A DNA stretch of 64,000 nt from Planctomycetota bacterium (GCA_965223265.1 OZ244999.1:5280001-5344000), one strand, 5' to 3'. Shown: positions 1-64,000, numbered from the stretch's first letter. Made by a program: numbers and translations. The notes: generated by a model not told the origin, from the sequence alone.

Positions 1-684
1 GTAAGCCGAAAGCAATAGGAGAAGCACACACGAAACAAGTCGCCAGCGGCTCCGCAACGCCGCTTGCAGTGACCTGCCACTCACGCCGACAAACCAGAGC
101 GCCGGTACGGTCCCAAGTCCGAGAGCGACCATGATCAGGGCACCGAACAACACGCTCCCACGCGCTAAAGCTGCCGCCAAAAAAGCATAGACGAGGGGAC
201 ATGGCAGAAAGCCACTCAGCATGCCAAGGAAGAGCCCTTTGAGACGCGAAGGCGAACGCGCCAAAGTAGAGCCGGCTCGGATCCACAAGGAGGCGAAGCG
301 CGCCCAATAGTTCCGCGATCGAGGACGAATCACCGCGATTGGGTCCCAGCCGAAACCACTCAATGCAATCAGAGCGATCAAGAGTGCAGCACCAACGCTG
401 AGTGACAGCCGCACAGCCGCACCGTACGCCCCGACGTGCTGCCCCAACGCTCCGACGATGGCGACCAAAAAAAGGTACGACATCGTCTTCCCAGCATGAT
501 AAAGCGATTGAGCGCGTAAAAAGCGCCACGGAATGACACGCGGCTCGCTGTCTCTACAGCAGCCCGCGGCGACAACAAAAGACCCACACATACCGATGCA
601 GTGCAGCGATCCAAAGAGCGCAGCAAGCAAGAACCCGAATGCATCAGAAAGTGTCAGCGTCGTCGAATGGTCATCCAAAAGCAT
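1..684 (-). CDS. DsbD_2/TauE-SafE family membrane protein (cbb3 assembly; runs off the window start)
   Basis: Not in the ORF track. ATG at 684 reads MLLDDHSTTLTLSDAFGFLLAALFGSLHCIGMCG, and the in-frame GMLSGFLPCPLVY near 240-185 gives both family Cys motifs. Directly follows ccoI. Confidence 0.85.
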   Translation of the reverse strand, partial: MLLDDHSTTLTLSDAFGFLLAALFGSLHCIGMCGSFVVAAGCCRDSEPRVIPWRFLRAQSLYHAGKTMSYLFLVAIVGALGQHVGAYGAAVRLSLSVGAALLIALIALSGFGWDPIAVIRPRSRNYWARFASLWIRAGSTLARSPSRLKGLFLGMLSGFLPCPLVYAFLAAALARGSVLFGALIMVALGLGTVPALWFVGVSGRSLQAALRSRWRLVSCVLLLLLSAY

Positions 685-685
685 G

Positions 686-3229
686 TCACCCCCGCGACGA
701 TCGTGGTACGTCAGCAATCGCAGCGAACACTGCCGCAGGTCTCGACGACTTTCGTGGCATCGATTCTGCCTTCGCTAATGCTGCTTCCTGTGCGGAAGGC
801 ATACCGTCCTCGCCCTCACTGTGCACGCCAGGGACGTACGTCCGCTTCCGATGCCGTGTCGGTTCACGTTCCTTGGCCGTCGAGATGCGAACGACGCATA
901 GACTCGAGACAACCATAAGGAGGGCAGCGACGACAGGATGAATCTTGCCGCACGCCGCGAGCGTCAAGCCGAGGCTGTTGTAGCCAAAGGCCCAGAACAG
1001 ATTGCGCCGAATCCGGTGAGTCGTCGCTTTCGCGAGCCCCAGGAGATACGGCACCGCATCGAGGACACGGCTTCCCGCTGGACTGTGAAGTGTAACCTGG
1101 GCCGACTCGATGGCGAGATCTGCGCCGTGCGCCATCGCGATGCCCACGTGAGCGGCGGCTAGAACGGGCGCATCGTTGACCCCGTCGCCAACCATGACGA
1201 CCCTACGCCCCTGCGCCACGGCGTCGCGGACGAAGCGCAGTTTCTCGTCCGGCAAGAGGTCCGCGATCACCGGGACACCAAGCTTCGCGCCGATCGCTTC
1301 TCCCCGCGCGCGCCGATCACCCGTGAGAATCGTGACTCGGCACCCTGCCGCCTGAAGCCTCTGTGTGACCGCGACGGCTTCGGGCCGCAGCCTCTCACCG
1401 TACGCGAGCAAGCCGAGGACGCGATTGTCCCGCAAGACGTACACAACGGACTCGCTTTCATCGACCTGTTGGCTCACGTCGTCGAGGTCGCGGCGGGCGC
1501 GCGCCAAATCATCAGGCCCGAGGTGCTTCTGCGCCTCGATGAGACGTCGCCTCCCGACCGCCACGCGCCTGCTGCCGCACTTGCCGCTGATTCCAAGACC
1601 AGCGACTTGCTGCAGAGCGGTGACGCAATCGTCTCGCTGCGGCTCGAGGCGAGCGGTGTCGTCGACGACCTCTCTCTGTTCGTCGCCACTGCCACCCCGG
1701 TGGCGGCGTTCCACGACAAGGCGAACCGCATCAGCAAGTGGGTGATTCGAGTAACGCACCAAAGCGTCCGCGGTCGCGAGGAGCTCTTCTGGCTCCACTC
1801 CGCTCGAAGTGATCACTCGCGACAGCTCCAGGTCCCTCTCAGTGAGCGTCCCAGTCTTGTCGAAAAAAAAGTCGGTCACGCCTGTCAACGCCTCGAACAC
1901 AGTCGCAGCGCGTACGACAGCGCCGCGAGCTGCCGCTCGCAGCAGGGCAACGTGGATCGCCAAGGGCGCCGCGATGCCGAGAGCACAGGGGCATGCGATC
2001 AGTAGCACCGCCAGAGCGTGAAGTAACCCCTCGTTCCAGCCAAGCCTGCGTCCCCAGTAAGCGAAGGTGAGAAACGCGACGCCAAGCGTGATCGCCAAGA
2101 AGTAACCAGCTGCTCTCTCAGCCAAACGCTCAACGCGCGGCCGGGAGTGCCGCGCTTGGTCCATCAGCGCGGCGACTCGATCGACCAATCGATCACCAAC
2201 CCGCCGGGTGACCTCTACATCGAGCCAACCTTCGATACACAGCGAGCCAGCCGCGACATCGGCACCCGGTTCGCACTCTTGCGGCGAGCTCTCGCCGCTC
2301 AACAGAGAACGGTCGACGGAAGCGCGGCCACCAAGTACCGTGCCGTCGAGAGGCAATCGTTCACCCGCAAGGACACGCACGACGGCGCCAACCTGAACGT
2401 CCGTCGCTTGCACCATAGCACCACGATCGCTCGCATCGTATGGCACGCGAGAGCGACCACACGCTTTCATGCCGACGTCAGCGGCACCTACGTCAGCTGC
2501 GGACCGACTCGAGCGACGCGTCTCCCCGACCCTGTATCCTCCCGGCGAAGCAGCCAACTGACGCGCTCGCCTCGGTGTCATCGCCAGCACCGAAGAAAGG
2601 TGTTCTCGTGTGCGCGAACGCGCCCGCGCTTCGAGATAACGACCGAGCGTGACGAGCAAGAGGAGCATAACGGCAGTGTCGAAGTAGACGACGCCGGAAC
2701 CCCGAGCAGTGTTCACAACCGAAAGCGCATAGGCCGAGAACGCCCCCAGTGAAACGAGCGCGTTCACCGTCGACGGTGGTGTCTGCGGCGCCACGAACGG
2801 GCGCACAAGAGGGCGCGGGAGGCTTTGCAGTAACAGGGGCACGCCGAGAAGCAGAACCGCCGGAGTCGCAAACCCAAGCGCCAACCACTGCAAGATTGAA
2901 GTCAACGGCCCCAGGGGGTGCGCACCGATGACACCATCCGAGGATACGGCACTGCCGGGAACGACGACGTCGGCGTAGAGGACGATGGAAAACACCATCA
3001 CCCCCATCGAGAAAAATGCCGCCAAATAGAATCGAGTCTGGAGCCAATTGAGCTCGCGCGCCGATCCGTCGTCACGGTGGTCGACCGACGTGATTCTCGC
3101 AACCAAATAGCAACCGTAGCAACAGTAGCGTCCGCCGGCATCCGATGAACGTCGAGACGCCACCGGCAAGCCACAAAGGTCGCAGGCGCGACGCGCACTG
3201 GAATGCTTCGAAGCGACTGCGGATTCGAT
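686..3229 (-). CDS. ccoI: Heavy-metal (Cu) P1B-type ATPase, CcoI/FixI-like; start uncertain
   Basis: CPC, DKTGT, SNHP and GDGVND motifs. The N-terminal CDLCGLP...YCCYGC domain begins upstream of the track's TTG at 3169. Lies within the cbb3 operon. Confidence 0.85.
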   Translation of the reverse strand: MESAVASKHSSARRACDLCGLPVASRRSSDAGGRYCCYGCYLVARITSVDHRDDGSARELNWLQTRFYLAAFFSMGVMVFSIVLYADVVVPGSAVSSDGVIGAHPLGPLTSILQWLALGFATPAVLLLGVPLLLQSLPRPLVRPFVAPQTPPSTVNALVSLGAFSAYALSVVNTARGSGVVYFDTAVMLLLLVTLGRYLEARARSRTREHLSSVLAMTPRRARQLAASPGGYRVGETRRSSRSAADVGAADVGMKACGRSRVPYDASDRGAMVQATDVQVGAVVRVLAGERLPLDGTVLGGRASVDRSLLSGESSPQECEPGADVAAGSLCIEGWLDVEVTRRVGDRLVDRVAALMDQARHSRPRVERLAERAAGYFLAITLGVAFLTFAYWGRRLGWNEGLLHALAVLLIACPCALGIAAPLAIHVALLRAAARGAVVRAATVFEALTGVTDFFFDKTGTLTERDLELSRVITSSGVEPEELLATADALVRYSNHPLADAVRLVVERRHRGGSGDEQREVVDDTARLEPQRDDCVTALQQVAGLGISGKCGSRRVAVGRRRLIEAQKHLGPDDLARARRDLDDVSQQVDESESVVYVLRDNRVLGLLAYGERLRPEAVAVTQRLQAAGCRVTILTGDRRARGEAIGAKLGVPVIADLLPDEKLRFVRDAVAQGRRVVMVGDGVNDAPVLAAAHVGIAMAHGADLAIESAQVTLHSPAGSRVLDAVPYLLGLAKATTHRIRRNLFWAFGYNSLGLTLAACGKIHPVVAALLMVVSSLCVVRISTAKEREPTRHRKRTYVPGVHSEGEDGMPSAQEAALAKAESMPRKSSRPAAVFAAIADVPRSSRG

Positions 3230-3232
3230 GAC

Positions 3233-3895
3233 TCACTCCACTTCGGACGAAGTTGCCGAAGGCTCCGCCGGTTGGTCGTAGTGGCGCGGGTTAAAAACGG
3301 CAAACGGCTGCAGAAGAACCATCACTTCGGCGAAGACGATATGCGTCAGCGCTCCGATCAACGGCGGCACTTCGTTGACGATGTAGCTGGTGGGCTCCCC
3401 GGTGATCACAGGCTGCAACCAGCTGAGGATGCCGTAGAAGTTGATGAGCCACATGACCACTCCGAGCACAGCGCCGACCACGAGTCGCTGCAGAAGCGAC
3501 TGGCCGATGAAGAAGCGGCTGTAGACAACGTGAATAGGAGTACCGCAGAGGACGCCAGTGAACGTATGAAGCCCGGTGGCGAAAACAAGCACGACGGCTT
3601 CGTTACTCTGCGCGGTCGACGCCCCCCCGAGGATCGTCGAATAGACGCGAAGTAGACGCAGAGGATCGTCGAGCCCCACGACCGCGGCGCCCAGAACGTT
3701 CGCCCCCAATGCAATCCAGGAGGCAACCGCCCCGAGAACCATTCCAGCGAGGACGTAGTACGCGAGGTAAAAACCATGCGGGAACCACCTCGCGTCCCTT
3801 TCTACTCGCTCCGCCGCCCGCAGTTGCTCCTCCAGCTGTTCGACGACTCGGCGTTGACTCTCAAGCTGTTGGCGAATTTCTTCAGATTTATTCAC
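3233..3895 (-). CDS. Hypothetical membrane protein (N-terminal coiled coil, about 4 TM helices, intramembrane His residues)
   Basis: 220-aa ORF with hydrophobic segments, overlapping the upstream gene within the operon. Confidence 0.75.
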   Translation of the reverse strand: MNKSEEIRQQLESQRRVVEQLEEQLRAAERVERDARWFPHGFYLAYYVLAGMVLGAVASWIALGANVLGAAVVGLDDPLRLLRVYSTILGGASTAQSNEAVVLVFATGLHTFTGVLCGTPIHVVYSRFFIGQSLLQRLVVGAVLGVVMWLINFYGILSWLQPVITGEPTSYIVNEVPPLIGALTHIVFAEVMVLLQPFAVFNPRHYDQPAEPSATSSEVE

Positions 3896-4121
3896 GGGAA
3901 AACCACTCGACCCAACTACTGGGAATGTAGCGCACCAAATACACTGCGGCGAAGATCAAGAAGGCAATCCACAAAACACCGAGGAATCGTGGCACCGTCG
4001 CGCCTTCATAGGAGAGAAAGCGCTCCGACTCATCCTGGCCGTGAGTGCTCTCTCCCGCGCCGCCGCCGGAGTCGGTCGATCGAGCACTCGAAGCATCGCC
4101 TTCAGATGCCGGCGCGGTCAT
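3888..4121 (-). CDS. Small single-TM protein in the cbb3 operon (possibly CcoQ-like)
   Basis: 77 aa with one C-terminal TM helix; overlaps both neighbours. Confidence 0.6.
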   Translation of the reverse strand: MTAPASEGDASSARSTDSGGGAGESTHGQDESERFLSYEGATVPRFLGVLWIAFLIFAAVYLVRYIPSSWVEWFSRE

Positions 4122-4410
4122 ATTCTTCCTCCTGTTCTAGCAGACGGAACTTGGGAGCTTCCACGTCTTGAAACTGTCCGCGGCTGATGGACCACAAGAA
4201 AAGTGAGAGGAAGCCAACAGCGACACACACGTAAGTGAGTACTGGAACAGCAGCGAAGCTCGCGACCTCGTCGCCCATCGCTTCTCGAGTGAACTGCACG
4301 AGTTTGTAGACAAACCCAGTGCCACCAACGAATACCGCCAAGAGCATGATGCGGCAGATCCACTGCCCCATGCCGCGGCGACTGGATTGACTTCCGTGGA
4401 CCTTAGTCAA
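4102..4410 (-). CDS. ccoS: cbb3-type oxidase maturation protein CcoS-like
   Basis: FLWSISRGQFQDVEAPKFRLL matches the CcoS signature. TTG at 4410 has GAGGAGGAG upstream. Confidence 0.75.
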   Translation of the reverse strand: MTKVHGSQSSRRGMGQWICRIMLLAVFVGGTGFVYKLVQFTREAMGDEVASFAAVPVLTYVCVAVGFLSLFLWSISRGQFQDVEAPKFRLLEQEEEYDRAGI

Positions 4411-5044
4411 GACGCTCCTCCTCAGGAATCCAACTTCCAAGCCACTGCACGTAAGTCACGATGGCGAATCCCTTGCGATTCAGAACTGGTACCGGCGCCG
4501 ACGTCTCACCGGATTGTTGATCCGGGATCTCAAAGAACCAGGGAAACGGTGGCATCACGGACGTCGGTGAGACGAAGCGCGGATTGAAAAAGTGAGCGAT
4601 GTGCCAGTCGTTCGAGCGCACACCAGCTTCTCGGATGAGGTCTGGACCAACGCGGCGGGTTCCCAGGAGAGGCGGCATCTGAAGTTCGTTGTGATATTCC
4701 GCCGGCGCTGAGATTTTGCCCCACCGCAGGTCCTCGTTACTCACTGGGCGAATGAACTGCGAATGGCAGTGCCAGCACCCCTCACCGATGAACAAGTCAC
4801 GTCCCTCGCGCAGCGCCGCGGTCGCGTTCTCGGCGTTCACGCCCGTAGGAAACGCGCGTGCAAACGACTCGGGTTGACGGCGTGCCAGATCAGCAAAGTC
4901 CTCCATCACCGGTTCGACGAGTGCATCCGCCTTGAGCACCGGTAGATCTACGAAATGGAGGTACGGCACGACGGACATAACGACAAAGGCGAAGAAAAAG
5001 AAGGCGAGACCAGCAACCAGGAACACGCCGCTAAAACGTTCCAA
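4403..5044 (-). CDS. ccoO: cbb3-type cytochrome c oxidase subunit II
   Basis: EGCWHCHSQFIRP, GTRRVGPDL, WHIAHFFNPR and SVMPPF motifs; N-terminal TM helix. Confidence 0.92.
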   Translation of the reverse strand: MERFSGVFLVAGLAFFFFAFVVMSVVPYLHFVDLPVLKADALVEPVMEDFADLARRQPESFARAFPTGVNAENATAALREGRDLFIGEGCWHCHSQFIRPVSNEDLRWGKISAPAEYHNELQMPPLLGTRRVGPDLIREAGVRSNDWHIAHFFNPRFVSPTSVMPPFPWFFEIPDQQSGETSAPVPVLNRKGFAIVTYVQWLGSWIPEEERLD

Positions 5045-5048
5045 TTCT

Positions 5049-6434
5049 CTATCCTCCGACTAACGCCGTTTCTCTGCGCTCGGCTGCCTGCGGTGCTCGC
5101 GCTGTGCACCACATGTTCCAAGCGAGGAGTCCGACACCGATCAGGACCATGACTCCCGAAAGCGTCCGCACCCACCAGAACGGCACAGAGCTGACGACCG
5201 ACATTTCCCACGGCGCGAGTTCCTTCCAGCTGAATCCCTGAACGAGCCCGACACCGGTCAGCGCCATGAACATCACGACGAGCCCGATCGTGCACAGCCA
5301 GTACGCCCAATGATTCATCTGGTTGGAGTACCACTCGCGGTCGACGAGGCGCGGCCAGAGATGCACGATCGTGCCAAAGATCCAGAACGTGAAAACGCCG
5401 AACATCACGAGGTGAGCATGCGCCACCACCCAATCCGTGAAGTGGATAATCTTTTGCGCCGAGAGCGTCGTTTGATACGCGCACTGTAGACACGTAATGA
5501 AGTAGAGCACCATGCCGGTATAGAACCAACGAATCGGCAGGTTCGTTCTCAGCAGATCACCGCGGCCGAACAGTGTCGCGAAGAAGTTGACGATCACGGT
5601 CGTGACGACCACTTCGACGGCTATCGTCGCGACGACAGCGCCATACTGCGCATACATTGGAATCGGGCTGTAGAGGAAGTGATGCACCCCATTCAGTGGA
5701 TAGAAGAAAGCCAGGCCCCAGAAACCGATCAGCGAGAGCCCGTGACTATAAATCGGCTTCTTGATGATGATCGGCACGAAATAGTACATCAGCCCCCATC
5801 CCATTGGAGTCACGAACAGACCGACCAGGTCGTGAATGTAGAGACCCGCCAACGCAGCTCCCGAAGCACCGGGGATGAAATACTCTGGGAGGAAATTCCC
5901 CATGATGTATGTCAGTCCGGTCCAAACGAGCCCGGCGGAGATGTACCAGAGGGACACGTAAAGGGCTCTAGTCTCGCTGCGCGCAATCGGCGTGAAAAAC
6001 TGCGCCATGAGAAGGAGCGCACCGACGACGACGAAGGGATCAACCCACACTGGGGTCTCGCCCCATTCGAGCCCTTGGGCTTCACCAGCCAAGATCCCAA
6101 CAAAGGTGGCGGCGATGATCGCCTGCCAGACCCAGAAGATCAGCCAACCAAGACGATCGCTGAGAACCTGACGCGCCGTCATTCGTGGTACCGCCCAATA
6201 GAGCAGTCCGACGAACGAATTGACGAGGAAACCGAAAGCGATCAGGTTCGTGTGCACCATGCGCACTCTTCCCGGCGACAGCACCGAGATGCCTTCCGCC
6301 GGATAGTGCTGCAGGAACGAAAGCGAATAGAGGAATCCTCCAACGAGCGCAATCAGCAGGCTAGCCATGCCGGCGGCAAGATGTGCACGGACGAGGCCGC
6401 GATGAACGAGCTGAGAAGTCTCAGTTGTTTTCAC
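5049..6434 (-). CDS. ccoN: cbb3-type (C-family) heme-copper oxidase subunit I, divergent
   Basis: HTN, HDLVGL, FFYPLNGVHH and TDWVVAHAH ligand motifs; about 12 TM helices. GTG at 6434 overlaps the upstream stop (GTGA). Confidence 0.88.
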   Translation of the reverse strand: MKTTETSQLVHRGLVRAHLAAGMASLLIALVGGFLYSLSFLQHYPAEGISVLSPGRVRMVHTNLIAFGFLVNSFVGLLYWAVPRMTARQVLSDRLGWLIFWVWQAIIAATFVGILAGEAQGLEWGETPVWVDPFVVVGALLLMAQFFTPIARSETRALYVSLWYISAGLVWTGLTYIMGNFLPEYFIPGASGAALAGLYIHDLVGLFVTPMGWGLMYYFVPIIIKKPIYSHGLSLIGFWGLAFFYPLNGVHHFLYSPIPMYAQYGAVVATIAVEVVVTTVIVNFFATLFGRGDLLRTNLPIRWFYTGMVLYFITCLQCAYQTTLSAQKIIHFTDWVVAHAHLVMFGVFTFWIFGTIVHLWPRLVDREWYSNQMNHWAYWLCTIGLVVMFMALTGVGLVQGFSWKELAPWEMSVVSSVPFWWVRTLSGVMVLIGVGLLAWNMWCTARAPQAAERRETALVGG

Positions 6435-7336
6435 TCTTCCCTCCTGGCACGCCGTAAGGCCGACCGATTGCCACGCAGCGAATCCACATAGATGGCGAGC
6501 GCCCACAGCTCCTCCCCGGAAAGCGCACTCGACCACGAGGGCATCGCCGTGCCACCGACGCCCGCCGTGATGACTCGATAGAGGTCCTCGAGGCTGCGAA
6601 CGGACTTCAGTCGGGTACGGGCAAAGTCAGGCGGAAGGATGACCTCGCCCCAAAAATCTTCTTTCCCAATGCTCGTGTTGAGTTCGTCGCGTGACGTTCC
6701 CCCAGTCAGCGTTTCGAGCTCGGACTTCTCGATGTAAGCGGGATGGCACTGCCAGCAGGTGGCTTTCTTGTGATAGATGAGACGCCCCTGCGCCGTGGCT
6801 TCCTGAATCTCGTCAGGCTCTTCGAGATCAAACGGGTTGGTGTGACGCGGCACGGCCGGCTCGGGGTACCGCTCGGCGCGCTGCGCGTCGAACGTTTTGA
6901 TGTAGGCGACGAGCTGGCGCCGCTGGCGCTCCGGAAGAAAACGCCAGGACGGCATCGAGGTGCCACGAAGGCCGTGCAGAATCGCTCGGTCCAGATCTTC
7001 GTCGAGCGGGATCGCGTTGGCCGGCGTGGTCGTGAACTTGAAGATCCCTTTGGTAAAGTCGCGCGGCTTGGGCTGCAGAAACGGCGCCGCTGGCCCAGCC
7101 CCATCCCCCTTCACACCATGACAGCCGCTACAGTATCGAAGGTACAGCCGCTCGCCCGCGTCGCCTTCGTCGGAGCGGCGAACGTGGAGTGGGTCATACG
7201 ACGCGTTCGCGGACCCCGTCGTCGGAGTTTCCGCGCTCTGAGCTTCGTCTTGTGCGCGGGCGCGCGAGTGAAGGCCCCACCCAGCGAGAGCACCGCACAC
7301 GGCGAGCGCAACGAGACACACGACAGTCTTCCGCAT
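6431..7336 (-). CDS. Diheme cytochrome c
   Basis: CSGCH and CWQCH motifs, PKPRDF, GTSMP/GTAMP; signal peptide after the ATG at 7336 with a GAGGAGG SD. Confidence 0.88.
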   Translation of the reverse strand: MRKTVVCLVALAVCGALAGWGLHSRARAQDEAQSAETPTTGSANASYDPLHVRRSDEGDAGERLYLRYCSGCHGVKGDGAGPAAPFLQPKPRDFTKGIFKFTTTPANAIPLDEDLDRAILHGLRGTSMPSWRFLPERQRRQLVAYIKTFDAQRAERYPEPAVPRHTNPFDLEEPDEIQEATAQGRLIYHKKATCWQCHPAYIEKSELETLTGGTSRDELNTSIGKEDFWGEVILPPDFARTRLKSVRSLEDLYRVITAGVGGTAMPSWSSALSGEELWALAIYVDSLRGNRSALRRARREE

Positions 7337-7787
7337 AAGCGATGGAGCCTCCTCGGTTAAGAGCCCGTTCAGCACATGAGCGCGTGGCGACTTTGTCACC
7401 GGTCACGAGATCTGGGGGGCTCAGCAAACGCGGTGCCACGCAGCCGGCGGCAACCCGACGATGGCGATCCCGGTGGTGTCGAGGAATTTTCACCGACCTC
7501 CCGTTCCTGAACGGTTCGTCAACGGGTGCGCCTTGCGTCTGTCGGGCCCGGAGTTGCGTGCGGTAGCGAGCCGGCGGACGAGTGCCGGAAATTTTCAGCG
7601 CCGTGATGAATAATTCGCCCTCGCGACCGCAGACGGCGGCGATGACGTGCCATCGAAGCAGGGCGCAAAAGCGGCCGCCGGACCCGCCTCGAAGGCACAC
7701 TCTGAGTGGGCGAGGCGACGCAGCGATAATCGCCGGTCAGGGCAGGAAAAGCGGCGGGAGGATTGTGTCGCGAATCGCTCCGCAGCG

Positions 7788-8633
7788 TCAGCCGACCAAC
7801 GATTTCAGGAATCTCAGATCAACCGCGGATTGTTCGAGAAGCTGAGGCGTTTCGAGGCGGCGAAAACTCGAGCTTCCCTTGTACTCGCTGTGGAGGGAAA
7901 CAACGCCGTCGTACTTGAGCTCGCGCAAACGCCCCATGAACCGCGGCAGGTTGGCTTGTCCGTCGGCGAGCGGGACGTAGCGCGTGCGGAACTGCATCCG
8001 GCCGGCGGCGCTTCGCTGCAGCTCTTCCCAGCGAAAGTTTTTGATACCTACAAGTGCGACCCAAGGCGCGACGAGATCCAGCCCGATCTCCCAGCCAGAA
8101 AGCCCACCTTCGACCGTCATGTGCATGGGATCGACGTACGCGCCGACCTCGTCAGGCGAAAAATCCTTGAGTAGCAAATAGAGGACCGCCCCACCGTTCG
8201 CCAGGATGTCGCCCGAGTGGACGTGCACGCACGGCAGCACATGGTAACGACGCGCCAGCTTGACCACGTTCTGCAGCTGCTTGCGCGCTGCGTCAAGTTG
8301 TGCCTCGATCGTTCCGAACGGCCGGTAGCGCCAGTATCCCAGCTTTATTTTGCGCACACCGTAATGGCTGCACGCAGCGATCACCTCTTCCGCATGCGGA
8401 CTCTCGGTGTCCGTGATGGCGGTTGAAGCCATGGGAATCGACATCTTGTGGCGTTCAGCGACCACGCGGGCGTTCGAGAGTCCGACTTCGGCGTTCTCGG
8501 GTAGCACGTGACCGCCTGGCCGAAGGGTCAGGTCGAGTCCTTCGAAGCCGGCCTTCTTGGCTTCCACGCAAACTCGATCGATGCTGAGATCTGCGAGGTT
8601 GTCGGTGAACAATATGTATTGCATGTCAGTCAC
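7788..8633 (-). CDS. Sugar-phosphate isomerase/epimerase (xylose isomerase-like TIM barrel)
   Basis: GFEGLDLTLRPGGHVLPE, HVH, DPMH, IKNF and SLHSEY motifs. Confidence 0.85.
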   Translation of the reverse strand: MTDMQYILFTDNLADLSIDRVCVEAKKAGFEGLDLTLRPGGHVLPENAEVGLSNARVVAERHKMSIPMASTAITDTESPHAEEVIAACSHYGVRKIKLGYWRYRPFGTIEAQLDAARKQLQNVVKLARRYHVLPCVHVHSGDILANGGAVLYLLLKDFSPDEVGAYVDPMHMTVEGGLSGWEIGLDLVAPWVALVGIKNFRWEELQRSAAGRMQFRTRYVPLADGQANLPRFMGRLRELKYDGVVSLHSEYKGSSSFRRLETPQLLEQSAVDLRFLKSLVG

Positions 8634-8653
8634 GATCTAGCCAAAAACCAACG

Positions 8654-8896
8654 CTACTCTTTCCCGCGGTCGTCTCCTACGTTCAATTCACGAAAAAGCC
8701 ATGCACGCGCCACCTGCCACTCTCGCTTCACGGTGGCCGGGGAAATCTCGAGAACCTCCTCGACCGACAGGCGCCCGAAGAAACGCAGCTCGACGACACG
8801 GCTCTTGCGCTGATCGATCTGCTCAAGACTCTGGAGTGCCTCGTCGAGCGCCGCGAGGCGTTCGTTCGGTAGGAGAGGCCCCTCTCCGAGCTCCAA
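8654..8896 (-). pseudogene. 3' remnant of an ECF-type sigma factor (region 4 only)
   Basis: LDEALQSL...[28 protein letters not shown]. Region 2 is missing, the HTH looks shortened, and the fragment abuts a truncated repeat. Confidence 0.75.
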
Positions 8897-8912
8897 TACT
8901 CGATCATCCCTA

Positions 8913-8991
8913 AGATTGCCTGCGTTTGCCGCGGCCGATCTGGACGCGAAGAGACCAGTTTTCGGCTCGAAGCACTTTTTCAGTCAGGCTG
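8913..8991 (-). mobile_element. Repeat family A, half copy (left arm only)
   Basis: The reverse complement, CAGCCTGACTGAAAAAGTGCTTCGAGCCGAAAACTGGTCTCTTCGCGTCCAGATCGGCCGCGGC, is nearly identical to the arm of the copy at 62788. Confidence 0.85.
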
Positions 8992-10245
8992 TCAATCGCC
9001 GTGCAGGACCCAGGCCCGATTGAACGTCGCGTACTTGATCGATTTCTGTTCGTGCGGCTGCTTCAGCTGGTAGCTGTAACTCACGTGGAAGCGGCCGTCG
9101 CGTCCCTCGACAATCGACGGATAATGGAACAAGCCCTCGCCCGGTTGCCACTTCTCGAGGTGGCGGGTCCATTTCCACGTCTGGCCCTCGTCGTCGGAAA
9201 TGGAAACGGCGAGCGAATGCCGGGACTCTTCGAGATCGTTGTAGACGCAGATCCAGTCGCGGCCGGAAGTGTTGGCCACTTCGAGTCCGGCGCCGGGGTT
9301 GAGCAACACGGGATGGTCGTAGACCGGGCCCCAAGTCTCGCCACGGTCTTTGGACTCGGCGACCATGACGCGTTTGGGCGGCGGACCGTTGTCGCGCATG
9401 TAGGCCACGACGGTCCCGTCCTTCTTCTGCGCAAAGCTCGGCTGCACGTTGCCTGCGCCTACGATAGGGTCACTGGTGCGCCAGCGTTTTCCGCCGTCGT
9501 CGGTAATGGCGACCAGGGAGAAGTCGAAGCGGTCGGAGTACAGACCGAGCAGCATGCGGCCGTCATCGAGAATCTTCGGATGCGCCCGCGCGAACCAGCC
9601 CATACGCCGAATGAGGCGATCGCTGGCGTCTGAGTAAATGCGTTCGGCCCGCGACCTCGCCGCCTTGGACGGATTTGGTCCGAGCATCGCCTCGTACTTC
9701 TGGCGGATCACATCAGCAAAGTTGCCCGGCCTGGGGACCTCCACCTTCTCGTCCACGCCTGCAGCGCGGACCACCTTGTCCGGCTCGAGAAAGAGGTTCT
9801 CCATCAGATTCCATTCGGGTGCTCGATCCGCAATACAGTAGTTCGTCGAGATCTTGTAGTGCATCTGGGCGGTGTCGAAGCCTCGTGCCAACAGCGTAGA
9901 CCACAGGATCCAGAGTCGCGCCTGATGGTCAATGATCATGCATGGGTTGTTGTCCGGAAAACCCGAGGTGTCCGCCATGACGAACGGTTTCGACCATCCC
10001 CCCGTCCCGCCGTGTTTCACCTTGCGCGCACCCACGACCGCTACGTTATGCCCGCGCTCGCCCCGACCGCGGTACCAACAGATGATGATGTCGCCGTTGA
10101 TCGCCTCCACGATGCACGACCCGTGATGGTTGATCCCCGACTCTAACGGAAACAACAACTCCGACTCCATAAACGGCTCTTCCGCCCCTGCCGCGGGCAG
10201 GACCAGGAGCACCAGGACCGCTGTCATCGTCAGTGTGCGATCCAT
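8992..10245 (-). CDS. Secreted sialidase-like BNR/Asp-box propeller protein
   Basis: Signal peptide; Asp-boxes TDDGGKRW, SKDRGETW, SDDEGQTW; C-terminal YPSI. Confidence 0.85.
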   Translation of the reverse strand: MDRTLTMTAVLVLLVLPAAGAEEPFMESELLFPLESGINHHGSCIVEAINGDIIICWYRGRGERGHNVAVVGARKVKHGGTGGWSKPFVMADTSGFPDNNPCMIIDHQARLWILWSTLLARGFDTAQMHYKISTNYCIADRAPEWNLMENLFLEPDKVVRAAGVDEKVEVPRPGNFADVIRQKYEAMLGPNPSKAARSRAERIYSDASDRLIRRMGWFARAHPKILDDGRMLLGLYSDRFDFSLVAITDDGGKRWRTSDPIVGAGNVQPSFAQKKDGTVVAYMRDNGPPPKRVMVAESKDRGETWGPVYDHPVLLNPGAGLEVANTSGRDWICVYNDLEESRHSLAVSISDDEGQTWKWTRHLEKWQPGEGLFHYPSIVEGRDGRFHVSYSYQLKQPHEQKSIKYATFNRAWVLHGD

Positions 10246-10307
10246 CGTACAGCTTCCCTCTCTTGGGTGTGAGTGATGTTCAGCGGCTTCGGTTAGACCG
10301 TCTGGCT

Positions 10308-12431
10308 CTACTCGGCACTTTGTGGCTCGCGCTCAAACGTCACCGCGTCGGCAATCACGAGTCCCGTGGAATCGCCAGCGTGGATCTCGACGAAGCCGTC
10401 CGCGCCCTCGTCGAAGTCGAATCTGCCGATGGTACGGGATGACGTCGGCTGCACCCGGACCCACTGGTCTCCCCCACCATGGTGCACCCGCACGTTCCAC
10501 TCGCCACCGTCAAGGAAAGGCGTCTCCGGGCGAAAGGAAACACGGTAGTGACCTGCCTGCAGATCGGGAGTGAACCGGGCGTACTCACCGTCCGCGGCCC
10601 GAGCTCCGTTCGTCAGGTAGAACCCGCGGTACCCCCGTCGCTCCGGCGGACACCGGGAGAAACGGTGCCCCACCCAGAAGTAGGAAGTGGCGTGGAAACC
10701 CGGGGCTTGGTCGTCGATCGTGACTTGCGCCGAGGGAAGCTCCGCTGGGACGCGAAGCTCCACGCGGAAGATGCCGGGCGAACCAACGGCCTCCGGGACG
10801 CTCACCGAGACCAGGGCCACTTGCAAGCCCAGCGGGACGGCACTCGCATCTGCCTCGACACGAACGCGCTGCTCGTTTCGATCCCCCTCGCGAGTCACCC
10901 GGAGCCACCCGGCCCTCCCAGCGTAGCGGATCTCAGGCTCGGCCGCTGGAGAGAGTGTTCCCCCTCCAACGTTGCGGAGCCGGACGATTGTCGACTCGGG
11001 CCTCGGTCGAGAAGGACGCGCCACGAATGCCACCGTGTGCGGGATCGAGCCGATAGGTCGCCCGTGAACGTCCAGAGCTCCAACCGGCCGTCGCCGGAAC
11101 GACGGCACGTCCACGGCGGCGAGAATGAGAGCGGGCTCGTCAAGCGGCTCGCCAGAGACCGCGATGTGTTGGGTGAGACGGACTCTGTTCTCGCCGTCGT
11201 CCACAGTGACCGTCACCGGATGCATGCCGGGGCGCGGGAATACGTGGACCAGCTCTCTTCCCCGTGCGAAGCCCCCATCACCGAAAGTCCAGTAGTACTC
11301 GCGCTTCGTACTCGCGCCCCCCGAAGCTCGCGCCGAAAAGCGTGCCCGGCGGCCGGTGCGCACCGGCCGAGCGGGGTTCATGGCAACGCGCAGGTCCCCG
11401 CGTCGCGCCTTGCGATCCTCGAAGAGTTGCCAGAAGACGATCCACGGATCCAGATGTAGCACCTCAGGATGGTTCTGCGCCTGCTCGGACTCGTCATCGA
11501 AATCGATTGGCACAGCAATCGACTCGGGAGCCGTCGTAACCGCAGGCCCGACGCCGCTCCATCGCGGGCGCCCCACCTTGAACTCGAAATGGCTGTGCTC
11601 GTGACTGCCCACGTAAACTCCAGCTGTCGTCGCGTACACCGCACCGGCCTTCAAAGGCGTGTTCTGAGAGACCAGCAACTCGATGAGATGGTGCGACTGC
11701 AGCGCCCACACGTCACCGTTCGGCCAACGGCGGATTCCCCGCCATCGGTTGTTGTTGTGTCCCGTCTCCAAGCTGTTGAAGTACGCCTGGGTATCGAAGC
11801 CGATTGGCGCCGAGAGCTTGCTGCCCTTGGTGTGATTGACATCAAGACCTACATGGCAGGCTCGACCGAGGTAGGGTCCGAGATAGCAGTCGTCGCCGTT
11901 GTAGCAATCCGCGACATTCAGGGAGTCGCGCTCGTCAGCAATCCATGGCTTCACCTCTTCGGGGCAAATGCGCAGCTGGGCGTCCTGCAGAGCAAAGCGG
12001 GCTCGCTTTCGCGGTAGGCACCGGAGATTGCCCTTCCGCGGGTAGCGGATGGGCACATGGTCGAACACGTCCCGGACCGTATCCAGCCACAGTCGCACGC
12101 CGTGAATCATGTAGGGCTCGTAGAAGCACTCCTGGCTGCAGACGTAGCGCGCGAGCGTTATAGATTGGCCGGAGATGCGCACACGAGCGCTGAAGTAATA
12201 GATGATGCCACCCGGCTCGACACGCTCGATGATGCGGGCCTCGGTGTCTTCCAGAACCATCTCGAAGACGTGTCCGTCGCTAAGCCGGAACTTCAGGCGG
12301 TCGCCGAGATCCATCTCCAGCGCAGTGAGGGTGTCTTTCGCGGTAAGCTCTATGGCCTCCTCCGCGCCCAACCGGACTGCAGCCACCAGAAGCCAAGGCG
12401 CGAGAGAGCACGCAAGTCCTGTTCGCCGCAT
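10308..12431 (-). CDS. Secreted multidomain protein: M23-like motifs, PKD, BACON-like and golvesin-like C-terminal domains
   Basis: Signal peptide; HVGLD and HSHFE; YYWTFGDG...HVF..PG..PVTVTVDDG (PKD); RFTPDLQAGHY...VIADAV (golvesin-like). Confidence 0.7.
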   Translation of the reverse strand: MRRTGLACSLAPWLLVAAVRLGAEEAIELTAKDTLTALEMDLGDRLKFRLSDGHVFEMVLEDTEARIIERVEPGGIIYYFSARVRISGQSITLARYVCSQECFYEPYMIHGVRLWLDTVRDVFDHVPIRYPRKGNLRCLPRKRARFALQDAQLRICPEEVKPWIADERDSLNVADCYNGDDCYLGPYLGRACHVGLDVNHTKGSKLSAPIGFDTQAYFNSLETGHNNNRWRGIRRWPNGDVWALQSHHLIELLVSQNTPLKAGAVYATTAGVYVGSHEHSHFEFKVGRPRWSGVGPAVTTAPESIAVPIDFDDESEQAQNHPEVLHLDPWIVFWQLFEDRKARRGDLRVAMNPARPVRTGRRARFSARASGGASTKREYYWTFGDGGFARGRELVHVFPRPGMHPVTVTVDDGENRVRLTQHIAVSGEPLDEPALILAAVDVPSFRRRPVGALDVHGRPIGSIPHTVAFVARPSRPRPESTIVRLRNVGGGTLSPAAEPEIRYAGRAGWLRVTREGDRNEQRVRVEADASAVPLGLQVALVSVSVPEAVGSPGIFRVELRVPAELPSAQVTIDDQAPGFHATSYFWVGHRFSRCPPERRGYRGFYLTNGARAADGEYARFTPDLQAGHYRVSFRPETPFLDGGEWNVRVHHGGGDQWVRVQPTSSRTIGRFDFDEGADGFVEIHAGDSTGLVIADAVTFEREPQSAE

Positions 12432-12611
12432 AAATCCCTCCAGCAGGCCACGGTTCGATCGTGTCGGAGCAGATTGTACACGAAAGGGGGAGTCTTCATC
12501 GAATCAGGGCGGCGCGGAGCGGGTCATTGTTCAGACTCTGCCGCTTCCCCAACTATGAAGCGAGCCGGGCAGGATCGGCGGGATCCTCCAGTCGTTACTG
12601 CACCCATCTGA

Positions 12612-13823
12612 TCAGGGTTTCAGCCGTTCCATCACGCGGGCAAGGCGTTTCCGAACTTCCGGGGCCTGGTTAACCCGCAGCGGATTTTCCTCTTGCGGAT
12701 CGTTCTTCATGTCGTACAAGTCGCCGCTGCGGTAGAGCTTCCAATACTTGTCGCGAACCCACGCCCTGCCGTTCCATTCAGTGAACACCCACTCGCGCGG
12801 GTTGCCTCGTTCACCACGGAGCTGCCCTGCGAAGCTTCGGCCATCGATCACCAGGTCGCTGGGTAACTTCGCGCCGGCAAGGTCCGCCAACGTCGGCAGG
12901 AAATCCGTGAAGTCGATCAGATCGTCATTAGTTTCGTTGGCCGGCACGGTCCTCGGCCAGTTCGCGATCAGCGGAACACGGGTTCCGTTGTCGGTGAGCC
13001 GCGCTTTGCCGCCCCTGATCTTGCGGTCGCCGAGCAGCGACACCTCTGAGGTCGGTGATCCGTTGTCGGCGGTAAACAGAATCAGCGTGCGATCGCGCAG
13101 CTCGAGCCGATCGAGTGCCGCGACGAGCTTGCCGACCATTGCGTCCATGGAGGCCACCATCTCGCCGAACGTCAGGTGTCCGCGCCCTTCGGGCGCTGGC
13201 TCGTTCCGTTTGGGGTAGTGCGTCAGGCACATGGGGTAATAGGCGAGGAACGGTCGATCTCGGTTTTGCTCCATGAATTCAATCAGGAAGTCCGTGTAGA
13301 CATCCGGACCGTACCGATCTTTGACGCCGGCCATCATCTTCTCGTTGCGATAGATCATCGGCTGCCAATAGCGCGGCCCCTCGTGCCACGCCCAGACGGC
13401 ACTCGCCTGGAACCCGAAACGCTGCACTCGCTGCGGATCGTCGGCGATTCTTCCCAACTGCCACTTCCCTGCCAAGGCCGTCCTGTAGCCGACGCGTTGG
13501 AGCACGTGACCGAACGTGGTTGCGTTTTCGGGGATATGCCCCCACTTCATCGTGGTCCTCACCGTATACCGCCCTGTCAGAATCGTGACACGGGACGGAC
13601 TGCACTTGGGCGTGGAGAAGCAGTTGTCGAATCGCAGCCCGCTCTTGGCCAAGGCATCAAGATGCGGTGTGCGATACGAGCGCCCCCCGTAGGCTCCCAG
13701 ACACTCGTAGCCCAGGTCGTCGGCCATGATCAGAAGAACGTTGGCCCGTTCAGCGGCACGCACGACCGCGGTGATCGACAGTCCGACGCAGAGCGGCACA
13801 GCCAGAAGAAGGCGATTGAACAT
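12612..13823 (-). CDS. Sulfatase (formylglycine-dependent)
   Basis: NVLLIMADDLG, CSPSR, GKWQLG and TADNG motifs; signal peptide. Confidence 0.93.
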   Translation of the reverse strand: MFNRLLLAVPLCVGLSITAVVRAAERANVLLIMADDLGYECLGAYGGRSYRTPHLDALAKSGLRFDNCFSTPKCSPSRVTILTGRYTVRTTMKWGHIPENATTFGHVLQRVGYRTALAGKWQLGRIADDPQRVQRFGFQASAVWAWHEGPRYWQPMIYRNEKMMAGVKDRYGPDVYTDFLIEFMEQNRDRPFLAYYPMCLTHYPKRNEPAPEGRGHLTFGEMVASMDAMVGKLVAALDRLELRDRTLILFTADNGSPTSEVSLLGDRKIRGGKARLTDNGTRVPLIANWPRTVPANETNDDLIDFTDFLPTLADLAGAKLPSDLVIDGRSFAGQLRGERGNPREWVFTEWNGRAWVRDKYWKLYRSGDLYDMKNDPQEENPLRVNQAPEVRKRLARVMERLKP

Positions 13824-13878
13824 TCCAAGAGACTACTATCAGGCTGTGCGAGTGTCGAGTGGGTGCGGCGTAACGTTA

Positions 13879-13974
13879 CCTCGAGTTTGGCCATTTCGCG
13901 TCGAGCCCGTTCCCGTAAGGGTTCAACAAGACGACGGGTACCTCAAGAGTGGCCTCAAGCCCGGACTCAACGCG
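13879..13974 (+). repeat. Repeat family B, left end plus degenerate interior
   Basis: CCTCGAGTTTGGCCATTTCGCGTCGAGCC matches the ends at 24762 and 34745. Confidence 0.7.
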
Positions 13975-14020
13975 GTCCGGAAACGCTCGCGCAACGGTAC
14001 AAACCACCCGCGATGAAAAA

Positions 14021-14109
<89 letters not shown>

Positions 14110-14264
14110 GCACGTATTCTCAACTCGCCATCAAGTCGCGAATCACCAAATGACGTCTTGCGTTTCCTCTTCCACGTCGCCGCTGTGTTGCCGGAGGCGT
14201 TCCCTGCTGTCGACGCCATCACGCCTCGAGCGGTTCGCCATGGCTGCGGCTACAATCAAAACTT

Positions 14265-14354
14265 TGGCGGAGAGGCAGGGATTCGAACCCTGGGAATCCC
14301 AAAGGATTCACTGGTTTTCGAAACCAGCCCGTTCGGCCGCTCCGGCACCTCTCC
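14265..14354 (-). tRNA. tRNA-Ser(CGA)
   Basis: CTGGT-TTCGAAA-ACCAG anticodon arm, long variable arm, CCA end. Confidence 0.96.
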
Positions 14355-14371
14355 GCTCTTGTAACCGGCGT

Positions 14372-14400
14372 AACTTACAACTTTGCTCCATGCACATCCA
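14372..14400 (-). promoter_or_regulatory. Putative sigma70 promoter of tRNA-Ser(CGA)
   Basis: TGGATG-17bp-TAAGTT; the same layout is conserved upstream of tRNA-Ser(TGA). Confidence 0.6.
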
Positions 14401-14704
14401 CCCCAGAATGCGCAGGAAATCGTGGCCGGCTTCGAGCCACTCGCTGATTCAGCTCTGCGGGTGCTCCGGAAGTTTGGTGCGGGCGACGCAAGAAAGATCC
14501 AGAGCCTAGCCGAGGCGCAGGACGAGCGTACCGGCGCCCGGCGTGCGCCTCGCCACGCGCGAGCGGAAGGGCGGACGATGCTGCCCCAACGCGGAGTCTA
14601 TAGGACTCCCCATCACTCTTCCTCGCATCCAAGGGTTGCGAGGAAGAGTGGATATTCTTTGAATCTTCTTATTTCCTTCACATTCCCCGCGCGATGATGT
14701 CGGC

Positions 14705-15391
14705 ATGGCTCAAGAAACCGTACTCCTGATCGAAGACGAGCGCGACCTGATCGAAGTCGTCGAGTACAACCTGAAGCGCGAGGGTTTCCAAGTCATCAGC
14801 ACGACAAACGGCGAGAAGGGACTGGACCTCGCCAAGCAGAAGCGACCCGCCGTCGTTCTTCTGGACCTCATGCTTCCGGGCCTCGATGGCATCGAAGTCG
14901 CCAAGCGACTGCGCGCCGACCCCTTGACGCGCGACATCGCCATCATCATGCTCACCGCCAAGAGTGAGGAGAGCGACGTCGTGTTGGGGCTCGGCGTCGG
15001 CGCCGACGACTACGTCACCAAACCGTTTCGCGTCAAAGAGCTGATCGCTCGCATTCGAACCGTACTGCGACGCGGCCGCCTGCAAGACGACCTGCCGACA
15101 GGGGAGCGGATCGAACGCTCGGGCCTGGTGATCGACGGAGCCAAGTATGAAGTCACCCTCGATGGCGCTCCCGTCGCGATGACCTTGACCGAATTCAAGC
15201 TACTGTCGACGCTCGCCAGTGCTCCAGGGCGAGTGTTCCCACGCGACATGCTGCTGCAGAAGATGCAAGGTGACGTCTGGGTGGACGAGCGCAACATCGA
15301 TGTACACATTCGCTCGATCCGAAAGAAGCTCGGCAAAAGAAGTGATTTCATCGTCACCGTTCGCGGTGTAGGCTACAAATTCAAGGAATGA
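14705..15391 (+). CDS. OmpR/PhoB-family response regulator
   Basis: Receiver domain (EDE, LLDLMLP, TAK, KPF) plus winged helix (RNIDVHI, VRGVGY); PhoB-like. Confidence 0.92.
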   Translation: MAQETVLLIEDERDLIEVVEYNLKREGFQVISTTNGEKGLDLAKQKRPAVVLLDLMLPGLDGIEVAKRLRADPLTRDIAIIMLTAKSEESDVVLGLGVGADDYVTKPFRVKELIARIRTVLRRGRLQDDLPTGERIERSGLVIDGAKYEVTLDGAPVAMTLTEFKLLSTLASAPGRVFPRDMLLQKMQGDVWVDERNIDVHIRSIRKKLGKRSDFIVTVRGVGYKFKE

Positions 15392-15557
15392 TCTTCGCGC
15401 CGTCTTCTGCTTGTTGAGTTTGGCCCTCACGTTCGAACACGAACCATCGCATGCGACTGCCTCAAAGTTCGGCTGGCGGCCCGTTCGCTGTGCGGCCCGT
15501 TGACGCCACGATGCTGCAAGCGGGCGTCTCTAAGGCAGTGCGTCGTGACCTCCGCCT

Positions 15558-16889
15558 ATGCGTTTCCATTGGATCTACTATCTGCTCGCGCTGATTCCCA
15601 TCGGGTTAGCCGCCTTCGCCACTGGCTGGATAGGCTTCGCCTGCGGCGCCGTCTTGGCGCTACTGGGTGTGTACGGCATTCTGCGCTCAGTCGGTGTGCA
15701 GCTCACAGCGCTCGAACGAGCGACGAAAGTGATCGCCGCAGACCCGCCGGTCGGCGAGGCATCATCGCAGCTCGGTCGTGAGCGCCTACAGCTGTCCGGT
15801 AATCTCGACGGTGTCGCGTCGTCACTCGGCAAGCGCGTGCGGCGAATTCATGAGGACAAGCGAAGTGTAGAGGCCGTGTTGGCCGCTCTGCCCGAGGGTG
15901 TCGTCGTCCTGTATCCCAACGGCGAGATCACACTCATGAATCGTACGGCGAAAAACCTTCTCGGGTTCGACGCAGATCTCGTAGAAACGTCGAATGCACC
16001 GCTCCTGCGGATCCTTCGCGAACTTGCCGAAAAGGTGACGCAAAACGATGAACCTGCGACCTCGGAATTCAGCCATGAACATCGACGCGTCCACGTCACT
16101 GCGATGCCTCTGGAGGCGTTCCCAGGGATACTCCTCATCATCGACGACGTCACAGAGGTTCGTCAGCTCGAGACGATCCGTCGCGACTTCGTTGCGAACG
16201 TGTCGCACGAACTCAAGACCCCCCTGACGGCGATTCGCGCCTACGTCGAAACGCTCATCGACGGAGGCTTGGATGACACCGTCCACAATCGTCGCTTTTT
16301 GGAGAAGATCGATGCGAATGCGCGACGCCTGTCGCTTCTCCTGACCGACCTATTGACACTGTCACGGATCGAGTCCGGCAAGGCGATCGGCGAGCGAACT
16401 CAGGTCGACGTCTGCCGCACCTTGGCCGACTCCTACCAGCGACTCGCGACACTCGCAGAAGAAAAGCAAATCGAAGTCGAAGTCACGCTCCCCTCCGAAC
16501 CCCTCCATCTTCTCGGAGATGTCGAGGCGCTGCAGCAGATACTCGACAACCTCATCGCCAATGCCATCAAATACACCGAGCCGGAGGGACACGTCACGAT
16601 CGCCGCGGAGCACAAAGCCGATCGGATCATCATCGAGGTAGTCGATACGGGAATCGGCATCCCAGAGGACGACTTGCCGCGCATCTTTGAGCGCTTCTAC
16701 CGCGTCGACAAGGCTCGCTCGCGCGAGCAAGGAGGCACGGGCCTCGGTCTCTCCATCGTGAAACACTACACCCAAGCCCTAGACGGCGAAATCAAAGTCA
16801 CGAGCACTGTCGGCAAAGGGTCGAAGTTTTCGCTCGAGTTTCCCAGCGCCTTGAGATCGAGTCAAAGACCGGAGGTCGCAGCGCGATGA
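15558..16889 (+). CDS. PhoR-like sensor histidine kinase (PAS, HisKA, HATPase)
   Basis: RRDFVANVSHELKTPL, NLIANAIKY, DTGIGI and FERFYRVDKARSR..GGTGLGL motifs. Confidence 0.92.
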   Translation: MRFHWIYYLLALIPIGLAAFATGWIGFACGAVLALLGVYGILRSVGVQLTALERATKVIAADPPVGEASSQLGRERLQLSGNLDGVASSLGKRVRRIHEDKRSVEAVLAALPEGVVVLYPNGEITLMNRTAKNLLGFDADLVETSNAPLLRILRELAEKVTQNDEPATSEFSHEHRRVHVTAMPLEAFPGILLIIDDVTEVRQLETIRRDFVANVSHELKTPLTAIRAYVETLIDGGLDDTVHNRRFLEKIDANARRLSLLLTDLLTLSRIESGKAIGERTQVDVCRTLADSYQRLATLAEEKQIEVEVTLPSEPLHLLGDVEALQQILDNLIANAIKYTEPEGHVTIAAEHKADRIIIEVVDTGIGIPEDDLPRIFERFYRVDKARSREQGGTGLGLSIVKHYTQALDGEIKVTSTVGKGSKFSLEFPSALRSSQRPEVAAR

Positions 16890-17371
16890 TCCGCCCAGAC
16901 GACCGCCGAGCCGCCTCCGACCAAAGCGCCTACGCGGGAGAGATCAATCGCCGACGATTTCTTCGTCGGACAGCACTGGCGTGTAGCGTGGGCTTCTCAG
17001 GCTGCACGGCCCCACCTCGATCTGTGCGACTCGACGCCACACACGCGCGTGGCTCGAGTCGCGTGCAACTGGAACTCGCGCAACTGCCAGAGCTGAGCCT
17101 CCCCCACGGCGTGGTCAGACTGTTAACCCCGTCGCAAACGTTTTTCTTACGCCGACAAGCAAACGGCGAACTCACCACGGTCTCGGCGGTTTGTCCTCAT
17201 CAGCGCTGTCTCGTCCGGCCCACCAAACGCGGGTTCGCGTGCCCGTGCCACGGTTCCAAGTTCACGGCGCGAGGAGATCGTACGGCCGGTCCGGCTCGCG
17301 AGGGCCTCGAGCGCATCGTCACCACCGAGAGGGAAGGGATCGTGACACTCGACGGAATCGCGGCACGCTGA
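16886..17371 (+). CDS. Rieske [2Fe-2S] protein with Tat-like signal
   Basis: NRRRFL; CPHQRC and CPCHGS motifs; ATGA overlap with the kinase gene. Confidence 0.82.
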   Translation: MIRPDDRRAASDQSAYAGEINRRRFLRRTALACSVGFSGCTAPPRSVRLDATHARGSSRVQLELAQLPELSLPHGVVRLLTPSQTFFLRRQANGELTTVSAVCPHQRCLVRPTKRGFACPCHGSKFTARGDRTAGPAREGLERIVTTEREGIVTLDGIAAR

Positions 17372-17461
17372 TGCCAGCGTCGAGCTGAACCCAGGATTTG
17401 AGCTCGCCACGCGCTCAATCATCTATGAGCCTGATCGCAGGCCGCTTCGTACGGTGGGCGT

Positions 17462-18766
17462 CTACGGTAGCGGATCGTCGTTTGGATCGGTCGCGTCTCC
17501 GAGTTGGACAGTACCCGGAGGCGCAAGCAACTTGACGGTGCGAACTCTGCCTTCGTCGAGTTCGGCATCGGGTTCGTCGTCGGTATTCTGCGGCTGAACG
17601 CGCCACCAACGCTGCCATACCGCCTTGCTGCGCAGATGGGTTTGCCGAGTCAGTCGCTGAAGTGCGCGCGTCGCGTCGCGCTCCAGCTGAGCGTCATCGA
17701 GGAGTTGAATCAGAAAGGGAATCGCGCGTTCGTCGCCGTGGCGTGCTACGGCGAACATCGACGCACGTCGGATTTCCTTCTCTCGGCTATCGACGAGTTG
17801 CCGTAGGACGAAATCTTGAGCACTCTCGACGTCGCACCGACCGAGTGCGCCGATCACGGCAACTCGAACATTGATGCGACCGTCTGTCGAAAAAATATCG
17901 ATCAAGGCTCCCACGTCGCGCCCGCGTGCGAAGATTCCCAGCTGCGTGATGAGGACAGTCCGCAAGTCGAGAAGGCGGGAAGTTTCAGCGCGTCGCCGGA
18001 TGAGATCGCCGAGTTCCCGCGTGCGTCGTGGCTCAACGCGCCTGAGGGCGCGCAGCACCAGGTCAGAGTGCGCGCTTCTCGACACCACCAACCGAATCAG
18101 CCGATCCCATGTCTTGACATCGCCGCTCTTAGCTGCCGCGATGAACGCGGCGACCTGACCGTCGCGCCGCGCCACGTCCAGCAACACCTCCGCGGCTGCC
18201 CCATCATCGAAGGCGGCAAGAGCGTTTAGGATACTCGGTGGGCATGGCCTGACTCGCTGAGCCGCTTTCGTGAGAGCTGACAGCACGCCAGAGGTCGAAC
18301 CTGCCGCCCGTGTGGCGACGGGCGTGAGGATGTCAATGAGTTCAACGCGCTCTGTCGAACCGAGAGCGGTAAGCACCGCGGCAGCATCTTCTGCCGCAGT
18401 CTCTTCCAATTGCCTCAAGATCAGGTCCTGCTTGCCTTCGAGGCGAGCGCGCGCCGCCCGCAGCTCTCGGACCTCAAGCGGTGGTGGCTGCTCGTTCAGT
18501 TCGTCTTGACGGCGAAACGGCCAAGCCGCCTCGATCTGTCGGTCGACGGACGCCATCTGATCGAGCGAGGCGACCAGTTTCTTCAGCAGGGCAGGAGCCG
18601 CAGCGGCGTTCGCGGTGGACGACAGCCGCTCGCGCGCCACAGCAGGCACATGGGCGACCATCAGAAGGCATACAAGCACGATCCGACTCGGCGACCCAAG
18701 TCTCTGCAGGAGGTTCGGTAACTTCTTACGGCACACGTCAAGACCCTCGAGATGTCGCGGTTTCAC
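17462..18766 (-). CDS. HEAT-repeat protein, cassette copy 1
   Basis: HEAT-like helices (VRVAVIGALG, AIPFLIQLL); paralog of 21694-23013. Confidence 0.75.
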   Translation of the reverse strand: MKPRHLEGLDVCRKKLPNLLQRLGSPSRIVLVCLLMVAHVPAVARERLSSTANAAAAPALLKKLVASLDQMASVDRQIEAAWPFRRQDELNEQPPPLEVRELRAARARLEGKQDLILRQLEETAAEDAAAVLTALGSTERVELIDILTPVATRAAGSTSGVLSALTKAAQRVRPCPPSILNALAAFDDGAAAEVLLDVARRDGQVAAFIAAAKSGDVKTWDRLIRLVVSRSAHSDLVLRALRRVEPRRTRELGDLIRRRAETSRLLDLRTVLITQLGIFARGRDVGALIDIFSTDGRINVRVAVIGALGRCDVESAQDFVLRQLVDSREKEIRRASMFAVARHGDERAIPFLIQLLDDAQLERDATRALQRLTRQTHLRSKAVWQRWWRVQPQNTDDEPDAELDEGRVRTVKLLAPPGTVQLGDATDPNDDPLP

Positions 18767-18784
18767 TTGCCGACGGACCAGCGG

Positions 18785-20200
18785 TTAGAGGTCACGGCTG
18801 CCCACGACTTCCTTGCGCGATTCCGGCAGAAACGGCTCGATCAAGCCGCCAGGGGCAAAGAGCGCGTTCGAGTAGAACACCCGAAAATCGTCGTAAAACC
18901 GCATATTGATCGTCGCGCTATCTAGACTGACCTCACCGCCTGATTGAACGCTGTCTTCGCCCATGAGCGCACCGACGATGGTCGTACTCGACCCGGATGA
19001 CGACTCGATGTTCGGCGTCCAGCCAGCGACAAGGACGAGGCCGGTCCATTCAAAAGTTCCGTCGACGAACAGGTCGGCTCGAGTCGACGGAGTGTTGTCG
19101 GTATCAACGTTCGGATCATAGTCATCACGGATAAGCAGCACGCCGGTGCCTTTGAACGTTTGCCCGGCGGGCACACGCAGTCCTCCGGTGACGATCGTCA
19201 CACCTGGTGTGCTGAGGTCGCCGAACGTGCCACTGTGATCGCCGTCGCTCAGTAGCGTCGTGCCAGCAGCGCCGCTGAAGGTGTTCCAAATGTCGTGAGC
19301 GAACATCTGAACGTCGGGGATGGTCGAATCGACCGGGTAGGGATAGTCAGGTGAGGTCTGATCTGATGTGTCGAAGTAGCTACTTGTCGGCGGCGGCGTA
19401 ACGTTCACCGTCGGATCGTAACCTGTGCCGCCGGAATTCGTGAACCAGGCCTCCACATTGCGCTGCCCGATCGGGTTCTGCGAACCCCAAATCTTGTAGG
19501 GGTGCGGGTTCGAGGTTGCCGGCGTCGGAGAACCGCCGCTATAGAGGTAGTCGTACGGGTAGTCAAGCGCACTCGTTTGAAACGGTATCGAGCTGTCCTG
19601 CCATGAGGTTTCATCTCCAGAGGCAATCACTCCCCACGTACTCGGGTCTGAGGGGTCTGATCCACCGCTCCAGTCGAATCCCCCGAGTGGCTTTTGCACC
19701 CCGCCGTTACCAAAAAACAGAGGCGTTTCCGGGACAAACCTGCGCCCCTTGACCACCACCTCGACGCCTTGTACGAGGTAGCCACTTGGATCCCACGAAA
19801 CGTGTTCTGGCGAAACCGTGGAACCGCTCACCGTCGCAGCTACGGCAACCCGCCCCCAAGATCGAATCGTGTTGGTACGCGTCGTTGCGTCGAAAGTCGT
19901 GGTGTAAAAGTACTCGCCACCATCAAACGTCACCCAAGTCGCGTTCGCACCGCCGCCCGACTGGGGCGTGACGATGCCGGCTTGCTTGATGCGAACGAGG
20001 GCGTGCGCCGCACCCGACTCGGCGATCTGCCGGGCCGAGAACACCTCCAGCTGCGCCACCTGGGCGATGCTTTGCTCGCGTGTCATGTTGAGACTGACGA
20101 CTGACAGCATGAGTAGCCCGAGCGCCATCACGGCGACGAGAATCAGAGCCACACCATCGCGGCGATCGAGACAGCCAACGTGTCGTATGTCGTTTTGCAT
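18785..20200 (-). CDS. PilX/GspK-like large minor pilin, cassette copy 1
   Basis: RRDG|VALILV hydrophobic helix lacking Glu5, followed by ARQIAESG (PilX N-terminal motif). Confidence 0.78.
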   Translation of the reverse strand: MQNDIRHVGCLDRRDGVALILVAVMALGLLMLSVVSLNMTREQSIAQVAQLEVFSARQIAESGAAHALVRIKQAGIVTPQSGGGANATWVTFDGGEYFYTTTFDATTRTNTIRSWGRVAVAATVSGSTVSPEHVSWDPSGYLVQGVEVVVKGRRFVPETPLFFGNGGVQKPLGGFDWSGGSDPSDPSTWGVIASGDETSWQDSSIPFQTSALDYPYDYLYSGGSPTPATSNPHPYKIWGSQNPIGQRNVEAWFTNSGGTGYDPTVNVTPPPTSSYFDTSDQTSPDYPYPVDSTIPDVQMFAHDIWNTFSGAAGTTLLSDGDHSGTFGDLSTPGVTIVTGGLRVPAGQTFKGTGVLLIRDDYDPNVDTDNTPSTRADLFVDGTFEWTGLVLVAGWTPNIESSSGSSTTIVGALMGEDSVQSGGEVSLDSATINMRFYDDFRVFYSNALFAPGGLIEPFLPESRKEVVGSRDL

Positions 20201-20229
20201 GGTTCGTCCACCGAATTGTGTCGCTTCGG

Positions 20230-20772
20230 TCAGTCAGTCGTTTTAGTCACCAGGCGCCGCAGTGTCTGGGTACGCGTCGCGCCGCGGTCGTCGACGTACG
20301 TGAGCGTCAAGAGCACCGGGATGAGCTGGAGATCCTGGCCCTTGGAAGCGTTGCCAAGGTCGTCGCTCGCGTCGCCGTCAAAATTCAGGTCCTGAGGACC
20401 ACCAAAATCCGCTGGCACCGACGCTTCGTTCGCGAAGATGGAGACAGCGATCTGACCGCTGTTGAGATCATTCACGGCAAACGACTTGGCGTGGTAGCGA
20501 TCATACACTTCTGCGACTCCGACATTCAGAGTGCCGTCGTTCGGGTAGTTCGCACTGTCTTGAATATCCGCAACAAGACACCGCAGCGAGTTCAGGCCGC
20601 GGTACACTCTGAACGAGTCGCGGCGATGCTCGATCCCCCTGCCAAGGGTCATCGACACCGCAACGCTGAGGGCAACAAAGATGGCGATCGACATCGCCAT
20701 CTCGACGAGAGTCAACCCCTCGCATCTCGCTCTGACTTTTCGGCAACCAGACATCTGTTTGAAGTCCCTCAT
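20230..20772 (-). CDS. Type IV pilin-like protein (PilV-like), cassette copy 1
   Basis: G|LTLVEMAM class III signal with Glu5. Confidence 0.8.
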   Translation of the reverse strand: MRDFKQMSGCRKVRARCEGLTLVEMAMSIAIFVALSVAVSMTLGRGIEHRRDSFRVYRGLNSLRCLVADIQDSANYPNDGTLNVGVAEVYDRYHAKSFAVNDLNSGQIAVSIFANEASVPADFGGPQDLNFDGDASDDLGNASKGQDLQLIPVLLTLTYVDDRGATRTQTLRRLVTKTTD

Positions 20773-21461
20773 TGTCGGAGCGAGATACGTTCGGTCAGAA
20801 CGACATCGTCGTCAAAAACAAAGTCTCCGTCGGGCCCCATAGCGTTGAGGCGCAGAGTCACCGACAACAAGCGCCCAGTGGGAGCCGGCGTCACACTCAG
20901 CGTGAACATTTCCCCGCTACGCGGACGAAACTCAGCCGGTACGAGCAGTTCGACCGCGGGCACACCACCCGCTATGCTCACCTGCGTGTTATCGTCGATG
21001 GTTCCGAGGGTCCCGTCCGGACCGCTCGCCGCCGCGTGAATGGCATCGAGAGACGGTCCCCTGCCGACGATGATCCCTGCATTGGGGTTGTCGCCGCCGT
21101 CCGGGCCGTAGATGTAGACACGGGCGTTGTCGTCGTACGTCGCCTCGCCAGTCACAGCGTCGATCGAGGCCAAGAGCCGAAAGCGCACGGCATGGGAGTT
21201 CACACCACTGGTCGCCTTGAGAGGCGAGTAGCCCGCGTCCGAGGTCAGCGCCTGTGACCCAAGGCGGACGATGCGCTCCATCGCTCGCTGCGCTCGCATC
21301 GAGAGCACCGAGGCGATCTGGTTCTCAACGAACGCGCGCTGCGACCAAATCATCGCCGAGACAGCGCCGCCGATGAAGACGCCAAGAACGGCTAAACTGA
21401 CGGAAACTTCGATCAGGCTGAAGCCGCGCTGTCTGTCTGTGAGTCGATCGTTCTGGTCCAA
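20769..21461 (-). CDS. Type IV pilin-like protein (PilW/GspJ-like), cassette copy 1
   Basis: QRG|FSLIEV prepilin motif. Confidence 0.85.
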   Translation of the reverse strand: MDQNDRLTDRQRGFSLIEVSVSLAVLGVFIGGAVSAMIWSQRAFVENQIASVLSMRAQRAMERIVRLGSQALTSDAGYSPLKATSGVNSHAVRFRLLASIDAVTGEATYDDNARVYIYGPDGGDNPNAGIIVGRGPSLDAIHAAASGPDGTLGTIDDNTQVSIAGGVPAVELLVPAEFRPRSGEMFTLSVTPAPTGRLLSVTLRLNAMGPDGDFVFDDDVVLTERISLRQ

Positions 21462-21693
21462 GTGTCACTCTCCCATCGAACCCTGTATTAGGGCTTCCGC
21501 AAGAAGAGTGACATCTCTACGACGATTCGACGAATTGCCGGTTATCGGACTCGGTCAGTCCACCGATCGTGCGCCGCGTCCTCCACGCCCATACCGCCCC
21601 CACCCACGTACAGGCGATCGCGCATGGCCTTGAAGCGCTTCTCCTTTGAAACCATGGACGCGGTCCCCCGACGGCACTCACAGTCTCGACGAT

Positions 21694-23013
21694 TCAGTTC
21701 GATGGCTCAGTGGTATCCGGCACATCATTGACGATGTTATCGACGTTGGGGGCAAGGTCCGGGTCATCGATATCGGGGTCGTCGGCAACTCCGGCAGCCC
21801 CGGGCTGCACCCGCCACCAGCGAAGCCATGATGCTTTTCCGGGCCCTAGAGCCTGCCCAGTAACGCGCTTGAGTGCCGCTTGTGCGGCGCGGCTGACCTG
21901 AGGAACATCGAGATAGTCGATGAGGAGCGGAACAGCCGCAGAGTCCATTGTCGAGCCCAAGGCGTGGACGAGCGCAAGTCTGAGGTCGTCAGTGCGAGCG
22001 CGGGACAGTTGATCGATGAGAAACGCGATCTCGAGCGACCCGAGTCGCCCCAACGCTCCCGCGCAAGCGGCCTTCACGATCGTTCGCTCCGAGCGAACGA
22101 AAAAATCCTTGAAGAAGGCGGCCCGGCCACCGTTGACGAACAGCCCCAATTGCGTCACTAGCGCGGCGCGCACACGATCTGAGGAGACGGTTGCAATGTG
22201 AGATTCAAGAGCGCTCTCCAGAGACGCTGTACGCTGCGGCTCAATCCTTTCGATGGCACTCATCGCCAAAGAAGCGTCACGCCCGCCGGAGTCAGCAAGG
22301 GCGACGAGCCGTGCCCAAACGGCAGCGTCACCGGTGCGCCCGGCTGCGACGAGGCATGAGAGGCTGCGGTCTCGGAGACCGACATCGAAGAGGAGCAACC
22401 CTGCCGGCTCGGTCCCCACTGAAGTGAGACTCTTGACCAGCACCGGTGGGCACGGCGCGAGACTCTCCGCAAGGCCGGCGAGCGCTTCAAACGCTCGCGG
22501 GTCTTTCTTGGCGGCCGTCGCAACGATCGGCAGGATCGCCTCGACGAGAGCGAAATCACCGTCGGCGCGGGCCGTCCTCAAGAGAACGGTCGCGTCGAGT
22601 TCACTCTCGACAGCAATTCTTCCAACGATTGCGTCACGCTGCGCCTCGAGACGTACACTCTTGGCCTCCAACTCGACGACCGCAGCAGGTGGCGGCCGCT
22701 CATTCGCCAGATCCTCCTCCTGAGTCGGCCAGATGTCCTCTTGCTTCTTGCGCATCGCGGCCAGTTGACTCAACACGCCGCGCAGTTCGCCGAGAGACGA
22801 TGCCACTTTCGCGTTCGCCCACATTCTTTCTGGTGCCGCAGCCCGCACCTCGGGCTCGAGCCCATCATTGGCCAATATCAATGGCGCGTGGGTCGCCGCG
22901 AAAAGGATCGTCACCGCCAGTCGCCGCCGCCAAGCATCGTCGCGGATGCATACATTCGTCGTCACGGGAAATCGCTCTAGAGTCAACTCACACCTCGCAC
23001 CAAAGCCGAACAC
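21694..23013 (-). CDS. HEAT-repeat protein, cassette copy 2
   Basis: Shares WP...NE.PPP..V.EL and W.RWWRVQP with copy 1. Confidence 0.75.
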   Translation of the reverse strand: MFGFGARCELTLERFPVTTNVCIRDDAWRRRLAVTILFAATHAPLILANDGLEPEVRAAAPERMWANAKVASSLGELRGVLSQLAAMRKKQEDIWPTQEEDLANERPPPAAVVELEAKSVRLEAQRDAIVGRIAVESELDATVLLRTARADGDFALVEAILPIVATAAKKDPRAFEALAGLAESLAPCPPVLVKSLTSVGTEPAGLLLFDVGLRDRSLSCLVAAGRTGDAAVWARLVALADSGGRDASLAMSAIERIEPQRTASLESALESHIATVSSDRVRAALVTQLGLFVNGGRAAFFKDFFVRSERTIVKAACAGALGRLGSLEIAFLIDQLSRARTDDLRLALVHALGSTMDSAAVPLLIDYLDVPQVSRAAQAALKRVTGQALGPGKASWLRWWRVQPGAAGVADDPDIDDPDLAPNVDNIVNDVPDTTEPSN

Positions 23014-23090
23014 CTCGAGTGAGGCGTCCGGAAAACTCGGTTGCAGAGCAAAGGATGACGATATCGCGCCTGCCCGCGATCCGACCAGCG

Positions 23091-24497
23091 TCAGATCTTA
23101 CGACTACCGACCACCTCCTTCTTCACTCCTGGAAGAAACGGATGAATGATCCCACCCGAAGTGAACAAACTGTTGGAATAGAGAACACGGAATTGGTCGC
23201 GCAACTTCATGATGATCGTGGCGCTATCGAGGCTGATCTCGCCTCCGGACTGAACACTGTCCTCGCCGAAGAGCGCTCCGACGATGGTCGAGCTGGATCC
23301 ATTCTGGGTTTCGATCGTCGGCGCCCATCCCGCGATCACCACCAAACCGGTCCACTCAAGATTTCCACTGATGTTGACGTACGCCTTCCGATTCGGTCGA
23401 TTGTTGGTGTCGACGTTCGGATCGTAGTCGTCTCGAATGACAAGGATTCCGGCACCGCGAAACGTCTGGCCCGCCGGCACGAGAAGACTTCCCGTTACGA
23501 ACGTCACTCCCGGGTCGCTGAGATCGCCATACGTACCGCTGTGATTGCCGCTCGTGAGCAAAGTGGCGTCTGGATCGTCGTGGTACGTGTTCCAGAGTTC
23601 ATGGGCGAACGTCTGAACGTCAGGAATCTCTGGATCGATCGGGTATGGGTAGTCAGGAGAAAGGTTGTCGCTCGTATCAAAGTAGCTGCTTGTCGGCGGC
23701 GGGCTCAGGTTGACGGTCGGGTCGTTCCCGGCGCCGGCCGAATTCTGAAACCATGACTCGATGTTGTGCTGACCGATGAGGTTCTGCGACGCCCAAAGCT
23801 TGAAAGGATGTGGGTTCGACGTCGCGGGAACCGGCGTTCCTCCGTTGGTCAAAAAATCGACGGGATGGTCGAGTGCGCTCGCCTCGAACGGAATCGATGA
23901 CGTTTGCCACGAGGAAGGGTTCGAAGTCACACTTCCCCATGTGGACGGGTCGTTTGGGTCCGCCCCGCCGGTCCAAGCAAAACCTCCAAGCGGCCGCTCG
24001 ATACCACCGTTGCCGAAAAAGAGGGGGGTTTCCGGAATGAACTTCCTCGCCTTAACAACGAGTTCGACGCCTTGGACTAGATATCCGCTCGGATCCCACG
24101 CCGGATCGTCTGGAGCCACAGTGCTGCCACTCACCACCGCGTCGGCCGCGACGCGCCCCCACGAGCGAATGGTGCTCGTCTGATTGGGCGCGTCGAAGAG
24201 CGTGTAGTAAAGAAACTCACCGTTTGAGAAACCGAGCCAGCTTGGGTCCGTTCCAGAGCCCGAAAACGGCGCCACTACTCCTGCTTCCTTGATCCGTGCG
24301 AGAGCCTGCGCGGCACCTGACTCCGCGATCATGCGCGCCGAAAAAGCCTCGCGCTGCACCACCTGCGTGACGCGATGCTCTCGCGTCATGTCCAGGCTCA
24401 CCACCGAGAGCACCAAGAAACCCAGCGCGGTCACCAACACCAAAATCAGTGTGACCCCGGCCTGCGGTCGGAGTTCTTCTTTCCTTACGCGATGCAT
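23091..24497 (-). CDS. PilX/GspK-like large minor pilin, cassette copy 2
   Basis: ATG at 24497 with a GGAGGT SD; G|VTLILV; ARMIAESG. The track's extension to 24674 runs into a repeat. Confidence 0.8.
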   Translation of the reverse strand: MHRVRKEELRPQAGVTLILVLVTALGFLVLSVVSLDMTREHRVTQVVQREAFSARMIAESGAAQALARIKEAGVVAPFSGSGTDPSWLGFSNGEFLYYTLFDAPNQTSTIRSWGRVAADAVVSGSTVAPDDPAWDPSGYLVQGVELVVKARKFIPETPLFFGNGGIERPLGGFAWTGGADPNDPSTWGSVTSNPSSWQTSSIPFEASALDHPVDFLTNGGTPVPATSNPHPFKLWASQNLIGQHNIESWFQNSAGAGNDPTVNLSPPPTSSYFDTSDNLSPDYPYPIDPEIPDVQTFAHELWNTYHDDPDATLLTSGNHSGTYGDLSDPGVTFVTGSLLVPAGQTFRGAGILVIRDDYDPNVDTNNRPNRKAYVNISGNLEWTGLVVIAGWAPTIETQNGSSSTIVGALFGEDSVQSGGEISLDSATIIMKLRDQFRVLYSNSLFTSGGIIHPFLPGVKKEVVGSRKI

Positions 24498-24580
24498 CGG
24501 GCACCTCCGTAGCGCCGTACGAGCCGGCGGGGGGTTTGCAATGAAACAAAAGAGAACAGCGTCTCCGCGCTCGCCCATAG

Positions 24581-24757
24581 CAGCCTGTTGAAAGAGTGCT
24601 TCGAGTCGAAAACTGGTCGCTTCGCGTCCAGATCGGCCGCGGCGAACGTAGGTAATCTCCGAGCCCTCTTCCATGAGACATAACGGCGAGGCTCGCCGCG
24701 GTCGATCTGGGCGTGAAGAGGCCAGTTTCTCGGCCGAATGACTTTTTCAACGGGCTG
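24581..24757 (+). mobile_element. Repeat family A, full copy (MITE-like hairpin)
   Basis: CAGCC...GGCTG ends, long inverted arms, flanked by ATAG and TTAG. Confidence 0.88.
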
Positions 24758-24761
24758 TTAG

Positions 24762-25015
24762 CTCGAGTTTGGCCATTTCGCGTCGAGCCTGGGAACGCCA
24801 GGAGCGTCGAGGCCAAGGAGCGACGACAACGCGATCCTGCTGCGATCGTGGCGGAGGAGCGACGCAGGCATCGGCGCTCCTGGCGTTCCCCGAAGGGCCG
24901 GACAGGAGTTTTTGAACATGCACAAGGGTTCTCAGGGTACGAAAAAGTCGAAAGGGCCTTCGAATTCCCGCGAAACTCGTCCGGCCAGGCCGGCGCGAAA
25001 TGGCCAAACTCGAGG
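24762..25015 (+). mobile_element. Repeat family B, full copy (MITE-like)
   Basis: Perfect TIR CTCGAGTTTGGCCATTTCGCG/CGCGAAATGGCCAAACTCGAG, flanked by TTAG and CTAG, with two internal hairpins. Confidence 0.85.
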
Positions 25016-25042
25016 CTAGGCGATTCAAGATCCAATGCTCAC

Positions 25043-25606
25043 TCAGTCTGTCGTTCTCGCGATCAACCGATAGGCGACAACGGACTGCGAAAACCCGGCG
25101 TCGTCGTACGTCAAGGTGAGACTCAGAGGCACCAGCCGAAGATCAGTGCCGTTCGACTGGTTGCCGAGATCGTCGTCTGCATCGCCATCGTAGTTGAGGT
25201 CTTGGGGGCCGCCGAGCTCGACGGGAACGGCTTGCTCGTTGGCAAAACAAGCGAGCGCAACCGACGCCGCCGACAATCCTGGGACAGTCAGTGTCTGTCC
25301 GTGATAGCGACCATAAACCTCGGCGATGCCCTCTTGAAGTGTTGCGTTGTGTGGTAAGTTCGCGACCTCCTGGATTTCGGCTACGACGTCGCGAATCGCG
25401 CTGACAGCACGATAGGCTTGGAACGAGCTACGGCGGTGCTCGATGCCTCGCCCGAGTGTCATCGACACGGAAAGGACCACGGCGAGAAAGACGCCGGCGG
25501 AGACGACGATCTCGAGAAGCGCCAACCCCGCGAATGATCGCGATCGAATCGACAGCTGTAAGTCTCTTGCGGACGATCTCATCGACATACTTGCCTCGCT
25601 TTTCAC
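25043..25606 (-). CDS. Type IV pilin-like protein (PilV-like), cassette copy 2
   Basis: G|LALLEIVV; shares TLGRGIEHRR, GGPQDLN.DGDA.DDLGN and the terminal TTD with copy 1. Confidence 0.8.
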   Translation of the reverse strand: MKSEASMSMRSSARDLQLSIRSRSFAGLALLEIVVSAGVFLAVVLSVSMTLGRGIEHRRSSFQAYRAVSAIRDVVAEIQEVANLPHNATLQEGIAEVYGRYHGQTLTVPGLSAASVALACFANEQAVPVELGGPQDLNYDGDADDDLGNQSNGTDLRLVPLSLTLTYDDAGFSQSVVAYRLIARTTD

Positions 25607-26286
25607 TGTCTGAGCGCCACGCGTTCGGTCAACACGATGTCGTCCTCGAGCAGAAAGACGCCGTCGACCCCCCGGGCGTTGAGACGAATCGTCAGCTCGA
25701 TCAATCGACCGGTCGGCGGTGGCGTGACGTCAATGCTGAGCATGGCCCCAACGCGTGGCGCGAAATCGCTCGGCACGAGAAGCTCTACCGCTGGCACGCC
25801 GCTGGAAAGGACAACTCGCGTGTCGTCGTCGGTCGTCCCGAGCAGGCCGTCCGACCCGGCGGCCGCAGCGTGAATGCTGTCAAGCGTTGGACCACGCCCG
25901 ATGAGAATGCCGCTGCTTGGGTTCGACCCCGAATCACTGCCGTAGACATACACGCGTCCGACGTCGTCGAATACGGGTTCTCCGGTGACGACATCGACGG
26001 ACTGCACCAGTCGAAATCGAAGCGCGTGAGAGTCGACGCCGGTCGCCGGCTTGAGCGGCGTGTAGGCCAGGTCGGAGGTGACCGCCTGGCTCGCGAGGTC
26101 GACAATCCGCTCGAGCGCTTTTTGGGCGCGAAGCGCCAGGACGGACGTCATCTGACTTTGCGCCATAGCGCGCTGCGTCGAGATGAGCGCCGTGACAGCC
26201 GTCGCCGTGAACACACCTAGGACGCTCAGACTGATGACCGATTCGAGAAGCGTCAGTCCTCGGAGGCGCGAGTCGCGAGATCTCAT
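25603..26286 (-). CDS. Type IV pilin-like protein (PilW/GspJ-like), cassette copy 2
   Basis: RG|LTLLES; paralog of 20769-21461, both ending in LTER..LRQ. Confidence 0.82.
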   Translation of the reverse strand: MRSRDSRLRGLTLLESVISLSVLGVFTATAVTALISTQRAMAQSQMTSVLALRAQKALERIVDLASQAVTSDLAYTPLKPATGVDSHALRFRLVQSVDVVTGEPVFDDVGRVYVYGSDSGSNPSSGILIGRGPTLDSIHAAAAGSDGLLGTTDDDTRVVLSSGVPAVELLVPSDFAPRVGAMLSIDVTPPPTGRLIELTIRLNARGVDGVFLLEDDIVLTERVALRQ

Positions 26287-26559
26287 CGCACGAACCTGAT
26301 AGCAGCCGCTGTTGGAAGGCAAGGAACACGCGTCTGCCCGGTCATTCCCCAAACAAGTCAGCCATCAAATTACCGGAAGGGCAAATCGCAGCCGTCAGGC
26401 CCGCCGTCAGAGACACGCATCGCAACTCACCGCGCGGCATACTCTTAGAGTCTGAGCGCACCGATTCCGAACTCGACCCCAAATGGCGCTTCTGCCGTCG
26501 ACAGCAGGAGTTAGAAGAATCTCAGCAATCACCACGATCGCCGCACACGCGGAGTGCGC

Positions 26560-29500
26560 CTACCCATCGGCGGAGCAGATGGCGTGGCTCAAGCACGGGA
26601 CGCTGTCTGGCGTCGCGTCGGTCGCGCAACGCCCGAAGGGCTCAGCGAGCGGCCCTGCCCCGGCATAAAGGTGAAGCAGCAACCGAATCGGATCCGCCAG
26701 GTCGACGATCCCATCGTCGTCGACATCAGCGCTCTTCCAACACTCAGTCGCTGGGGCGCCGCGAAAGAGCTGGCCGACGAGGTCGATCGCGTCGCTCAAG
26801 TTGAGCTCACCATCTGAATTCACATCGCCGCGAATGAACCGCGTGTCATCGCCATTCGACTCGACGAGCTCGCCGGTCAACGAGACTCCGTTGAGCGAAC
26901 CAAGAATCTGAAAATCGTCGCCGAGATAATTCACCGCCGCCGCAATACCGAGGTCCGGTTCGCCGGAGACAATCTCGACCACGTGAACTGGCTCCGAGAG
27001 GCTCTCCAGAGACACCGGAGGATCCAGTACGGCCCAGTACCGCACGTCTCGGTTGTGTCGTATGGCGCCGTAGACGAGATCCCAGTAGCGAATCACCTGC
27101 CGCTTGCGGTCGCCACCGAAGTCAAGATCTGCGAACACTAGGCTTGCCGGGCCAGTGGCTGTCGGATCGGTTGGCGGCTCAAAACGCTGCAGTAGCCGAA
27201 AATGCTCGCCGGATGCGGCGGACACGTCGACTTGCCACAGCGGCAATGTTTGATAGGTACACGAGGAGTAGCGCGCCACGAGGCCACGATCGCCTTCGAG
27301 CGCCAGACTCCGAGTCAGAAACTCTTCGTCGAATCGAAGCGGCGAATCAAGACTCTGTTCGCCACGCGCGCGGAACTCCAAGTTCTGGAGGCGCAACGTG
27401 TACAGCTCACCGTTCGGCAAGCGAAAATCCTGTTCGAAGCGAAAGAGGTAGCGAACGGCGTCTCCCTGTGGAATCGCAGACCAGCGAAACATCCCGGGAC
27501 CATCAGGAATCGCCAGTCCCTCCTCATAACCGACTCGCACGTCGGCAAAAAGCTCCCCGAAAAACGCGTCAGTCTCAGTGGGCAAAGCGTGGATGCCACT
27601 GGCGAACTCGACGCGGCTCTTGAGTCGCAGCGATTCTTGCGGGCTGCGCGAGTGGACGAACACCCCGCAGCTGACCGTGCCGGGCGGAATGTCGAGCTCA
27701 AAGGTCGGAGCCGGTGGCACAGAACTGCTGCGAAGGAACGGTCGAACCTGCTTCACGGCAAGGTCTCCGTTCGACTCGATCTTGAATTCGATGTCGAGAA
27801 GAACCTGACGGCGTGGATAGTCGCCGAGAGTGACCGGAAAGTCGCGATCGATGTGCCACAGCAGAGCACCTATCTCGCGTAGCTGCGCGTCGCTCAACAC
27901 CGTCTCGCCAGCGGCAACGAGCGTCGAGGGCAGCGCGCGAAAGATTTCGACGACGACGCCATCCTCGACGCGGAGAAGATTCTTCTCGGCGACGACGCCA
28001 GGTTCGGGACTCACGACACTCTCTTCGCCGACTTGCCCAGTGACGATGTAGCGGTTGTCGAGTGGTTGATCAGGATTGCCTGTGAACGCAACCCCGTTGG
28101 CGCTCTCGTCGAGGAACGCCCGACTGACGAGGAGTCCCATGGCGGTGCTCGCCTGCGGCATGCCGAAAAAGGCGCGCTCTTCGTAGGCACGAAAGTTCCA
28201 GTTACTCGCCCAAACCTTCTTCAGGGCGCGCACGATCGTGCGCTCGTTTTTCTTCGTCGGGTCGCAGAGCGACGGCCCCGACGAGTCACCGTCGAAGTCA
28301 TCGAGGACGCAGACCGACGTCGAATCGTAAAGCCCAGCGCCGTTGAACTCGAGCGCGTCCTCAGCATTCGAAGAAGAACGGAATCGGACGACCGTATCGC
28401 GCGACCCGAAAACCGACTCAATCCGCGAAGCCAGCGCAGAGACAAGTTCCGCGTCGACGGCACCATTTTCGCGCATGTGATCTCGCAGCTGCTTCAACAC
28501 GGTGAATCGCAGCTGCGAATCGCTCTCAAACTCCGGCCACGCGATGACTTCGTCGATGTACTCGTCGTAGGTCAAAAGAACAGCTGCATCCCGAGCCGAC
28601 GGAATCTGGCCCGTCCGCAGAAACTGCAAGTAGTAGTGCACCGGAATCGCGAAGCCAACCTCACGGTATTGCCCCAGCGGCCCGTCAAGAATCGCCTGGA
28701 GGCGCGCAAGGTTGCTCGCCTTGCCGCCAAAGCGGCTCTCGAGCAGCGCGCCGTCCATGTGGTTAGCGATCTCCTCGAGCCGGTCAAGCCCTTGATAGTC
28801 GGGATCGATCTCCGGCAGGACGGAGAGTTCAGGGCGGCTTTCTGCCCACCACGCTTCAGCCTCCGCGACAGTCGCGGCGTCGACGTTGAAGTCGTCGGCG
28901 CGCACCTCGAATCGGACGAGCTCGCCGTCGTGTGGACCGAAGGCTCGCGCCGCTTCGCGCACGAATGCGTTCGGGGTGCCGCGGCGGGCCGTACGCACAG
29001 CTATGTGGCTCAAGTCGCTCTGCGGCTCCGCTGTGACGACGCCGCCGACAACACCTTCGATGTCGCGCGGCGCGTGGTCGAGAACCAGGATGTCTTGAAA
29101 ACTGATACTTCCCGACGCATTGGCCGCCTCAAAGCTTGCACGCGTGTGAACACGGACCCGGCCGAATCCTACGCCTTGCGTGTAGGCTTGGAACGTCACC
29201 TCGGGACGCTCGGACTCAAAGTAGACAAAACTGGTGTCCGGCCAGGTAGCAGCGTGATCGCGTGTGATCCGGGCGTCAGGATAGTACTTGAGCGGCCTCA
29301 ACGTGACGGCTTCCAACATCTGCTGATGAATCGCCGTCACTTCCTCGAAAGTCGGGAGCTCACGGGGATCGGCGTCAAAGTTCGTCAGGACGTTGTAGCC
29401 GTAGAGCGGTCCTGTAGGAGTCGCCAACAAAAAAACGGCGCCACTGAAATAACGTCGGGTCGCGCGATCACCGACAAGTTGACTGTAGAACTCGACCGCG

Positions 29501-31944
29501 AACCGATCGGAGAATTCGGCCGCCAGGAATTGTTGGTGCAAGGGATAGCGCGCGACGTTGTGGAAAAGCGGCGGGAGAAGCTGCGGGTCGTCGGGGTCCG
29601 CGGGAAGCAGGTACTTCGTCAACCGCTGGACGCCGCCCCCTTGAGCCGATGGGATTGAGATCGAGAGGAAATCGGCTGGCGTGCAGACGCCTTCAAGATA
29701 CGTCACGCCTGAGCGGGAGATGAACTGATTCTCGACAACGGTAATGTCGAGAGTGTCGTGGTTGAGGCTCACCAGGTCTCGGTCGGTGTCGCCGTCGAGA
29801 TCCCCAATGACCGCGAAGCGAGGTCCCAATCCGACGACGACATCGCGCACCAACTCGAACCGACCATCGCCGAGATTGACGACGACAGAGAGTGTTCCGT
29901 TCGCGCTGTTGGCCGTGACGACGTCGACGCGCCCATCACCGTTCACGTCGCCTGTCACCAGAGAATGAATCGAACTCTGTATGCTGGTCGTGTTGACGAG
30001 GGCAAAGTTCCCCGCCCCATCGCCCTGAAAAAAAGACAGCGATCCTCCTCCACCGCTCACGAGATCGAGATCATCATCGCCATCGAAGTCATCGACCGCC
30101 GCGAATCGAGCCCCGAGAGTGTCGAGATCGAATCGCTCGAAGCTTCTTCCGTCGCCTCGGTTCAAAAGCACGTTCAACTGCGAAGATCCGCCGCACGCGA
30201 CGATGAGGTCCTGGTCACCGTCGCCGTCCGCGTCCGTGCCCAGAAGCGACGCGGGACCGCTTCCGACGCGAATCGTCTCGGCATTTTCAAACCCATCGCC
30301 GCCGCGGTTCACCAAAAGAGAGATCGAATTGTTGTCGCGATTCGCCGTCACGAGGTCGTCGAGTCCGTCGCCTGTCGTGTCGACGGCTCGAACATATACG
30401 GGTCCTGCACCAACGCTATAGGAGGAAGTGCGAGTGAACGATCCACGACCGTCGCCCAGCAGAACATAAATCTGTCGCTCAGAGTCGCTCATCGCCGCGA
30501 CGTCGAGATGCCCGTCACCGTTCAGGTCGCTCACGGCCATCGAGAAAAGAGCATTGGCGTTGGTCCGAAAAATCTGATCTCGAGTCGGTGACTGAAAGTT
30601 CCCCTCGCCATCATTCGGCAGGTAGTAGAGGCTGGTGGTGCCGTCGATAACAAGCAGATCTTGATCCCCATCGCCGTCGACGTCAGCTAAGGCGCCCGAA
30701 TGCGGTTCTTGGCGGATCGTGACCGGCTCCTGAGATTCCAAGCTGACGAAATGCGCCCTCTCCGCATCACCATTCCACTCCACGGTAGCGAACGTGTGAC
30801 CGCGCCCGATGATCACGAGATCTTTGTCGTCATCACCGTCGAAATCCCCTTGCGCCGTAGCGATGGCGCCGATCTTACCCGCAATATCCTGGCGCGCACG
30901 CAGCGCACCGGCGCCATCGTTGAACATGACGTACGTACCCCCGGGAGTCCGAGTCCCCGCAAGCACGTCGACGTCGCCGTCAGCATCGAAGTCGCCGAAG
31001 TCAAGCTTCGCGACCCACTTCGAATTCACCCAAAAGGGGTCGAGCGGGCTGAATTCGAAGTTGCCTCTATTGACGAATGTTCTCACGTAATCATCGCCAA
31101 CGACGATCTCGGGAAGGCCGTCTCCCGTAAGGTCAGCGATGCCGACCGACTCGGGGTGAATGCCACCCACCGGCGTCGTTGCTACGACCTCGAACGTTCC
31201 ATCTCCGACGTTCGCGAGGACAGTGAAATCGTTGGAGGTTTGGTTCGCGGACACCGCATCCAAGTCGCCATCGGCGTCGACGTCGCCCAAGGCAAGTCGC
31301 ACAGGCAGATCACCGACCGGATAGCTCACCGGCTCTGACAGGCCTCCTCCAGGCTGGCTCATGAGAACGAGGACTAAGTCGTCCGACTGGTCCGTCAGGA
31401 CGACATCGTCGAGATCGTCGCCGTCGAGATCCCCGACGCCGAGTCCGAGTAGGTTCTCGTAAGGCACGAAAGCGGCGACCTCAAAATCGCCACCGCTGTT
31501 GATCAAAAGGCGCACGCCGTCGACAAAGGCGCCAACGAGATCGATGACTCCGTCGCCGTCAAAATCTCCACCGCCCCAAAGGTTACTTCGCACCTCAAAC
31601 TCGTAGCTTCTCGTGTCGAAATCGCCACCACCGCGATTGAAAAAAACGGTCAAGCCGCCGAGATAGCTCACCGCCATGTCGAGCGCACCGTCGTCGTCGA
31701 AGTCACCGGCGACGAGATCGCGGGCGGTAGCCCCGACTCTCAACCGGAGATTGGCGCCAAAGGTGAGTGGGGCGAACTCGCACTCGTCTGGGATCGAGTT
31801 GCCGTTACAGTCCTCGCTGTGGGCACTCATGACATCGTCAATGTCAGGAGTGCTGTTACCGTTGCAGTCGTCCTGCGCCACTAGGAATGACGGAAACAAA
31901 CAGCAAACCGTGACGCCGCACGCGCACCAAACAGCCAGTCTCAT
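26560..31944 (-). CDS. Secreted FG-GAP-repeat / phospho-His plus ATP-grasp dikinase-like / dockerin protein
   Basis: Signal peptide; DCNGN.PD repeats; 14 D.DGD..D repeats; LSHIAVR; GGKASNL; RSSSNAED..GAGLYDS; DIEFK..QVRP; C-terminal RGDVNSDG...ADVDDDG dockerin. Confidence 0.88.
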   Translation of the reverse strand: MRLAVWCACGVTVCCLFPSFLVAQDDCNGNSTPDIDDVMSAHSEDCNGNSIPDECEFAPLTFGANLRLRVGATARDLVAGDFDDDGALDMAVSYLGGLTVFFNRGGGDFDTRSYEFEVRSNLWGGGDFDGDGVIDLVGAFVDGVRLLINSGGDFEVAAFVPYENLLGLGVGDLDGDDLDDVVLTDQSDDLVLVLMSQPGGGLSEPVSYPVGDLPVRLALGDVDADGDLDAVSANQTSNDFTVLANVGDGTFEVVATTPVGGIHPESVGIADLTGDGLPEIVVGDDYVRTFVNRGNFEFSPLDPFWVNSKWVAKLDFGDFDADGDVDVLAGTRTPGGTYVMFNDGAGALRARQDIAGKIGAIATAQGDFDGDDDKDLVIIGRGHTFATVEWNGDAERAHFVSLESQEPVTIRQEPHSGALADVDGDGDQDLLVIDGTTSLYYLPNDGEGNFQSPTRDQIFRTNANALFSMAVSDLNGDGHLDVAAMSDSERQIYVLLGDGRGSFTRTSSYSVGAGPVYVRAVDTTGDGLDDLVTANRDNNSISLLVNRGGDGFENAETIRVGSGPASLLGTDADGDGDQDLIVACGGSSQLNVLLNRGDGRSFERFDLDTLGARFAAVDDFDGDDDLDLVSGGGGSLSFFQGDGAGNFALVNTTSIQSSIHSLVTGDVNGDGRVDVVTANSANGTLSVVVNLGDGRFELVRDVVVGLGPRFAVIGDLDGDTDRDLVSLNHDTLDITVVENQFISRSGVTYLEGVCTPADFLSISIPSAQGGGVQRLTKYLLPADPDDPQLLPPLFHNVARYPLHQQFLAAEFSDRFAVEFYSQLVGDRATRRYFSGAVFLLATPTGPLYGYNVLTNFDADPRELPTFEEVTAIHQQMLEAVTLRPLKYYPDARITRDHAATWPDTSFVYFESERPEVTFQAYTQGVGFGRVRVHTRASFEAANASGSISFQDILVLDHAPRDIEGVVGGVVTAEPQSDLSHIAVRTARRGTPNAFVREAARAFGPHDGELVRFEVRADDFNVDAATVAEAEAWWAESRPELSVLPEIDPDYQGLDRLEEIANHMDGALLESRFGGKASNLARLQAILDGPLGQYREVGFAIPVHYYLQFLRTGQIPSARDAAVLLTYDEYIDEVIAWPEFESDSQLRFTVLKQLRDHMRENGAVDAELVSALASRIESVFGSRDTVVRFRSSSNAEDALEFNGAGLYDSTSVCVLDDFDGDSSGPSLCDPTKKNERTIVRALKKVWASNWNFRAYEERAFFGMPQASTAMGLLVSRAFLDESANGVAFTGNPDQPLDNRYIVTGQVGEESVVSPEPGVVAEKNLLRVEDGVVVEIFRALPSTLVAAGETVLSDAQLREIGALLWHIDRDFPVTLGDYPRRQVLLDIEFKIESNGDLAVKQVRPFLRSSSVPPAPTFELDIPPGTVSCGVFVHSRSPQESLRLKSRVEFASGIHALPTETDAFFGELFADVRVGYEEGLAIPDGPGMFRWSAIPQGDAVRYLFRFEQDFRLPNGELYTLRLQNLEFRARGEQSLDSPLRFDEEFLTRSLALEGDRGLVARYSSCTYQTLPLWQVDVSAASGEHFRLLQRFEPPTDPTATGPASLVFADLDFGGDRKRQVIRYWDLVYGAIRHNRDVRYWAVLDPPVSLESLSEPVHVVEIVSGEPDLGIAAAVNYLGDDFQILGSLNGVSLTGELVESNGDDTRFIRGDVNSDGELNLSDAIDLVGQLFRGAPATECWKSADVDDDGIVDLADPIRLLLHLYAGAGPLAEPFGRCATDATPDSVPCLSHAICSADG

Positions 31945-32479
31945 TCAGAGTCCTCCTAGCCGCGATTGTACGTTGCGTCGGCGCACAATGCTCTGCTTCT
32001 CCCGACTGGAAACTGGAACGTGGCGCAGACGCTGCGACGGAAAGGGCGAATGAGGAGAAGTGAGAAGCGGGGCCCTTGCCGCTCGGGTCGCTGCGAGTGA
32101 CCAGCACTCAACAGCGTCGCTGTGTGCCGCTTTTTTGAAACCGCGGTAGGGCCCCGCCTCTGATCCTCGTTTCCTTCGACCCGGTGGGAGGTGGTCGAAC
32201 GGGGGGCGGGCGGGAGCGTGGCCAATGCCAGCGCCACGTAAGAGGAAACCACAAACGTGGACCGAGCGTAAAGTCGCCTGACCAAATGTCATTCGTCCGA
32301 ATGACAAGGCGTGCGAGAGCAGCGCGAGGCGCTTCGAGTGCTTCTCGGCGAGCCGGACGAGATCGGCGAACTGCTCCAGTTTTTGGGTTTGGACCAAGCC
32401 TCGATTGCGCGTAAGCTCGGCATTCTAACATTGCCCGAATCTAAGGAATGGTTGCCCCCCAACGGGGAAGGAGTTTCTC

Positions 32480-32923
32480 ATGCATGCGAAACGCCCAATC
32501 GACTCGCCGGCTGGCACGAGTGTCGACGAACAACTCCCCGCGAAACACGTTGAGCTCGTCGACGAAATCAATAGCGCGCTGGCGCGCTTCGTCGGTCAAC
32601 TCTCGGGCGCGCTAGCACCCACGGAGGCCACCGAGTCGGCGCCGAGCGATTCCGGCGACAATCCCGAAAGCGTCGCTTTGGCGCAAACGGAGACCGATGA
32701 CTTCGTGTATGTGTTGACACGTTTTCCGAAGAGTGCGCGTGGCGCGCTCAGTCCGCGCGAAAAGGAGATCGTCGCCCTCGTGGCGGAAGGCCTACCGAAC
32801 AAGATCATCGCGCTGCGACTTGGCATCAAACCTGCCAGTGTCGCGACGTACTTGCGCCGCGCTTATTCTAAGTTGAACACGAATTCGCGTGCCGTTCTCG
32901 CACTACGCAGCCTTCTCACCTGA
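32480..32923 (+). CDS. LuxR-type HTH regulator without a receiver domain
   Basis: LSPREKEIVALVAEGLPNKIIA.RLGI...V.TYL.R.Y.KL. Confidence 0.85.
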   Translation: MHAKRPIDSPAGTSVDEQLPAKHVELVDEINSALARFVGQLSGALAPTEATESAPSDSGDNPESVALAQTETDDFVYVLTRFPKSARGALSPREKEIVALVAEGLPNKIIALRLGIKPASVATYLRRAYSKLNTNSRAVLALRSLLT

Positions 32924-33526
32924 GCTGCCTGCAGCGCGGCCGCGCATGTAGATCGGCTCGAGTCCGGTCGGCTACCCACGCCGACGCGTATCGAGACGTC
33001 ACCGCTGGGTCGACGGCGGTTGATCTCTCCGCTGGCTGTCTAGGTTGCCGTTGAGTCGATTCGGCCGCATGTCCGCACATATTCTCGAGGACTGCGCCCA
33101 GTCGACCGGCCGGCGAGCCCCCCTTCTCCATGACTCTCCGCGCGAGAGAAGGTGAGCCTAGCGCTAGCGCACCTCAAGAAACGGGGCTCACTCAGCACGC
33201 AGTGGTGACGCGCGACGACTGCCGTCGTGGTCTGCCACAACGTCTACTTTTTGGACGGACGGGCACGCTGCGTTTGCACGAATTATCGGAGCATCGTAGC
33301 GTTCTGAAGAGGGAACGTCGAATGCACGCCTGGCGCTCTCAGCCCGCCTGGCATGTACTCAGGCAATGCGCCAGCAGGAGCTGCGCGCGTCGTCTTCTGC
33401 GCTCCTTCGCTCGCTCCCAGGGGACCCTGTTCGCAACTCTGCGACGTCGCATGCAACCGCCTGCGACGCGGTAGAACGAGTCTCTTGGAAGCCGCTTAGA
33501 CTCTCGAGCAACGGAGCCGAATTGTG

Positions 33527-33907
33527 ATGAAATTCTTGCCGCTCGTGTTGGCGTTTCTGCTACCATCTATGCCTCTCAGTGCCGTCATCAGCGACGACGA
33601 AGAACTACTTCGGCGCATAGGCATTGGCCGCCGAGGCGACGTCAACGGTGACAGCATCATCGATCTTGCGGACGCGCTCTCCCTGAGCGCCTATCTCTAC
33701 ATTGGCGACGAAGAACCGACCTGCTTGGCTCAAGCCGACATCAACGATGACGGCTCGATCGATGTCAGCGACGTGACGTTTCTTCTCAATTGGCTCTTTG
33801 TCGGCGGACCGCAGCCACCGGCACCAGGCCCCGACAATCTCGATTGTTTTCCCGACCCGACGCCGCCCTATTTCGGCTGTCAAGAACTCAACTGCCCCGA
33901 TGACTAA
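33527..33907 (+). CDS. Small secreted dockerin-only protein
   Basis: Signal peptide, then RRGDVNGD..C..ADINDDG..LF.GG..P..C.PDPT..C. Confidence 0.82.
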   Translation: MKFLPLVLAFLLPSMPLSAVISDDEELLRRIGIGRRGDVNGDSIIDLADALSLSAYLYIGDEEPTCLAQADINDDGSIDVSDVTFLLNWLFVGGPQPPAPGPDNLDCFPDPTPPYFGCQELNCPDD

Positions 33908-33949
33908 GACGCCTCTTCGACGCGAACCACAGCTTGCGCCGGTGTAGAC

Positions 33950-34744
33950 ATGCGACGCCATGGACCACTGCCAGCGGATTGGACCGTCGATTATCTCGAG
34001 CACGTCGACTTCGACAGATCTTTCGCCGCGCTGTCTGGCTGCGATCACTTTCACGCTGCGACGATGCGAGGCAGGATTCGCTCGCTTCAACTTGAAATCG
34101 ATGCGGCGAAGAATCACTTCAAGGAGGCCGTCGCTCTCGCCAGCCAGACCGAAGACGAGAGTTTGACCGATCTAAAGTATCGATTCCTCCTCAACGTTTT
34201 TCGCTTCGACCACCTCCTTCTTGAACAGCCAGTCTCACAAGGCACAGCGCTCCCTGACTCGTTAAAATCGCCGCGCGTTCCGCGCGTGCTGCGAGCTCAG
34301 CACCCCGATCTTCGATTCGCACTGAACCTTCGAGACCATGCCCACGCCGTGCTGCTGCTGCACGTCGGTGACTTCGAGGAAGCTGCCGACATGTGGCGTG
34401 CGTTGCTACGTGATAATCCAGACGTACCAGCGGACAAACACATCTTTTATCACGTCGGTCTGGCGGCGGCTCTCTTCAACCACGGCGACCGAGACAATGC
34501 GCTCCGTAGCGCGGAAAACGCCGGGTTGGCCGTTGCTTCAGCACGGCGCACATTCCATCGCGTCCACGGCGCGTCGCTCCTCCTCGCGCTCTATACCTTC
34601 CTCGGCGAGCCGGACGAGGCGGCAGATTGGCAGGCGTTTTTGGAACACCTTCAGTGCCCTCAACTCACGAAGGATCTTTTCCTTCGCCGCGCCGACGTGA
34701 TGTTGATTCGTTCGGAAGAGGCGTCCTCTCTGCTCCTGATCTAG
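33950..34744 (+). CDS. Hypothetical helical (TPR-like) protein
   Basis: 264 aa with Ala-rich helix pairs (GDFEEAADMW, GLAAALFNHGD..NA). Confidence 0.65.
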   Translation: MRRHGPLPADWTVDYLEHVDFDRSFAALSGCDHFHAATMRGRIRSLQLEIDAAKNHFKEAVALASQTEDESLTDLKYRFLLNVFRFDHLLLEQPVSQGTALPDSLKSPRVPRVLRAQHPDLRFALNLRDHAHAVLLLHVGDFEEAADMWRALLRDNPDVPADKHIFYHVGLAAALFNHGDRDNALRSAENAGLAVASARRTFHRVHGASLLLALYTFLGEPDEAADWQAFLEHLQCPQLTKDLFLRRADVMLIRSEEASSLLLI

Positions 34745-34852
34745 CCTCGAGTTTGGCCACTTCGCGTCGAGCCTGGGCGGGCGCATCCCAGCGTCGGTGT
34801 AGAAACTCAGGAGAGGTGCGGGTTAAGCTATCGCTTCCTGGGTTTTGACATT
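34745..34852 (+). repeat. Repeat family B left end plus a different internal hairpin
   Basis: CTAG|CCTCGAGTTTGGCCACTTCGCGTCGAGCCTGGG, then TGTAGAAACTCAGGAG pairing with CTTCCTGGGTTTTGACA. Confidence 0.65.
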
Positions 34853-34897
34853 TTCGACGACCGCCGCCGGGAAGTGCAGCTGCTGCCGAAAGCGCAA

Positions 34898-34931
34898 CAG
34901 CCTGCTTGAAAAAGTACTTCGAGCCGAGAAC
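34898..34931 (+). repeat. Repeat family A end fragment
   Basis: CAGCCTGCTTGAAAAAGTACTTCGAGCCGAGAAC. Confidence 0.7.
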
Positions 34932-34949
34932 AACGGAGTGATTTCGATC

Positions 34950-36926
34950 ATGCAGCACTATCGCCACGCCGCTCCTCGACAACTCTTCGCGTTGGTTTGG
35001 ATGAGTCTTACCGTCTCTCTTGCCACCACCGTGGTGAGTGCCCAAGACGCAGCGACCGACCTCGCTGTTGGCAGCATGGCGCCCGAGTTCGAGGTTCTGG
35101 ATGACTCCGGTCAACCCTGGCGATCGAGCGACTATGTCGGTCGCAAGATCGTCGTCGTTTACTTCTACCCGGCGGACATGACCGGCGGCTGCACGAAACA
35201 GGCCTGTGGCTTCAGAGATCGATCGGCCGATCTTTCGCGTCGCGATGTACTGGTCGTCGGCGTCAGCGGCGACTCGGTTAGGAACCACACACTGTTTAAG
35301 AGCGTCCACAGCCTCAACTTTCCGCTGCTCGCGGACGAGAACGGTGACGTCGCCCGCGCCTTCGGCGTCCCTATCAAAGACGGCGGCTCCATCACCCGGA
35401 CGATCGACGGTCGTGAACACATCCTGACGCGTGGCGTCACGATCGCTCGCTGGACGTTCGTCATCGACTACGACGGACGCATTGCCTACAAGAATGCCAA
35501 GGTGGACGCTGCGAACGACAGCGCCGCGGTGACAGCAGCGATCGACGCACTGCGAACTCGCGGTGCTTCACACTTCCGCTCGGATGGCGGGGTCGCAGTC
35601 GACGACGGTCACCCACTTCCCGCTACGTTCTCGCAGGAGAACACTGTGTGGCGGACGAAACTCGCGTCGGGTCACTCGACGCCTTGCATCTACGGCAGCC
35701 ACATTTTTCTCACCACCTACTCGCGACCCGAGCTCGCTACCGTGGCGCTCGATCGACGCAGCGGCGAGATCCGTTGGAAGCGCGTCGTCCCCAACGTGCG
35801 CCTTGAAGGCGTGCACCGTACCGGCAACCCGGCGTCGTGCACCGTGGCTTGCGATGGTGAACGGGTCTTCGCGTTCTTTGGGAGCTACGGTGTTCTCTGC
35901 TACAGCCTCGACGGTCAGCTCATCTGGTCGCGCCCCATGGGACCGTTCCAGGATGAATTCGGTGCCAACAGCTCGCCCGTGCTCGCTGGCGACAAGGTGA
36001 TCGTCAACCAGGATCACGACATCGGCAGTTTCCTAATGGCGCTGAACAAAGAGACCGGCGAGACCGCTTGGAAGACGCCGCGCGAAGGATTCACACGAAG
36101 CTACGCGACGCCCCTGGTTTGGGACAGCGGGGAAGGGACTCAGCTGATCGTCGGTGGCGCCCTGCAGCTGACGAGCTACGACCTCGAAACTGGCCGCCCG
36201 CTATGGTGGTGCGACGGCATGGCCCGCATCTACAGTACGACCCCGACGCTCGTCGACGGAGTCATTTACTCGGCGAGTTGGACGCCCGGTGGCGATCCCA
36301 CGGGTAGGATCTCGATGGAGCCGTGGTCCGAAGCGGCGAAGCAGTGGGATGCCGACAAAAGCGGCAAAATCGCGCGCGCAGAACTTTCGCCAGGTCCTGT
36401 CCTGCAGCGCTTCTATCGTATGGACCTCGATCAAGACGGCGCGCTCGACGAATCAGAGTGGAAGAAGTACGCCCAGGTCTTCGAGCGGGCGCAAAATGCG
36501 GTGCTCGCCATTCGAGCTGACGCCAGCGCCCGCGGCAATATCACGGACAGTCACGTTCTATGGAAGTACGAGCGCAACGTTCCGTTCGTTCCGAGTCCGC
36601 TCTTCTATCGTGGGGTTCTCTACGCGGTGAAAGATAGCGCGATCGTCACGAGCTTTGATGCTGGCAGCGGCGACGTCCTCAAACAAGGACGCGCCAAGGG
36701 TCTCGGCAACTACTACGCCTCCCCAGTGGCTGGCGACGGAAAAGTCTATGTCAGCAGCATGAATGGCGTCATCACGGTACTCAAGGCAGCGCCGCAGTGG
36801 GAAATCCTCGGCTCTCACGACTTTGGTGCCACGATCATGGCAACCCCGGCGATTCACGAGGGCAGGATTTACGTACGCACCGAGAACGAACTTGCTTGTT
36901 TTGCAGCGCAGGCGACTAGCGGATAG
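34950..36926 (+). CDS. Secreted BCP-type peroxiredoxin fused to a PQQ-like beta-propeller with EF-hand-like insert
   Basis: YFYPADMTGGCTKQACGFRD, then WRTKL..GHSTP, SSPV, YATP, YASPV repeats; DADKSG and DLDQDG loops. Confidence 0.85.
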   Translation: MQHYRHAAPRQLFALVWMSLTVSLATTVVSAQDAATDLAVGSMAPEFEVLDDSGQPWRSSDYVGRKIVVVYFYPADMTGGCTKQACGFRDRSADLSRRDVLVVGVSGDSVRNHTLFKSVHSLNFPLLADENGDVARAFGVPIKDGGSITRTIDGREHILTRGVTIARWTFVIDYDGRIAYKNAKVDAANDSAAVTAAIDALRTRGASHFRSDGGVAVDDGHPLPATFSQENTVWRTKLASGHSTPCIYGSHIFLTTYSRPELATVALDRRSGEIRWKRVVPNVRLEGVHRTGNPASCTVACDGERVFAFFGSYGVLCYSLDGQLIWSRPMGPFQDEFGANSSPVLAGDKVIVNQDHDIGSFLMALNKETGETAWKTPREGFTRSYATPLVWDSGEGTQLIVGGALQLTSYDLETGRPLWWCDGMARIYSTTPTLVDGVIYSASWTPGGDPTGRISMEPWSEAAKQWDADKSGKIARAELSPGPVLQRFYRMDLDQDGALDESEWKKYAQVFERAQNAVLAIRADASARGNITDSHVLWKYERNVPFVPSPLFYRGVLYAVKDSAIVTSFDAGSGDVLKQGRAKGLGNYYASPVAGDGKVYVSSMNGVITVLKAAPQWEILGSHDFGATIMATPAIHEGRIYVRTENELACFAAQATSG

Positions 36927-37061
36927 TCGCTCGAACGCTCGCATCGCACATAGTGACCAACCGAACAGCTGACTTCCTTTCAGTGGCCGCGGTCGGTACA
37001 TTGAACTCGAAGCTTCCGACGCCAGACGCACGCCATCAGGAAGTGAGGAGTTCGCCCCAAA

Positions 37062-38273
37062 ATGGCAAGTCGAATCCATCCACGCGCCGAGGAGCTCTCC
37101 CGCCACACGGTCATGCAACTGCGGGCGATGGCGCGCGAGCTCCAGATCAAGGGTCGCAGCCGCATGCGGAAGAAGGAGCTCGTCGCGGCACTGGCGCGGC
37201 ACGAGCGCGCGGAACTGGAGACAACAACGCCCCCTGGGTCGAAGCAAGCGCACCAACCAACCGAACCCGCTGCAGCTGTTCGCACTGCAGCGAACCGTGA
37301 ACGCGCGGGGCGCAGCGCGGCGCCTGGTCAGTCAAAGAAAGCTTCAAGACCCCGGGCAGAGCCGTCTCGACGACGAACGACCTCACCCAAGCCGTCGCCC
37401 ACCGGAGCTCGCCCTGCACCGTCGCCACCGCCGGCGTCGTCTCTGAGTCCATCACTGGATCCAAGTGCCTCGACCGAAGTCTCTGGCACGCCCCGCGGCG
37501 CGCGACGCGCCCGCAGCGAGCGCTCCGCGAGCGATCGTCTCGAGAACGCTGTCGCTTTCGCCCCGCTGAAAGATCACCTTTGCCTCGTCGCCGTCAACCC
37601 GCGGCGCGCTTACGTTTTTTGGGACGTTGACACGAAGACCGCGTCAGACTTTTGCTCGCGCCTTGGGTCCGACTGCGCACGCCTCCAGCTGCGGGTCTAC
37701 GGCGCCGCGAGCGGCGATCCAACATCCCATACCGAAAGCGCACCGCCACCGGCGAGCCATCCGGTCGAAGAGTTCGATGTCGACTCTCCTGCCGGTGCCC
37801 TCTACCTCGAGCTCGCCGCACCGGGCAGCTCGATCTTTTGCGAGCTTGGGCTACGCGCCAACGACGGCGGTTTTCACTCCCTCGCCGCATCGAACCGTAT
37901 CGTGCTTCCAGGTCTCGGCTACGAGCATAAAGAAGTTCAACGCGCCGTGAACACCAGCGACTCGCATCTCTGGAAGCCGCGCTGCGCGCCGTCGTCGACA
38001 CCGAGTGATCACGTCACCCTGGCGTCGACGGCCAATGCGGATGCCAGGAGCAGTGGGACGCCGGCTACGCCGCCGGCCAATTCCGTCGCCGAAGAACCTC
38101 TCGGGTGGCGCGCCGCGAGCAGAAGTTCCGTACCCGACGCCGAGGGGGCACCGCCCCGCAAGCCGCCGGACCGCCTCGTCGTAGGCATCAGCTCGGGCGA
38201 GCTCACCGCGGGGCATGAGATCGCAGCACAGCGCCAGGGTGAAAGCTCTTCGGATCTGGTCAATCGCAGCTAA
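37062..38273 (+). CDS. Rho-N-terminal domain plus DUF4912-like protein
   Basis: TVMQLRAMARELQIKGRSRMRKKEL; VNPRRAYVFWD...LRVY...ELG...SN. Confidence 0.75.
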   Translation: MASRIHPRAEELSRHTVMQLRAMARELQIKGRSRMRKKELVAALARHERAELETTTPPGSKQAHQPTEPAAAVRTAANRERAGRSAAPGQSKKASRPRAEPSRRRTTSPKPSPTGARPAPSPPPASSLSPSLDPSASTEVSGTPRGARRARSERSASDRLENAVAFAPLKDHLCLVAVNPRRAYVFWDVDTKTASDFCSRLGSDCARLQLRVYGAASGDPTSHTESAPPPASHPVEEFDVDSPAGALYLELAAPGSSIFCELGLRANDGGFHSLAASNRIVLPGLGYEHKEVQRAVNTSDSHLWKPRCAPSSTPSDHVTLASTANADARSSGTPATPPANSVAEEPLGWRAASRSSVPDAEGAPPRKPPDRLVVGISSGELTAGHEIAAQRQGESSSDLVNRS

Positions 38274-38440
38274 CTCGTTCGCTCTGCTTGCGATAGGATA
38301 ACGGATCGGCGATAATCCGACGAGGATCTGAAAGTTGGCGCGACCGCGATCCTCGTCGTGGTCTCGCGGCAGATCTGATCGCGGCTTGAGCGAACCGAGT
38401 GCCGCGAGAAAACGGCTCGATCCATCTCTCCAGGAAAATC

Positions 38441-41131
38441 ATGGGCCTACCAACTCGTCACCGCCGGCACTTTGTCGCCCGCCTCTTCACCTTCACCGCG
38501 CTTTGGTGGCTGCAGACCGGCGCGAGCATGGCGCGCGACTTAACGTTCGAGCGCGACATCCGACCGCTTCTCAAGGTCCATTGTCTCGACTGTCACGGCG
38601 CGGGCGAATTGAGCGGCGAACTCGATCTACGCCTGCGACGCTTCATGGTTGCCGGTGGTGAGTCCGGGGCGGCCATCGTCGCCGGCGATCCACAAGCGAG
38701 CTTGATCGTCGAGCGACTGCGGCGTGGCGAGATGCCGCCGGGTGAAGTCAAAATGCCGGCTGCCGACATCGAGACGATCGAAAGCTGGATTGCCAGTGGC
38801 GCGAAAACGCTTCGACCCGAGCCCGAGTCCATCGCTCCGGGCATCGGCATCACTGCCGAAGAGCGTGAGTTTTGGTCGTTTCAGCCCATCCGGCGTCCAC
38901 CCATTCCCGACGTGGATGATGCCAGTCGAGTGCGCACCCCGATCGACGCGTTTCTCCTCCACCGCATGGCACCTCTCGGTCTCTCGTTCGCCCCCGACGC
39001 CGACCGCTTGACGCTGATTCGACGCGCGTATCTGGATTTACTGGGCCTGCCACCGCCCCGCGAGTCGGTCGAAACCTTTCTTGGCGACCGAGCGCCTGGC
39101 GCCTGGGAACGACTCGTCGATCGGCTGCTGCAGTCGCCGCATTATGGCGAGCGCTGGGCTCGACACTGGCTCGACGTTGCCGGCTACGCCGACTCCGAAG
39201 GCGACGCGCACAACGACACCGTCCGCGCCTTCGCGTACAAATACCGCGACTACGTTATCCGCGCCTTCAACGCCGACAAGCCGTTCGACCGCTTCCTCCA
39301 AGAACAGCTCGCGGGCGACGAGTTGGTCACGCCGCCGTACAAAGATCTTTCGGCACAGTCTCTGGAGCTGCTGACCGCGACAGGGTTTCTGCGCATGGCC
39401 GCCGACCCTACCGCGAGCGGCGGTGGCGATGCGGAGAAAAACCAGGTCGTGGCCGACACTCTGAAAATCGTCTCGACGTCGGTTCTCGGGCTCTCTGTCG
39501 GTTGCGCCCAGTGCCACGACCACCGCTACGATCCGATTCCGCAGCGTGACTACTACGCGCTGCGAGCCCTGCTCGAACCAGCGCTCGATTGGAAGAGCTG
39601 GCGCCACTCGACGTGGCGGATCTCGCTCTACACCGACGAGGAGCGCGCCCAGGCCGCGGCGATCGAAGCCCAGGTCGCCAAAGTTGCTCAGGAGAGAGCG
39701 GCTAAACAAGCGGATTACATCAAGGCGGCGCTCGACAAAGAACTCACCCACTTCCCCGAGGCAGTCCGCGAACCACTTCGAGCAGCCTACTACACAGCGG
39801 CAGACAAGCGAACAGAAGAGCAGATAGGACTTCTGAACGCGTACCCGAGCTCCAAGATCACCGGCGGCAACCTGTACCAGTACAATGCTAAGGCTGCAGA
39901 GGATCTGAAGAAGTACAACGCCAAGATGAACAAGCTGCGAGAAAAGAAGCCGTTCGAGGATTTTCTCCGCGTGCTCACCGAGATTCCTGGTCAGGTGCCG
40001 AAGACGTATCTCTTTCACCGCGGCGATCACAACCAGCCAAAGCAGGAGGTGGGTCCAGGTGTGCTAACCATTGCGGCAGGCGAGACACTCCCGGACATTC
40101 CAGCAGACGCGCCGGACATGCTGACGACGGGACGACGGCTGCACTACGCACGCTGGCTGACGAGCGGCGATCACCCCCTCGTCACACGTGTTTTCGTCAA
40201 TCGCGTCTGGATGCACCACTTCGGCTACGGAATCGTGTCGACGCCCTCCGACTTTGGCAGACTCGGCACGAAACCAACGCATCCGGACCTGCTCGACTGG
40301 TTGGCACGCGAATTCGTCGCTCGAGGCTGGAGCCTCAAGGCTCTGCATCGACTCATCATGACGTCGACCGCCTACCGACAGTCGTCCAGGCGCAATCCCA
40401 ACAGCCGCGACCTTGATCCGGACGGTCGTCTTTATTCTCGAAAGCCGGTGATTCGCCTCGAGGCGGAGGTGCTCCGTGACCGCATGCTGGTGGCGACGGG
40501 AGAGTTGAACACCGAGATGTTCGGTCCCGCGCTCGCGATTCAGGATCACTTCACGGGCCAAGTGGTCGCCAGCTCGACGCGCCGCAGTCTCTACATTCAA
40601 GTTCGGCGGACGAAACCGGTCGCCATGCTCAAGGTGTTTGATGCGCCGGTCATGGAAACCAACTGTGACAGGAGGTCCTCGTCGACGGTGGCACCGCAGG
40701 CTCTCCTACTCATGAATAGCGACTTTATCCTCGAGCGCGCCCGGGCGTTTGCGCAGCGAGTTCAAGCGGACGCGGCTCCTGCCACCGAGAATCTGGCTAC
40801 GGCGACTTCGACAGCGCTTGCCGCCGGCCAGACAAACGGGTCCGACTCAGACGCCCTACGTCGACAGCTGAAGCTGGCGTGGGAACTGGCTTACTGCAGA
40901 GAAGCTACGGACGACGAACTCGACCTAGCGGCGGCGTTCGTGTCGAGGCAGCGACGGGAGCTGCGCGCGAGAGAGAGGGCACTCAGCGCCCAGGACAAAG
41001 AGAAATCAGCGACAGCCAAGTCAGGAAAGAAGAAGAAAGAAACCCAACCGCGACTCGACCCCGAGACTCAAGCACTAGCGAATCTGTGCCAAGTGCTTTT
41101 GGGCTCGAACGAGTTTCTGTACGTGGACTAG
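38441..41131 (+). CDS. Planctomycete cytochrome c plus DUF1549/DUF1553 (PSD1) protein
   Basis: CLDCH, YGERWARHWLD, CAQCHDH, RVFVNRVW, THPDLLDWLA and NEFLYVD motifs. Confidence 0.92.
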   Translation: MGLPTRHRRHFVARLFTFTALWWLQTGASMARDLTFERDIRPLLKVHCLDCHGAGELSGELDLRLRRFMVAGGESGAAIVAGDPQASLIVERLRRGEMPPGEVKMPAADIETIESWIASGAKTLRPEPESIAPGIGITAEEREFWSFQPIRRPPIPDVDDASRVRTPIDAFLLHRMAPLGLSFAPDADRLTLIRRAYLDLLGLPPPRESVETFLGDRAPGAWERLVDRLLQSPHYGERWARHWLDVAGYADSEGDAHNDTVRAFAYKYRDYVIRAFNADKPFDRFLQEQLAGDELVTPPYKDLSAQSLELLTATGFLRMAADPTASGGGDAEKNQVVADTLKIVSTSVLGLSVGCAQCHDHRYDPIPQRDYYALRALLEPALDWKSWRHSTWRISLYTDEERAQAAAIEAQVAKVAQERAAKQADYIKAALDKELTHFPEAVREPLRAAYYTAADKRTEEQIGLLNAYPSSKITGGNLYQYNAKAAEDLKKYNAKMNKLREKKPFEDFLRVLTEIPGQVPKTYLFHRGDHNQPKQEVGPGVLTIAAGETLPDIPADAPDMLTTGRRLHYARWLTSGDHPLVTRVFVNRVWMHHFGYGIVSTPSDFGRLGTKPTHPDLLDWLAREFVARGWSLKALHRLIMTSTAYRQSSRRNPNSRDLDPDGRLYSRKPVIRLEAEVLRDRMLVATGELNTEMFGPALAIQDHFTGQVVASSTRRSLYIQVRRTKPVAMLKVFDAPVMETNCDRRSSSTVAPQALLLMNSDFILERARAFAQRVQADAAPATENLATATSTALAAGQTNGSDSDALRRQLKLAWELAYCREATDDELDLAAAFVSRQRRELRARERALSAQDKEKSATAKSGKKKKETQPRLDPETQALANLCQVLLGSNEFLYVD

Positions 41132-41211
41132 CCTCAGTGCCGAAGTCGCGCCAATGCGCTAGCGAGTCCGAATGGTTACTGAGCGGAAAAAGAGAGCAGC
41201 GAGGCGACTCG

Positions 41212-42669
41212 ATGTACGAAACAGGAACACGACCGCAAACACGCCGGCATTTCTTGGCCGGAAACGCCATGGGCATCGGCAGTATCGCCCTTGCCTGGAT
41301 GCTCAGCCGCGAGGGTCTTCTCGCTAAGCAAGAGAATCTGACAAAAGCGCGTCCAAAGCTCGATCTCAAGCCGAAGCCGACCCACTTTCCACCGCAGGCG
41401 AAGGCGATGATCTCGCTCTTCATGCACGGCGGGCCGTCACACATGGATCTCATGGATCCAAAACCGCACCTTTCAAAATACAGCGGCACGCAGTACTCGG
41501 ATGAAATCGGCTATAGCTTCTTCAACGCCGCGAGCAAGACGCTTTTCGGCAGTCCGTTCGCCTTCAAGAGGCATGGCAAGTGTGACACCGAGCTCTCTGA
41601 GTTGCTGCCCCATCTCGGTGACGTGGTCGACGACATCTGCGTCATTCGTTCAATGCACACCGGGTTCAATGGCCACGAAGTCTCGATTCGCTTCATGCAC
41701 TCAGGAATCGCGGGAGTTCTTGGGCGGCCGACGCTAGGGTCATGGCTCAGCTACGGACTTGGCTCTGAGAGCCAAGATCTCCCATCGTATATGGTTCTTA
41801 CCGACCCTGGAGGGCATCCGGTCGACGGCGTCCACAACTGGGCAAACGGCTTCATGCCGCCTCTCTTTCAAGGCACGGTGCTGCGGGCTACGGAGCCACG
41901 TATCTTCAATCTCGACACCCCCGAGCACCTCCGTGGGCGCATTCAACAAGATTCGCTGTCGCTCTTGGCCGAGCTCAATCAAAGGCATCTCGCCGCGCAT
42001 CCGGGTGAAGCGGATCTAGAGGCACGCATTGCCAGCTATGAACTGGCGGCGCGGATGCAGGTGGCGGCGAAGGAGGCGCTCGATGTATCCGGCGAGTCGA
42101 CGGCGACAAAGAAGCTCTATGGCCTCGATGACGCGACCACGCGTGAGTACGGCATGCGGTGCCTGATTGCACGCCGTCTCGTGGAGCGCGGCGTGCGCTT
42201 CGTGCAGCTCTTTCTCGGTGGCCAGCCGTGGGATAACCACTCAAACATCCGCAAGAGCCTGCCGGCAATCTGCCGCCGCACCGACAAGCCGTGCGCAGCG
42301 CTCGTCAAAGACCTCAAAGCCCGCGGCCTCCTCGACACAACGCTGGTCCACTGGGGAGGGGAGATCGGACGTCTCCCAGTGATCCAAGGCAAGAACATGA
42401 AGGACTGCGGTCGCGATCACAACGGCCAGGGGTTCAGCACCTGGCTGGCTGGCGGTGGCATCCGCGGCGGCATGACGTACGGCGAGACGGACGAGTTCGG
42501 TCACCGTGCCGTCGTCGACAAGGTGACGCCGAACGACTATCAAGCGACGGTGCTTCACCTCTTCGGCTTAGATCACACGCAGCTGATCTACGAGCACAAC
42601 GGCCGCAAGCAGCGCCTGACTGCGGAGCGGCCGTGTCGCGTCGTGCGCGAGATTCTGCAGCACGGCTGA
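41212..42669 (+). CDS. DUF1501 family protein
   Basis: TRRHFL, FMHGGPSHMD, RGVRFVQ, WDNH, GEIGRLP and GRDHN motifs; usual partner of DUF1553. Confidence 0.92.
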   Translation: MYETGTRPQTRRHFLAGNAMGIGSIALAWMLSREGLLAKQENLTKARPKLDLKPKPTHFPPQAKAMISLFMHGGPSHMDLMDPKPHLSKYSGTQYSDEIGYSFFNAASKTLFGSPFAFKRHGKCDTELSELLPHLGDVVDDICVIRSMHTGFNGHEVSIRFMHSGIAGVLGRPTLGSWLSYGLGSESQDLPSYMVLTDPGGHPVDGVHNWANGFMPPLFQGTVLRATEPRIFNLDTPEHLRGRIQQDSLSLLAELNQRHLAAHPGEADLEARIASYELAARMQVAAKEALDVSGESTATKKLYGLDDATTREYGMRCLIARRLVERGVRFVQLFLGGQPWDNHSNIRKSLPAICRRTDKPCAALVKDLKARGLLDTTLVHWGGEIGRLPVIQGKNMKDCGRDHNGQGFSTWLAGGGIRGGMTYGETDEFGHRAVVDKVTPNDYQATVLHLFGLDHTQLIYEHNGRKQRLTAERPCRVVREILQHG

Positions 42670-42733
42670 CTTCCACCGCCTCACCGATCGGCGGAGAGCG
42701 CAGCTGCGTCTCGCCGACCGCGTAGCGTCCCGG

Positions 42734-44569
42734 TTAGTGCGCCAACATCTCCGCGGAGACTTTCTGTTTTGGCATGCCAGGCCCTTCGATCTGCACCTCG
42801 AGCGCCTTGGCGGCGCCGGCCTGGAAGTACTCGAGGCGGAAGCGATGAAAACCCGCCTCAAGCGCGATCTGGCCGGACCGCACGCGCGCGGGGTGTGGGC
42901 TGTCGTTATCAACGACGACCTCGTCGCCGATGAAAAGCACGCTCCCATCGTTCGAAACAGTGTGAAAGGTGTAGACGCCGCGGCGCGGAACTCTCAAATA
43001 GCCGTCGAAGATCATGCCGAACTGATTCGGCAGCTGGCTGTCAGGAAGCGCCAGCGATTCGGCCACACCTTCTTGGTCTGCCTTCCGGCCTCTGAGGGCC
43101 TTCGTCGTCTCCAGCGACTCCGCGAGGCGGAAGAACTGGTACGCCGCACCGGGCTCGAACTCGCCGGCCGCGACAGCGCTTCGGGGCGTCTCTCGAACAA
43201 ACTTCCCTTCCAAAACGGGTGTGATGCTTTTGCCCTGCGCGAAACCTCGAGCTTTCACCGTGGCATTCCCGCGGATTTTGAACGGGCCGCTGTAAAGCTT
43301 GGACACAGGTGTAGGATCGGTGCCATCGATCGTGTAACGGATCTCCTCGACGTTCATCTCACCTTGGATGTTCACCTCTCGTTCGTCGAGGAACACGTTG
43401 TGCTTCGAGAACCCCTTCAGGGAAAACTCATCGATGATCACCAAGCTCTCTTTGGCGGGGAGCGGAGGAAAAGGGTTGTGGGGCTCAAGCTGATACCAAT
43501 AGGCGACCGAGGCGAGATCGTCCTGGAGCGGCAGGTAACGGCCTTCGCTCTGCCAGCCCAGACTCTGAATGGTGATGCGAAGATCTTTCTCGAAGCGGAC
43601 GGGGTCAGTGATGTGCCAGCGATATTGACCAAAGCGGCGCTGCACACCCGCGTAGCGGACGTGGTAGAAGCCCGTGTAGGGGCTGCTGAAACTATCGTAT
43701 TCTTCACGATCCCCTTCGAGCCGCTCGTTGTAGCCATAGGAGCCGCAGAAATAGTCCTCTTCGCCGGTGCCGCAGATGGTGGGAAACTGCGTGTCGCCGT
43801 CGATGTAGAACTTGATCTCACCCTCGCCCCACCACCCCTCGCTGTTGGCTCCATGCGCCAGATACGTCCCCACGTAGTGACCGCGGCCTCGAATGCCGTC
43901 GACAATGGTGAAGACGTCCTTGTAAGGCAGCGGATTCACGCGGCGAAACTGCGCATGGAAGTAGGGAGTCTTCTCCGTGACGTGCTCGAGCGAGTAGTCG
44001 ATCTGGTAATAGAGCGTCGCACGGCTCGCCCCCATGTTCTCGAGGGTGATCCGAAAGCCCTTGCGAAAGGGCATCTGCCAGTAGGAATTGAATCCGCTGC
44101 GCGGATTGACGCACACAGCTAAGGATGTGATCCGCGGTTCGTTCCCCATGCCCCAGCCGGCCGCAAAGAAGTCGCCCACGGGCACCTCCACCGACGGCTC
44201 CCTTTCGTCGTCCCAATAGACGCGCAGAATCATCAAGCGGTAGTCGCCCACCGGTGTCATCCATACGTGGTTGATGACACCGGAGCCCTCGATGGCACCG
44301 AGCGTCGAGGTCGTTCCCGGCTCGATGTTGAGGTATGGGTTCACTTTCCATCCTTGGCCGAGCTCGCGAGCAGCGCGCGTCGCAGTTCCCTCTCCCAGTT
44401 CGGCCATTCCGCCCCGCCCCTTCTCGCCAGTCAGGTTTTCGGGACTGATCGAGCGCGTCTTCGCGTCCTTGAGCTTGAAGAGTTGGTCCATGCTAGGAAT
44501 CTGCGCATGCGCCATCTGTAGGGATACCCCCATAGGGACGAAAGACAGAATCAGGCTGATGCATCTCAT
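42734..44569 (-). CDS. DUF2961/GH172-like glycoside hydrolase plus CHB_HEX_C-like and PA14 domains
   Basis: SISPENLTGEKG.GG, WWGEGEIKFYIDGD, GTGEEDYF; IRYTIDGTDP; SNDGS.LFI...VVDND. Confidence 0.85.
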   Translation of the reverse strand: MRCISLILSFVPMGVSLQMAHAQIPSMDQLFKLKDAKTRSISPENLTGEKGRGGMAELGEGTATRAARELGQGWKVNPYLNIEPGTTSTLGAIEGSGVINHVWMTPVGDYRLMILRVYWDDEREPSVEVPVGDFFAAGWGMGNEPRITSLAVCVNPRSGFNSYWQMPFRKGFRITLENMGASRATLYYQIDYSLEHVTEKTPYFHAQFRRVNPLPYKDVFTIVDGIRGRGHYVGTYLAHGANSEGWWGEGEIKFYIDGDTQFPTICGTGEEDYFCGSYGYNERLEGDREEYDSFSSPYTGFYHVRYAGVQRRFGQYRWHITDPVRFEKDLRITIQSLGWQSEGRYLPLQDDLASVAYWYQLEPHNPFPPLPAKESLVIIDEFSLKGFSKHNVFLDEREVNIQGEMNVEEIRYTIDGTDPTPVSKLYSGPFKIRGNATVKARGFAQGKSITPVLEGKFVRETPRSAVAAGEFEPGAAYQFFRLAESLETTKALRGRKADQEGVAESLALPDSQLPNQFGMIFDGYLRVPRRGVYTFHTVSNDGSVLFIGDEVVVDNDSPHPARVRSGQIALEAGFHRFRLEYFQAGAAKALEVQIEGPGMPKQKVSAEMLAH

Positions 44570-44856
44570 GTTATTCGCCTTTCTTGTCGAGTCTGTTGAA
44601 GCAGAACTCCTGCAGCCGCTGCAGAACTGCTCGAGATCATCGCGGTGGGAAACTCGTCGCTCGACCGTGTTCGATTGAGCGTGCTCGCTCAGTGTCCGGC
44701 GTTGCGACAGGGCTTCGAACGATATGCAATCCCACGAACTCAGCACCGCCAAGGACAAGCATGTTCATGCGTCGAGTCCGTAGACCGACCACGATGCTCT
44801 TCGTCCACACCGACAAACATCTCTACCGCGCCCGACTCTGCAATCTTCGGTTTTCG

Positions 44857-46983
44857 TCATCTTTCTGCTGAAACTCGATAAATCAAACGGCAAGCGTCGC
44901 CACGGGTGATCGACTGCTCTAGTGGTATGTTCCACTCGACCGCGAGCCGCAGAATCGTGTTCTCGTCTCCCGGTAGCGCGTGACCCAGACGCCGGGCAAA
45001 GTCGCGCGCAGTGACAGGTGGCCCACCTTCTTGTTCGGCGGACCAGATCTTCCGAGCAGCCTCGGTCGCGTCTCGCGTCTCACCTCGAGCTAGCCGTTCG
45101 GCGTGCTCGATCCAGGCTGACGCTAGGTGTTCTGTTAACAGAGCGCACGGCTGGGCATCGTAGCTACCAAAGAAACCCTGTGTCCCGAGATATTGGATCG
45201 CCGGAAACCAGTCTGCGTCCTCTTGGCCTTCCACGTCGTTGAAAAAGGAGAGCATGAAACGGCGTTCGGCGAGCAAACGGACGAGCGCGTCGATGTCGAT
45301 CTCCGCCACCGTTGAACCGTCCCGCTTCGCTATCGCCAGCGCGTACGCCGCCGCTTCCGCGAGACTCATCCATGTCGGCTCGAGGCGAATGGTTCCCCAG
45401 CCGACATGTGTGGAGGAGAGGCAGACCGGCACAACGAAATTTTTGAAACCCTCGGGGAGGATCGTGAGGTAGGAGACCTGCCCTGGAAACGTCTGGTTCT
45501 TCAGCATCACCTTTCCTTCCATCTCACTCCCCGGGACCTCGCGCGGAGTGCAGGCATGGGAGTCGAGAAACCATTCGGTGATACTGATGCTATCGGGATG
45601 AACCGGCGCGCGCGCCAGATCGGGGGCGAGCTGCGCGTCATGCTCTGTAAACACCGCGCGACCGCGAATGCGGCGCGTCTCGCGCGCGTAAATCTCGTAC
45701 GGCATGTATCCGTTGTCCGGAAACTCATCTTTGGGTAAACCAAATCGCTTCCACTCCTCGCGAATCGCTGCGGGAACTGAAGGATCGTGCTGGAGAAAGT
45801 AGAGGAGTGCGAGTGTGGCTTCGCGGTGTCGCTCGGTCACCGCGCGGCGTGCATCCCAGTCTCCCTCGACATAAGGATCCTGCTGGCCGACGAGCTTCGG
45901 CCCATTCAGTCCGAACTTCTGGTTCGGCATGCTCAGTCCAGGATGGGCTGGATTCCCGACTCCAAACTGCCGGAGCAACTCGGGATCGTAACTCTTTGGC
46001 TTCTCGATCGCGACGCGGTTGATGGGGTCGCGGGTGATGATTGTCCGCAGGTTGAACCCTTGTACCGATGGGTTCGCCTCCCCAGTGCTGGCGCTCGCGA
46101 TCACCTCGTACCACTCGTCATAGCGAAATAGGTTCAGCCCCCGCGCAGCCGCCCATTTTTGCGCATCGACGTCGGCAGGGGGCCAGTTCTCGCGGCGCAT
46201 ATAAATCACACCGGCATGCTTTTCGTCGAATTCGTCGCGGGCTTCGCGGCCGACGCGATACGGGGCTCCTGCGACCGCTGCGAGGTCTGCTTCGTACGAG
46301 CAGTCCGCAAACGTCTCGGCCTCGAGAGTCAGCGTCCCCGCTCCATCCATCTCCTGAAACGTGACCGAACGGAGTCGCTCAGCTTCTCGGGTCACCGCGA
46401 CCGGATAATAACGTTTGATCACCGAGATTCGAGGCTCGGCGTCCAGGAGCTCATCGATCAGACCCTCGACAACGTGTGCCTCGTAGCGGGTCTTGGGATG
46501 ACCGGGCTGCGTAGCTCGGTAGTGAGGCGAGTCCTCGCCATATTCCTCGAAGTAGTGAGCGTAGATCTTCTGTCGCAGTTCGTCGTAGAGCGGGGCGCGA
46601 CCGCCATTGTAGAGCGTGTCCATGGTACTGAGGCCGTTCGCCAGCATCCCACCGAGATGTTCGGCGTGGCTGACGAGCTGGACGCGAAGACCCTCGCGAG
46701 CAGCGCGAACGGCACAAGCGACACCGCCGGGCGTGGCGCCGTAAACCAACAAGTCGTACCGTTGTGGGGTGTTGCTCGCAGCGCCCCGGGAATCGATGCC
46801 TTCTCCGGCCCAAGTCGAGCACGAGCTCAGACTCATCGCCGAGAGCAGCAGCCCACACACTGCCGCGCGCAGCGCGCCGCGAGCGCACCGATCACTGGCA
46901 CTCTCCATGCAACCGATTGTCGGCGATCTTCGAAGCGGGATCAACGCCCCGAACGTGGCGATCCCGCCAACTGAAGCTCTCAT
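44857..46983 (-). CDS. FAD-dependent oxidoreductase (exported); start uncertain
   Basis: LVYGATPGGVACAVRAAREG, DCSYEADLAA.AG..YRVGRE, RETRR and IRLEP motifs. Confidence 0.85.
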   Translation of the reverse strand: MRASVGGIATFGALIPLRRSPTIGCMESASDRCARGALRAAVCGLLLSAMSLSSCSTWAGEGIDSRGAASNTPQRYDLLVYGATPGGVACAVRAAREGLRVQLVSHAEHLGGMLANGLSTMDTLYNGGRAPLYDELRQKIYAHYFEEYGEDSPHYRATQPGHPKTRYEAHVVEGLIDELLDAEPRISVIKRYYPVAVTREAERLRSVTFQEMDGAGTLTLEAETFADCSYEADLAAVAGAPYRVGREARDEFDEKHAGVIYMRRENWPPADVDAQKWAAARGLNLFRYDEWYEVIASASTGEANPSVQGFNLRTIITRDPINRVAIEKPKSYDPELLRQFGVGNPAHPGLSMPNQKFGLNGPKLVGQQDPYVEGDWDARRAVTERHREATLALLYFLQHDPSVPAAIREEWKRFGLPKDEFPDNGYMPYEIYARETRRIRGRAVFTEHDAQLAPDLARAPVHPDSISITEWFLDSHACTPREVPGSEMEGKVMLKNQTFPGQVSYLTILPEGFKNFVVPVCLSSTHVGWGTIRLEPTWMSLAEAAAYALAIAKRDGSTVAEIDIDALVRLLAERRFMLSFFNDVEGQEDADWFPAIQYLGTQGFFGSYDAQPCALLTEHLASAWIEHAERLARGETRDATEAARKIWSAEQEGGPPVTARDFARRLGHALPGDENTILRLAVEWNIPLEQSITRGDACRLIYRVSAER

Positions 46984-47017
46984 TCAAACCCAAGCTCTGT
47001 CCCCGACCGCGATGCGC

Positions 47018-49072
47018 TCAGCGCGCCAGCATGGCCGCTCGGTCGCCGAGCTCGGAGAGAACCTCGAACGGGGGCTCGAAGGCTTTTGCGTGGAACTCGC
47101 GCGAGGTGAAGAAGTTGAATAAGTAGATGCCGTCAGCTCCATCGCGCCATAAATGCTCGGCGGCGCGGCGGTACTTCTCTGCCGTGAGCCAAGTTTCGAT
47201 CTTGCCGTTCTCGGTGCATTCGATGCCGCCGTAGATCGGCACATCCGTCAGCAGATTTTTCCACGGAGCGATCGGCAAGTCGTAGCGCTGCAGGAAAAAC
47301 TCACTCACCGTCAGAAAGTCGACCCAGCCATTCTTCGCCCAGGCAACCGGGTCGCAGCCGATGCGCAGTGCCGCGTCGTAGGAGGGCGGCGACTTGCCGA
47401 ACTCCGAGGGAACGCGCGCCGCGAGCACCAACTGACGCTGGCGCTTGGCGCCTTCTTCGTCGAGCAGTCCCCGAACGCGTTCGACCAGGGCGTTGAGCTT
47501 GGCGACACGTTCTTCGCTGCTGCCACGACTGAAAAAAGCGGGGAAGCGCTGAAAGTCGAGTTCGATGCCGTCGCAGTCGTAACGGCACACGGCCTCGGTG
47601 ATCAACTGGAAGACGTGTTCGCGCACTGCAGCATGAGAAAAGTCGAGGGCACCCCTCCCCAGGCGATAGCCTGGATGCTCGTACCAAAACCGGGTTCGCA
47701 AGAAGTCGTTGCCATGGTCGTCATTCATGCGAAACGTCAGCAGCGCCTCCATGCCATACTTCTTCGCTTCGGCGAGGATGATGGCGTACGGGTCGACACC
47801 CGCGGCGAAGAATGCGCTCATGTTCTTGTAGCGCTGCCGCTCGTGTGCGGGCCACGCGTCGCGTTCGGCATCCGTCGACTGCGTCCCACGGAGCGTTCCG
47901 ACGCTCGTCGGATAGTACATCACCTGCGCGTTGATGCAGACGAGCATGGTGTCGACGTGGCTGTCGGTCGAAGAGATCTCGTGGACGACGCGTTTGAGAT
48001 CGTCGACGGAAACCGCCACCGGTTCCTTCGCGCCAGCTCGCGTCCACATGCAGGAATCCCCGTCGAGATTGTAGAGGATGCGCCTCTCCTTGAGCGGTGT
48101 GAATCGAATCTTTGCCAAGTAAATGCTCGTCTTCCCTTCGTGCGACGAGTAGTAGCTCATCCACAGAAGACCGTCGTGCCAGACGAGCCCCGGATAGCTG
48201 GTGTCGCCGCCGCTCGGAAGCGTCAACAATGGCGTGTATCGGTTCGGTGCCATTCGCGCCAACACGGTGGTGGCGCCGGAGTCACCGTAACGGCGCGCCG
48301 AAGCCCAAAGGCTGCCGTCAGGAAGGCGAATGAAGTTTGGCCCGCCGAGGCGCAGCTTCATCTTGTGGAAGGACCAATCGCTATAGGGAGGACGGCTGCG
48401 GCCAATCCACCCTGGGCGAATGAGCGCGATCGCCTCGTCGTCGGGCATGAAACGAATCGTCGTCTCGCTGACGCCGTCGATCTTCCACTCGTCGAGCCAC
48501 TGCCAATCGATCCCGTCGGCGGACGCGTAGAGGAAACCACGCCGCGGGTCGCGCCCCTCCGCCATCTTGGAAAGCGAATACGCGCGTCCCTTGTGCCATG
48601 TCGCGCGCCAAAGCCAATGATCCTCAGCCAAGAGCTTTCGGGGCGGCGTCCAGTTCCGACCGTCGGCGGAAAAGGCGACGCGCGGAGCGCGCGTCAGATA
48701 CTCTGTGCCCTGATAGACGCTGCCACCCGCGAGTAGCATCAACCGTCCGTCAGGCATGACCGAGAGCTTAGGGTCGCGAAGGTCGATCCCGTCTTCGTCG
48801 AGGAGTGCAGCGGACTCCCACGTTTCGCCGTCGACTGATCGGATGACGCGCACCTTACCGATGGTGCCCCCGCCATGCCCACCCGCCTCACGAAACGTGC
48901 ACCACCACTGCTCCTTGAAGCGAATCAGGTCGGTAAAGGCGTTGTGCTCGCCAGCGTCCCAAATGCGTCGCACCGACACGAGCTGCGGCGCGTTGGCCCA
49001 CGCGGCCCCGAACGACAACAGAGGGGCCAGTGCCGCGCACAAGACACCGAACGCCGTTCGCGTGAAGTACAT
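47018..49072 (-). CDS. Secreted sialidase-like propeller fused to a GH10-like (GHL10) TIM barrel
   Basis: IWDAGEHNAFTDLIRF, SVDGETW, SGGDTSYPG; then YNLDG, RMNDDH, YDCDGIELDF, DGIYLFNF. Confidence 0.78.
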   Translation of the reverse strand: MYFTRTAFGVLCAALAPLLSFGAAWANAPQLVSVRRIWDAGEHNAFTDLIRFKEQWWCTFREAGGHGGGTIGKVRVIRSVDGETWESAALLDEDGIDLRDPKLSVMPDGRLMLLAGGSVYQGTEYLTRAPRVAFSADGRNWTPPRKLLAEDHWLWRATWHKGRAYSLSKMAEGRDPRRGFLYASADGIDWQWLDEWKIDGVSETTIRFMPDDEAIALIRPGWIGRSRPPYSDWSFHKMKLRLGGPNFIRLPDGSLWASARRYGDSGATTVLARMAPNRYTPLLTLPSGGDTSYPGLVWHDGLLWMSYYSSHEGKTSIYLAKIRFTPLKERRILYNLDGDSCMWTRAGAKEPVAVSVDDLKRVVHEISSTDSHVDTMLVCINAQVMYYPTSVGTLRGTQSTDAERDAWPAHERQRYKNMSAFFAAGVDPYAIILAEAKKYGMEALLTFRMNDDHGNDFLRTRFWYEHPGYRLGRGALDFSHAAVREHVFQLITEAVCRYDCDGIELDFQRFPAFFSRGSSEERVAKLNALVERVRGLLDEEGAKRQRQLVLAARVPSEFGKSPPSYDAALRIGCDPVAWAKNGWVDFLTVSEFFLQRYDLPIAPWKNLLTDVPIYGGIECTENGKIETWLTAEKYRRAAEHLWRDGADGIYLFNFFTSREFHAKAFEPPFEVLSELGDRAAMLAR

Positions 49073-49143
49073 GTTCTTCCCCGCGGCGAATTGAGAAAGT
49101 AGGACGCGGAACTCGAAGTGGATCGACGGCCGCCGCGCGCCGG

Positions 49144-49572
49144 TCAGTTGAGGTCAATGCCGACAATGTCGAAGCCGCGCCAGGCGAATTCTGTTGCCAT
49201 GCCCGACGCGGCGGCCCAGGCGACCCGATGCTCGTCACTTCTGGCCCACTTGCGCCGATTCTCCTCAGTGTCGAAGACAAGCTCCATCTGATAGTTGAAC
49301 GGCGTTGTCGCAGCGCCGATTTCGCTGGCGACTTCAGGCTCGAAGAGACGCAGCAAATTCGAGTAGAGATAGCCTTCCTGCTTCCGCAGTGCCGGAACAT
49401 ACGTCTCGGCGTACATCTTTTCAAAGGCCTCGGCGTTTTCTTCGGCGACCGAGAAGTAGATCTGCAGCAGCATCGGGCGACGGCTGGCGTCGAGTGTGGC
49501 GCTGCGCGTCATCGAGCACCCGATAGTCGAGATTGCCAAAAGGGCGAAAACTGTGAAAAGGCGACGCGGCAT
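49144..49572 (-). CDS. Lipoprotein with ABM-like dimeric alpha/beta barrel
   Basis: Lipobox-like TIGC; FEKMYAETYVPAL..QEGY; W..SDEH. Confidence 0.65.
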   Translation of the reverse strand: MPRRLFTVFALLAISTIGCSMTRSATLDASRRPMLLQIYFSVAEENAEAFEKMYAETYVPALRKQEGYLYSNLLRLFEPEVASEIGAATTPFNYQMELVFDTEENRRKWARSDEHRVAWAAASGMATEFAWRGFDIVGIDLN

Positions 49573-49600
49573 GTGATTGAGCTCCGAATCTTCGTCCTAG

Positions 49601-49759
49601 CAGCCTGTTGAAAAAGCGCTTCGAGCTGAAAACTGGTCGCTTCGCGTCCAGATCAGCCGCGGCGAACGCAGGTAATCTCCGAGATTTTCGAGGCTCGCCG
49701 CGGCTGATCTGGGCGTGAAGAGGCCGGTTTCTCAGCCGAATGACTTTTTCAACGGGCTG
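49601..49759 (+). mobile_element. Repeat family A, full copy with shortened loop
   Basis: CTAG|CAGCC...GGCTG|CTAG, a perfect 4-bp flanking duplication. Confidence 0.9.
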
Positions 49760-49836
49760 CTAGGGGAGGCATCCGTCGCTGACTCATTCGACGACGGCTC
49801 GCCGAGAAAATCGGCAAAGCTTATGGAGGATCAAAA

Positions 49837-49926
<90 letters not shown>

Positions 49927-49945
49927 GCTCCGGTCTTGCGCTCAC

Positions 49946-49974
49946 AAGTTACAGTTTCGCCGCGGGCACGTCCA
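49946..49974 (-). promoter_or_regulatory. Putative sigma70 promoter of tRNA-Ser(TGA)
   Basis: TGGACG-17bp-TAACTT. Confidence 0.6.
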
Positions 49975-50051
49975 CCCAGGAATGTCCACGAATGTGTCGT
50001 CAGCTCCTCGAGTCACAGTCGCCCCCTAACCGCTTGCCGCATGCCTCACGC

Positions 50052-50585
50052 TCAGGCGTTGGTACCGCCGTTCGCACCGCCGCGGCGCTCGGCATGCCGC
50101 CGCTTCTGACGAAAAAACTGTGTCAACAGTGCGCCGCACTCCTCTGCCTGCAGCCCGCCGCCGACGTGCGGAACGTGATTGTTCGCTGAGTTTTCCAGTA
50201 CGTTGTACACTGACACGTGCGCCCCAGCCTTCGGATCTCTGGCGCCGTAGAACACGTAGGGCAGGCGTGCGAGGACAATCGCCCCTGCACACATGAGGCA
50301 CGGCTCGAGCGTCACAAAAAGCGCCGCCTCGGTCAGCCGCCACGTTGAGTAGTGCGCCGTCGCTTGGGTGATCGCCAGCATCTCAGCGTGCGCCGTGGCG
50401 TCCTGGAGAAGCTCGCGCTGGTTGTGCGCTTTCGCGATCAGCCGACCGCTCGCCAGGTCGATCACCACGGCCCCGACCGGCACCTCGTCGACTTCGAGCG
50501 CACTTCGAGCCTCCTTGATCGCGAGTGACATGAACGCGTCCGGAGGGCGCAGCGAGAAAAGCTCAAGCAACTTAGGGTCCGTCAT
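50052..50585 (-). CDS. tadA: tRNA adenosine(34) deaminase
   Basis: EVPVGAV, HAE, TLEPCLMC and DPKAGA motifs. Confidence 0.92.
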   Translation of the reverse strand: MTDPKLLELFSLRPPDAFMSLAIKEARSALEVDEVPVGAVVIDLASGRLIAKAHNQRELLQDATAHAEMLAITQATAHYSTWRLTEAALFVTLEPCLMCAGAIVLARLPYVFYGARDPKAGAHVSVYNVLENSANNHVPHVGGGLQAEECGALLTQFFRQKRRHAERRGGANGGTNA

Positions 50586-50888
50586 GAGATCGATTCAGCA
50601 GGCACACGAATTCATCGTGGAACGACGCCACACCGCGTAGCTTCGTGACATCACATCACCGCGAATCACCGCGACGAAGGCCGCCGCACCATTCGGGCAC
50701 ACTTCTTGCAAAAACTCCCTGTGCAAGATGGAAGTTTTCCTCTGCAGAACGCGCCGAAATCTGCAGGGCGAGCGAGCTTCAAGCGATTTTGACCGGCCAC
50801 TGCACGCGACGCTCCACCGTCCACATGCTGGACGAGTGGTGCGAAGTGGGGAAACGCGGCGAAAACGAACGTGTAAGAAAGGGAACAC

Positions 50889-51368
50889 ATGCATCCTACC
50901 GACACGCAGACCAGAGATCGCAAAAAGAAAACGTCGTTCCGGCGCGCTGTACCCTGGGGACGGCTCCTCGGAGCAGCCGCCGTGCTCGCCCTGACCGTCT
51001 ACTATTTAACGCAGACGGCTCCGACCTTAGTGCCGTTGCCCGAAGGAGTCAACGTTCCGTTCCCGGCTGCGACCGAGGCACTCGAGAAAGCGTGCGCTTG
51101 GTGTGGAGAGAACTTTAAGGCGGTCGCCGGAGTCGCCGGCTTCTTACTTCTGTTCGGGCTTTTTTGCGACAAGAGCTACTACACGACATTGATCGTCATC
51201 GCGTGCCTCGGACTTGGCTTCACGTACATCTCGATTTCTGCACCGATCGACCGCCTGCTTCACTCCGTCGACGGGACGCTGAACCAAGAACGCGAGTTCC
51301 CCGACTACATGAAGGAGGATGGCGACAAGTCTCGAAGCTTCGAGCTGTCGGAGCCCGCGGATTCATAG
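50889..51368 (+). CDS. Hypothetical membrane protein
   Basis: 159 aa with three hydrophobic segments; GGGA SD. Confidence 0.6.
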   Translation: MHPTDTQTRDRKKKTSFRRAVPWGRLLGAAAVLALTVYYLTQTAPTLVPLPEGVNVPFPAATEALEKACAWCGENFKAVAGVAGFLLLFGLFCDKSYYTTLIVIACLGLGFTYISISAPIDRLLHSVDGTLNQEREFPDYMKEDGDKSRSFELSEPADS

Positions 51369-51475
51369 AGAACGCGCGCCGTGCCACACCGAGGGAGCCC
51401 GCCGCGCGGCTGCAACAGCCGCTGCAGAACGGAGAAAGGACTCACGCAACGCATCGCGTAAGTCCTTACAGATGA

Positions 51476-51552
<77 letters not shown>

Positions 51553-51706
51553 ACGATTTCGCTTTGACCCCGTAGGACGGGCGACTTTAGCCAAGCTCCT
51601 GCGCGAATGCAACAAAAAACGACATCGCCACCAGCGGCCGCGAAAGAACGACGTCAAGAGGCTGTTCGGCTCGGCCAAGACCGGTGAGAACGCGACGACG
51701 ATCGAC

Positions 51707-52504
51707 TCAGCTGTCCCCGCCACTCTCGCGCAAGACGTCCTCCGGCTGCGGCAGATCCTTAATCGAGTCGAGTCCAAAGCTCTCGAGAAACCGTTTCGTG
51801 GTGCCGTAGAGCAGAGCTTTCCCGAGCCCCTCGTCGCGCCCGACGACCTTGATCAGCCCACGATCGAGCAGCGAGCGTAGGATCTGGCTACAATCGACGC
51901 CGCGGATGCCTTCAAGATCCGCCTTCGTTAACGGTTGCTTGTAGGCGATCACGGACAGGGTCTCCAGCGCCGCCGCGGACAACCGTCCCTCGCGCTGCTT
52001 CTTTCCCAGCTGTCGCACCCACGGATCAAACCGACTCTGGGTCAAAATCTGAACGCCACCGGCGACCTCCTCGAGGCGAAACGCTCGCTTGGTATCGGCG
52101 TACTCGTAGCGCAGCTCGTCGACCGCACTACGGATGTCGTGCACTCCGACGCCGAGAAGCTCACCGAGCGCACGAATCCCAATTGGCTCGGCAAGTGAAA
52201 ACAAAAGAGCCTCAACGGCGCCCTTGATCTCGTCGGGGCTACCAGGCGGCTCCACCGCATGGCGATCGGCCTCCTGGCGTGTCTTCTCTGCCTTCTTCCG
52301 TTTGCCGCGATCGTCCGTCGCCGTCTCGGCCGCAGCCTCCAGCCCGACCGCCTCGAGCTCACGCACTTGCTCAACGTCGTCGCGCTCGCCCTCGACGGCG
52401 GCTTCGTCGTCCTGTGGCTTTCTGCTCGGCATCTCGGCTACCTCGGCGCCGCCGTTCGGCGCGCCTGACTCGACAGTAGTGTCGTCGCGTTTGTCCTGAA
52501 TCAT
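51707..52504 (-). CDS. scpB: SMC-Scp complex subunit ScpB
   Basis: VEALLF, LSAAALETLSVIAYKQP, IRGVD and YGTT..FL..FGL motifs. Confidence 0.93.
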   Translation of the reverse strand: MIQDKRDDTTVESGAPNGGAEVAEMPSRKPQDDEAAVEGERDDVEQVRELEAVGLEAAAETATDDRGKRKKAEKTRQEADRHAVEPPGSPDEIKGAVEALLFSLAEPIGIRALGELLGVGVHDIRSAVDELRYEYADTKRAFRLEEVAGGVQILTQSRFDPWVRQLGKKQREGRLSAAALETLSVIAYKQPLTKADLEGIRGVDCSQILRSLLDRGLIKVVGRDEGLGKALLYGTTKRFLESFGLDSIKDLPQPEDVLRESGGDS

Positions 52505-52567
52505 GGCGCCTCACTCCCTTCCCGATATCCCGCCCCGACGGGCATCCGCACCCGTCGCTGTCTCGGA

Positions 52568-52875
52568 CTCTGTCCTCCGTCTCCGTCTCCGTCTCGTCTC
52601 CGTCTCGTCTCCGTCTCGTCTCCGTCTCGTCTCGTCTCGTCTCGTCTCGTCTCGTTTGCGTTTGCGTTTGCGTTTGCGTTTGCGTTTGCGTTTGCGTTTG
52701 CGTTTGCGTTTGCGTTTGCGTTTGCGTGGGCGTTTGCGTGGGCGTGGGCGTCTCTGCCTCTGTCTCTGTCTCCGCCTCTGTCTCTGCCTCTGTCTCCGCC
52801 TCTGCCTCTGTCTCCGCCTCTGTCTCCGCCTCTGTCTCTGTCTCCGCCTCTGTCTCTGTCTCCGCCTCCGCCCTC
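52568..52875. repeat. Compound penta/hexanucleotide microsatellite
   Basis: (CCGTCT/CGTCT)n, (GTTTGC)x12, GTGGGC units, (CTCTGY/CTCCGC)n; no A on the + strand. Confidence 0.95.
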
Positions 52876-54031
52876 AATGATTCGCGTCTGCCGCCGCGGC
52901 CGGCACCGCCCCTCCACCGGGAAGCTCCGCGAGCGGCGGATCAGGTGCATCGATGAACGGTGATCCAAGAAGATCGATCGAGGCTCTCTCCTGAAGTATT
53001 CGTAATACGTTCTCACTTTCGCGCGGCGACGGCTCCATATTTTCGAGCTCGCGTCGCATTTTCTCGCGGCAGTCCGCAAAGTTCTCGCTCTCGATCACCT
53101 CGATGACCTGAAAGATGTGGTAGGCACCGGCCAACGGATTCTCGATCGGGTCGCTCACCTCCCCGGCCTTCAGCGCCAAGATCGGCGCCCTGAACTCGGG
53201 GACTTTCATCTTCGTTTCCTTGTGAACGGGTCCGACCATGCCGCCGTTCGGAGCGCTCGCGGGATCATCCGATTCGGTCCGTGCGATCAGTGCAAAGTCG
53301 GCCCCCTGCCTGAGTCTCTCCACCGTTCGCTGCGACCGGCGGAACGTTTCGAGCTTGTCCCCCGCCCCCTCTGCTTCCGGACCAAAGGTGTACACGATCT
53401 GTCGCATGATGTGGCGGCGGTATCGGTACGTTTCTTGGTAGTACGCCTCGAGGCTGAGCTCAGAGATCTGACGCTGCGACTTGGTCACAGCCGCGATCAA
53501 AAGCTGCGTGGAGACCTCGCGCTCAAGGTCGTGGCGAACTGCGCGCATCGAGAGGCCCTCCTGGCGATACTGCTCTTCGAGTGCCCGCTCGCCACCAGCT
53601 TGCTGTGCCATCGCGGCTAGGATTGAATCAACCTTCTGCTTCGCCTCTTCTCGCGACACAGAGATCCCGACCCGTTCCGCCTCCTGAAGAAAGAGCTCCT
53701 CCTTAATCACGCCGGAAAGCAACTTCATCGTCCCGAAGCGGCGCAACACCCGCAGATAAAACTCGCCTCGAGTGATCGGACGCCCGTTGACCCGCGCCAG
53801 CACTTCCTTCGGTTGGCCCCACGGCTCCGATTCAAGACTCTCGGTCAGCTGCTGGCTCCTGGCCGAGCCGCTGTCGGCTCCCTGCCGCGCCGCGTGAAAC
53901 TTGCAGCCGACCAAAACCGGCGACAGAACGACCGGCATGAAGGTCAAGAGCACGGCGTAGCGCCGCGGCGTTCGAATGGGCCATTCTAGACCCGACGATC
54001 GCGTCCGACGCAAAACTCGATTCAACACCAT
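52874..54031 (-). CDS. PrsA/SurA-like parvulin foldase (lipoprotein); start uncertain
   Basis: LVGC lipobox, ARVNGRPIT, GADFALIAR.ESDD..S..NGG, GEVSDPIE..YHI. Confidence 0.85.
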   Translation of the reverse strand: MVLNRVLRRTRSSGLEWPIRTPRRYAVLLTFMPVVLSPVLVGCKFHAARQGADSGSARSQQLTESLESEPWGQPKEVLARVNGRPITRGEFYLRVLRRFGTMKLLSGVIKEELFLQEAERVGISVSREEAKQKVDSILAAMAQQAGGERALEEQYRQEGLSMRAVRHDLEREVSTQLLIAAVTKSQRQISELSLEAYYQETYRYRRHIMRQIVYTFGPEAEGAGDKLETFRRSQRTVERLRQGADFALIARTESDDPASAPNGGMVGPVHKETKMKVPEFRAPILALKAGEVSDPIENPLAGAYHIFQVIEVIESENFADCREKMRRELENMEPSPRESENVLRILQERASIDLLGSPFIDAPDPPLAELPGGGAVPAAAADANH

Positions 54032-54167
54032 ACCGGGTATTCTCCTTACTCCTTCTCAACCAATGTACGAGTCGGTTTCACAGCGGGCGCGACGCGACGA
54101 CTGCAATCGTGGCCGAGATTCTAACCGCCAGACCACGCTAGTACTACCGATGAACAGAGGCCGGGAG

Positions 54168-54881
54168 TCACAGCGCCGCGAGAGCTGTCCGCTGCGCTTC
54201 GAAGACGGTATCGATCCCACGGCTCGCCAGCGCAACAAGCTCATCAAGTCGGGCGCGTGACATTGGCTCTTTCTCCGAGGTCCCCTGAATCTCGATGATC
54301 GAACCGTCCTCCAAAAGGACGAGGTTAAGATCGACGTCGGCGCTCGAGTCGGCGGCGTAGTCGAGGTCAAGGCACAGCTTGCCATCGACGATTCCTGCGC
54401 TCATCGCCCCCACGGCCTGTCGCAGCGGCGAGCGTGAGAGCCGACCGGTTGCCTGCGCCTTCTGGCAGGCGATCGCCACCGCCACATAGGCGCCGTTGAT
54501 CGACGCCGTCCGCGTGCCCCCGTCGGCTTGCAGGACATCGCAGTCGATCTGCAGCGTCCAGCCATCGAGCGCAGTCAGGTCCAGTACGCCGCGCAGCGAG
54601 CGACCGATCAGACGCTGGATCTCCTGGGTCCGCCCGGAAACCTGCCCGCTGCGCTCGCGGCGGGCGCGGGGCGTCGTTGATGTCGGCAACAGGGAGTACT
54701 CTGCCGTCGCCCAGCCTTTTCCGCGCCCTTCGAGAAACGCCGGCACCCCTTCGTTCAAGACGGCAGCGCACAGGACCCGTGTCCCACCGCAGGAATAGAG
54801 CACGTTGGCGGGATGCTGCTCGATAAACCCGGCAGCGATCTCGATCCGCCGGGGACGGTCGTAGGGTCGAGTCTCAGGCAT
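54168..54881 (-). CDS. rph: Ribonuclease PH
   Basis: TAEYSLLP, GRTQEIQRLIGRSLR, DVLQADGGTRTA, LDLDY..D and EIQGT.E motifs. Confidence 0.96.
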   Translation of the reverse strand: MPETRPYDRPRRIEIAAGFIEQHPANVLYSCGGTRVLCAAVLNEGVPAFLEGRGKGWATAEYSLLPTSTTPRARRERSGQVSGRTQEIQRLIGRSLRGVLDLTALDGWTLQIDCDVLQADGGTRTASINGAYVAVAIACQKAQATGRLSRSPLRQAVGAMSAGIVDGKLCLDLDYAADSSADVDLNLVLLEDGSIIEIQGTSEKEPMSRARLDELVALASRGIDTVFEAQRTALAAL

Positions 54882-55071
54882 ACGATAGACTCCGATCGGG
54901 CATGGAAGGCAAGGTGACGGACGCGGCAGCTTATCAGCGGAAGCCGCGGCGGATCAAGGCAGCCCGCGGGCGCCGCGCAGTCGAAATGTGGCACCAAGCC
55001 CCCGGCGCGAAACCGATTCGGGGCACTTCCTGCCATGAAACGATCAGCGCGGCTCTCTCACAGGGGTGGCT

Positions 55072-56343
55072 TCACTCCCGCGTCGTCGACGACTGACCCG
55101 GCACCGCGACGTCATGGAAATCGTTCGCGCGTGCCTTCCAGAGCCGCAGCCACGCGGTCGCGTTGTGGGCGTGATCCTCTCCGAGAATGCGCCGCAGTGT
55201 CGAGCGGACTGCTGGGCGCGCAGGGCTGTCCCTCGCGGCGCGACAGAGGTCCGGCATCCACCGTTTGCGCACCGCGGCGAAAAGGACACGCTCAATGCGC
55301 TTGATCCGCGTCGCGTCTGACTCAGACAGCGGCACGGTCAACGCCCACTGAAGACTGTCGCGCGGCTGGAACGATGCGATGGTGCGTTCCAGCTCCGCCC
55401 AAACAGTCTCCTCGGCTTCCACAAGGCACTGGCGATGCAGCGCCTGGACTGCGGTGGCCACGGCACGCTGCAGAGCGGAGTCCGGCTGCGGCGGCGTTGA
55501 CGTATTCAGTTGACGCAGGAGGGCCATCACGGCGACGCGGATCGTGACACGACGGTCGGATACATGCGCCGCCAACACCTCGATAGCGACCGCGCGCCGC
55601 TGACGAACACTTCGGCGCAGCTCAGCGACAGCCCAAGTAACAATCGTCTCGTTGGCAGAGACAAGAAGATCCACTTGATCTTCGAGGTCGCGGCGCGCCG
55701 CCATTTCGTCGCGGCGACGTCGCTCGCGCTCGGTCATCCACTCGCCGTTGTGGCGAACCACGTCACTTCTCTTTCGCAGCTCGGACTTGAGCACCCAGCG
55801 GTTTTCAAACACGGTGTAGCCCATCGCGTCGCGCCCGAGTGGATGGTGAGGATCGATCAGCAACAGACGCTCAGCGACGCGCCGGACGCCTTGGCGAAGG
55901 CGCTGCTCGCGAGCCCACACGAGGAGATCGACAAAGGGCTCGATCTCGCCGTCGCGCAGCTGCGAGAAACGGGCCTCGAAGACGTCTTCTGAATTCCGAG
56001 TGCGCTCGATCCTCTCCACTTCGTCGCGTGCAAAACGGACGGAAAACCGGTCGCCCCGCCTGATTTCCACGCTGTCGCCATCCTCGACGACACTACCCTC
56101 GATCCGCCGCCCGTCCTTCAGGTACACCACGTCGGCCCGAGGCGCGCCAGAGCGCGCCCAGAGCCCGATGAAGCACAGCGCCACGACGAGCACAGAGCGC
56201 CGCCAGCGCCCGCGAATCACGCTAGCACCACCGCCTCGCATCGACGACGCGATCTGCGCGATGAGAAAGCGTCCCTGTTGACGCTTCAACTTGCGCTCCG
56301 TCGACATGGTCAGTCGCCCTGGCCTGGTGAAAAACTCTCGCAC
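55072..56343 (-). CDS. Hypothetical secreted helical protein; start uncertain
   Basis: DVVYLKDGRRIEG N-terminal module, DPHH..GR..MGY, HEAT-like C-terminus. Confidence 0.65.
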   Translation of the reverse strand: MREFFTRPGRLTMSTERKLKRQQGRFLIAQIASSMRGGGASVIRGRWRRSVLVVALCFIGLWARSGAPRADVVYLKDGRRIEGSVVEDGDSVEIRRGDRFSVRFARDEVERIERTRNSEDVFEARFSQLRDGEIEPFVDLLVWAREQRLRQGVRRVAERLLLIDPHHPLGRDAMGYTVFENRWVLKSELRKRSDVVRHNGEWMTERERRRRDEMAARRDLEDQVDLLVSANETIVTWAVAELRRSVRQRRAVAIEVLAAHVSDRRVTIRVAVMALLRQLNTSTPPQPDSALQRAVATAVQALHRQCLVEAEETVWAELERTIASFQPRDSLQWALTVPLSESDATRIKRIERVLFAAVRKRWMPDLCRAARDSPARPAVRSTLRRILGEDHAHNATAWLRLWKARANDFHDVAVPGQSSTTRE

Positions 56344-56380
56344 CGCGCAGTTGGCTGAGCCAGCGTGCCGGCGTGCACAA

Positions 56381-56464
56381 CAGCCCGCCTGAAAAAGTCA
56401 TTCGGTCGAGAAACGGGCCTCTTCACGACCAGTTTTCGACTCGAAGCACTTTTTCAACGGACTG
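56381..56464 (-). mobile_element. Repeat family A, internally deleted mini-copy
   Basis: Both outer arms are joined directly (...CTTCACG|ACCAGTTTTCG...). Confidence 0.8.
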
Positions 56465-56523
56465 ATAGGGCAGGTCAACCGCACGGCGCAAAAAGAAGGC
56501 TGTCCGGCGCCTCGCCCACCATG

Positions 56524-56529
56524 TATAAT
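56524..56529 (+). promoter_or_regulatory. Putative -10 box upstream of rdgB
   Basis: Perfect TATAAT in GC-rich DNA, about 115 bp upstream of the start codon. Confidence 0.45.
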
Positions 56530-56643
56530 TCGCTGCTTTTAACCGACTTGCAACTTTTGATCGGGGATTCTGCAGCGGTTTCAGCGAGTTTGCGGCGCCA
56601 AACAGCCGCCGCACTACCAGCCGCACGTTAGGCAGCATCAAGC

Positions 56644-57357
56644 ATGAAGGACCACAAGCCGCTCGTCGTCATGATCGCCTCGGGCAACGCACACAAAGTC
56701 GAAGAGATCGCCGCCATCCTTGGCGGCCAAGTCACACCCGACGGTCGCAAGCTGGAGGTGGTGAGCGCGGCGCGGCTACCACCTCATGAGCCGATCGAGG
56801 AACCTGGTGCAACCTTCGCGGCCAATGCCGCTATCAAGGCGCGGGCGTATGCCGCTTTGGCCAGCACACTGGCCGCCTCAGCGCGGCCGGACTTCGTTGT
56901 CGCCGACGATTCAGGGTTATGTGTCGACGCGCTCGACGGTCGGCCCGGTGTTCATTCGGCGCGCTACGCTGCAGCCGATGCTACCGACGCGCAGAATCGC
57001 GCTCTCCTCCTGCGTGAGCTGCATGGCGTCGCGCCTGCACGCCGCGGCGCCGCGTTCGTCTGCTCGGTCGCAGGCTGCCGCATCTCGGAGAGGACGACCA
57101 CGACGCCAACCGACATCGGTGTTTGCTGCACCAGCGAAGGACGCTGCGAAGGAACCATTCTCGAGAGCGAGCAGGGCTCCGGTGGTTTCGGCTACGACCC
57201 CATTTTCTACTATCCGCCACTCGGCAGGAGCTTCGCCGAGCTCAGCCAGTCGGAGAAGAACAGCGTCAGCCATCGCGGTCGCGCGTTCGAGGCGCTCGGG
57301 CGACAGCTGACCAGCGGCGCCGCGTCCCCGAGTACTTCTGGCGGTGTAGCAGGGTGA
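56644..57357 (+). CDS. rdgB: Non-canonical purine NTP pyrophosphatase (Ham1 family)
   Basis: ASGNAHK, ADDSGL.VDAL.G.PGV.SARY, GFGYDP.F and KN..SHRGRA motifs. Confidence 0.93.
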   Translation: MKDHKPLVVMIASGNAHKVEEIAAILGGQVTPDGRKLEVVSAARLPPHEPIEEPGATFAANAAIKARAYAALASTLAASARPDFVVADDSGLCVDALDGRPGVHSARYAAADATDAQNRALLLRELHGVAPARRGAAFVCSVAGCRISERTTTTPTDIGVCCTSEGRCEGTILESEQGSGGFGYDPIFYYPPLGRSFAELSQSEKNSVSHRGRAFEALGRQLTSGAASPSTSGGVAG

Positions 57358-57424
57358 AGGCTCGGTGAAACAGACCCGGACGCTTCTCGCTAACGCAGTG
57401 CGTTCGACCAACATCGATCTCGAG

Positions 57425-57545
57425 AGGGCCGAACAGGAGTTTTTGAACATGCACAGGGTTTCTCAGGACAACGAAAAGCCCCAAGGACCTTTGAATCCCC
57501 GTCCGCTCGTTCGGCCAGCCCGACGCGAAACGGCAAAATTCGAGG
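57425..57545 (+). repeat. Repeat family B, degenerate right half
   Basis: GGCCGAACAGGAGTTTTTGAACATGCAC...CTCGTTCGGCC..CGACGCGAAACGGCAAAATTCGAGG matches about 24895-25015. Confidence 0.75.
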
Positions 57546-57582
57546 GTACGCACGGAGTTAGACGAGAGCACTCGCGATCCGC

Positions 57583-59385
57583 ATGATCACCGCGAACGTT
57601 CGTAACTTCTCGATCATCGCCCACATCGACCACGGCAAGTCGACGCTGGCGGATCGCATGTTACAAATCACCGGCGCCGTTTCCGAACGGGAGCTCAAGG
57701 CCCAGTTGCTAGATGATATGGACCTGGAGCGCGAACGCGGCATCACGATCAAGGCGAAAGCGGTGTCCATCCGCTACAAACGACCTGACGGCGAGTACTT
57801 CCTCAATCTCATCGACACCCCTGGCCACGTCGACTTCAGCTATGAGGTCTCACGTAGCCTGGCGGCGTGCGAAGGCGCAGTTCTTCTCGTCGACGCCTCT
57901 CAAGGCGTCGAGGCGCAAACGATCGCCAATGCCTATCTAGCTCTAGAGCAAGACCTGACGATCATTCCTGTGCTCAACAAAATCGACGTTGGCACGTCTC
58001 GGCCCGACGAAGTGACCGAAGAGGTCGTCAACTCCATCGGCGTCGGCGCCGACGAGATCCTACGCGTCAGCGCTAAGACCGGAGACGGAGTGCGCGAGCT
58101 TCTCGACGCGATCGTCGAGCGTGTGCCGCCGCCCAGCGGCTCGGAGGATGCGGCCCCACGGGCGCTCATCTTCGATTCAGTGTATGATGAGTACCGCGGC
58201 GTCATCGTCTACGTGCGCATCGTCGACGGCACCCTGAAGCGGGGCGACCAAATTCTGATGCTTGGCACCGAGAGACACTACGAAATCGAAGAGATCGGCA
58301 CCTTCACGCCCAAGATGAACAAGCTCGACGCGCTACGTACGGGTGAAGTCGGCTACATCATCGCCGGCATCAAAGAGCTGAGCGACGTCAAAGTTGGCGA
58401 CACGGTGACGCATCGAAAGCACTCGGCCGAAGAAAGTCTGCCGGGCTACAAAGAGCCGTTGCCCATGGTGTTTTGCGGACTCTATCCGACGCACAACAGC
58501 GACTTCGAACGTCTCCGCCAAGCTCTCGACAAGCTCAAGCTCAACGACTCATCGTTCAGCTACTCGCCAGAGACGAGCGGTGCGCTGGGCTTCGGGTTCC
58601 GCTGCGGCTTCCTCGGCCTTCTCCACATGGACGTCGTTCAGGAGCGTCTCGAACGCGAGAGCAAACTCGCGATCGTACAAACCGCACCGAATGTCACCTA
58701 CGAGCTCCTCATGAGCGATGGCGAAGTGCGGCGGATCGAGAGTCCGACGGAATTGCCCGACATGAGCGTGGTCGAGGAAATCCGCGAACCGGTTGCGCGC
58801 GCCACTATCATGCTGCCAGCAGAGTACATCGGCAACGTCATGACTCTGATGGAAGAACGACGCTCGCGCTACGTACGCACGGAGTACGTGACGCAGACGC
58901 GCGTCATTTTGGCGTACGACCTACCTTTGGCGGAGCTGATCAGTGACTTCTACGACAAGCTAAAATCCGCGACGCGCGGTTACGGCACGCTTGACTATGA
59001 AGTGCAGGGCTACCAAGCGGAGAGTCTCGTCAAGCTCAACATTCTCGTCAATGGAAGCCCGGTGGACGCGCTGTCACTCATCTGCCATCGCGACGTCGCC
59101 GAACATCGAGGTCGCAAACTACTGCAGAAGCTCCGCAAGGAGATACCACGTCACCTCTTCGAGGTGCCGCTGCAGGCGGCGATCGGCGGCAAGGTGATCG
59201 CTCGTGAGACGATCAAGGCGCTGCGAAAAAACGTCACCGCCAAATGTTACGGTGGCGACATCACGCGTAAGCGCAAACTGCTCGAGAAACAGAAGGAAGG
59301 CAAGCGGCGCATGAAGTCCGTCGGCAACGTCGAGATCCCCCAGGACGCGTTCATGGCCGTACTGAAGTTAGAAGACGACAAGTAG
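57583..59385 (+). CDS. lepA: Elongation factor 4
   Basis: [34 protein letters not shown] and [14 protein letters not shown] motifs. Confidence 0.98.
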
Positions 59386-59429
59386 TCCGCGGCTGCGAGC
59401 AACCAGCACGCCGCGGGCTCGGAGGAAGA

Positions 59430-61184
59430 ATGGCGCATCGACGAAAAAATCGAAAGCCAAGCTACGATGCCGTGAAGGCTTCGCGCAGCAGTGTGGAGGA
59501 TCCAGCGGAAAGCGACTCTCAGGAGTCGACGCGCCCGAAGCCGACGGCGTTCGATGCTGTTCGCGACAACGCAGAGGCGATCATCCTTGCGGTGATCCTG
59601 GCAGTGATCATCCGCCATTTTTCCGTTGAGGCATTTGAGATTCCCACAGGCTCGATGGCGCCGACCCTGTTCGGAATCCACGCCTGGACCGATTGCCCCA
59701 ATTGCGACACCCAGTACAACGTCGCGCTGCAGTCCGACTCGACGACGGGAAAGTTGTCGGTGGACTACGCCCCTGTGACGTTTTACGAAGGCAGCTGCAA
59801 AAACTCTGCATGCGGTATGACGAAACACTTTCGCGGCGTCGGAGGCGTGCCGCTGCGCAGCGGCGCGAACATCGTTTGCACGGCGTGTACGACCGAGTTC
59901 GCACCAGATCCGAGCACGAGCTTGCGGCGGGTGGCAGCTCGGGAATACGAGTCGCAGTGCCCGAGTTGCTGGTTTCGCTTTCGCGACGTTCTTCTGCAGG
60001 ACAACCGCACGGGTGGACACAAAATTCTCGTGTCGAAGTTTCCTTATACCCTGGGTAATCCGGAGCGCTGGGACGTGATCGTCTTCACATTCGACCGTTG
60101 GAAGAACTACATCAAGAGGCTGGTCGGCAAGCCAGGTGAGCGCGTCGACCTGTGGAACGGCGACGTCTACATCGACGGTAAGATCGAAAAGAAGTACCTC
60201 CATCCGTACGTCCAGGATGTCCTGTGGACGAGGATCGCAGACTCCAGCATTCCGGAGCGCAGGCTGCGAGACCACCCCCTGGCGTGGCAGGAAATCAGAG
60301 TCGGACAGGAGCCCGGCGCGCCACCAGCTGGTAAGCTCACCCAGTGGAACCAAGATTCACTCACGTGGAATGTCAATGCCGCGGACGAAGTCGCGGTGCT
60401 CCGGTATGGCCGGCGCTTTGATAACTACTACAACTACAATCTTCTGCGCGACACCCCAAGCAACTCCGAGCGCTATCAGGTAGGAGATAAGCGCGTCGAG
60501 TTTGCGGTCCGCCCGCTCGAAGTACCGTCGTCGATCACGCGTTCAAAGGAGATGGACGTCTCGTGGGTGGGCGCTGAGATCCGTGAGGGTGAGTTCACCT
60601 TTCAGCTGCGCCTGCCGGTCGGCAAGCAAGGAGGGAAGGACGGAGATGTCGCAGTGCTCGAACGCCTGCCGACGATCGTTTCCGGTTCGCCAGCCCCGCT
60701 GCGACGAGCTGCCGCTGACGAGACCTTGCGACAAACCAAACCGATCTCGCTGCCTGTCAACCGCAAGAGCGAAGTCGCACTCGAAATCCTCGACGATCGC
60801 GTCGCGGCCTACGTTGGCGGCGAGCTCATCCTGTCGATCGAATACGACAGTCTTTCCGGCATGAAGCCAAGCGAGCGACCACCTTCACCGACCCGCGACG
60901 TCAGCGCACACTCCCTCGACCTCATCGTCGCCGACAACCAAGTGGAATTCTCCGACGTGAGGGTTTACCGTGACATGTACTATATCGGGCGGGGAGAGAA
61001 CCCCTCGCTCATCAGTTCCGTTCAGCTCGGAGAAGACCAGTATTTCGCTTTGGGTGACAACGGCCCGTCCTCCTCAGACGGTCGCATGTGGCGACATGTC
61101 CCGGCGGACAACATGATGGGGAAGGCCTTCGCCGTCTTTTGGCCAGCATGGCCGACAAACTTTCAGTGCAAGTTCATTCGCTGA
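59430..61184 (+). CDS. lepB: Signal peptidase I with large insertions
   Basis: IPTGSMAPTL (Ser), YIKRLVG.PG (Lys), LGDN..SS.DGR; follows lepA. Confidence 0.9.
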   Translation: MAHRRKNRKPSYDAVKASRSSVEDPAESDSQESTRPKPTAFDAVRDNAEAIILAVILAVIIRHFSVEAFEIPTGSMAPTLFGIHAWTDCPNCDTQYNVALQSDSTTGKLSVDYAPVTFYEGSCKNSACGMTKHFRGVGGVPLRSGANIVCTACTTEFAPDPSTSLRRVAAREYESQCPSCWFRFRDVLLQDNRTGGHKILVSKFPYTLGNPERWDVIVFTFDRWKNYIKRLVGKPGERVDLWNGDVYIDGKIEKKYLHPYVQDVLWTRIADSSIPERRLRDHPLAWQEIRVGQEPGAPPAGKLTQWNQDSLTWNVNAADEVAVLRYGRRFDNYYNYNLLRDTPSNSERYQVGDKRVEFAVRPLEVPSSITRSKEMDVSWVGAEIREGEFTFQLRLPVGKQGGKDGDVAVLERLPTIVSGSPAPLRRAAADETLRQTKPISLPVNRKSEVALEILDDRVAAYVGGELILSIEYDSLSGMKPSERPPSPTRDVSAHSLDLIVADNQVEFSDVRVYRDMYYIGRGENPSLISSVQLGEDQYFALGDNGPSSSDGRMWRHVPADNMMGKAFAVFWPAWPTNFQCKFIR

Positions 61185-61224
61185 CGCAGTGTCGGCGGAA
61201 CGAAGAATTGAAGAGGAAACTGAC

Positions 61225-61998
61225 ATGTCGCAGGCACAAACCGAGACGGATTCGCTGGTCATCGACCCGCTCGAACTGCCGCTTCTCGAGGTCGACGGAC
61301 TCGTGAAAGAATACGGCGCACGGCGCGTCGTCAACGAAGTCAGCTTCACGGTCGGCCGTAGCGAAATCATCGGCCTGCTGGGGAAAAACGGCGCTGGAAA
61401 AACGACGACATTCCGCATGACGATCGGCATGATCGCCCCGGACGAAGGCTCGATCCGTTTCCAAGGCAAAGACGTCACGAAGCTGCCGATGTACAAACGC
61501 GCCCGCCTCGGCATGGGCTACCTGTCGCAGGAGCCCAGCGTCTTTCGTGGCTTGACCGTTGAGCAAAACCTCAATGCGATCTTAGAGACGACGCCACTCA
61601 ACTCGGCCGAGCGTGTTCGCAAACGAGACGAGCTCGTCGAAGAGTTCGGACTGGGAGCACTGCGCCACTCCAAAGCGGCGGTTCTCTCAGGCGGTGAAAA
61701 GCGCCGACTTGAGATCGCGCGCGCTCTCATCACTGACCCGAGTCTCATTCTGCTCGACGAACCCTTCAGCGGCGTCGATCCGATCGCCGTCAGCGACATC
61801 CAAGAGATCATCTTTGCACTGCGGGAACGTGGCATTGGCATCCTGGTGACCGACCACAACGTCCGTGAAACCCTCAATACGACAGACCGCTCGTTCATTA
61901 TCCTCGATGGCAGCATCATTGCGCACGGCGCGCGCGACGAGATCCTGTCCAATAGCAATGCCCGAAAGTACTATCTCGGTGAACGCTTCACGATGTGA
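61225..61998 (+). CDS. lptB: LPS export ABC ATPase
   Basis: GKNGAGKTT, MYKRARLGMGYL.QEPSVF, LDEPF.GVDP and TDHNVRE motifs. Confidence 0.93.
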   Translation: MSQAQTETDSLVIDPLELPLLEVDGLVKEYGARRVVNEVSFTVGRSEIIGLLGKNGAGKTTTFRMTIGMIAPDEGSIRFQGKDVTKLPMYKRARLGMGYLSQEPSVFRGLTVEQNLNAILETTPLNSAERVRKRDELVEEFGLGALRHSKAAVLSGGEKRRLEIARALITDPSLILLDEPFSGVDPIAVSDIQEIIFALRERGIGILVTDHNVRETLNTTDRSFIILDGSIIAHGARDEILSNSNARKYYLGERFTM

Positions 61999-62073
61999 GC
62001 AGGGATCGAGTGCCGCGGGCGACTTCTCACCCCCAAGAGACCGCACGAAGCAACGGAGACCTTCGAGTCAGAC

Positions 62074-62592
62074 ATGACCAAAGCGAAACGCCAACTCAGG
62101 GAACGCCAGCACGAGGTCGACCAGAAGCAGTCAAAGAACGTTTTGAGCCTCGAGTATTTCGTCACCGGGATCTCCAGTTGGCTGATCCCGGGTGCGGGGC
62201 ATTTCCTGCTCGGCTACCGTACTCGCGGCACGTTCATCGCGGTGATCGTCCTCGGCATCTTCTGGTACGGCGAAAGCGTGCTGGCCAACAACATGGCGGT
62301 GTGCCGCGCCTCGAGTCCATTCTTCTATGCGTGCCAGCTGGGAAATGGCCTCAGCACCATCGTGGCGGAGAATCTGTGGGGCGAACCGGGCTACCCAAAC
62401 AGCACCACCCAGCCACCGGACCCCAACATCCCGCCCGGATACCATCTTGGGATTCTGTTCACCACAGTCAGCGGCCTACTGAACATGCTAGCGGTTTTGC
62501 ACGTAATCGACCCCAAGACATGGCGCGCGGCGGGCGAGCGGGAAGCCACGCGTGAGACGACTCGGAACGGCCGCACGGAGGCAGATCAGTGA
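62074..62592 (+). CDS. Conserved membrane protein (DUF6677-like)
   Basis: SWLIPGAGHF.LG; G.LF..VSGLLN.LA..H motifs. Confidence 0.65.
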   Translation: MTKAKRQLRERQHEVDQKQSKNVLSLEYFVTGISSWLIPGAGHFLLGYRTRGTFIAVIVLGIFWYGESVLANNMAVCRASSPFFYACQLGNGLSTIVAENLWGEPGYPNSTTQPPDPNIPPGYHLGILFTTVSGLLNMLAVLHVIDPKTWRAAGEREATRETTRNGRTEADQ

Positions 62593-62783
62593 TGGTCTCG
62601 CTGGTCTCGTTCGTGGCGTATTTTCTCATCTTGACCGCCGCCGTGACGCTCGTAACAGCCCTGATCCGACTCGACCGTCCACAGCATATCGTAAGCGAAG
62701 CGGGACGCTTTCTCGTCAGCATCACGGTAGGGATCCTGCTTCTCTGCTTGATCGTTGCTGCACTCGAGTGGGTCTTCGTGTAG
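62589..62783 (+). CDS. Small 2-TM hypothetical protein
   Basis: 64 aa, overlaps the upstream stop codon. Confidence 0.6.
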   Translation: MMVSLVSFVAYFLILTAAVTLVTALIRLDRPQHIVSEAGRFLVSITVGILLLCLIVAALEWVFV

Positions 62784-62787
62784 TTAG

Positions 62788-62965
62788 CAGCCTGCCTGAA
62801 AAAGTGCTTCGAGCCGAAAACTGGTCTCTTCGCGTCCAGATCGGCCGCGGCAAACGCAGGTAATCTCCGAGCCCTCTTCTATAAGGTATACGGCGAGTAT
62901 TGACGCGGCCCGTCTGGGCGTGAAGAGGCCGGTTTCTCGGCCGAATGACTTTTTCAGGCGGGCTG
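62788..62965 (+). mobile_element. Repeat family A, full copy
   Basis: TTAG|CAGCC...GGCTG|TTAG. Confidence 0.9.
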
Positions 62966-63085
62966 TTAGGCAGCCCATCTTTGTCGCTGGACGCGGAGCG
63001 AGGAAAGGACTCGCAGCGCGTGGGCGGATAGACGCACCCGGGGTGTGGACTCGCAATCAGCTCGACCGCGAGCTAAAATCAGCAG

Positions 63086-63449
63086 GTTCCCCAGTAGAGG
63101 ACATGGTCGTGGCCCATGAGGGTCCTCACCGACTCGGGCCGAGGAAAGTCCGGACTTCGCAGGGTAGCGTGGTGGATAACGTCCACCGGAAGCGATTCTA
63201 GGGAAAGTGCCACAGAAAACATACCGCCAGGCGACTGGTAAGGGTGAAAAGGCGAGGTAAGAGCTCACCGCGAGGATGGTGACATTCTCGGCACGGTAAA
63301 CCCCACGCGAAGCAAGACCAAATAGGGAAGGAGAGGCGACCCGTCTCGCGCGACTTCGGTCACACACTTCCGGGTAGGTCGCTTAGATGAAGGACCATGC
63401 GGCGGCTTCTGCCGTTGAACAGGATCCGGCTTACGATCTGCTGGGGAAC
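63086..63449 (+). ncRNA. rnpB: RNase P RNA (type A-like, P18 apparently absent)
   Basis: GAGGAAAGTCC, AGTGCCACAGAAA, GGTAAACCCC, ACAGGATCCGGCTTA; P1 GTTCCCCAGTAGA/TCTGCTGGGGAAC; TAAAAT at 63074. Confidence 0.95.
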
Positions 63450-63489
63450 GTTTCTCACACCTCGGCGAATACAGCTCGCCACGGGATTC

Positions 63490-64000
63490 TCAGTCAGCCA
63501 GGTAGAGAAAGCGTGTGCACTGCGAGCACTGAACGATCTCGCCGAGCATGAGCTGATTGACGTTTTGAGGCGTCAACCGCATGTGGCAGCCGCGGCAGAT
63601 ACCGTCTTGCACCTCGGCAATTGCGAAGTTCTGATGGCGATCGAGCACACGTTCGTACAGCGCCAAATGTTCGCGATCAATGCCCTCGGTGTGTTGGGCC
63701 CGCTCTGTCTCCAACTGACTCAGCTGCCCGTCGAGCCCCTTCAAGAGCTCGGCCATCTCGGCTTCCTTACGAGCGAGGATTTCTTCAGCTTTGCGCTGGC
63801 TCGTCTCGGCAAGTTCAAGGCGCTCCTGGAGGTCGTCGATCTCTGAAAGTTTCGCGAGCACGTCCTCTTCGGCCTTTCCACGCTCCTCGATCTGTCGCTC
63901 GATCTGGTCAGTCATGACCTGATACTCAGCGTTCGACTTGCACTGGTTGCGTGCCCCCTTGATCTTATTGACCTCAGCGTCGTACTGCCGCACGTCAACC
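63490..64000 (-). CDS. Coiled-coil plus C4 zinc-ribbon protein (DUF164-like); 5' end outside the window
   Basis: CRGCHM...CSQCTRFLY. Confidence 0.85.
   Translation of the reverse strand, partial: VDVRQYDAEVNKIKGARNQCKSNAEYQVMTDQIERQIEERGKAEEDVLAKLSEIDDLQERLELAETSQRKAEEILARKEAEMAELLKGLDGQLSQLETERAQHTEGIDREHLALYERVLDRHQNFAIAEVQDGICRGCHMRLTPQNVNQLMLGEIVQCSQCTRFLYLAD

Follow-up and report, generated by a model that had tools for sequence, protein, structure and literature searches.

ComZ of Thermus thermophilus (PDB 6QVI) joins a pilin-like part to a solenoid resembling ice-binding proteins; the sections of PMC6561018 drawn on here argue for its location at the tip, with PilA2, and have it bind DNA through lysines. 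In cyanobacteria, FimT-PilW-PilV-PilX sets occur as several alternatives per genome served by one common machine, and the solenoid PilX is proposed, in the cited parts of that work, to stand in for the cap that PilY1 forms (Schuergers et al., PLoS Genet 2026, PMC13759059). In both published analogues, to the extent excerpted, the solenoid itself is put forward as a PilY1-type cap (PMC6561018, PMC13759059). The type IVa pilus loci of P. aeruginosa (fimU-pilVWXY1E) and M. xanthus likewise encode together minor pilins that prime and cap the fibre; M. xanthus has several alternative clusters per genome, one accompanied by a non-pilin periplasmic accessory, TfcP (PMC7541494, PMC8833165, in part). 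In type II secretion systems (T2SS) there is a corresponding tip of GspK, GspI and GspJ (PDB 3CI0, 5VTM). The locus described here follows a design already known from Thermus and cyanobacteria, and its only new element is a HEAT-repeat partner.

The window (the whole stretch of planctomycete DNA analysed, 64,000 nucleotides) carries eight genes on the minus strand between positions 17462 and 26352. The ORF listing resolves them into two consecutive copies of a W-V-X-HEAT cassette, a Planctomycetota-specific gene set, tightly spaced, with genes overlapping or close to one another. In the motifs below, the slash follows the conserved Gly.

25603..26286, minus strand: W2, predicted PilW/GspJ-class prepilin, upstream copy (ATG at 26286, 227 aa; alternative TTG start at 26352)
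25043..25606, minus strand: V2, small prepilin-type protein, upstream copy (187-aa ORF; G/LALLE motif; 4-base overlap with the W2 stop)
24565..25020, strand not given: dispersed repeat of ~455 bp between V2 and X2 (blastn against the own genome)
23091..24497, minus strand: X2, probable tip pilin lacking Glu5, predicted beta-solenoid head, 468 aa, upstream copy (66% to X1)
21694..23013, minus strand: HEAT2, putatively exported HEAT-repeat protein, 439 aa, upstream copy (Pfam HEAT_2; identity to HEAT1)
20769..21461, minus strand: W1, predicted PilW/GspJ-class prepilin, 230 aa, downstream copy (Pfam N_methyl; AF2 model)
20230..20772, minus strand: V1, small prepilin-type protein, 180 aa, downstream copy (G/LTLVE motif; 4-base overlap with the W1 stop)
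18785..20200, minus strand: X1, probable tip pilin lacking Glu5, predicted beta-solenoid head, 471 aa, downstream copy (AF2 model; ComZ match)
17462..18766, minus strand: HEAT1, putatively exported HEAT-repeat protein, 434 aa, downstream copy (Pfam HEAT_2; signal-peptide-like N-terminus)

A tblastn search of the whole genome gave identities between the copies of 60.2% over 221 aa for W, 51.8% over 170 aa for V, 66.4% over 461 aa for X and 32.7% over 379 aa for HEAT. The same order of four gene pairs at such identities excludes chance. No third full-length paralogue of any cassette gene was found in this search, whose sole additional match was a weak V-like sequence (25%) at C1:8614611-8615030. 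X1 and X2 appeared as sister sequences in a tree of the X family (SH-aLRT 97). Since neither copy has a closer relative than the other, the duplication is specific to this lineage, and the cassettes, as judged from their sequences, are recent sister paralogues produced in tandem; this history differs from the deep Com/EPS split described, in the cited parts of PMC13759059, for the cyanobacterial sets. A tandem four-gene cassette, as proposed in a preliminary description of this DNA, is thus confirmed as two same-order runs with 33-66% pair identity, and the approximate sizes given there for X (470 aa) and HEAT (435 aa), together with the missing Glu5 of X, were accurate.

A class III signal is made up of a short leader of basic character with Gly at -1, followed by a Glu at +5 (missing in the PilX/GspK class) and a hydrophobic alpha1-N helix. 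Such a signal was readable in W1, W2, V1, V2 and the orthologues of 19 loci, and a strict scan of the window returned these four proteins only. The W orthologues display the motif G/F[TS]L[IL]E and those of V the motif G/[LF]SLVE in related loci; W2 begins with R-G/LTLLE followed by a hydrophobic helix. Pfam N_methyl scored 31.5 bits in W1, above the cut-off of 21.2, and 17.7 bits in W2, below it. The AF2 model of W1 (pLDDT 89.7) has a pilin fold and the two-sheet globular domain of the GspJ/PilW type: its top eight structural matches are TTHA1219, XcpW, EpsJ and GspJ structures (Z 7.5-9.5), the best being TTHA1219 (Z 9.5, rmsd 3.6 over 130 residues), and the ninth is unrelated (Z 5.6). TTHA1219 is also the protein that cyanobacterial PilW is said to resemble in the cited parts of PMC13759059, and the T2SS proteins GspJ, XcpW and EpsJ were matched at Z 7.5-9.0. 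Thus, by prepilin motif and modelled fold, W is predicted to be a PilW/GspJ-class minor pilin. Profiles of the Verru_Chthon cassette (NCBIfam TIGR02599 and partners) detected only the N-terminus of W2, at 12.4 bits versus a cut-off of 256.5. For V the profile matches were weaker, with N_methyl sub-threshold in V1 (17.1 bits), no Pfam match in V2, and N_methyl at E<=0.1 in 16 of the 21 family members. V1 has a conserved D-L-N-F-D-G-D loop, and its nearest Atlas clusters comprise Planctomycetota proteins, 40-46% of them with N_methyl. V would accordingly be a small prepilin, with a likeness to PilV/GspI confined to size and position and a pilin fold that we assume.

The AF2 model of X1 (pLDDT 87.3, pTM 0.81) shows a helix at residues 14-72, a small sheet reaching to ~153, a beta-solenoid at ~154-450 and a final strand at 462-470; DSSP assigned strands at 90-153, the solenoid and the single closing strand, and alignments to pilins cover residues 48..471, in keeping with a pilin fold. 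In Foldseek the top match was ComZ (6qvi; E 1.3e-5, probability 0.97). A VIA structure search aligned X1 with ComZ over 276 residues at Z 8.9, the rmsd of 13.4 reflecting a different orientation of the domains; the solenoid (154-450) matched ice-binding proteins (Z 10-11.2, rmsd 3.1-3.4, 166-182 residues) and the stalk matched the pilin domains of EpsI and XcpV (Z 6.5-7.0). X thus resembles ComZ in its pilin-like stalk and large triangular beta-solenoid, in lacking the canonical prepilin Glu5 and in having a gene that adjoins small minor pilins, as far as ComZ is described in the cited parts of PMC6561018. Position 5 after the conserved Gly is not Glu in X1, X2 or any orthologue with a readable N-terminus, the motif in related loci being R-x-x-G/[SA]AL[IV]L with a non-acidic fifth residue. 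Neither X1 nor X2 matched T2SSK (PF03934) in Pfam at E<=0.1, and neither matched PilX_N (PF14341). The latter was found in two of 44 X-family members (best E 0.0014); in the nearest Atlas clusters 21-26% of the members carry it, which suggests a distant relation. The X proteins, only 11-13% identical to ComZ, are very acidic: the net charge is -26 for X1 and -19 for X2, the X1 solenoid contains 35 Asp+Glu versus 10 Lys+Arg, and 20 of the 21 family members computed are net negative. Modelling and analogy together suggest that X is probably a tip subunit of the PilX/GspK/ComZ class whose solenoid head serves as a cap and probable adhesin. The earlier proposal that the oversized X acts as cap or adhesin agrees with the arguments made for ComZ (PMC6561018) and for cyanobacterial PilX (PMC13759059) in the parts cited.

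Comparison with 21 public loci, all from Planctomycetota MAGs, showed the W-V-X order to be kept in 19 of the 20 that were informative for it. Together with the W1 and X1 models and the conserved motifs, this supports the view that W-V-X is a minor-pilin set for the tip and for priming. In contrast to the four-pilin sets of cyanobacteria (PMC13759059, in part), the cassette found here comprises three pilins. It contains neither a fourth minor pilin of the FimU/GspH type nor a major pilin, and related loci show no conserved neighbour of the FimT/FimU type. The X gene is accompanied by W, V and in some loci HEAT, as opposed to pilA1-pilA4 for ComZ in Thermus (PMC6561018, in part). Of the 17 loci informative for HEAT, 8 have it immediately after X, among them the most distant clade (X identity 34-36%), and the other 9 lack it. 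In five of five genomes with HEAT-less loci no orthologue was found elsewhere, generic HEAT matches scoring 26-51 bits versus 340-454 for the linked full-length orthologues. HEAT must therefore be an optional accessory rather than an obligate part. The four-gene synteny originally envisaged thus holds for W-V-X and for HEAT in only about half of the loci; it fails for the FG-GAP/dikinase neighbour, whose FG-GAP and dikinase parts recur in none of the 21, and the earlier idea of this protein as cargo is left without support.

Every HEAT orthologue examined has a signal-peptide-like start. Pfam HEAT_2 scored 39.1 bits in HEAT1, above the cut-off of 27.7, and 27.4 in HEAT2, slightly below it; the two proteins have in common the motifs A-W-P...E..PP and W-x-R-W-W-R. 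No counterpart is described for ComZ in the cited parts of PMC6561018, and in the portions of PMC13759059 used here the cyanobacterial sets differ from the planctomycete loci, about half of which have an exported HEAT protein after X. The complex prediction for X1 and HEAT1 passed, scoring 0.67 (runs 0.37, 0.67 and 0.69). Among solved complexes 116 of 157 attain that mark, among mismatched pairs 2 of 215, this calibration being only rough for the custom alignments used; all three controls scored 0.00. At least 46% of contacts agreed between runs, and partner pLDDT was at least 84. In the prediction, the concave face of HEAT would wrap around loops on the surface of X's head. Neither protein shows preferential conservation of this predicted interface: the X residues in it have an identity of 0.38 where the locus includes HEAT and 0.34 where it does not, the remaining solenoid having 0.55 and 0.58, and on HEAT the values are 0.298 at the interface versus 0.289 elsewhere (permutation p 0.40). 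The suggestion that HEAT occupies the slot of PilY1 therefore stands only in part, with binding to X1 predicted and the status of optional accessory speaking against it. Pfam detected no PilY1 homologue in the cassette, and only HEAT families, not PF05567, matched HEAT1 and HEAT2; a PF05567 search of the whole genome gave no match, but neither did any control genome. The cassette thus departs from type IVa loci in lacking PilY1, HEAT being an alpha-solenoid and not a beta-propeller; nor is it related to TfcP, a cytochrome c (PMC7541494, PMC8833165, in part).

No ATPase, platform protein, secretin or major pilin was found in the window by Pfam on its 35 other ORFs or by genome-wide family searches, and the class-III-signal scan agrees with the machinery-free surroundings first reported. 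Elsewhere the genome encodes seven GspE/PilB-like ATPases as well as PilT-like and CpaF-like ATPases, two prepilin peptidases (Peptidase_A24), platform proteins and nine secretins, so the absence of a type IV pilus/T2SS core, which would have undone the idea of a tip module, does not apply. In each of four T2SS-like clusters GspF is directly followed by pseudopilin genes belonging to that cluster, and one of the four has a Pfam GspK; the genome's T2SSK genes are at C1:7100197 and C1:9123499. By contrast, a PilD-PilT-PilB-PilC cluster near 3.66 Mb and one other have no pilin genes within 20 kb.

We therefore favour, at roughly six chances in ten, a reading drawn from sequence, models and analogy in which each cassette would be a self-contained minor-pilin module of a type IV filament, with the genes for that filament's motor, platform, secretin and prepilin peptidase located elsewhere in the genome. 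W, V and X would be anchored in the inner membrane through their N-terminal helices, with W and V presumably cut by the prepilin peptidase; the three would form a complex that primes fibre assembly and then stays at the tip. The acidic solenoid head of X would be the cap and a probable adhesin, with no PilY1 involved. HEAT, exported by Sec to the periplasm, would clasp this head as an optional stabiliser, chaperone or tip-associated adaptor, and the two cassettes would provide two variant tips. As to the machine used, the favoured candidate would be the cluster near 3.66 Mb, which is itself devoid of pilin genes. Only one of the 21 loci, L038, has any core machinery within 9 kb of the cassette, namely a secretin-like match, so that the link to any particular machine is purely inferential.

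The trio could conversely form the tip of a T2SS-type pseudopilus, with HEAT as a dedicated cargo that docks on the X head and leaves through a secretin. W matches XcpW, EpsJ and GspJ as well as it does TTHA1219, the stalk of X resembles EpsI and XcpV, T2SS-like clusters and secretins abound in the genome, and HEAT, an exported protein, is predicted to bind the head of X. We nevertheless regard this as distinctly unlikely, since those clusters are already equipped with pseudopilins, X has no T2SSK domain, the best whole-protein match of X belongs to a type IV competence pilus, and a cargo missing from 9 of 17 loci is a poor fit for a dedicated one. Set beside the T2SS tip, X is like GspK the largest subunit and without Glu5, but it carries a beta-solenoid in place of the helical insertion of GspK, and the cassette does not adjoin gspG, gspH, ATPase, platform or secretin genes. 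That same best whole-protein match, ComZ, and the finding that cyanobacterial Com-type sets with a solenoid PilX are required for transformation (PMC13759059, in the parts cited) raise the prospect of a competence-pilus tip like ComZ-PilA2, with X as DNA receptor. Such a role seems very improbable: the strong negative charge of X, set against the lysine-based binding of ComZ (PMC6561018, in part), would argue against DNA binding, and a fold held in common at 11-13% identity is no proof of common function.

HEAT might also be only a passenger conserved in the operon, serving an unrelated function in the periplasm, its contact with X being an artefact of modelling. Dispensability in about half of the lineages and an interface no better conserved than the rest of either protein are what one would expect of a passenger, and the W-x-R-W-W-R region, at the C-terminus, lies in the generic HEAT part of the profile, to which unrelated HEAT proteins match in their thousands (59267 proteins at E<=0.001). 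We still consider it unlikely, as HEAT lies on the same strand directly after X in eight public loci and both window copies, over X identities from 34% to 66%, as no other neighbour family is conserved bar a small membrane protein in four loci, and as the null scores of all three controls stand against the 0.67 obtained with X1.

The two cassettes differ between V and X, where a gap of 29 bases in the downstream copy corresponds to the repeat-bearing segment of the upstream one. When compared by blastn with its own genome, the repeat gave about 270-420 matches for the core (24570-24765) and about 55-90 for the remainder; lying between V2 and X2, it may interfere with the upstream copy's expression. 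The repeat also supplies the first ~32 codons of the longest X2 ORF (527 aa, 23091-24674), in which similarity to X1 begins at residue 68. This ORF was therefore rejected as the true gene in favour of the homologous start, the Met at 24497, and a 468-aa database entry from the same genome (P0002) agrees with the resulting length of X2.

The window contains eight minus-strand genes which, in the open reading frame (ORF) listing, form two consecutive runs with the same gene order: W and V (prepilin-type proteins), X (a large pilin) and HEAT (an exported HEAT-repeat protein). The suffix 2 denotes the upstream copy and the suffix 1 the downstream copy.

Genes of the two cassettes
25603-26286 (ORF to 26352), minus strand: W2, upstream copy
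25043-25606, minus strand: V2, upstream copy
23091-24497, minus strand: X2, upstream copy
21694-23013, minus strand: HEAT2, upstream copy
20769-21461, minus strand: W1, downstream copy
20230-20772, minus strand: V1, downstream copy
18785-20200, minus strand: X1, downstream copy
17462-18766, minus strand: HEAT1, downstream copy

In both copies there is a four-base overlap between W and V; the remaining gaps, V2-X2 excepted, measure 18-77 bases. Searching the whole genome (9.18 Mb, a single contig) with the eight proteins by tblastn gave identities between the copies of 60.2% for W, 51.8% for V, 66.4% for X and 32.7% for HEAT, and detected no full-length paralogue beyond the two copies. Gene order and pair identities confirmed the tandem duplication of a W-V-X-HEAT cassette proposed in the preliminary description. 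A dispersed repeat of about 455 bp (window about 24565-25020) sits between V2 and X2 and may interrupt the upstream operon. By blastn against the 9.18-Mb genome, its core (24570-24765) has about 270-420 matches and the remainder about 55-90. The repeat is the cause of a false 5′ extension of X2: the 527-aa ORF, whose first 32 or so codons fall within it, was discarded as an artefact, and the homologous start is the Met codon at 24497, yielding a 468-aa protein. Further copies of the repeat were seen by tblastn near positions 8912, 49600 and 62800 of the window.

In a quick IQ-TREE maximum-likelihood tree of X, X1 and X2 are mutual closest relatives (SH-aLRT 97). Therefore, the whole cassette was duplicated in this lineage, and the two copies are not old, separate types. 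No recognisable likeness remains between the regions upstream of the two cassettes. A promoter scan returned no promoter-like site, and the terminator-like sites (12 observed versus 8.5 ± 3.4 in shuffles) provided nothing usable. Duplication is also found among related cassette loci in public Planctomycetota metagenome-assembled genomes (MAGs): locus L041 has a tandem X-X pair, the MAG of L040 and L049 has two unlinked copies, and that of L045, L051 and L052 has two copies.

The X protein has no Pfam match, and no Pfam family exists for it; the PilX_N profile touches only 2 of 44 family members. The absence of Glu5, noted at first sight of the sequence, was borne out: window copies and orthologues alike begin with an R-x-x-G motif and continue into a hydrophobic helix that lacks Glu5, a feature shared with PilX and GspK. 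The nearest Atlas clusters are PilX-like and come from other phyla. A model of X1 built from 44 sequences (pLDDT 87.3, pTM 0.81) comprises a helix (14-72), a small sheet that ends near residue 153, a large beta structure to about 450 and a last strand (462-470). Its top Foldseek match is ComZ, a competence pilin of Thermus thermophilus (6qvi, E 1.3e-5, probability 0.97). Compared by parts, residues 154-450 resemble the solenoids of ice-binding proteins (Z 10-11.2, rmsd 3.1-3.4 over 166-182 residues) and residues ~17-153 the pseudopilins EpsI and XcpV (Z 6.5-7.0); against whole ComZ, Z is 8.9 over 276 residues with an rmsd of 13.4. The net charge of X is -26 for X1 and -19 for X2, and this strong acidity argues against a role as DNA receptor.

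A class III signal is readable in W1, W2, V1 and V2, as well as in the orthologues of 19 related loci, where it reads G|F[TS]L[IL]E in W and G|[LF]SLVE in V. With the Pfam N_methyl profile, W1 scores 31.5 bits against a cut-off of 21.2, W2 and V1 fall under the cut-off and V2 gives no match; across the V family, 16 of 21 members match at E≤0.1. Sequence-only searches of the PDB with W and V profiles produced weak matches, confined to pilin N-terminal helices. An AlphaFold2 model of W1, built from 21 sequences (pLDDT 89.7), has TTHA1219, XcpW, EpsJ and GspJ as its eight best PDB matches (Z 7.5-9.5; the top one Z 9.5, rmsd 3.6 over 130 residues), while the match that follows, to an unrelated structure, has Z 5.6. 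Since the best matches all belong to the PilW/GspJ class, W is, as modelled, a minor pilin of this class. V appears PilV/GspI-like, as judged from motif, size and position; the Atlas clusters closest to it consist of N_methyl proteins from Planctomycetota. Both families have an invariant loop in 21 sequences each, D-L-N-x-D-G-D in V (V1 residues 128-137) and G-x-D-G-x-L-G-T-x-D-D in W (W1 residues 147-157). Our guess is that these Asp-rich loops resemble calcium-binding sites.

Planctomycetota make conspicuous surface fibres, and our literature search found no account of minor pilins or fibre tips in this phylum. The closest known systems are ComZ-PilA2 of Thermus and the core minor-pilin sets of cyanobacteria. 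In the ComZ report (PMC6561018), the solenoid is described as closest to the ice-binding protein FfIBP and the stalk to GspK, and a protein of this type is argued to be able to sit only at the fibre tip. The cyanobacterial study (PMC13759059) proposes that solenoid-bearing PilX proteins of the core sets replace the PilY1 cap, and that alternative minor-pilin sets prime different filaments with shared machinery. Compared with what these reports describe, the planctomycete cassette differs in having three pilins instead of four, a strongly acidic X without a Pfam family, a recent duplicate and a HEAT partner. The cassette would define a compact three-pilin core and show that the PilY1-free tip carried by a PilX with a solenoid is not limited to Thermus and cyanobacteria, PilY1-free being meant here of the cassette itself. 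A Pfam search for PilY1 gave no match in this genome and none in control genomes, a result that does not establish genome-wide absence.

Sampling of 400 further Planctomycetota genomes revealed homologues of X in 8. A large protein collection contains 80 X-like proteins at E≤1e-5; all named ones are from Planctomycetes/Planctomycetota, and they are annotated as "hypothetical" or, twice, as "PilX N-terminal domain-containing". A one-genome-per-species scan yielded 21 related loci from 18 MAGs, whose genes were located with iterated profiles on stop-to-stop frames. The order W-V-X is kept in 19 of 20 informative loci (L051, which starts inside X, is uninformative here). The sole exception, L042, lacks W and V upstream of X. 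This locus is decayed: X (3543-4922) has an in-frame stop at 3912-3914 and is followed by a full HEAT gene at 5065-6270. All-against-all clustering of flanking frames in the 21 loci revealed HEAT and a small membrane protein (4 loci) as conserved neighbours, and no others. When the core machinery proteins of the present genome were compared with the 21 loci (283,970 bases in all), one match was obtained, to a secretin-like stretch in L038. The lack of further conserved neighbours and the near-absence of machinery thus indicate that the W-V-X trio is a stand-alone module throughout its range. The secretin-like stretch of L038 (3566-4141) lies about 3.6 kb upstream of W; the same locus also holds a frame of 1027 aa (12853-15933), some 2.5 kb downstream from X, whose N-terminus is PilX-like. 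The small membrane protein, ~160-230 aa with the N-terminus R-K-x-I-x-P-x-L-Q-L, lies beside the cassette in 4 of 21 loci and is absent from the window.

Small membrane protein genes in related loci
L034 199-852, minus strand: small membrane protein
L044 10293-10892, plus strand: small membrane protein
L047 7155-7715, plus strand: small membrane protein
L048 11633-12319, minus strand: small membrane protein

Domain and class III signal searches upheld the view that the window itself encodes no pilus machinery: ATPase, platform protein, secretin and major pilin were not found in it. The core expected elsewhere is present in the genome, with seven GspE/PilB-like ATPases, PilT-like ATPases, a CpaF, platform proteins, nine secretins and two prepilin peptidases. 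Four T2SS-like clusters near 2.22, 2.44, 6.84 and 7.10 Mb have their own pseudopilins, one including a Pfam GspK; no pilin candidate lies within 20 kb of two other clusters, PilD-PilT-PilB-PilC near 3.66 Mb and one near 6.56 Mb. Major-pilin-like genes (137-154 aa) are scattered over the genome, with candidates at C1:2362430, 2556007, 5011283, 5788509 and 7929184 among them. We infer that the cassette may work with the T4aP-like PilD-PilT-PilB-PilC cluster. A strict scan gave 41 class III signal candidates genome-wide, and at least two other multi-pilin sets exist, at C1:3271968-3281714 and C1:5367349-5370556 (own-genome coordinates), which may be alternative sets of minor pilins that use these machines too. 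Overall, several alternative sets seem to serve machines that they share. One of the two sets consists of five consecutive class-III-signal genes (186-436 aa), the other of four, with proteins of 408 and 420 aa among them.

HEAT1 and HEAT2 match only HEAT families in Pfam, open with a signal-peptide-like segment and share two motifs, A-W-P...E..PP towards the N-terminus and W-x-R-W-W-R towards the C-terminus. A HEAT gene directly follows X in 8 of 17 informative loci (L034, L036, L042, L043, L048, L050, L053 and L054; the copy in L043 is truncated where its contig stops). Nine loci have no HEAT gene although at least 1.9 kb of sequence is available for one (L035, L038, L041, L044, L045, L046, L047, L049 and L051), and in four the sequence ends too early to decide. 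Profile searches of five genomes with a HEAT-less locus found no orthologue elsewhere in any of them (0/5), giving only generic matches of 26-51 bits, none of which starts before profile position 119, versus 340-454 bits for full-length linked orthologues. An exhaustive profile search returned, among the best 150 matches, about 33 representatives of 343-575 aa that cover the full length in a single stretch, the others being giant multi-HEAT proteins; word-based searches with HEAT1 or the HEAT alignment retrieved, besides the query, only generic HEAT proteins and a single known orthologue. These proteins form a real, though fast-evolving, family. Its presence is scattered on the quick maximum-likelihood X tree: six changes are needed under parsimony, at least two being forced by well-supported branches, and 155 of 500 shuffles perform equally well. 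The occurrence of HEAT in the most distant X clade suggests an old linkage with repeated loss.

Complex prediction with X1 residues 44-471 and HEAT1 residues 46-400 gave a score of 0.67 (runs 0.37, 0.67 and 0.69), the best of three controls scoring 0.00. In calibration, 116 of 157 solved complexes attained this score, as did 2 of 215 mismatched pairs, counts that are only rough because our own alignments were used. The runs share at least 46% of contacts, with partner pLDDT of at least 84. Contacts are predicted between X loops 195-205, 224-234, 259-274 and a few others, and periodically spaced HEAT residues from 89 to 367, as would result from an alpha-solenoid folding its concave face around the X loops. 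The model supports binding and does not show it. Conservation lends the predicted interface no support. On X it varies more than the remainder of the solenoid, whether HEAT is present or absent (identity 0.38 in HEAT loci and 0.34 in HEAT-less loci, versus 0.55 and 0.58), and on HEAT it is conserved no better than elsewhere (0.298 versus 0.289, permutation p 0.40). The preliminary description had placed HEAT in the PilY1 slot. Predicted binding to X1 partly supports this proposal; an obligate role does not stand, the gene being absent from 9 of 17 informative loci. HEAT is an optional though frequent partner, which probably binds the X head.

We postulate, with a probability of a little under one in five, that HEAT is a new kind of non-pilin pilus-cap partner: its alpha-solenoid would clamp the X head by its variable loops while in the periplasm and ride with it to the tip as an exchangeable adaptor, the fast divergence between copies (33% identity, against 66% for X) reflecting two tips of different binding specificity that share one machine. 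There is a precedent in M. xanthus, where the cytochrome TfcP (PMC8833165) is reported as an accessory that is not a pilin but is encoded together with minor pilins; our literature search found no paper joining a HEAT repeat with a minor pilin, a pilus tip or PilX. Exported and predicted to hold the cap, HEAT is a candidate accessory. If it does bind, the pair would constitute a simple two-protein system in which to study the stabilisation of tip heads or their acquisition of new specificities, and would explain why bacteria retain several alternative tip sets.

The gene upstream of the cassettes had been considered as possible tip cargo or secreted substrate.

Upstream neighbour of the cassettes
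26560-31944, minus strand: FG-GAP/dikinase protein, 1794 aa, with twelve FG-GAP repeats, PPDK_N (dikinase ATP-binding) and a dockerin-like C-terminus

This suggestion was rejected, as none of the 21 related loci contains its FG-GAP or PPDK_N parts. Only the dockerin-like C-terminal domain of ~90 aa recurs, with 9 matches in the 283,970 bases of these loci. Genome-wide it has 272 (or about 271) matches in 9.18 Mb, from which about 8 would be expected in the related loci; its density there equals that of the genome at large, and no sign of a cargo role was seen. In L044 and L047, this domain forms the end of several genes located upstream of the cassette. It has two D-x-N-x-D-G loops and conserved Cys, and may be a sorting or anchoring tag typical of the phylum.
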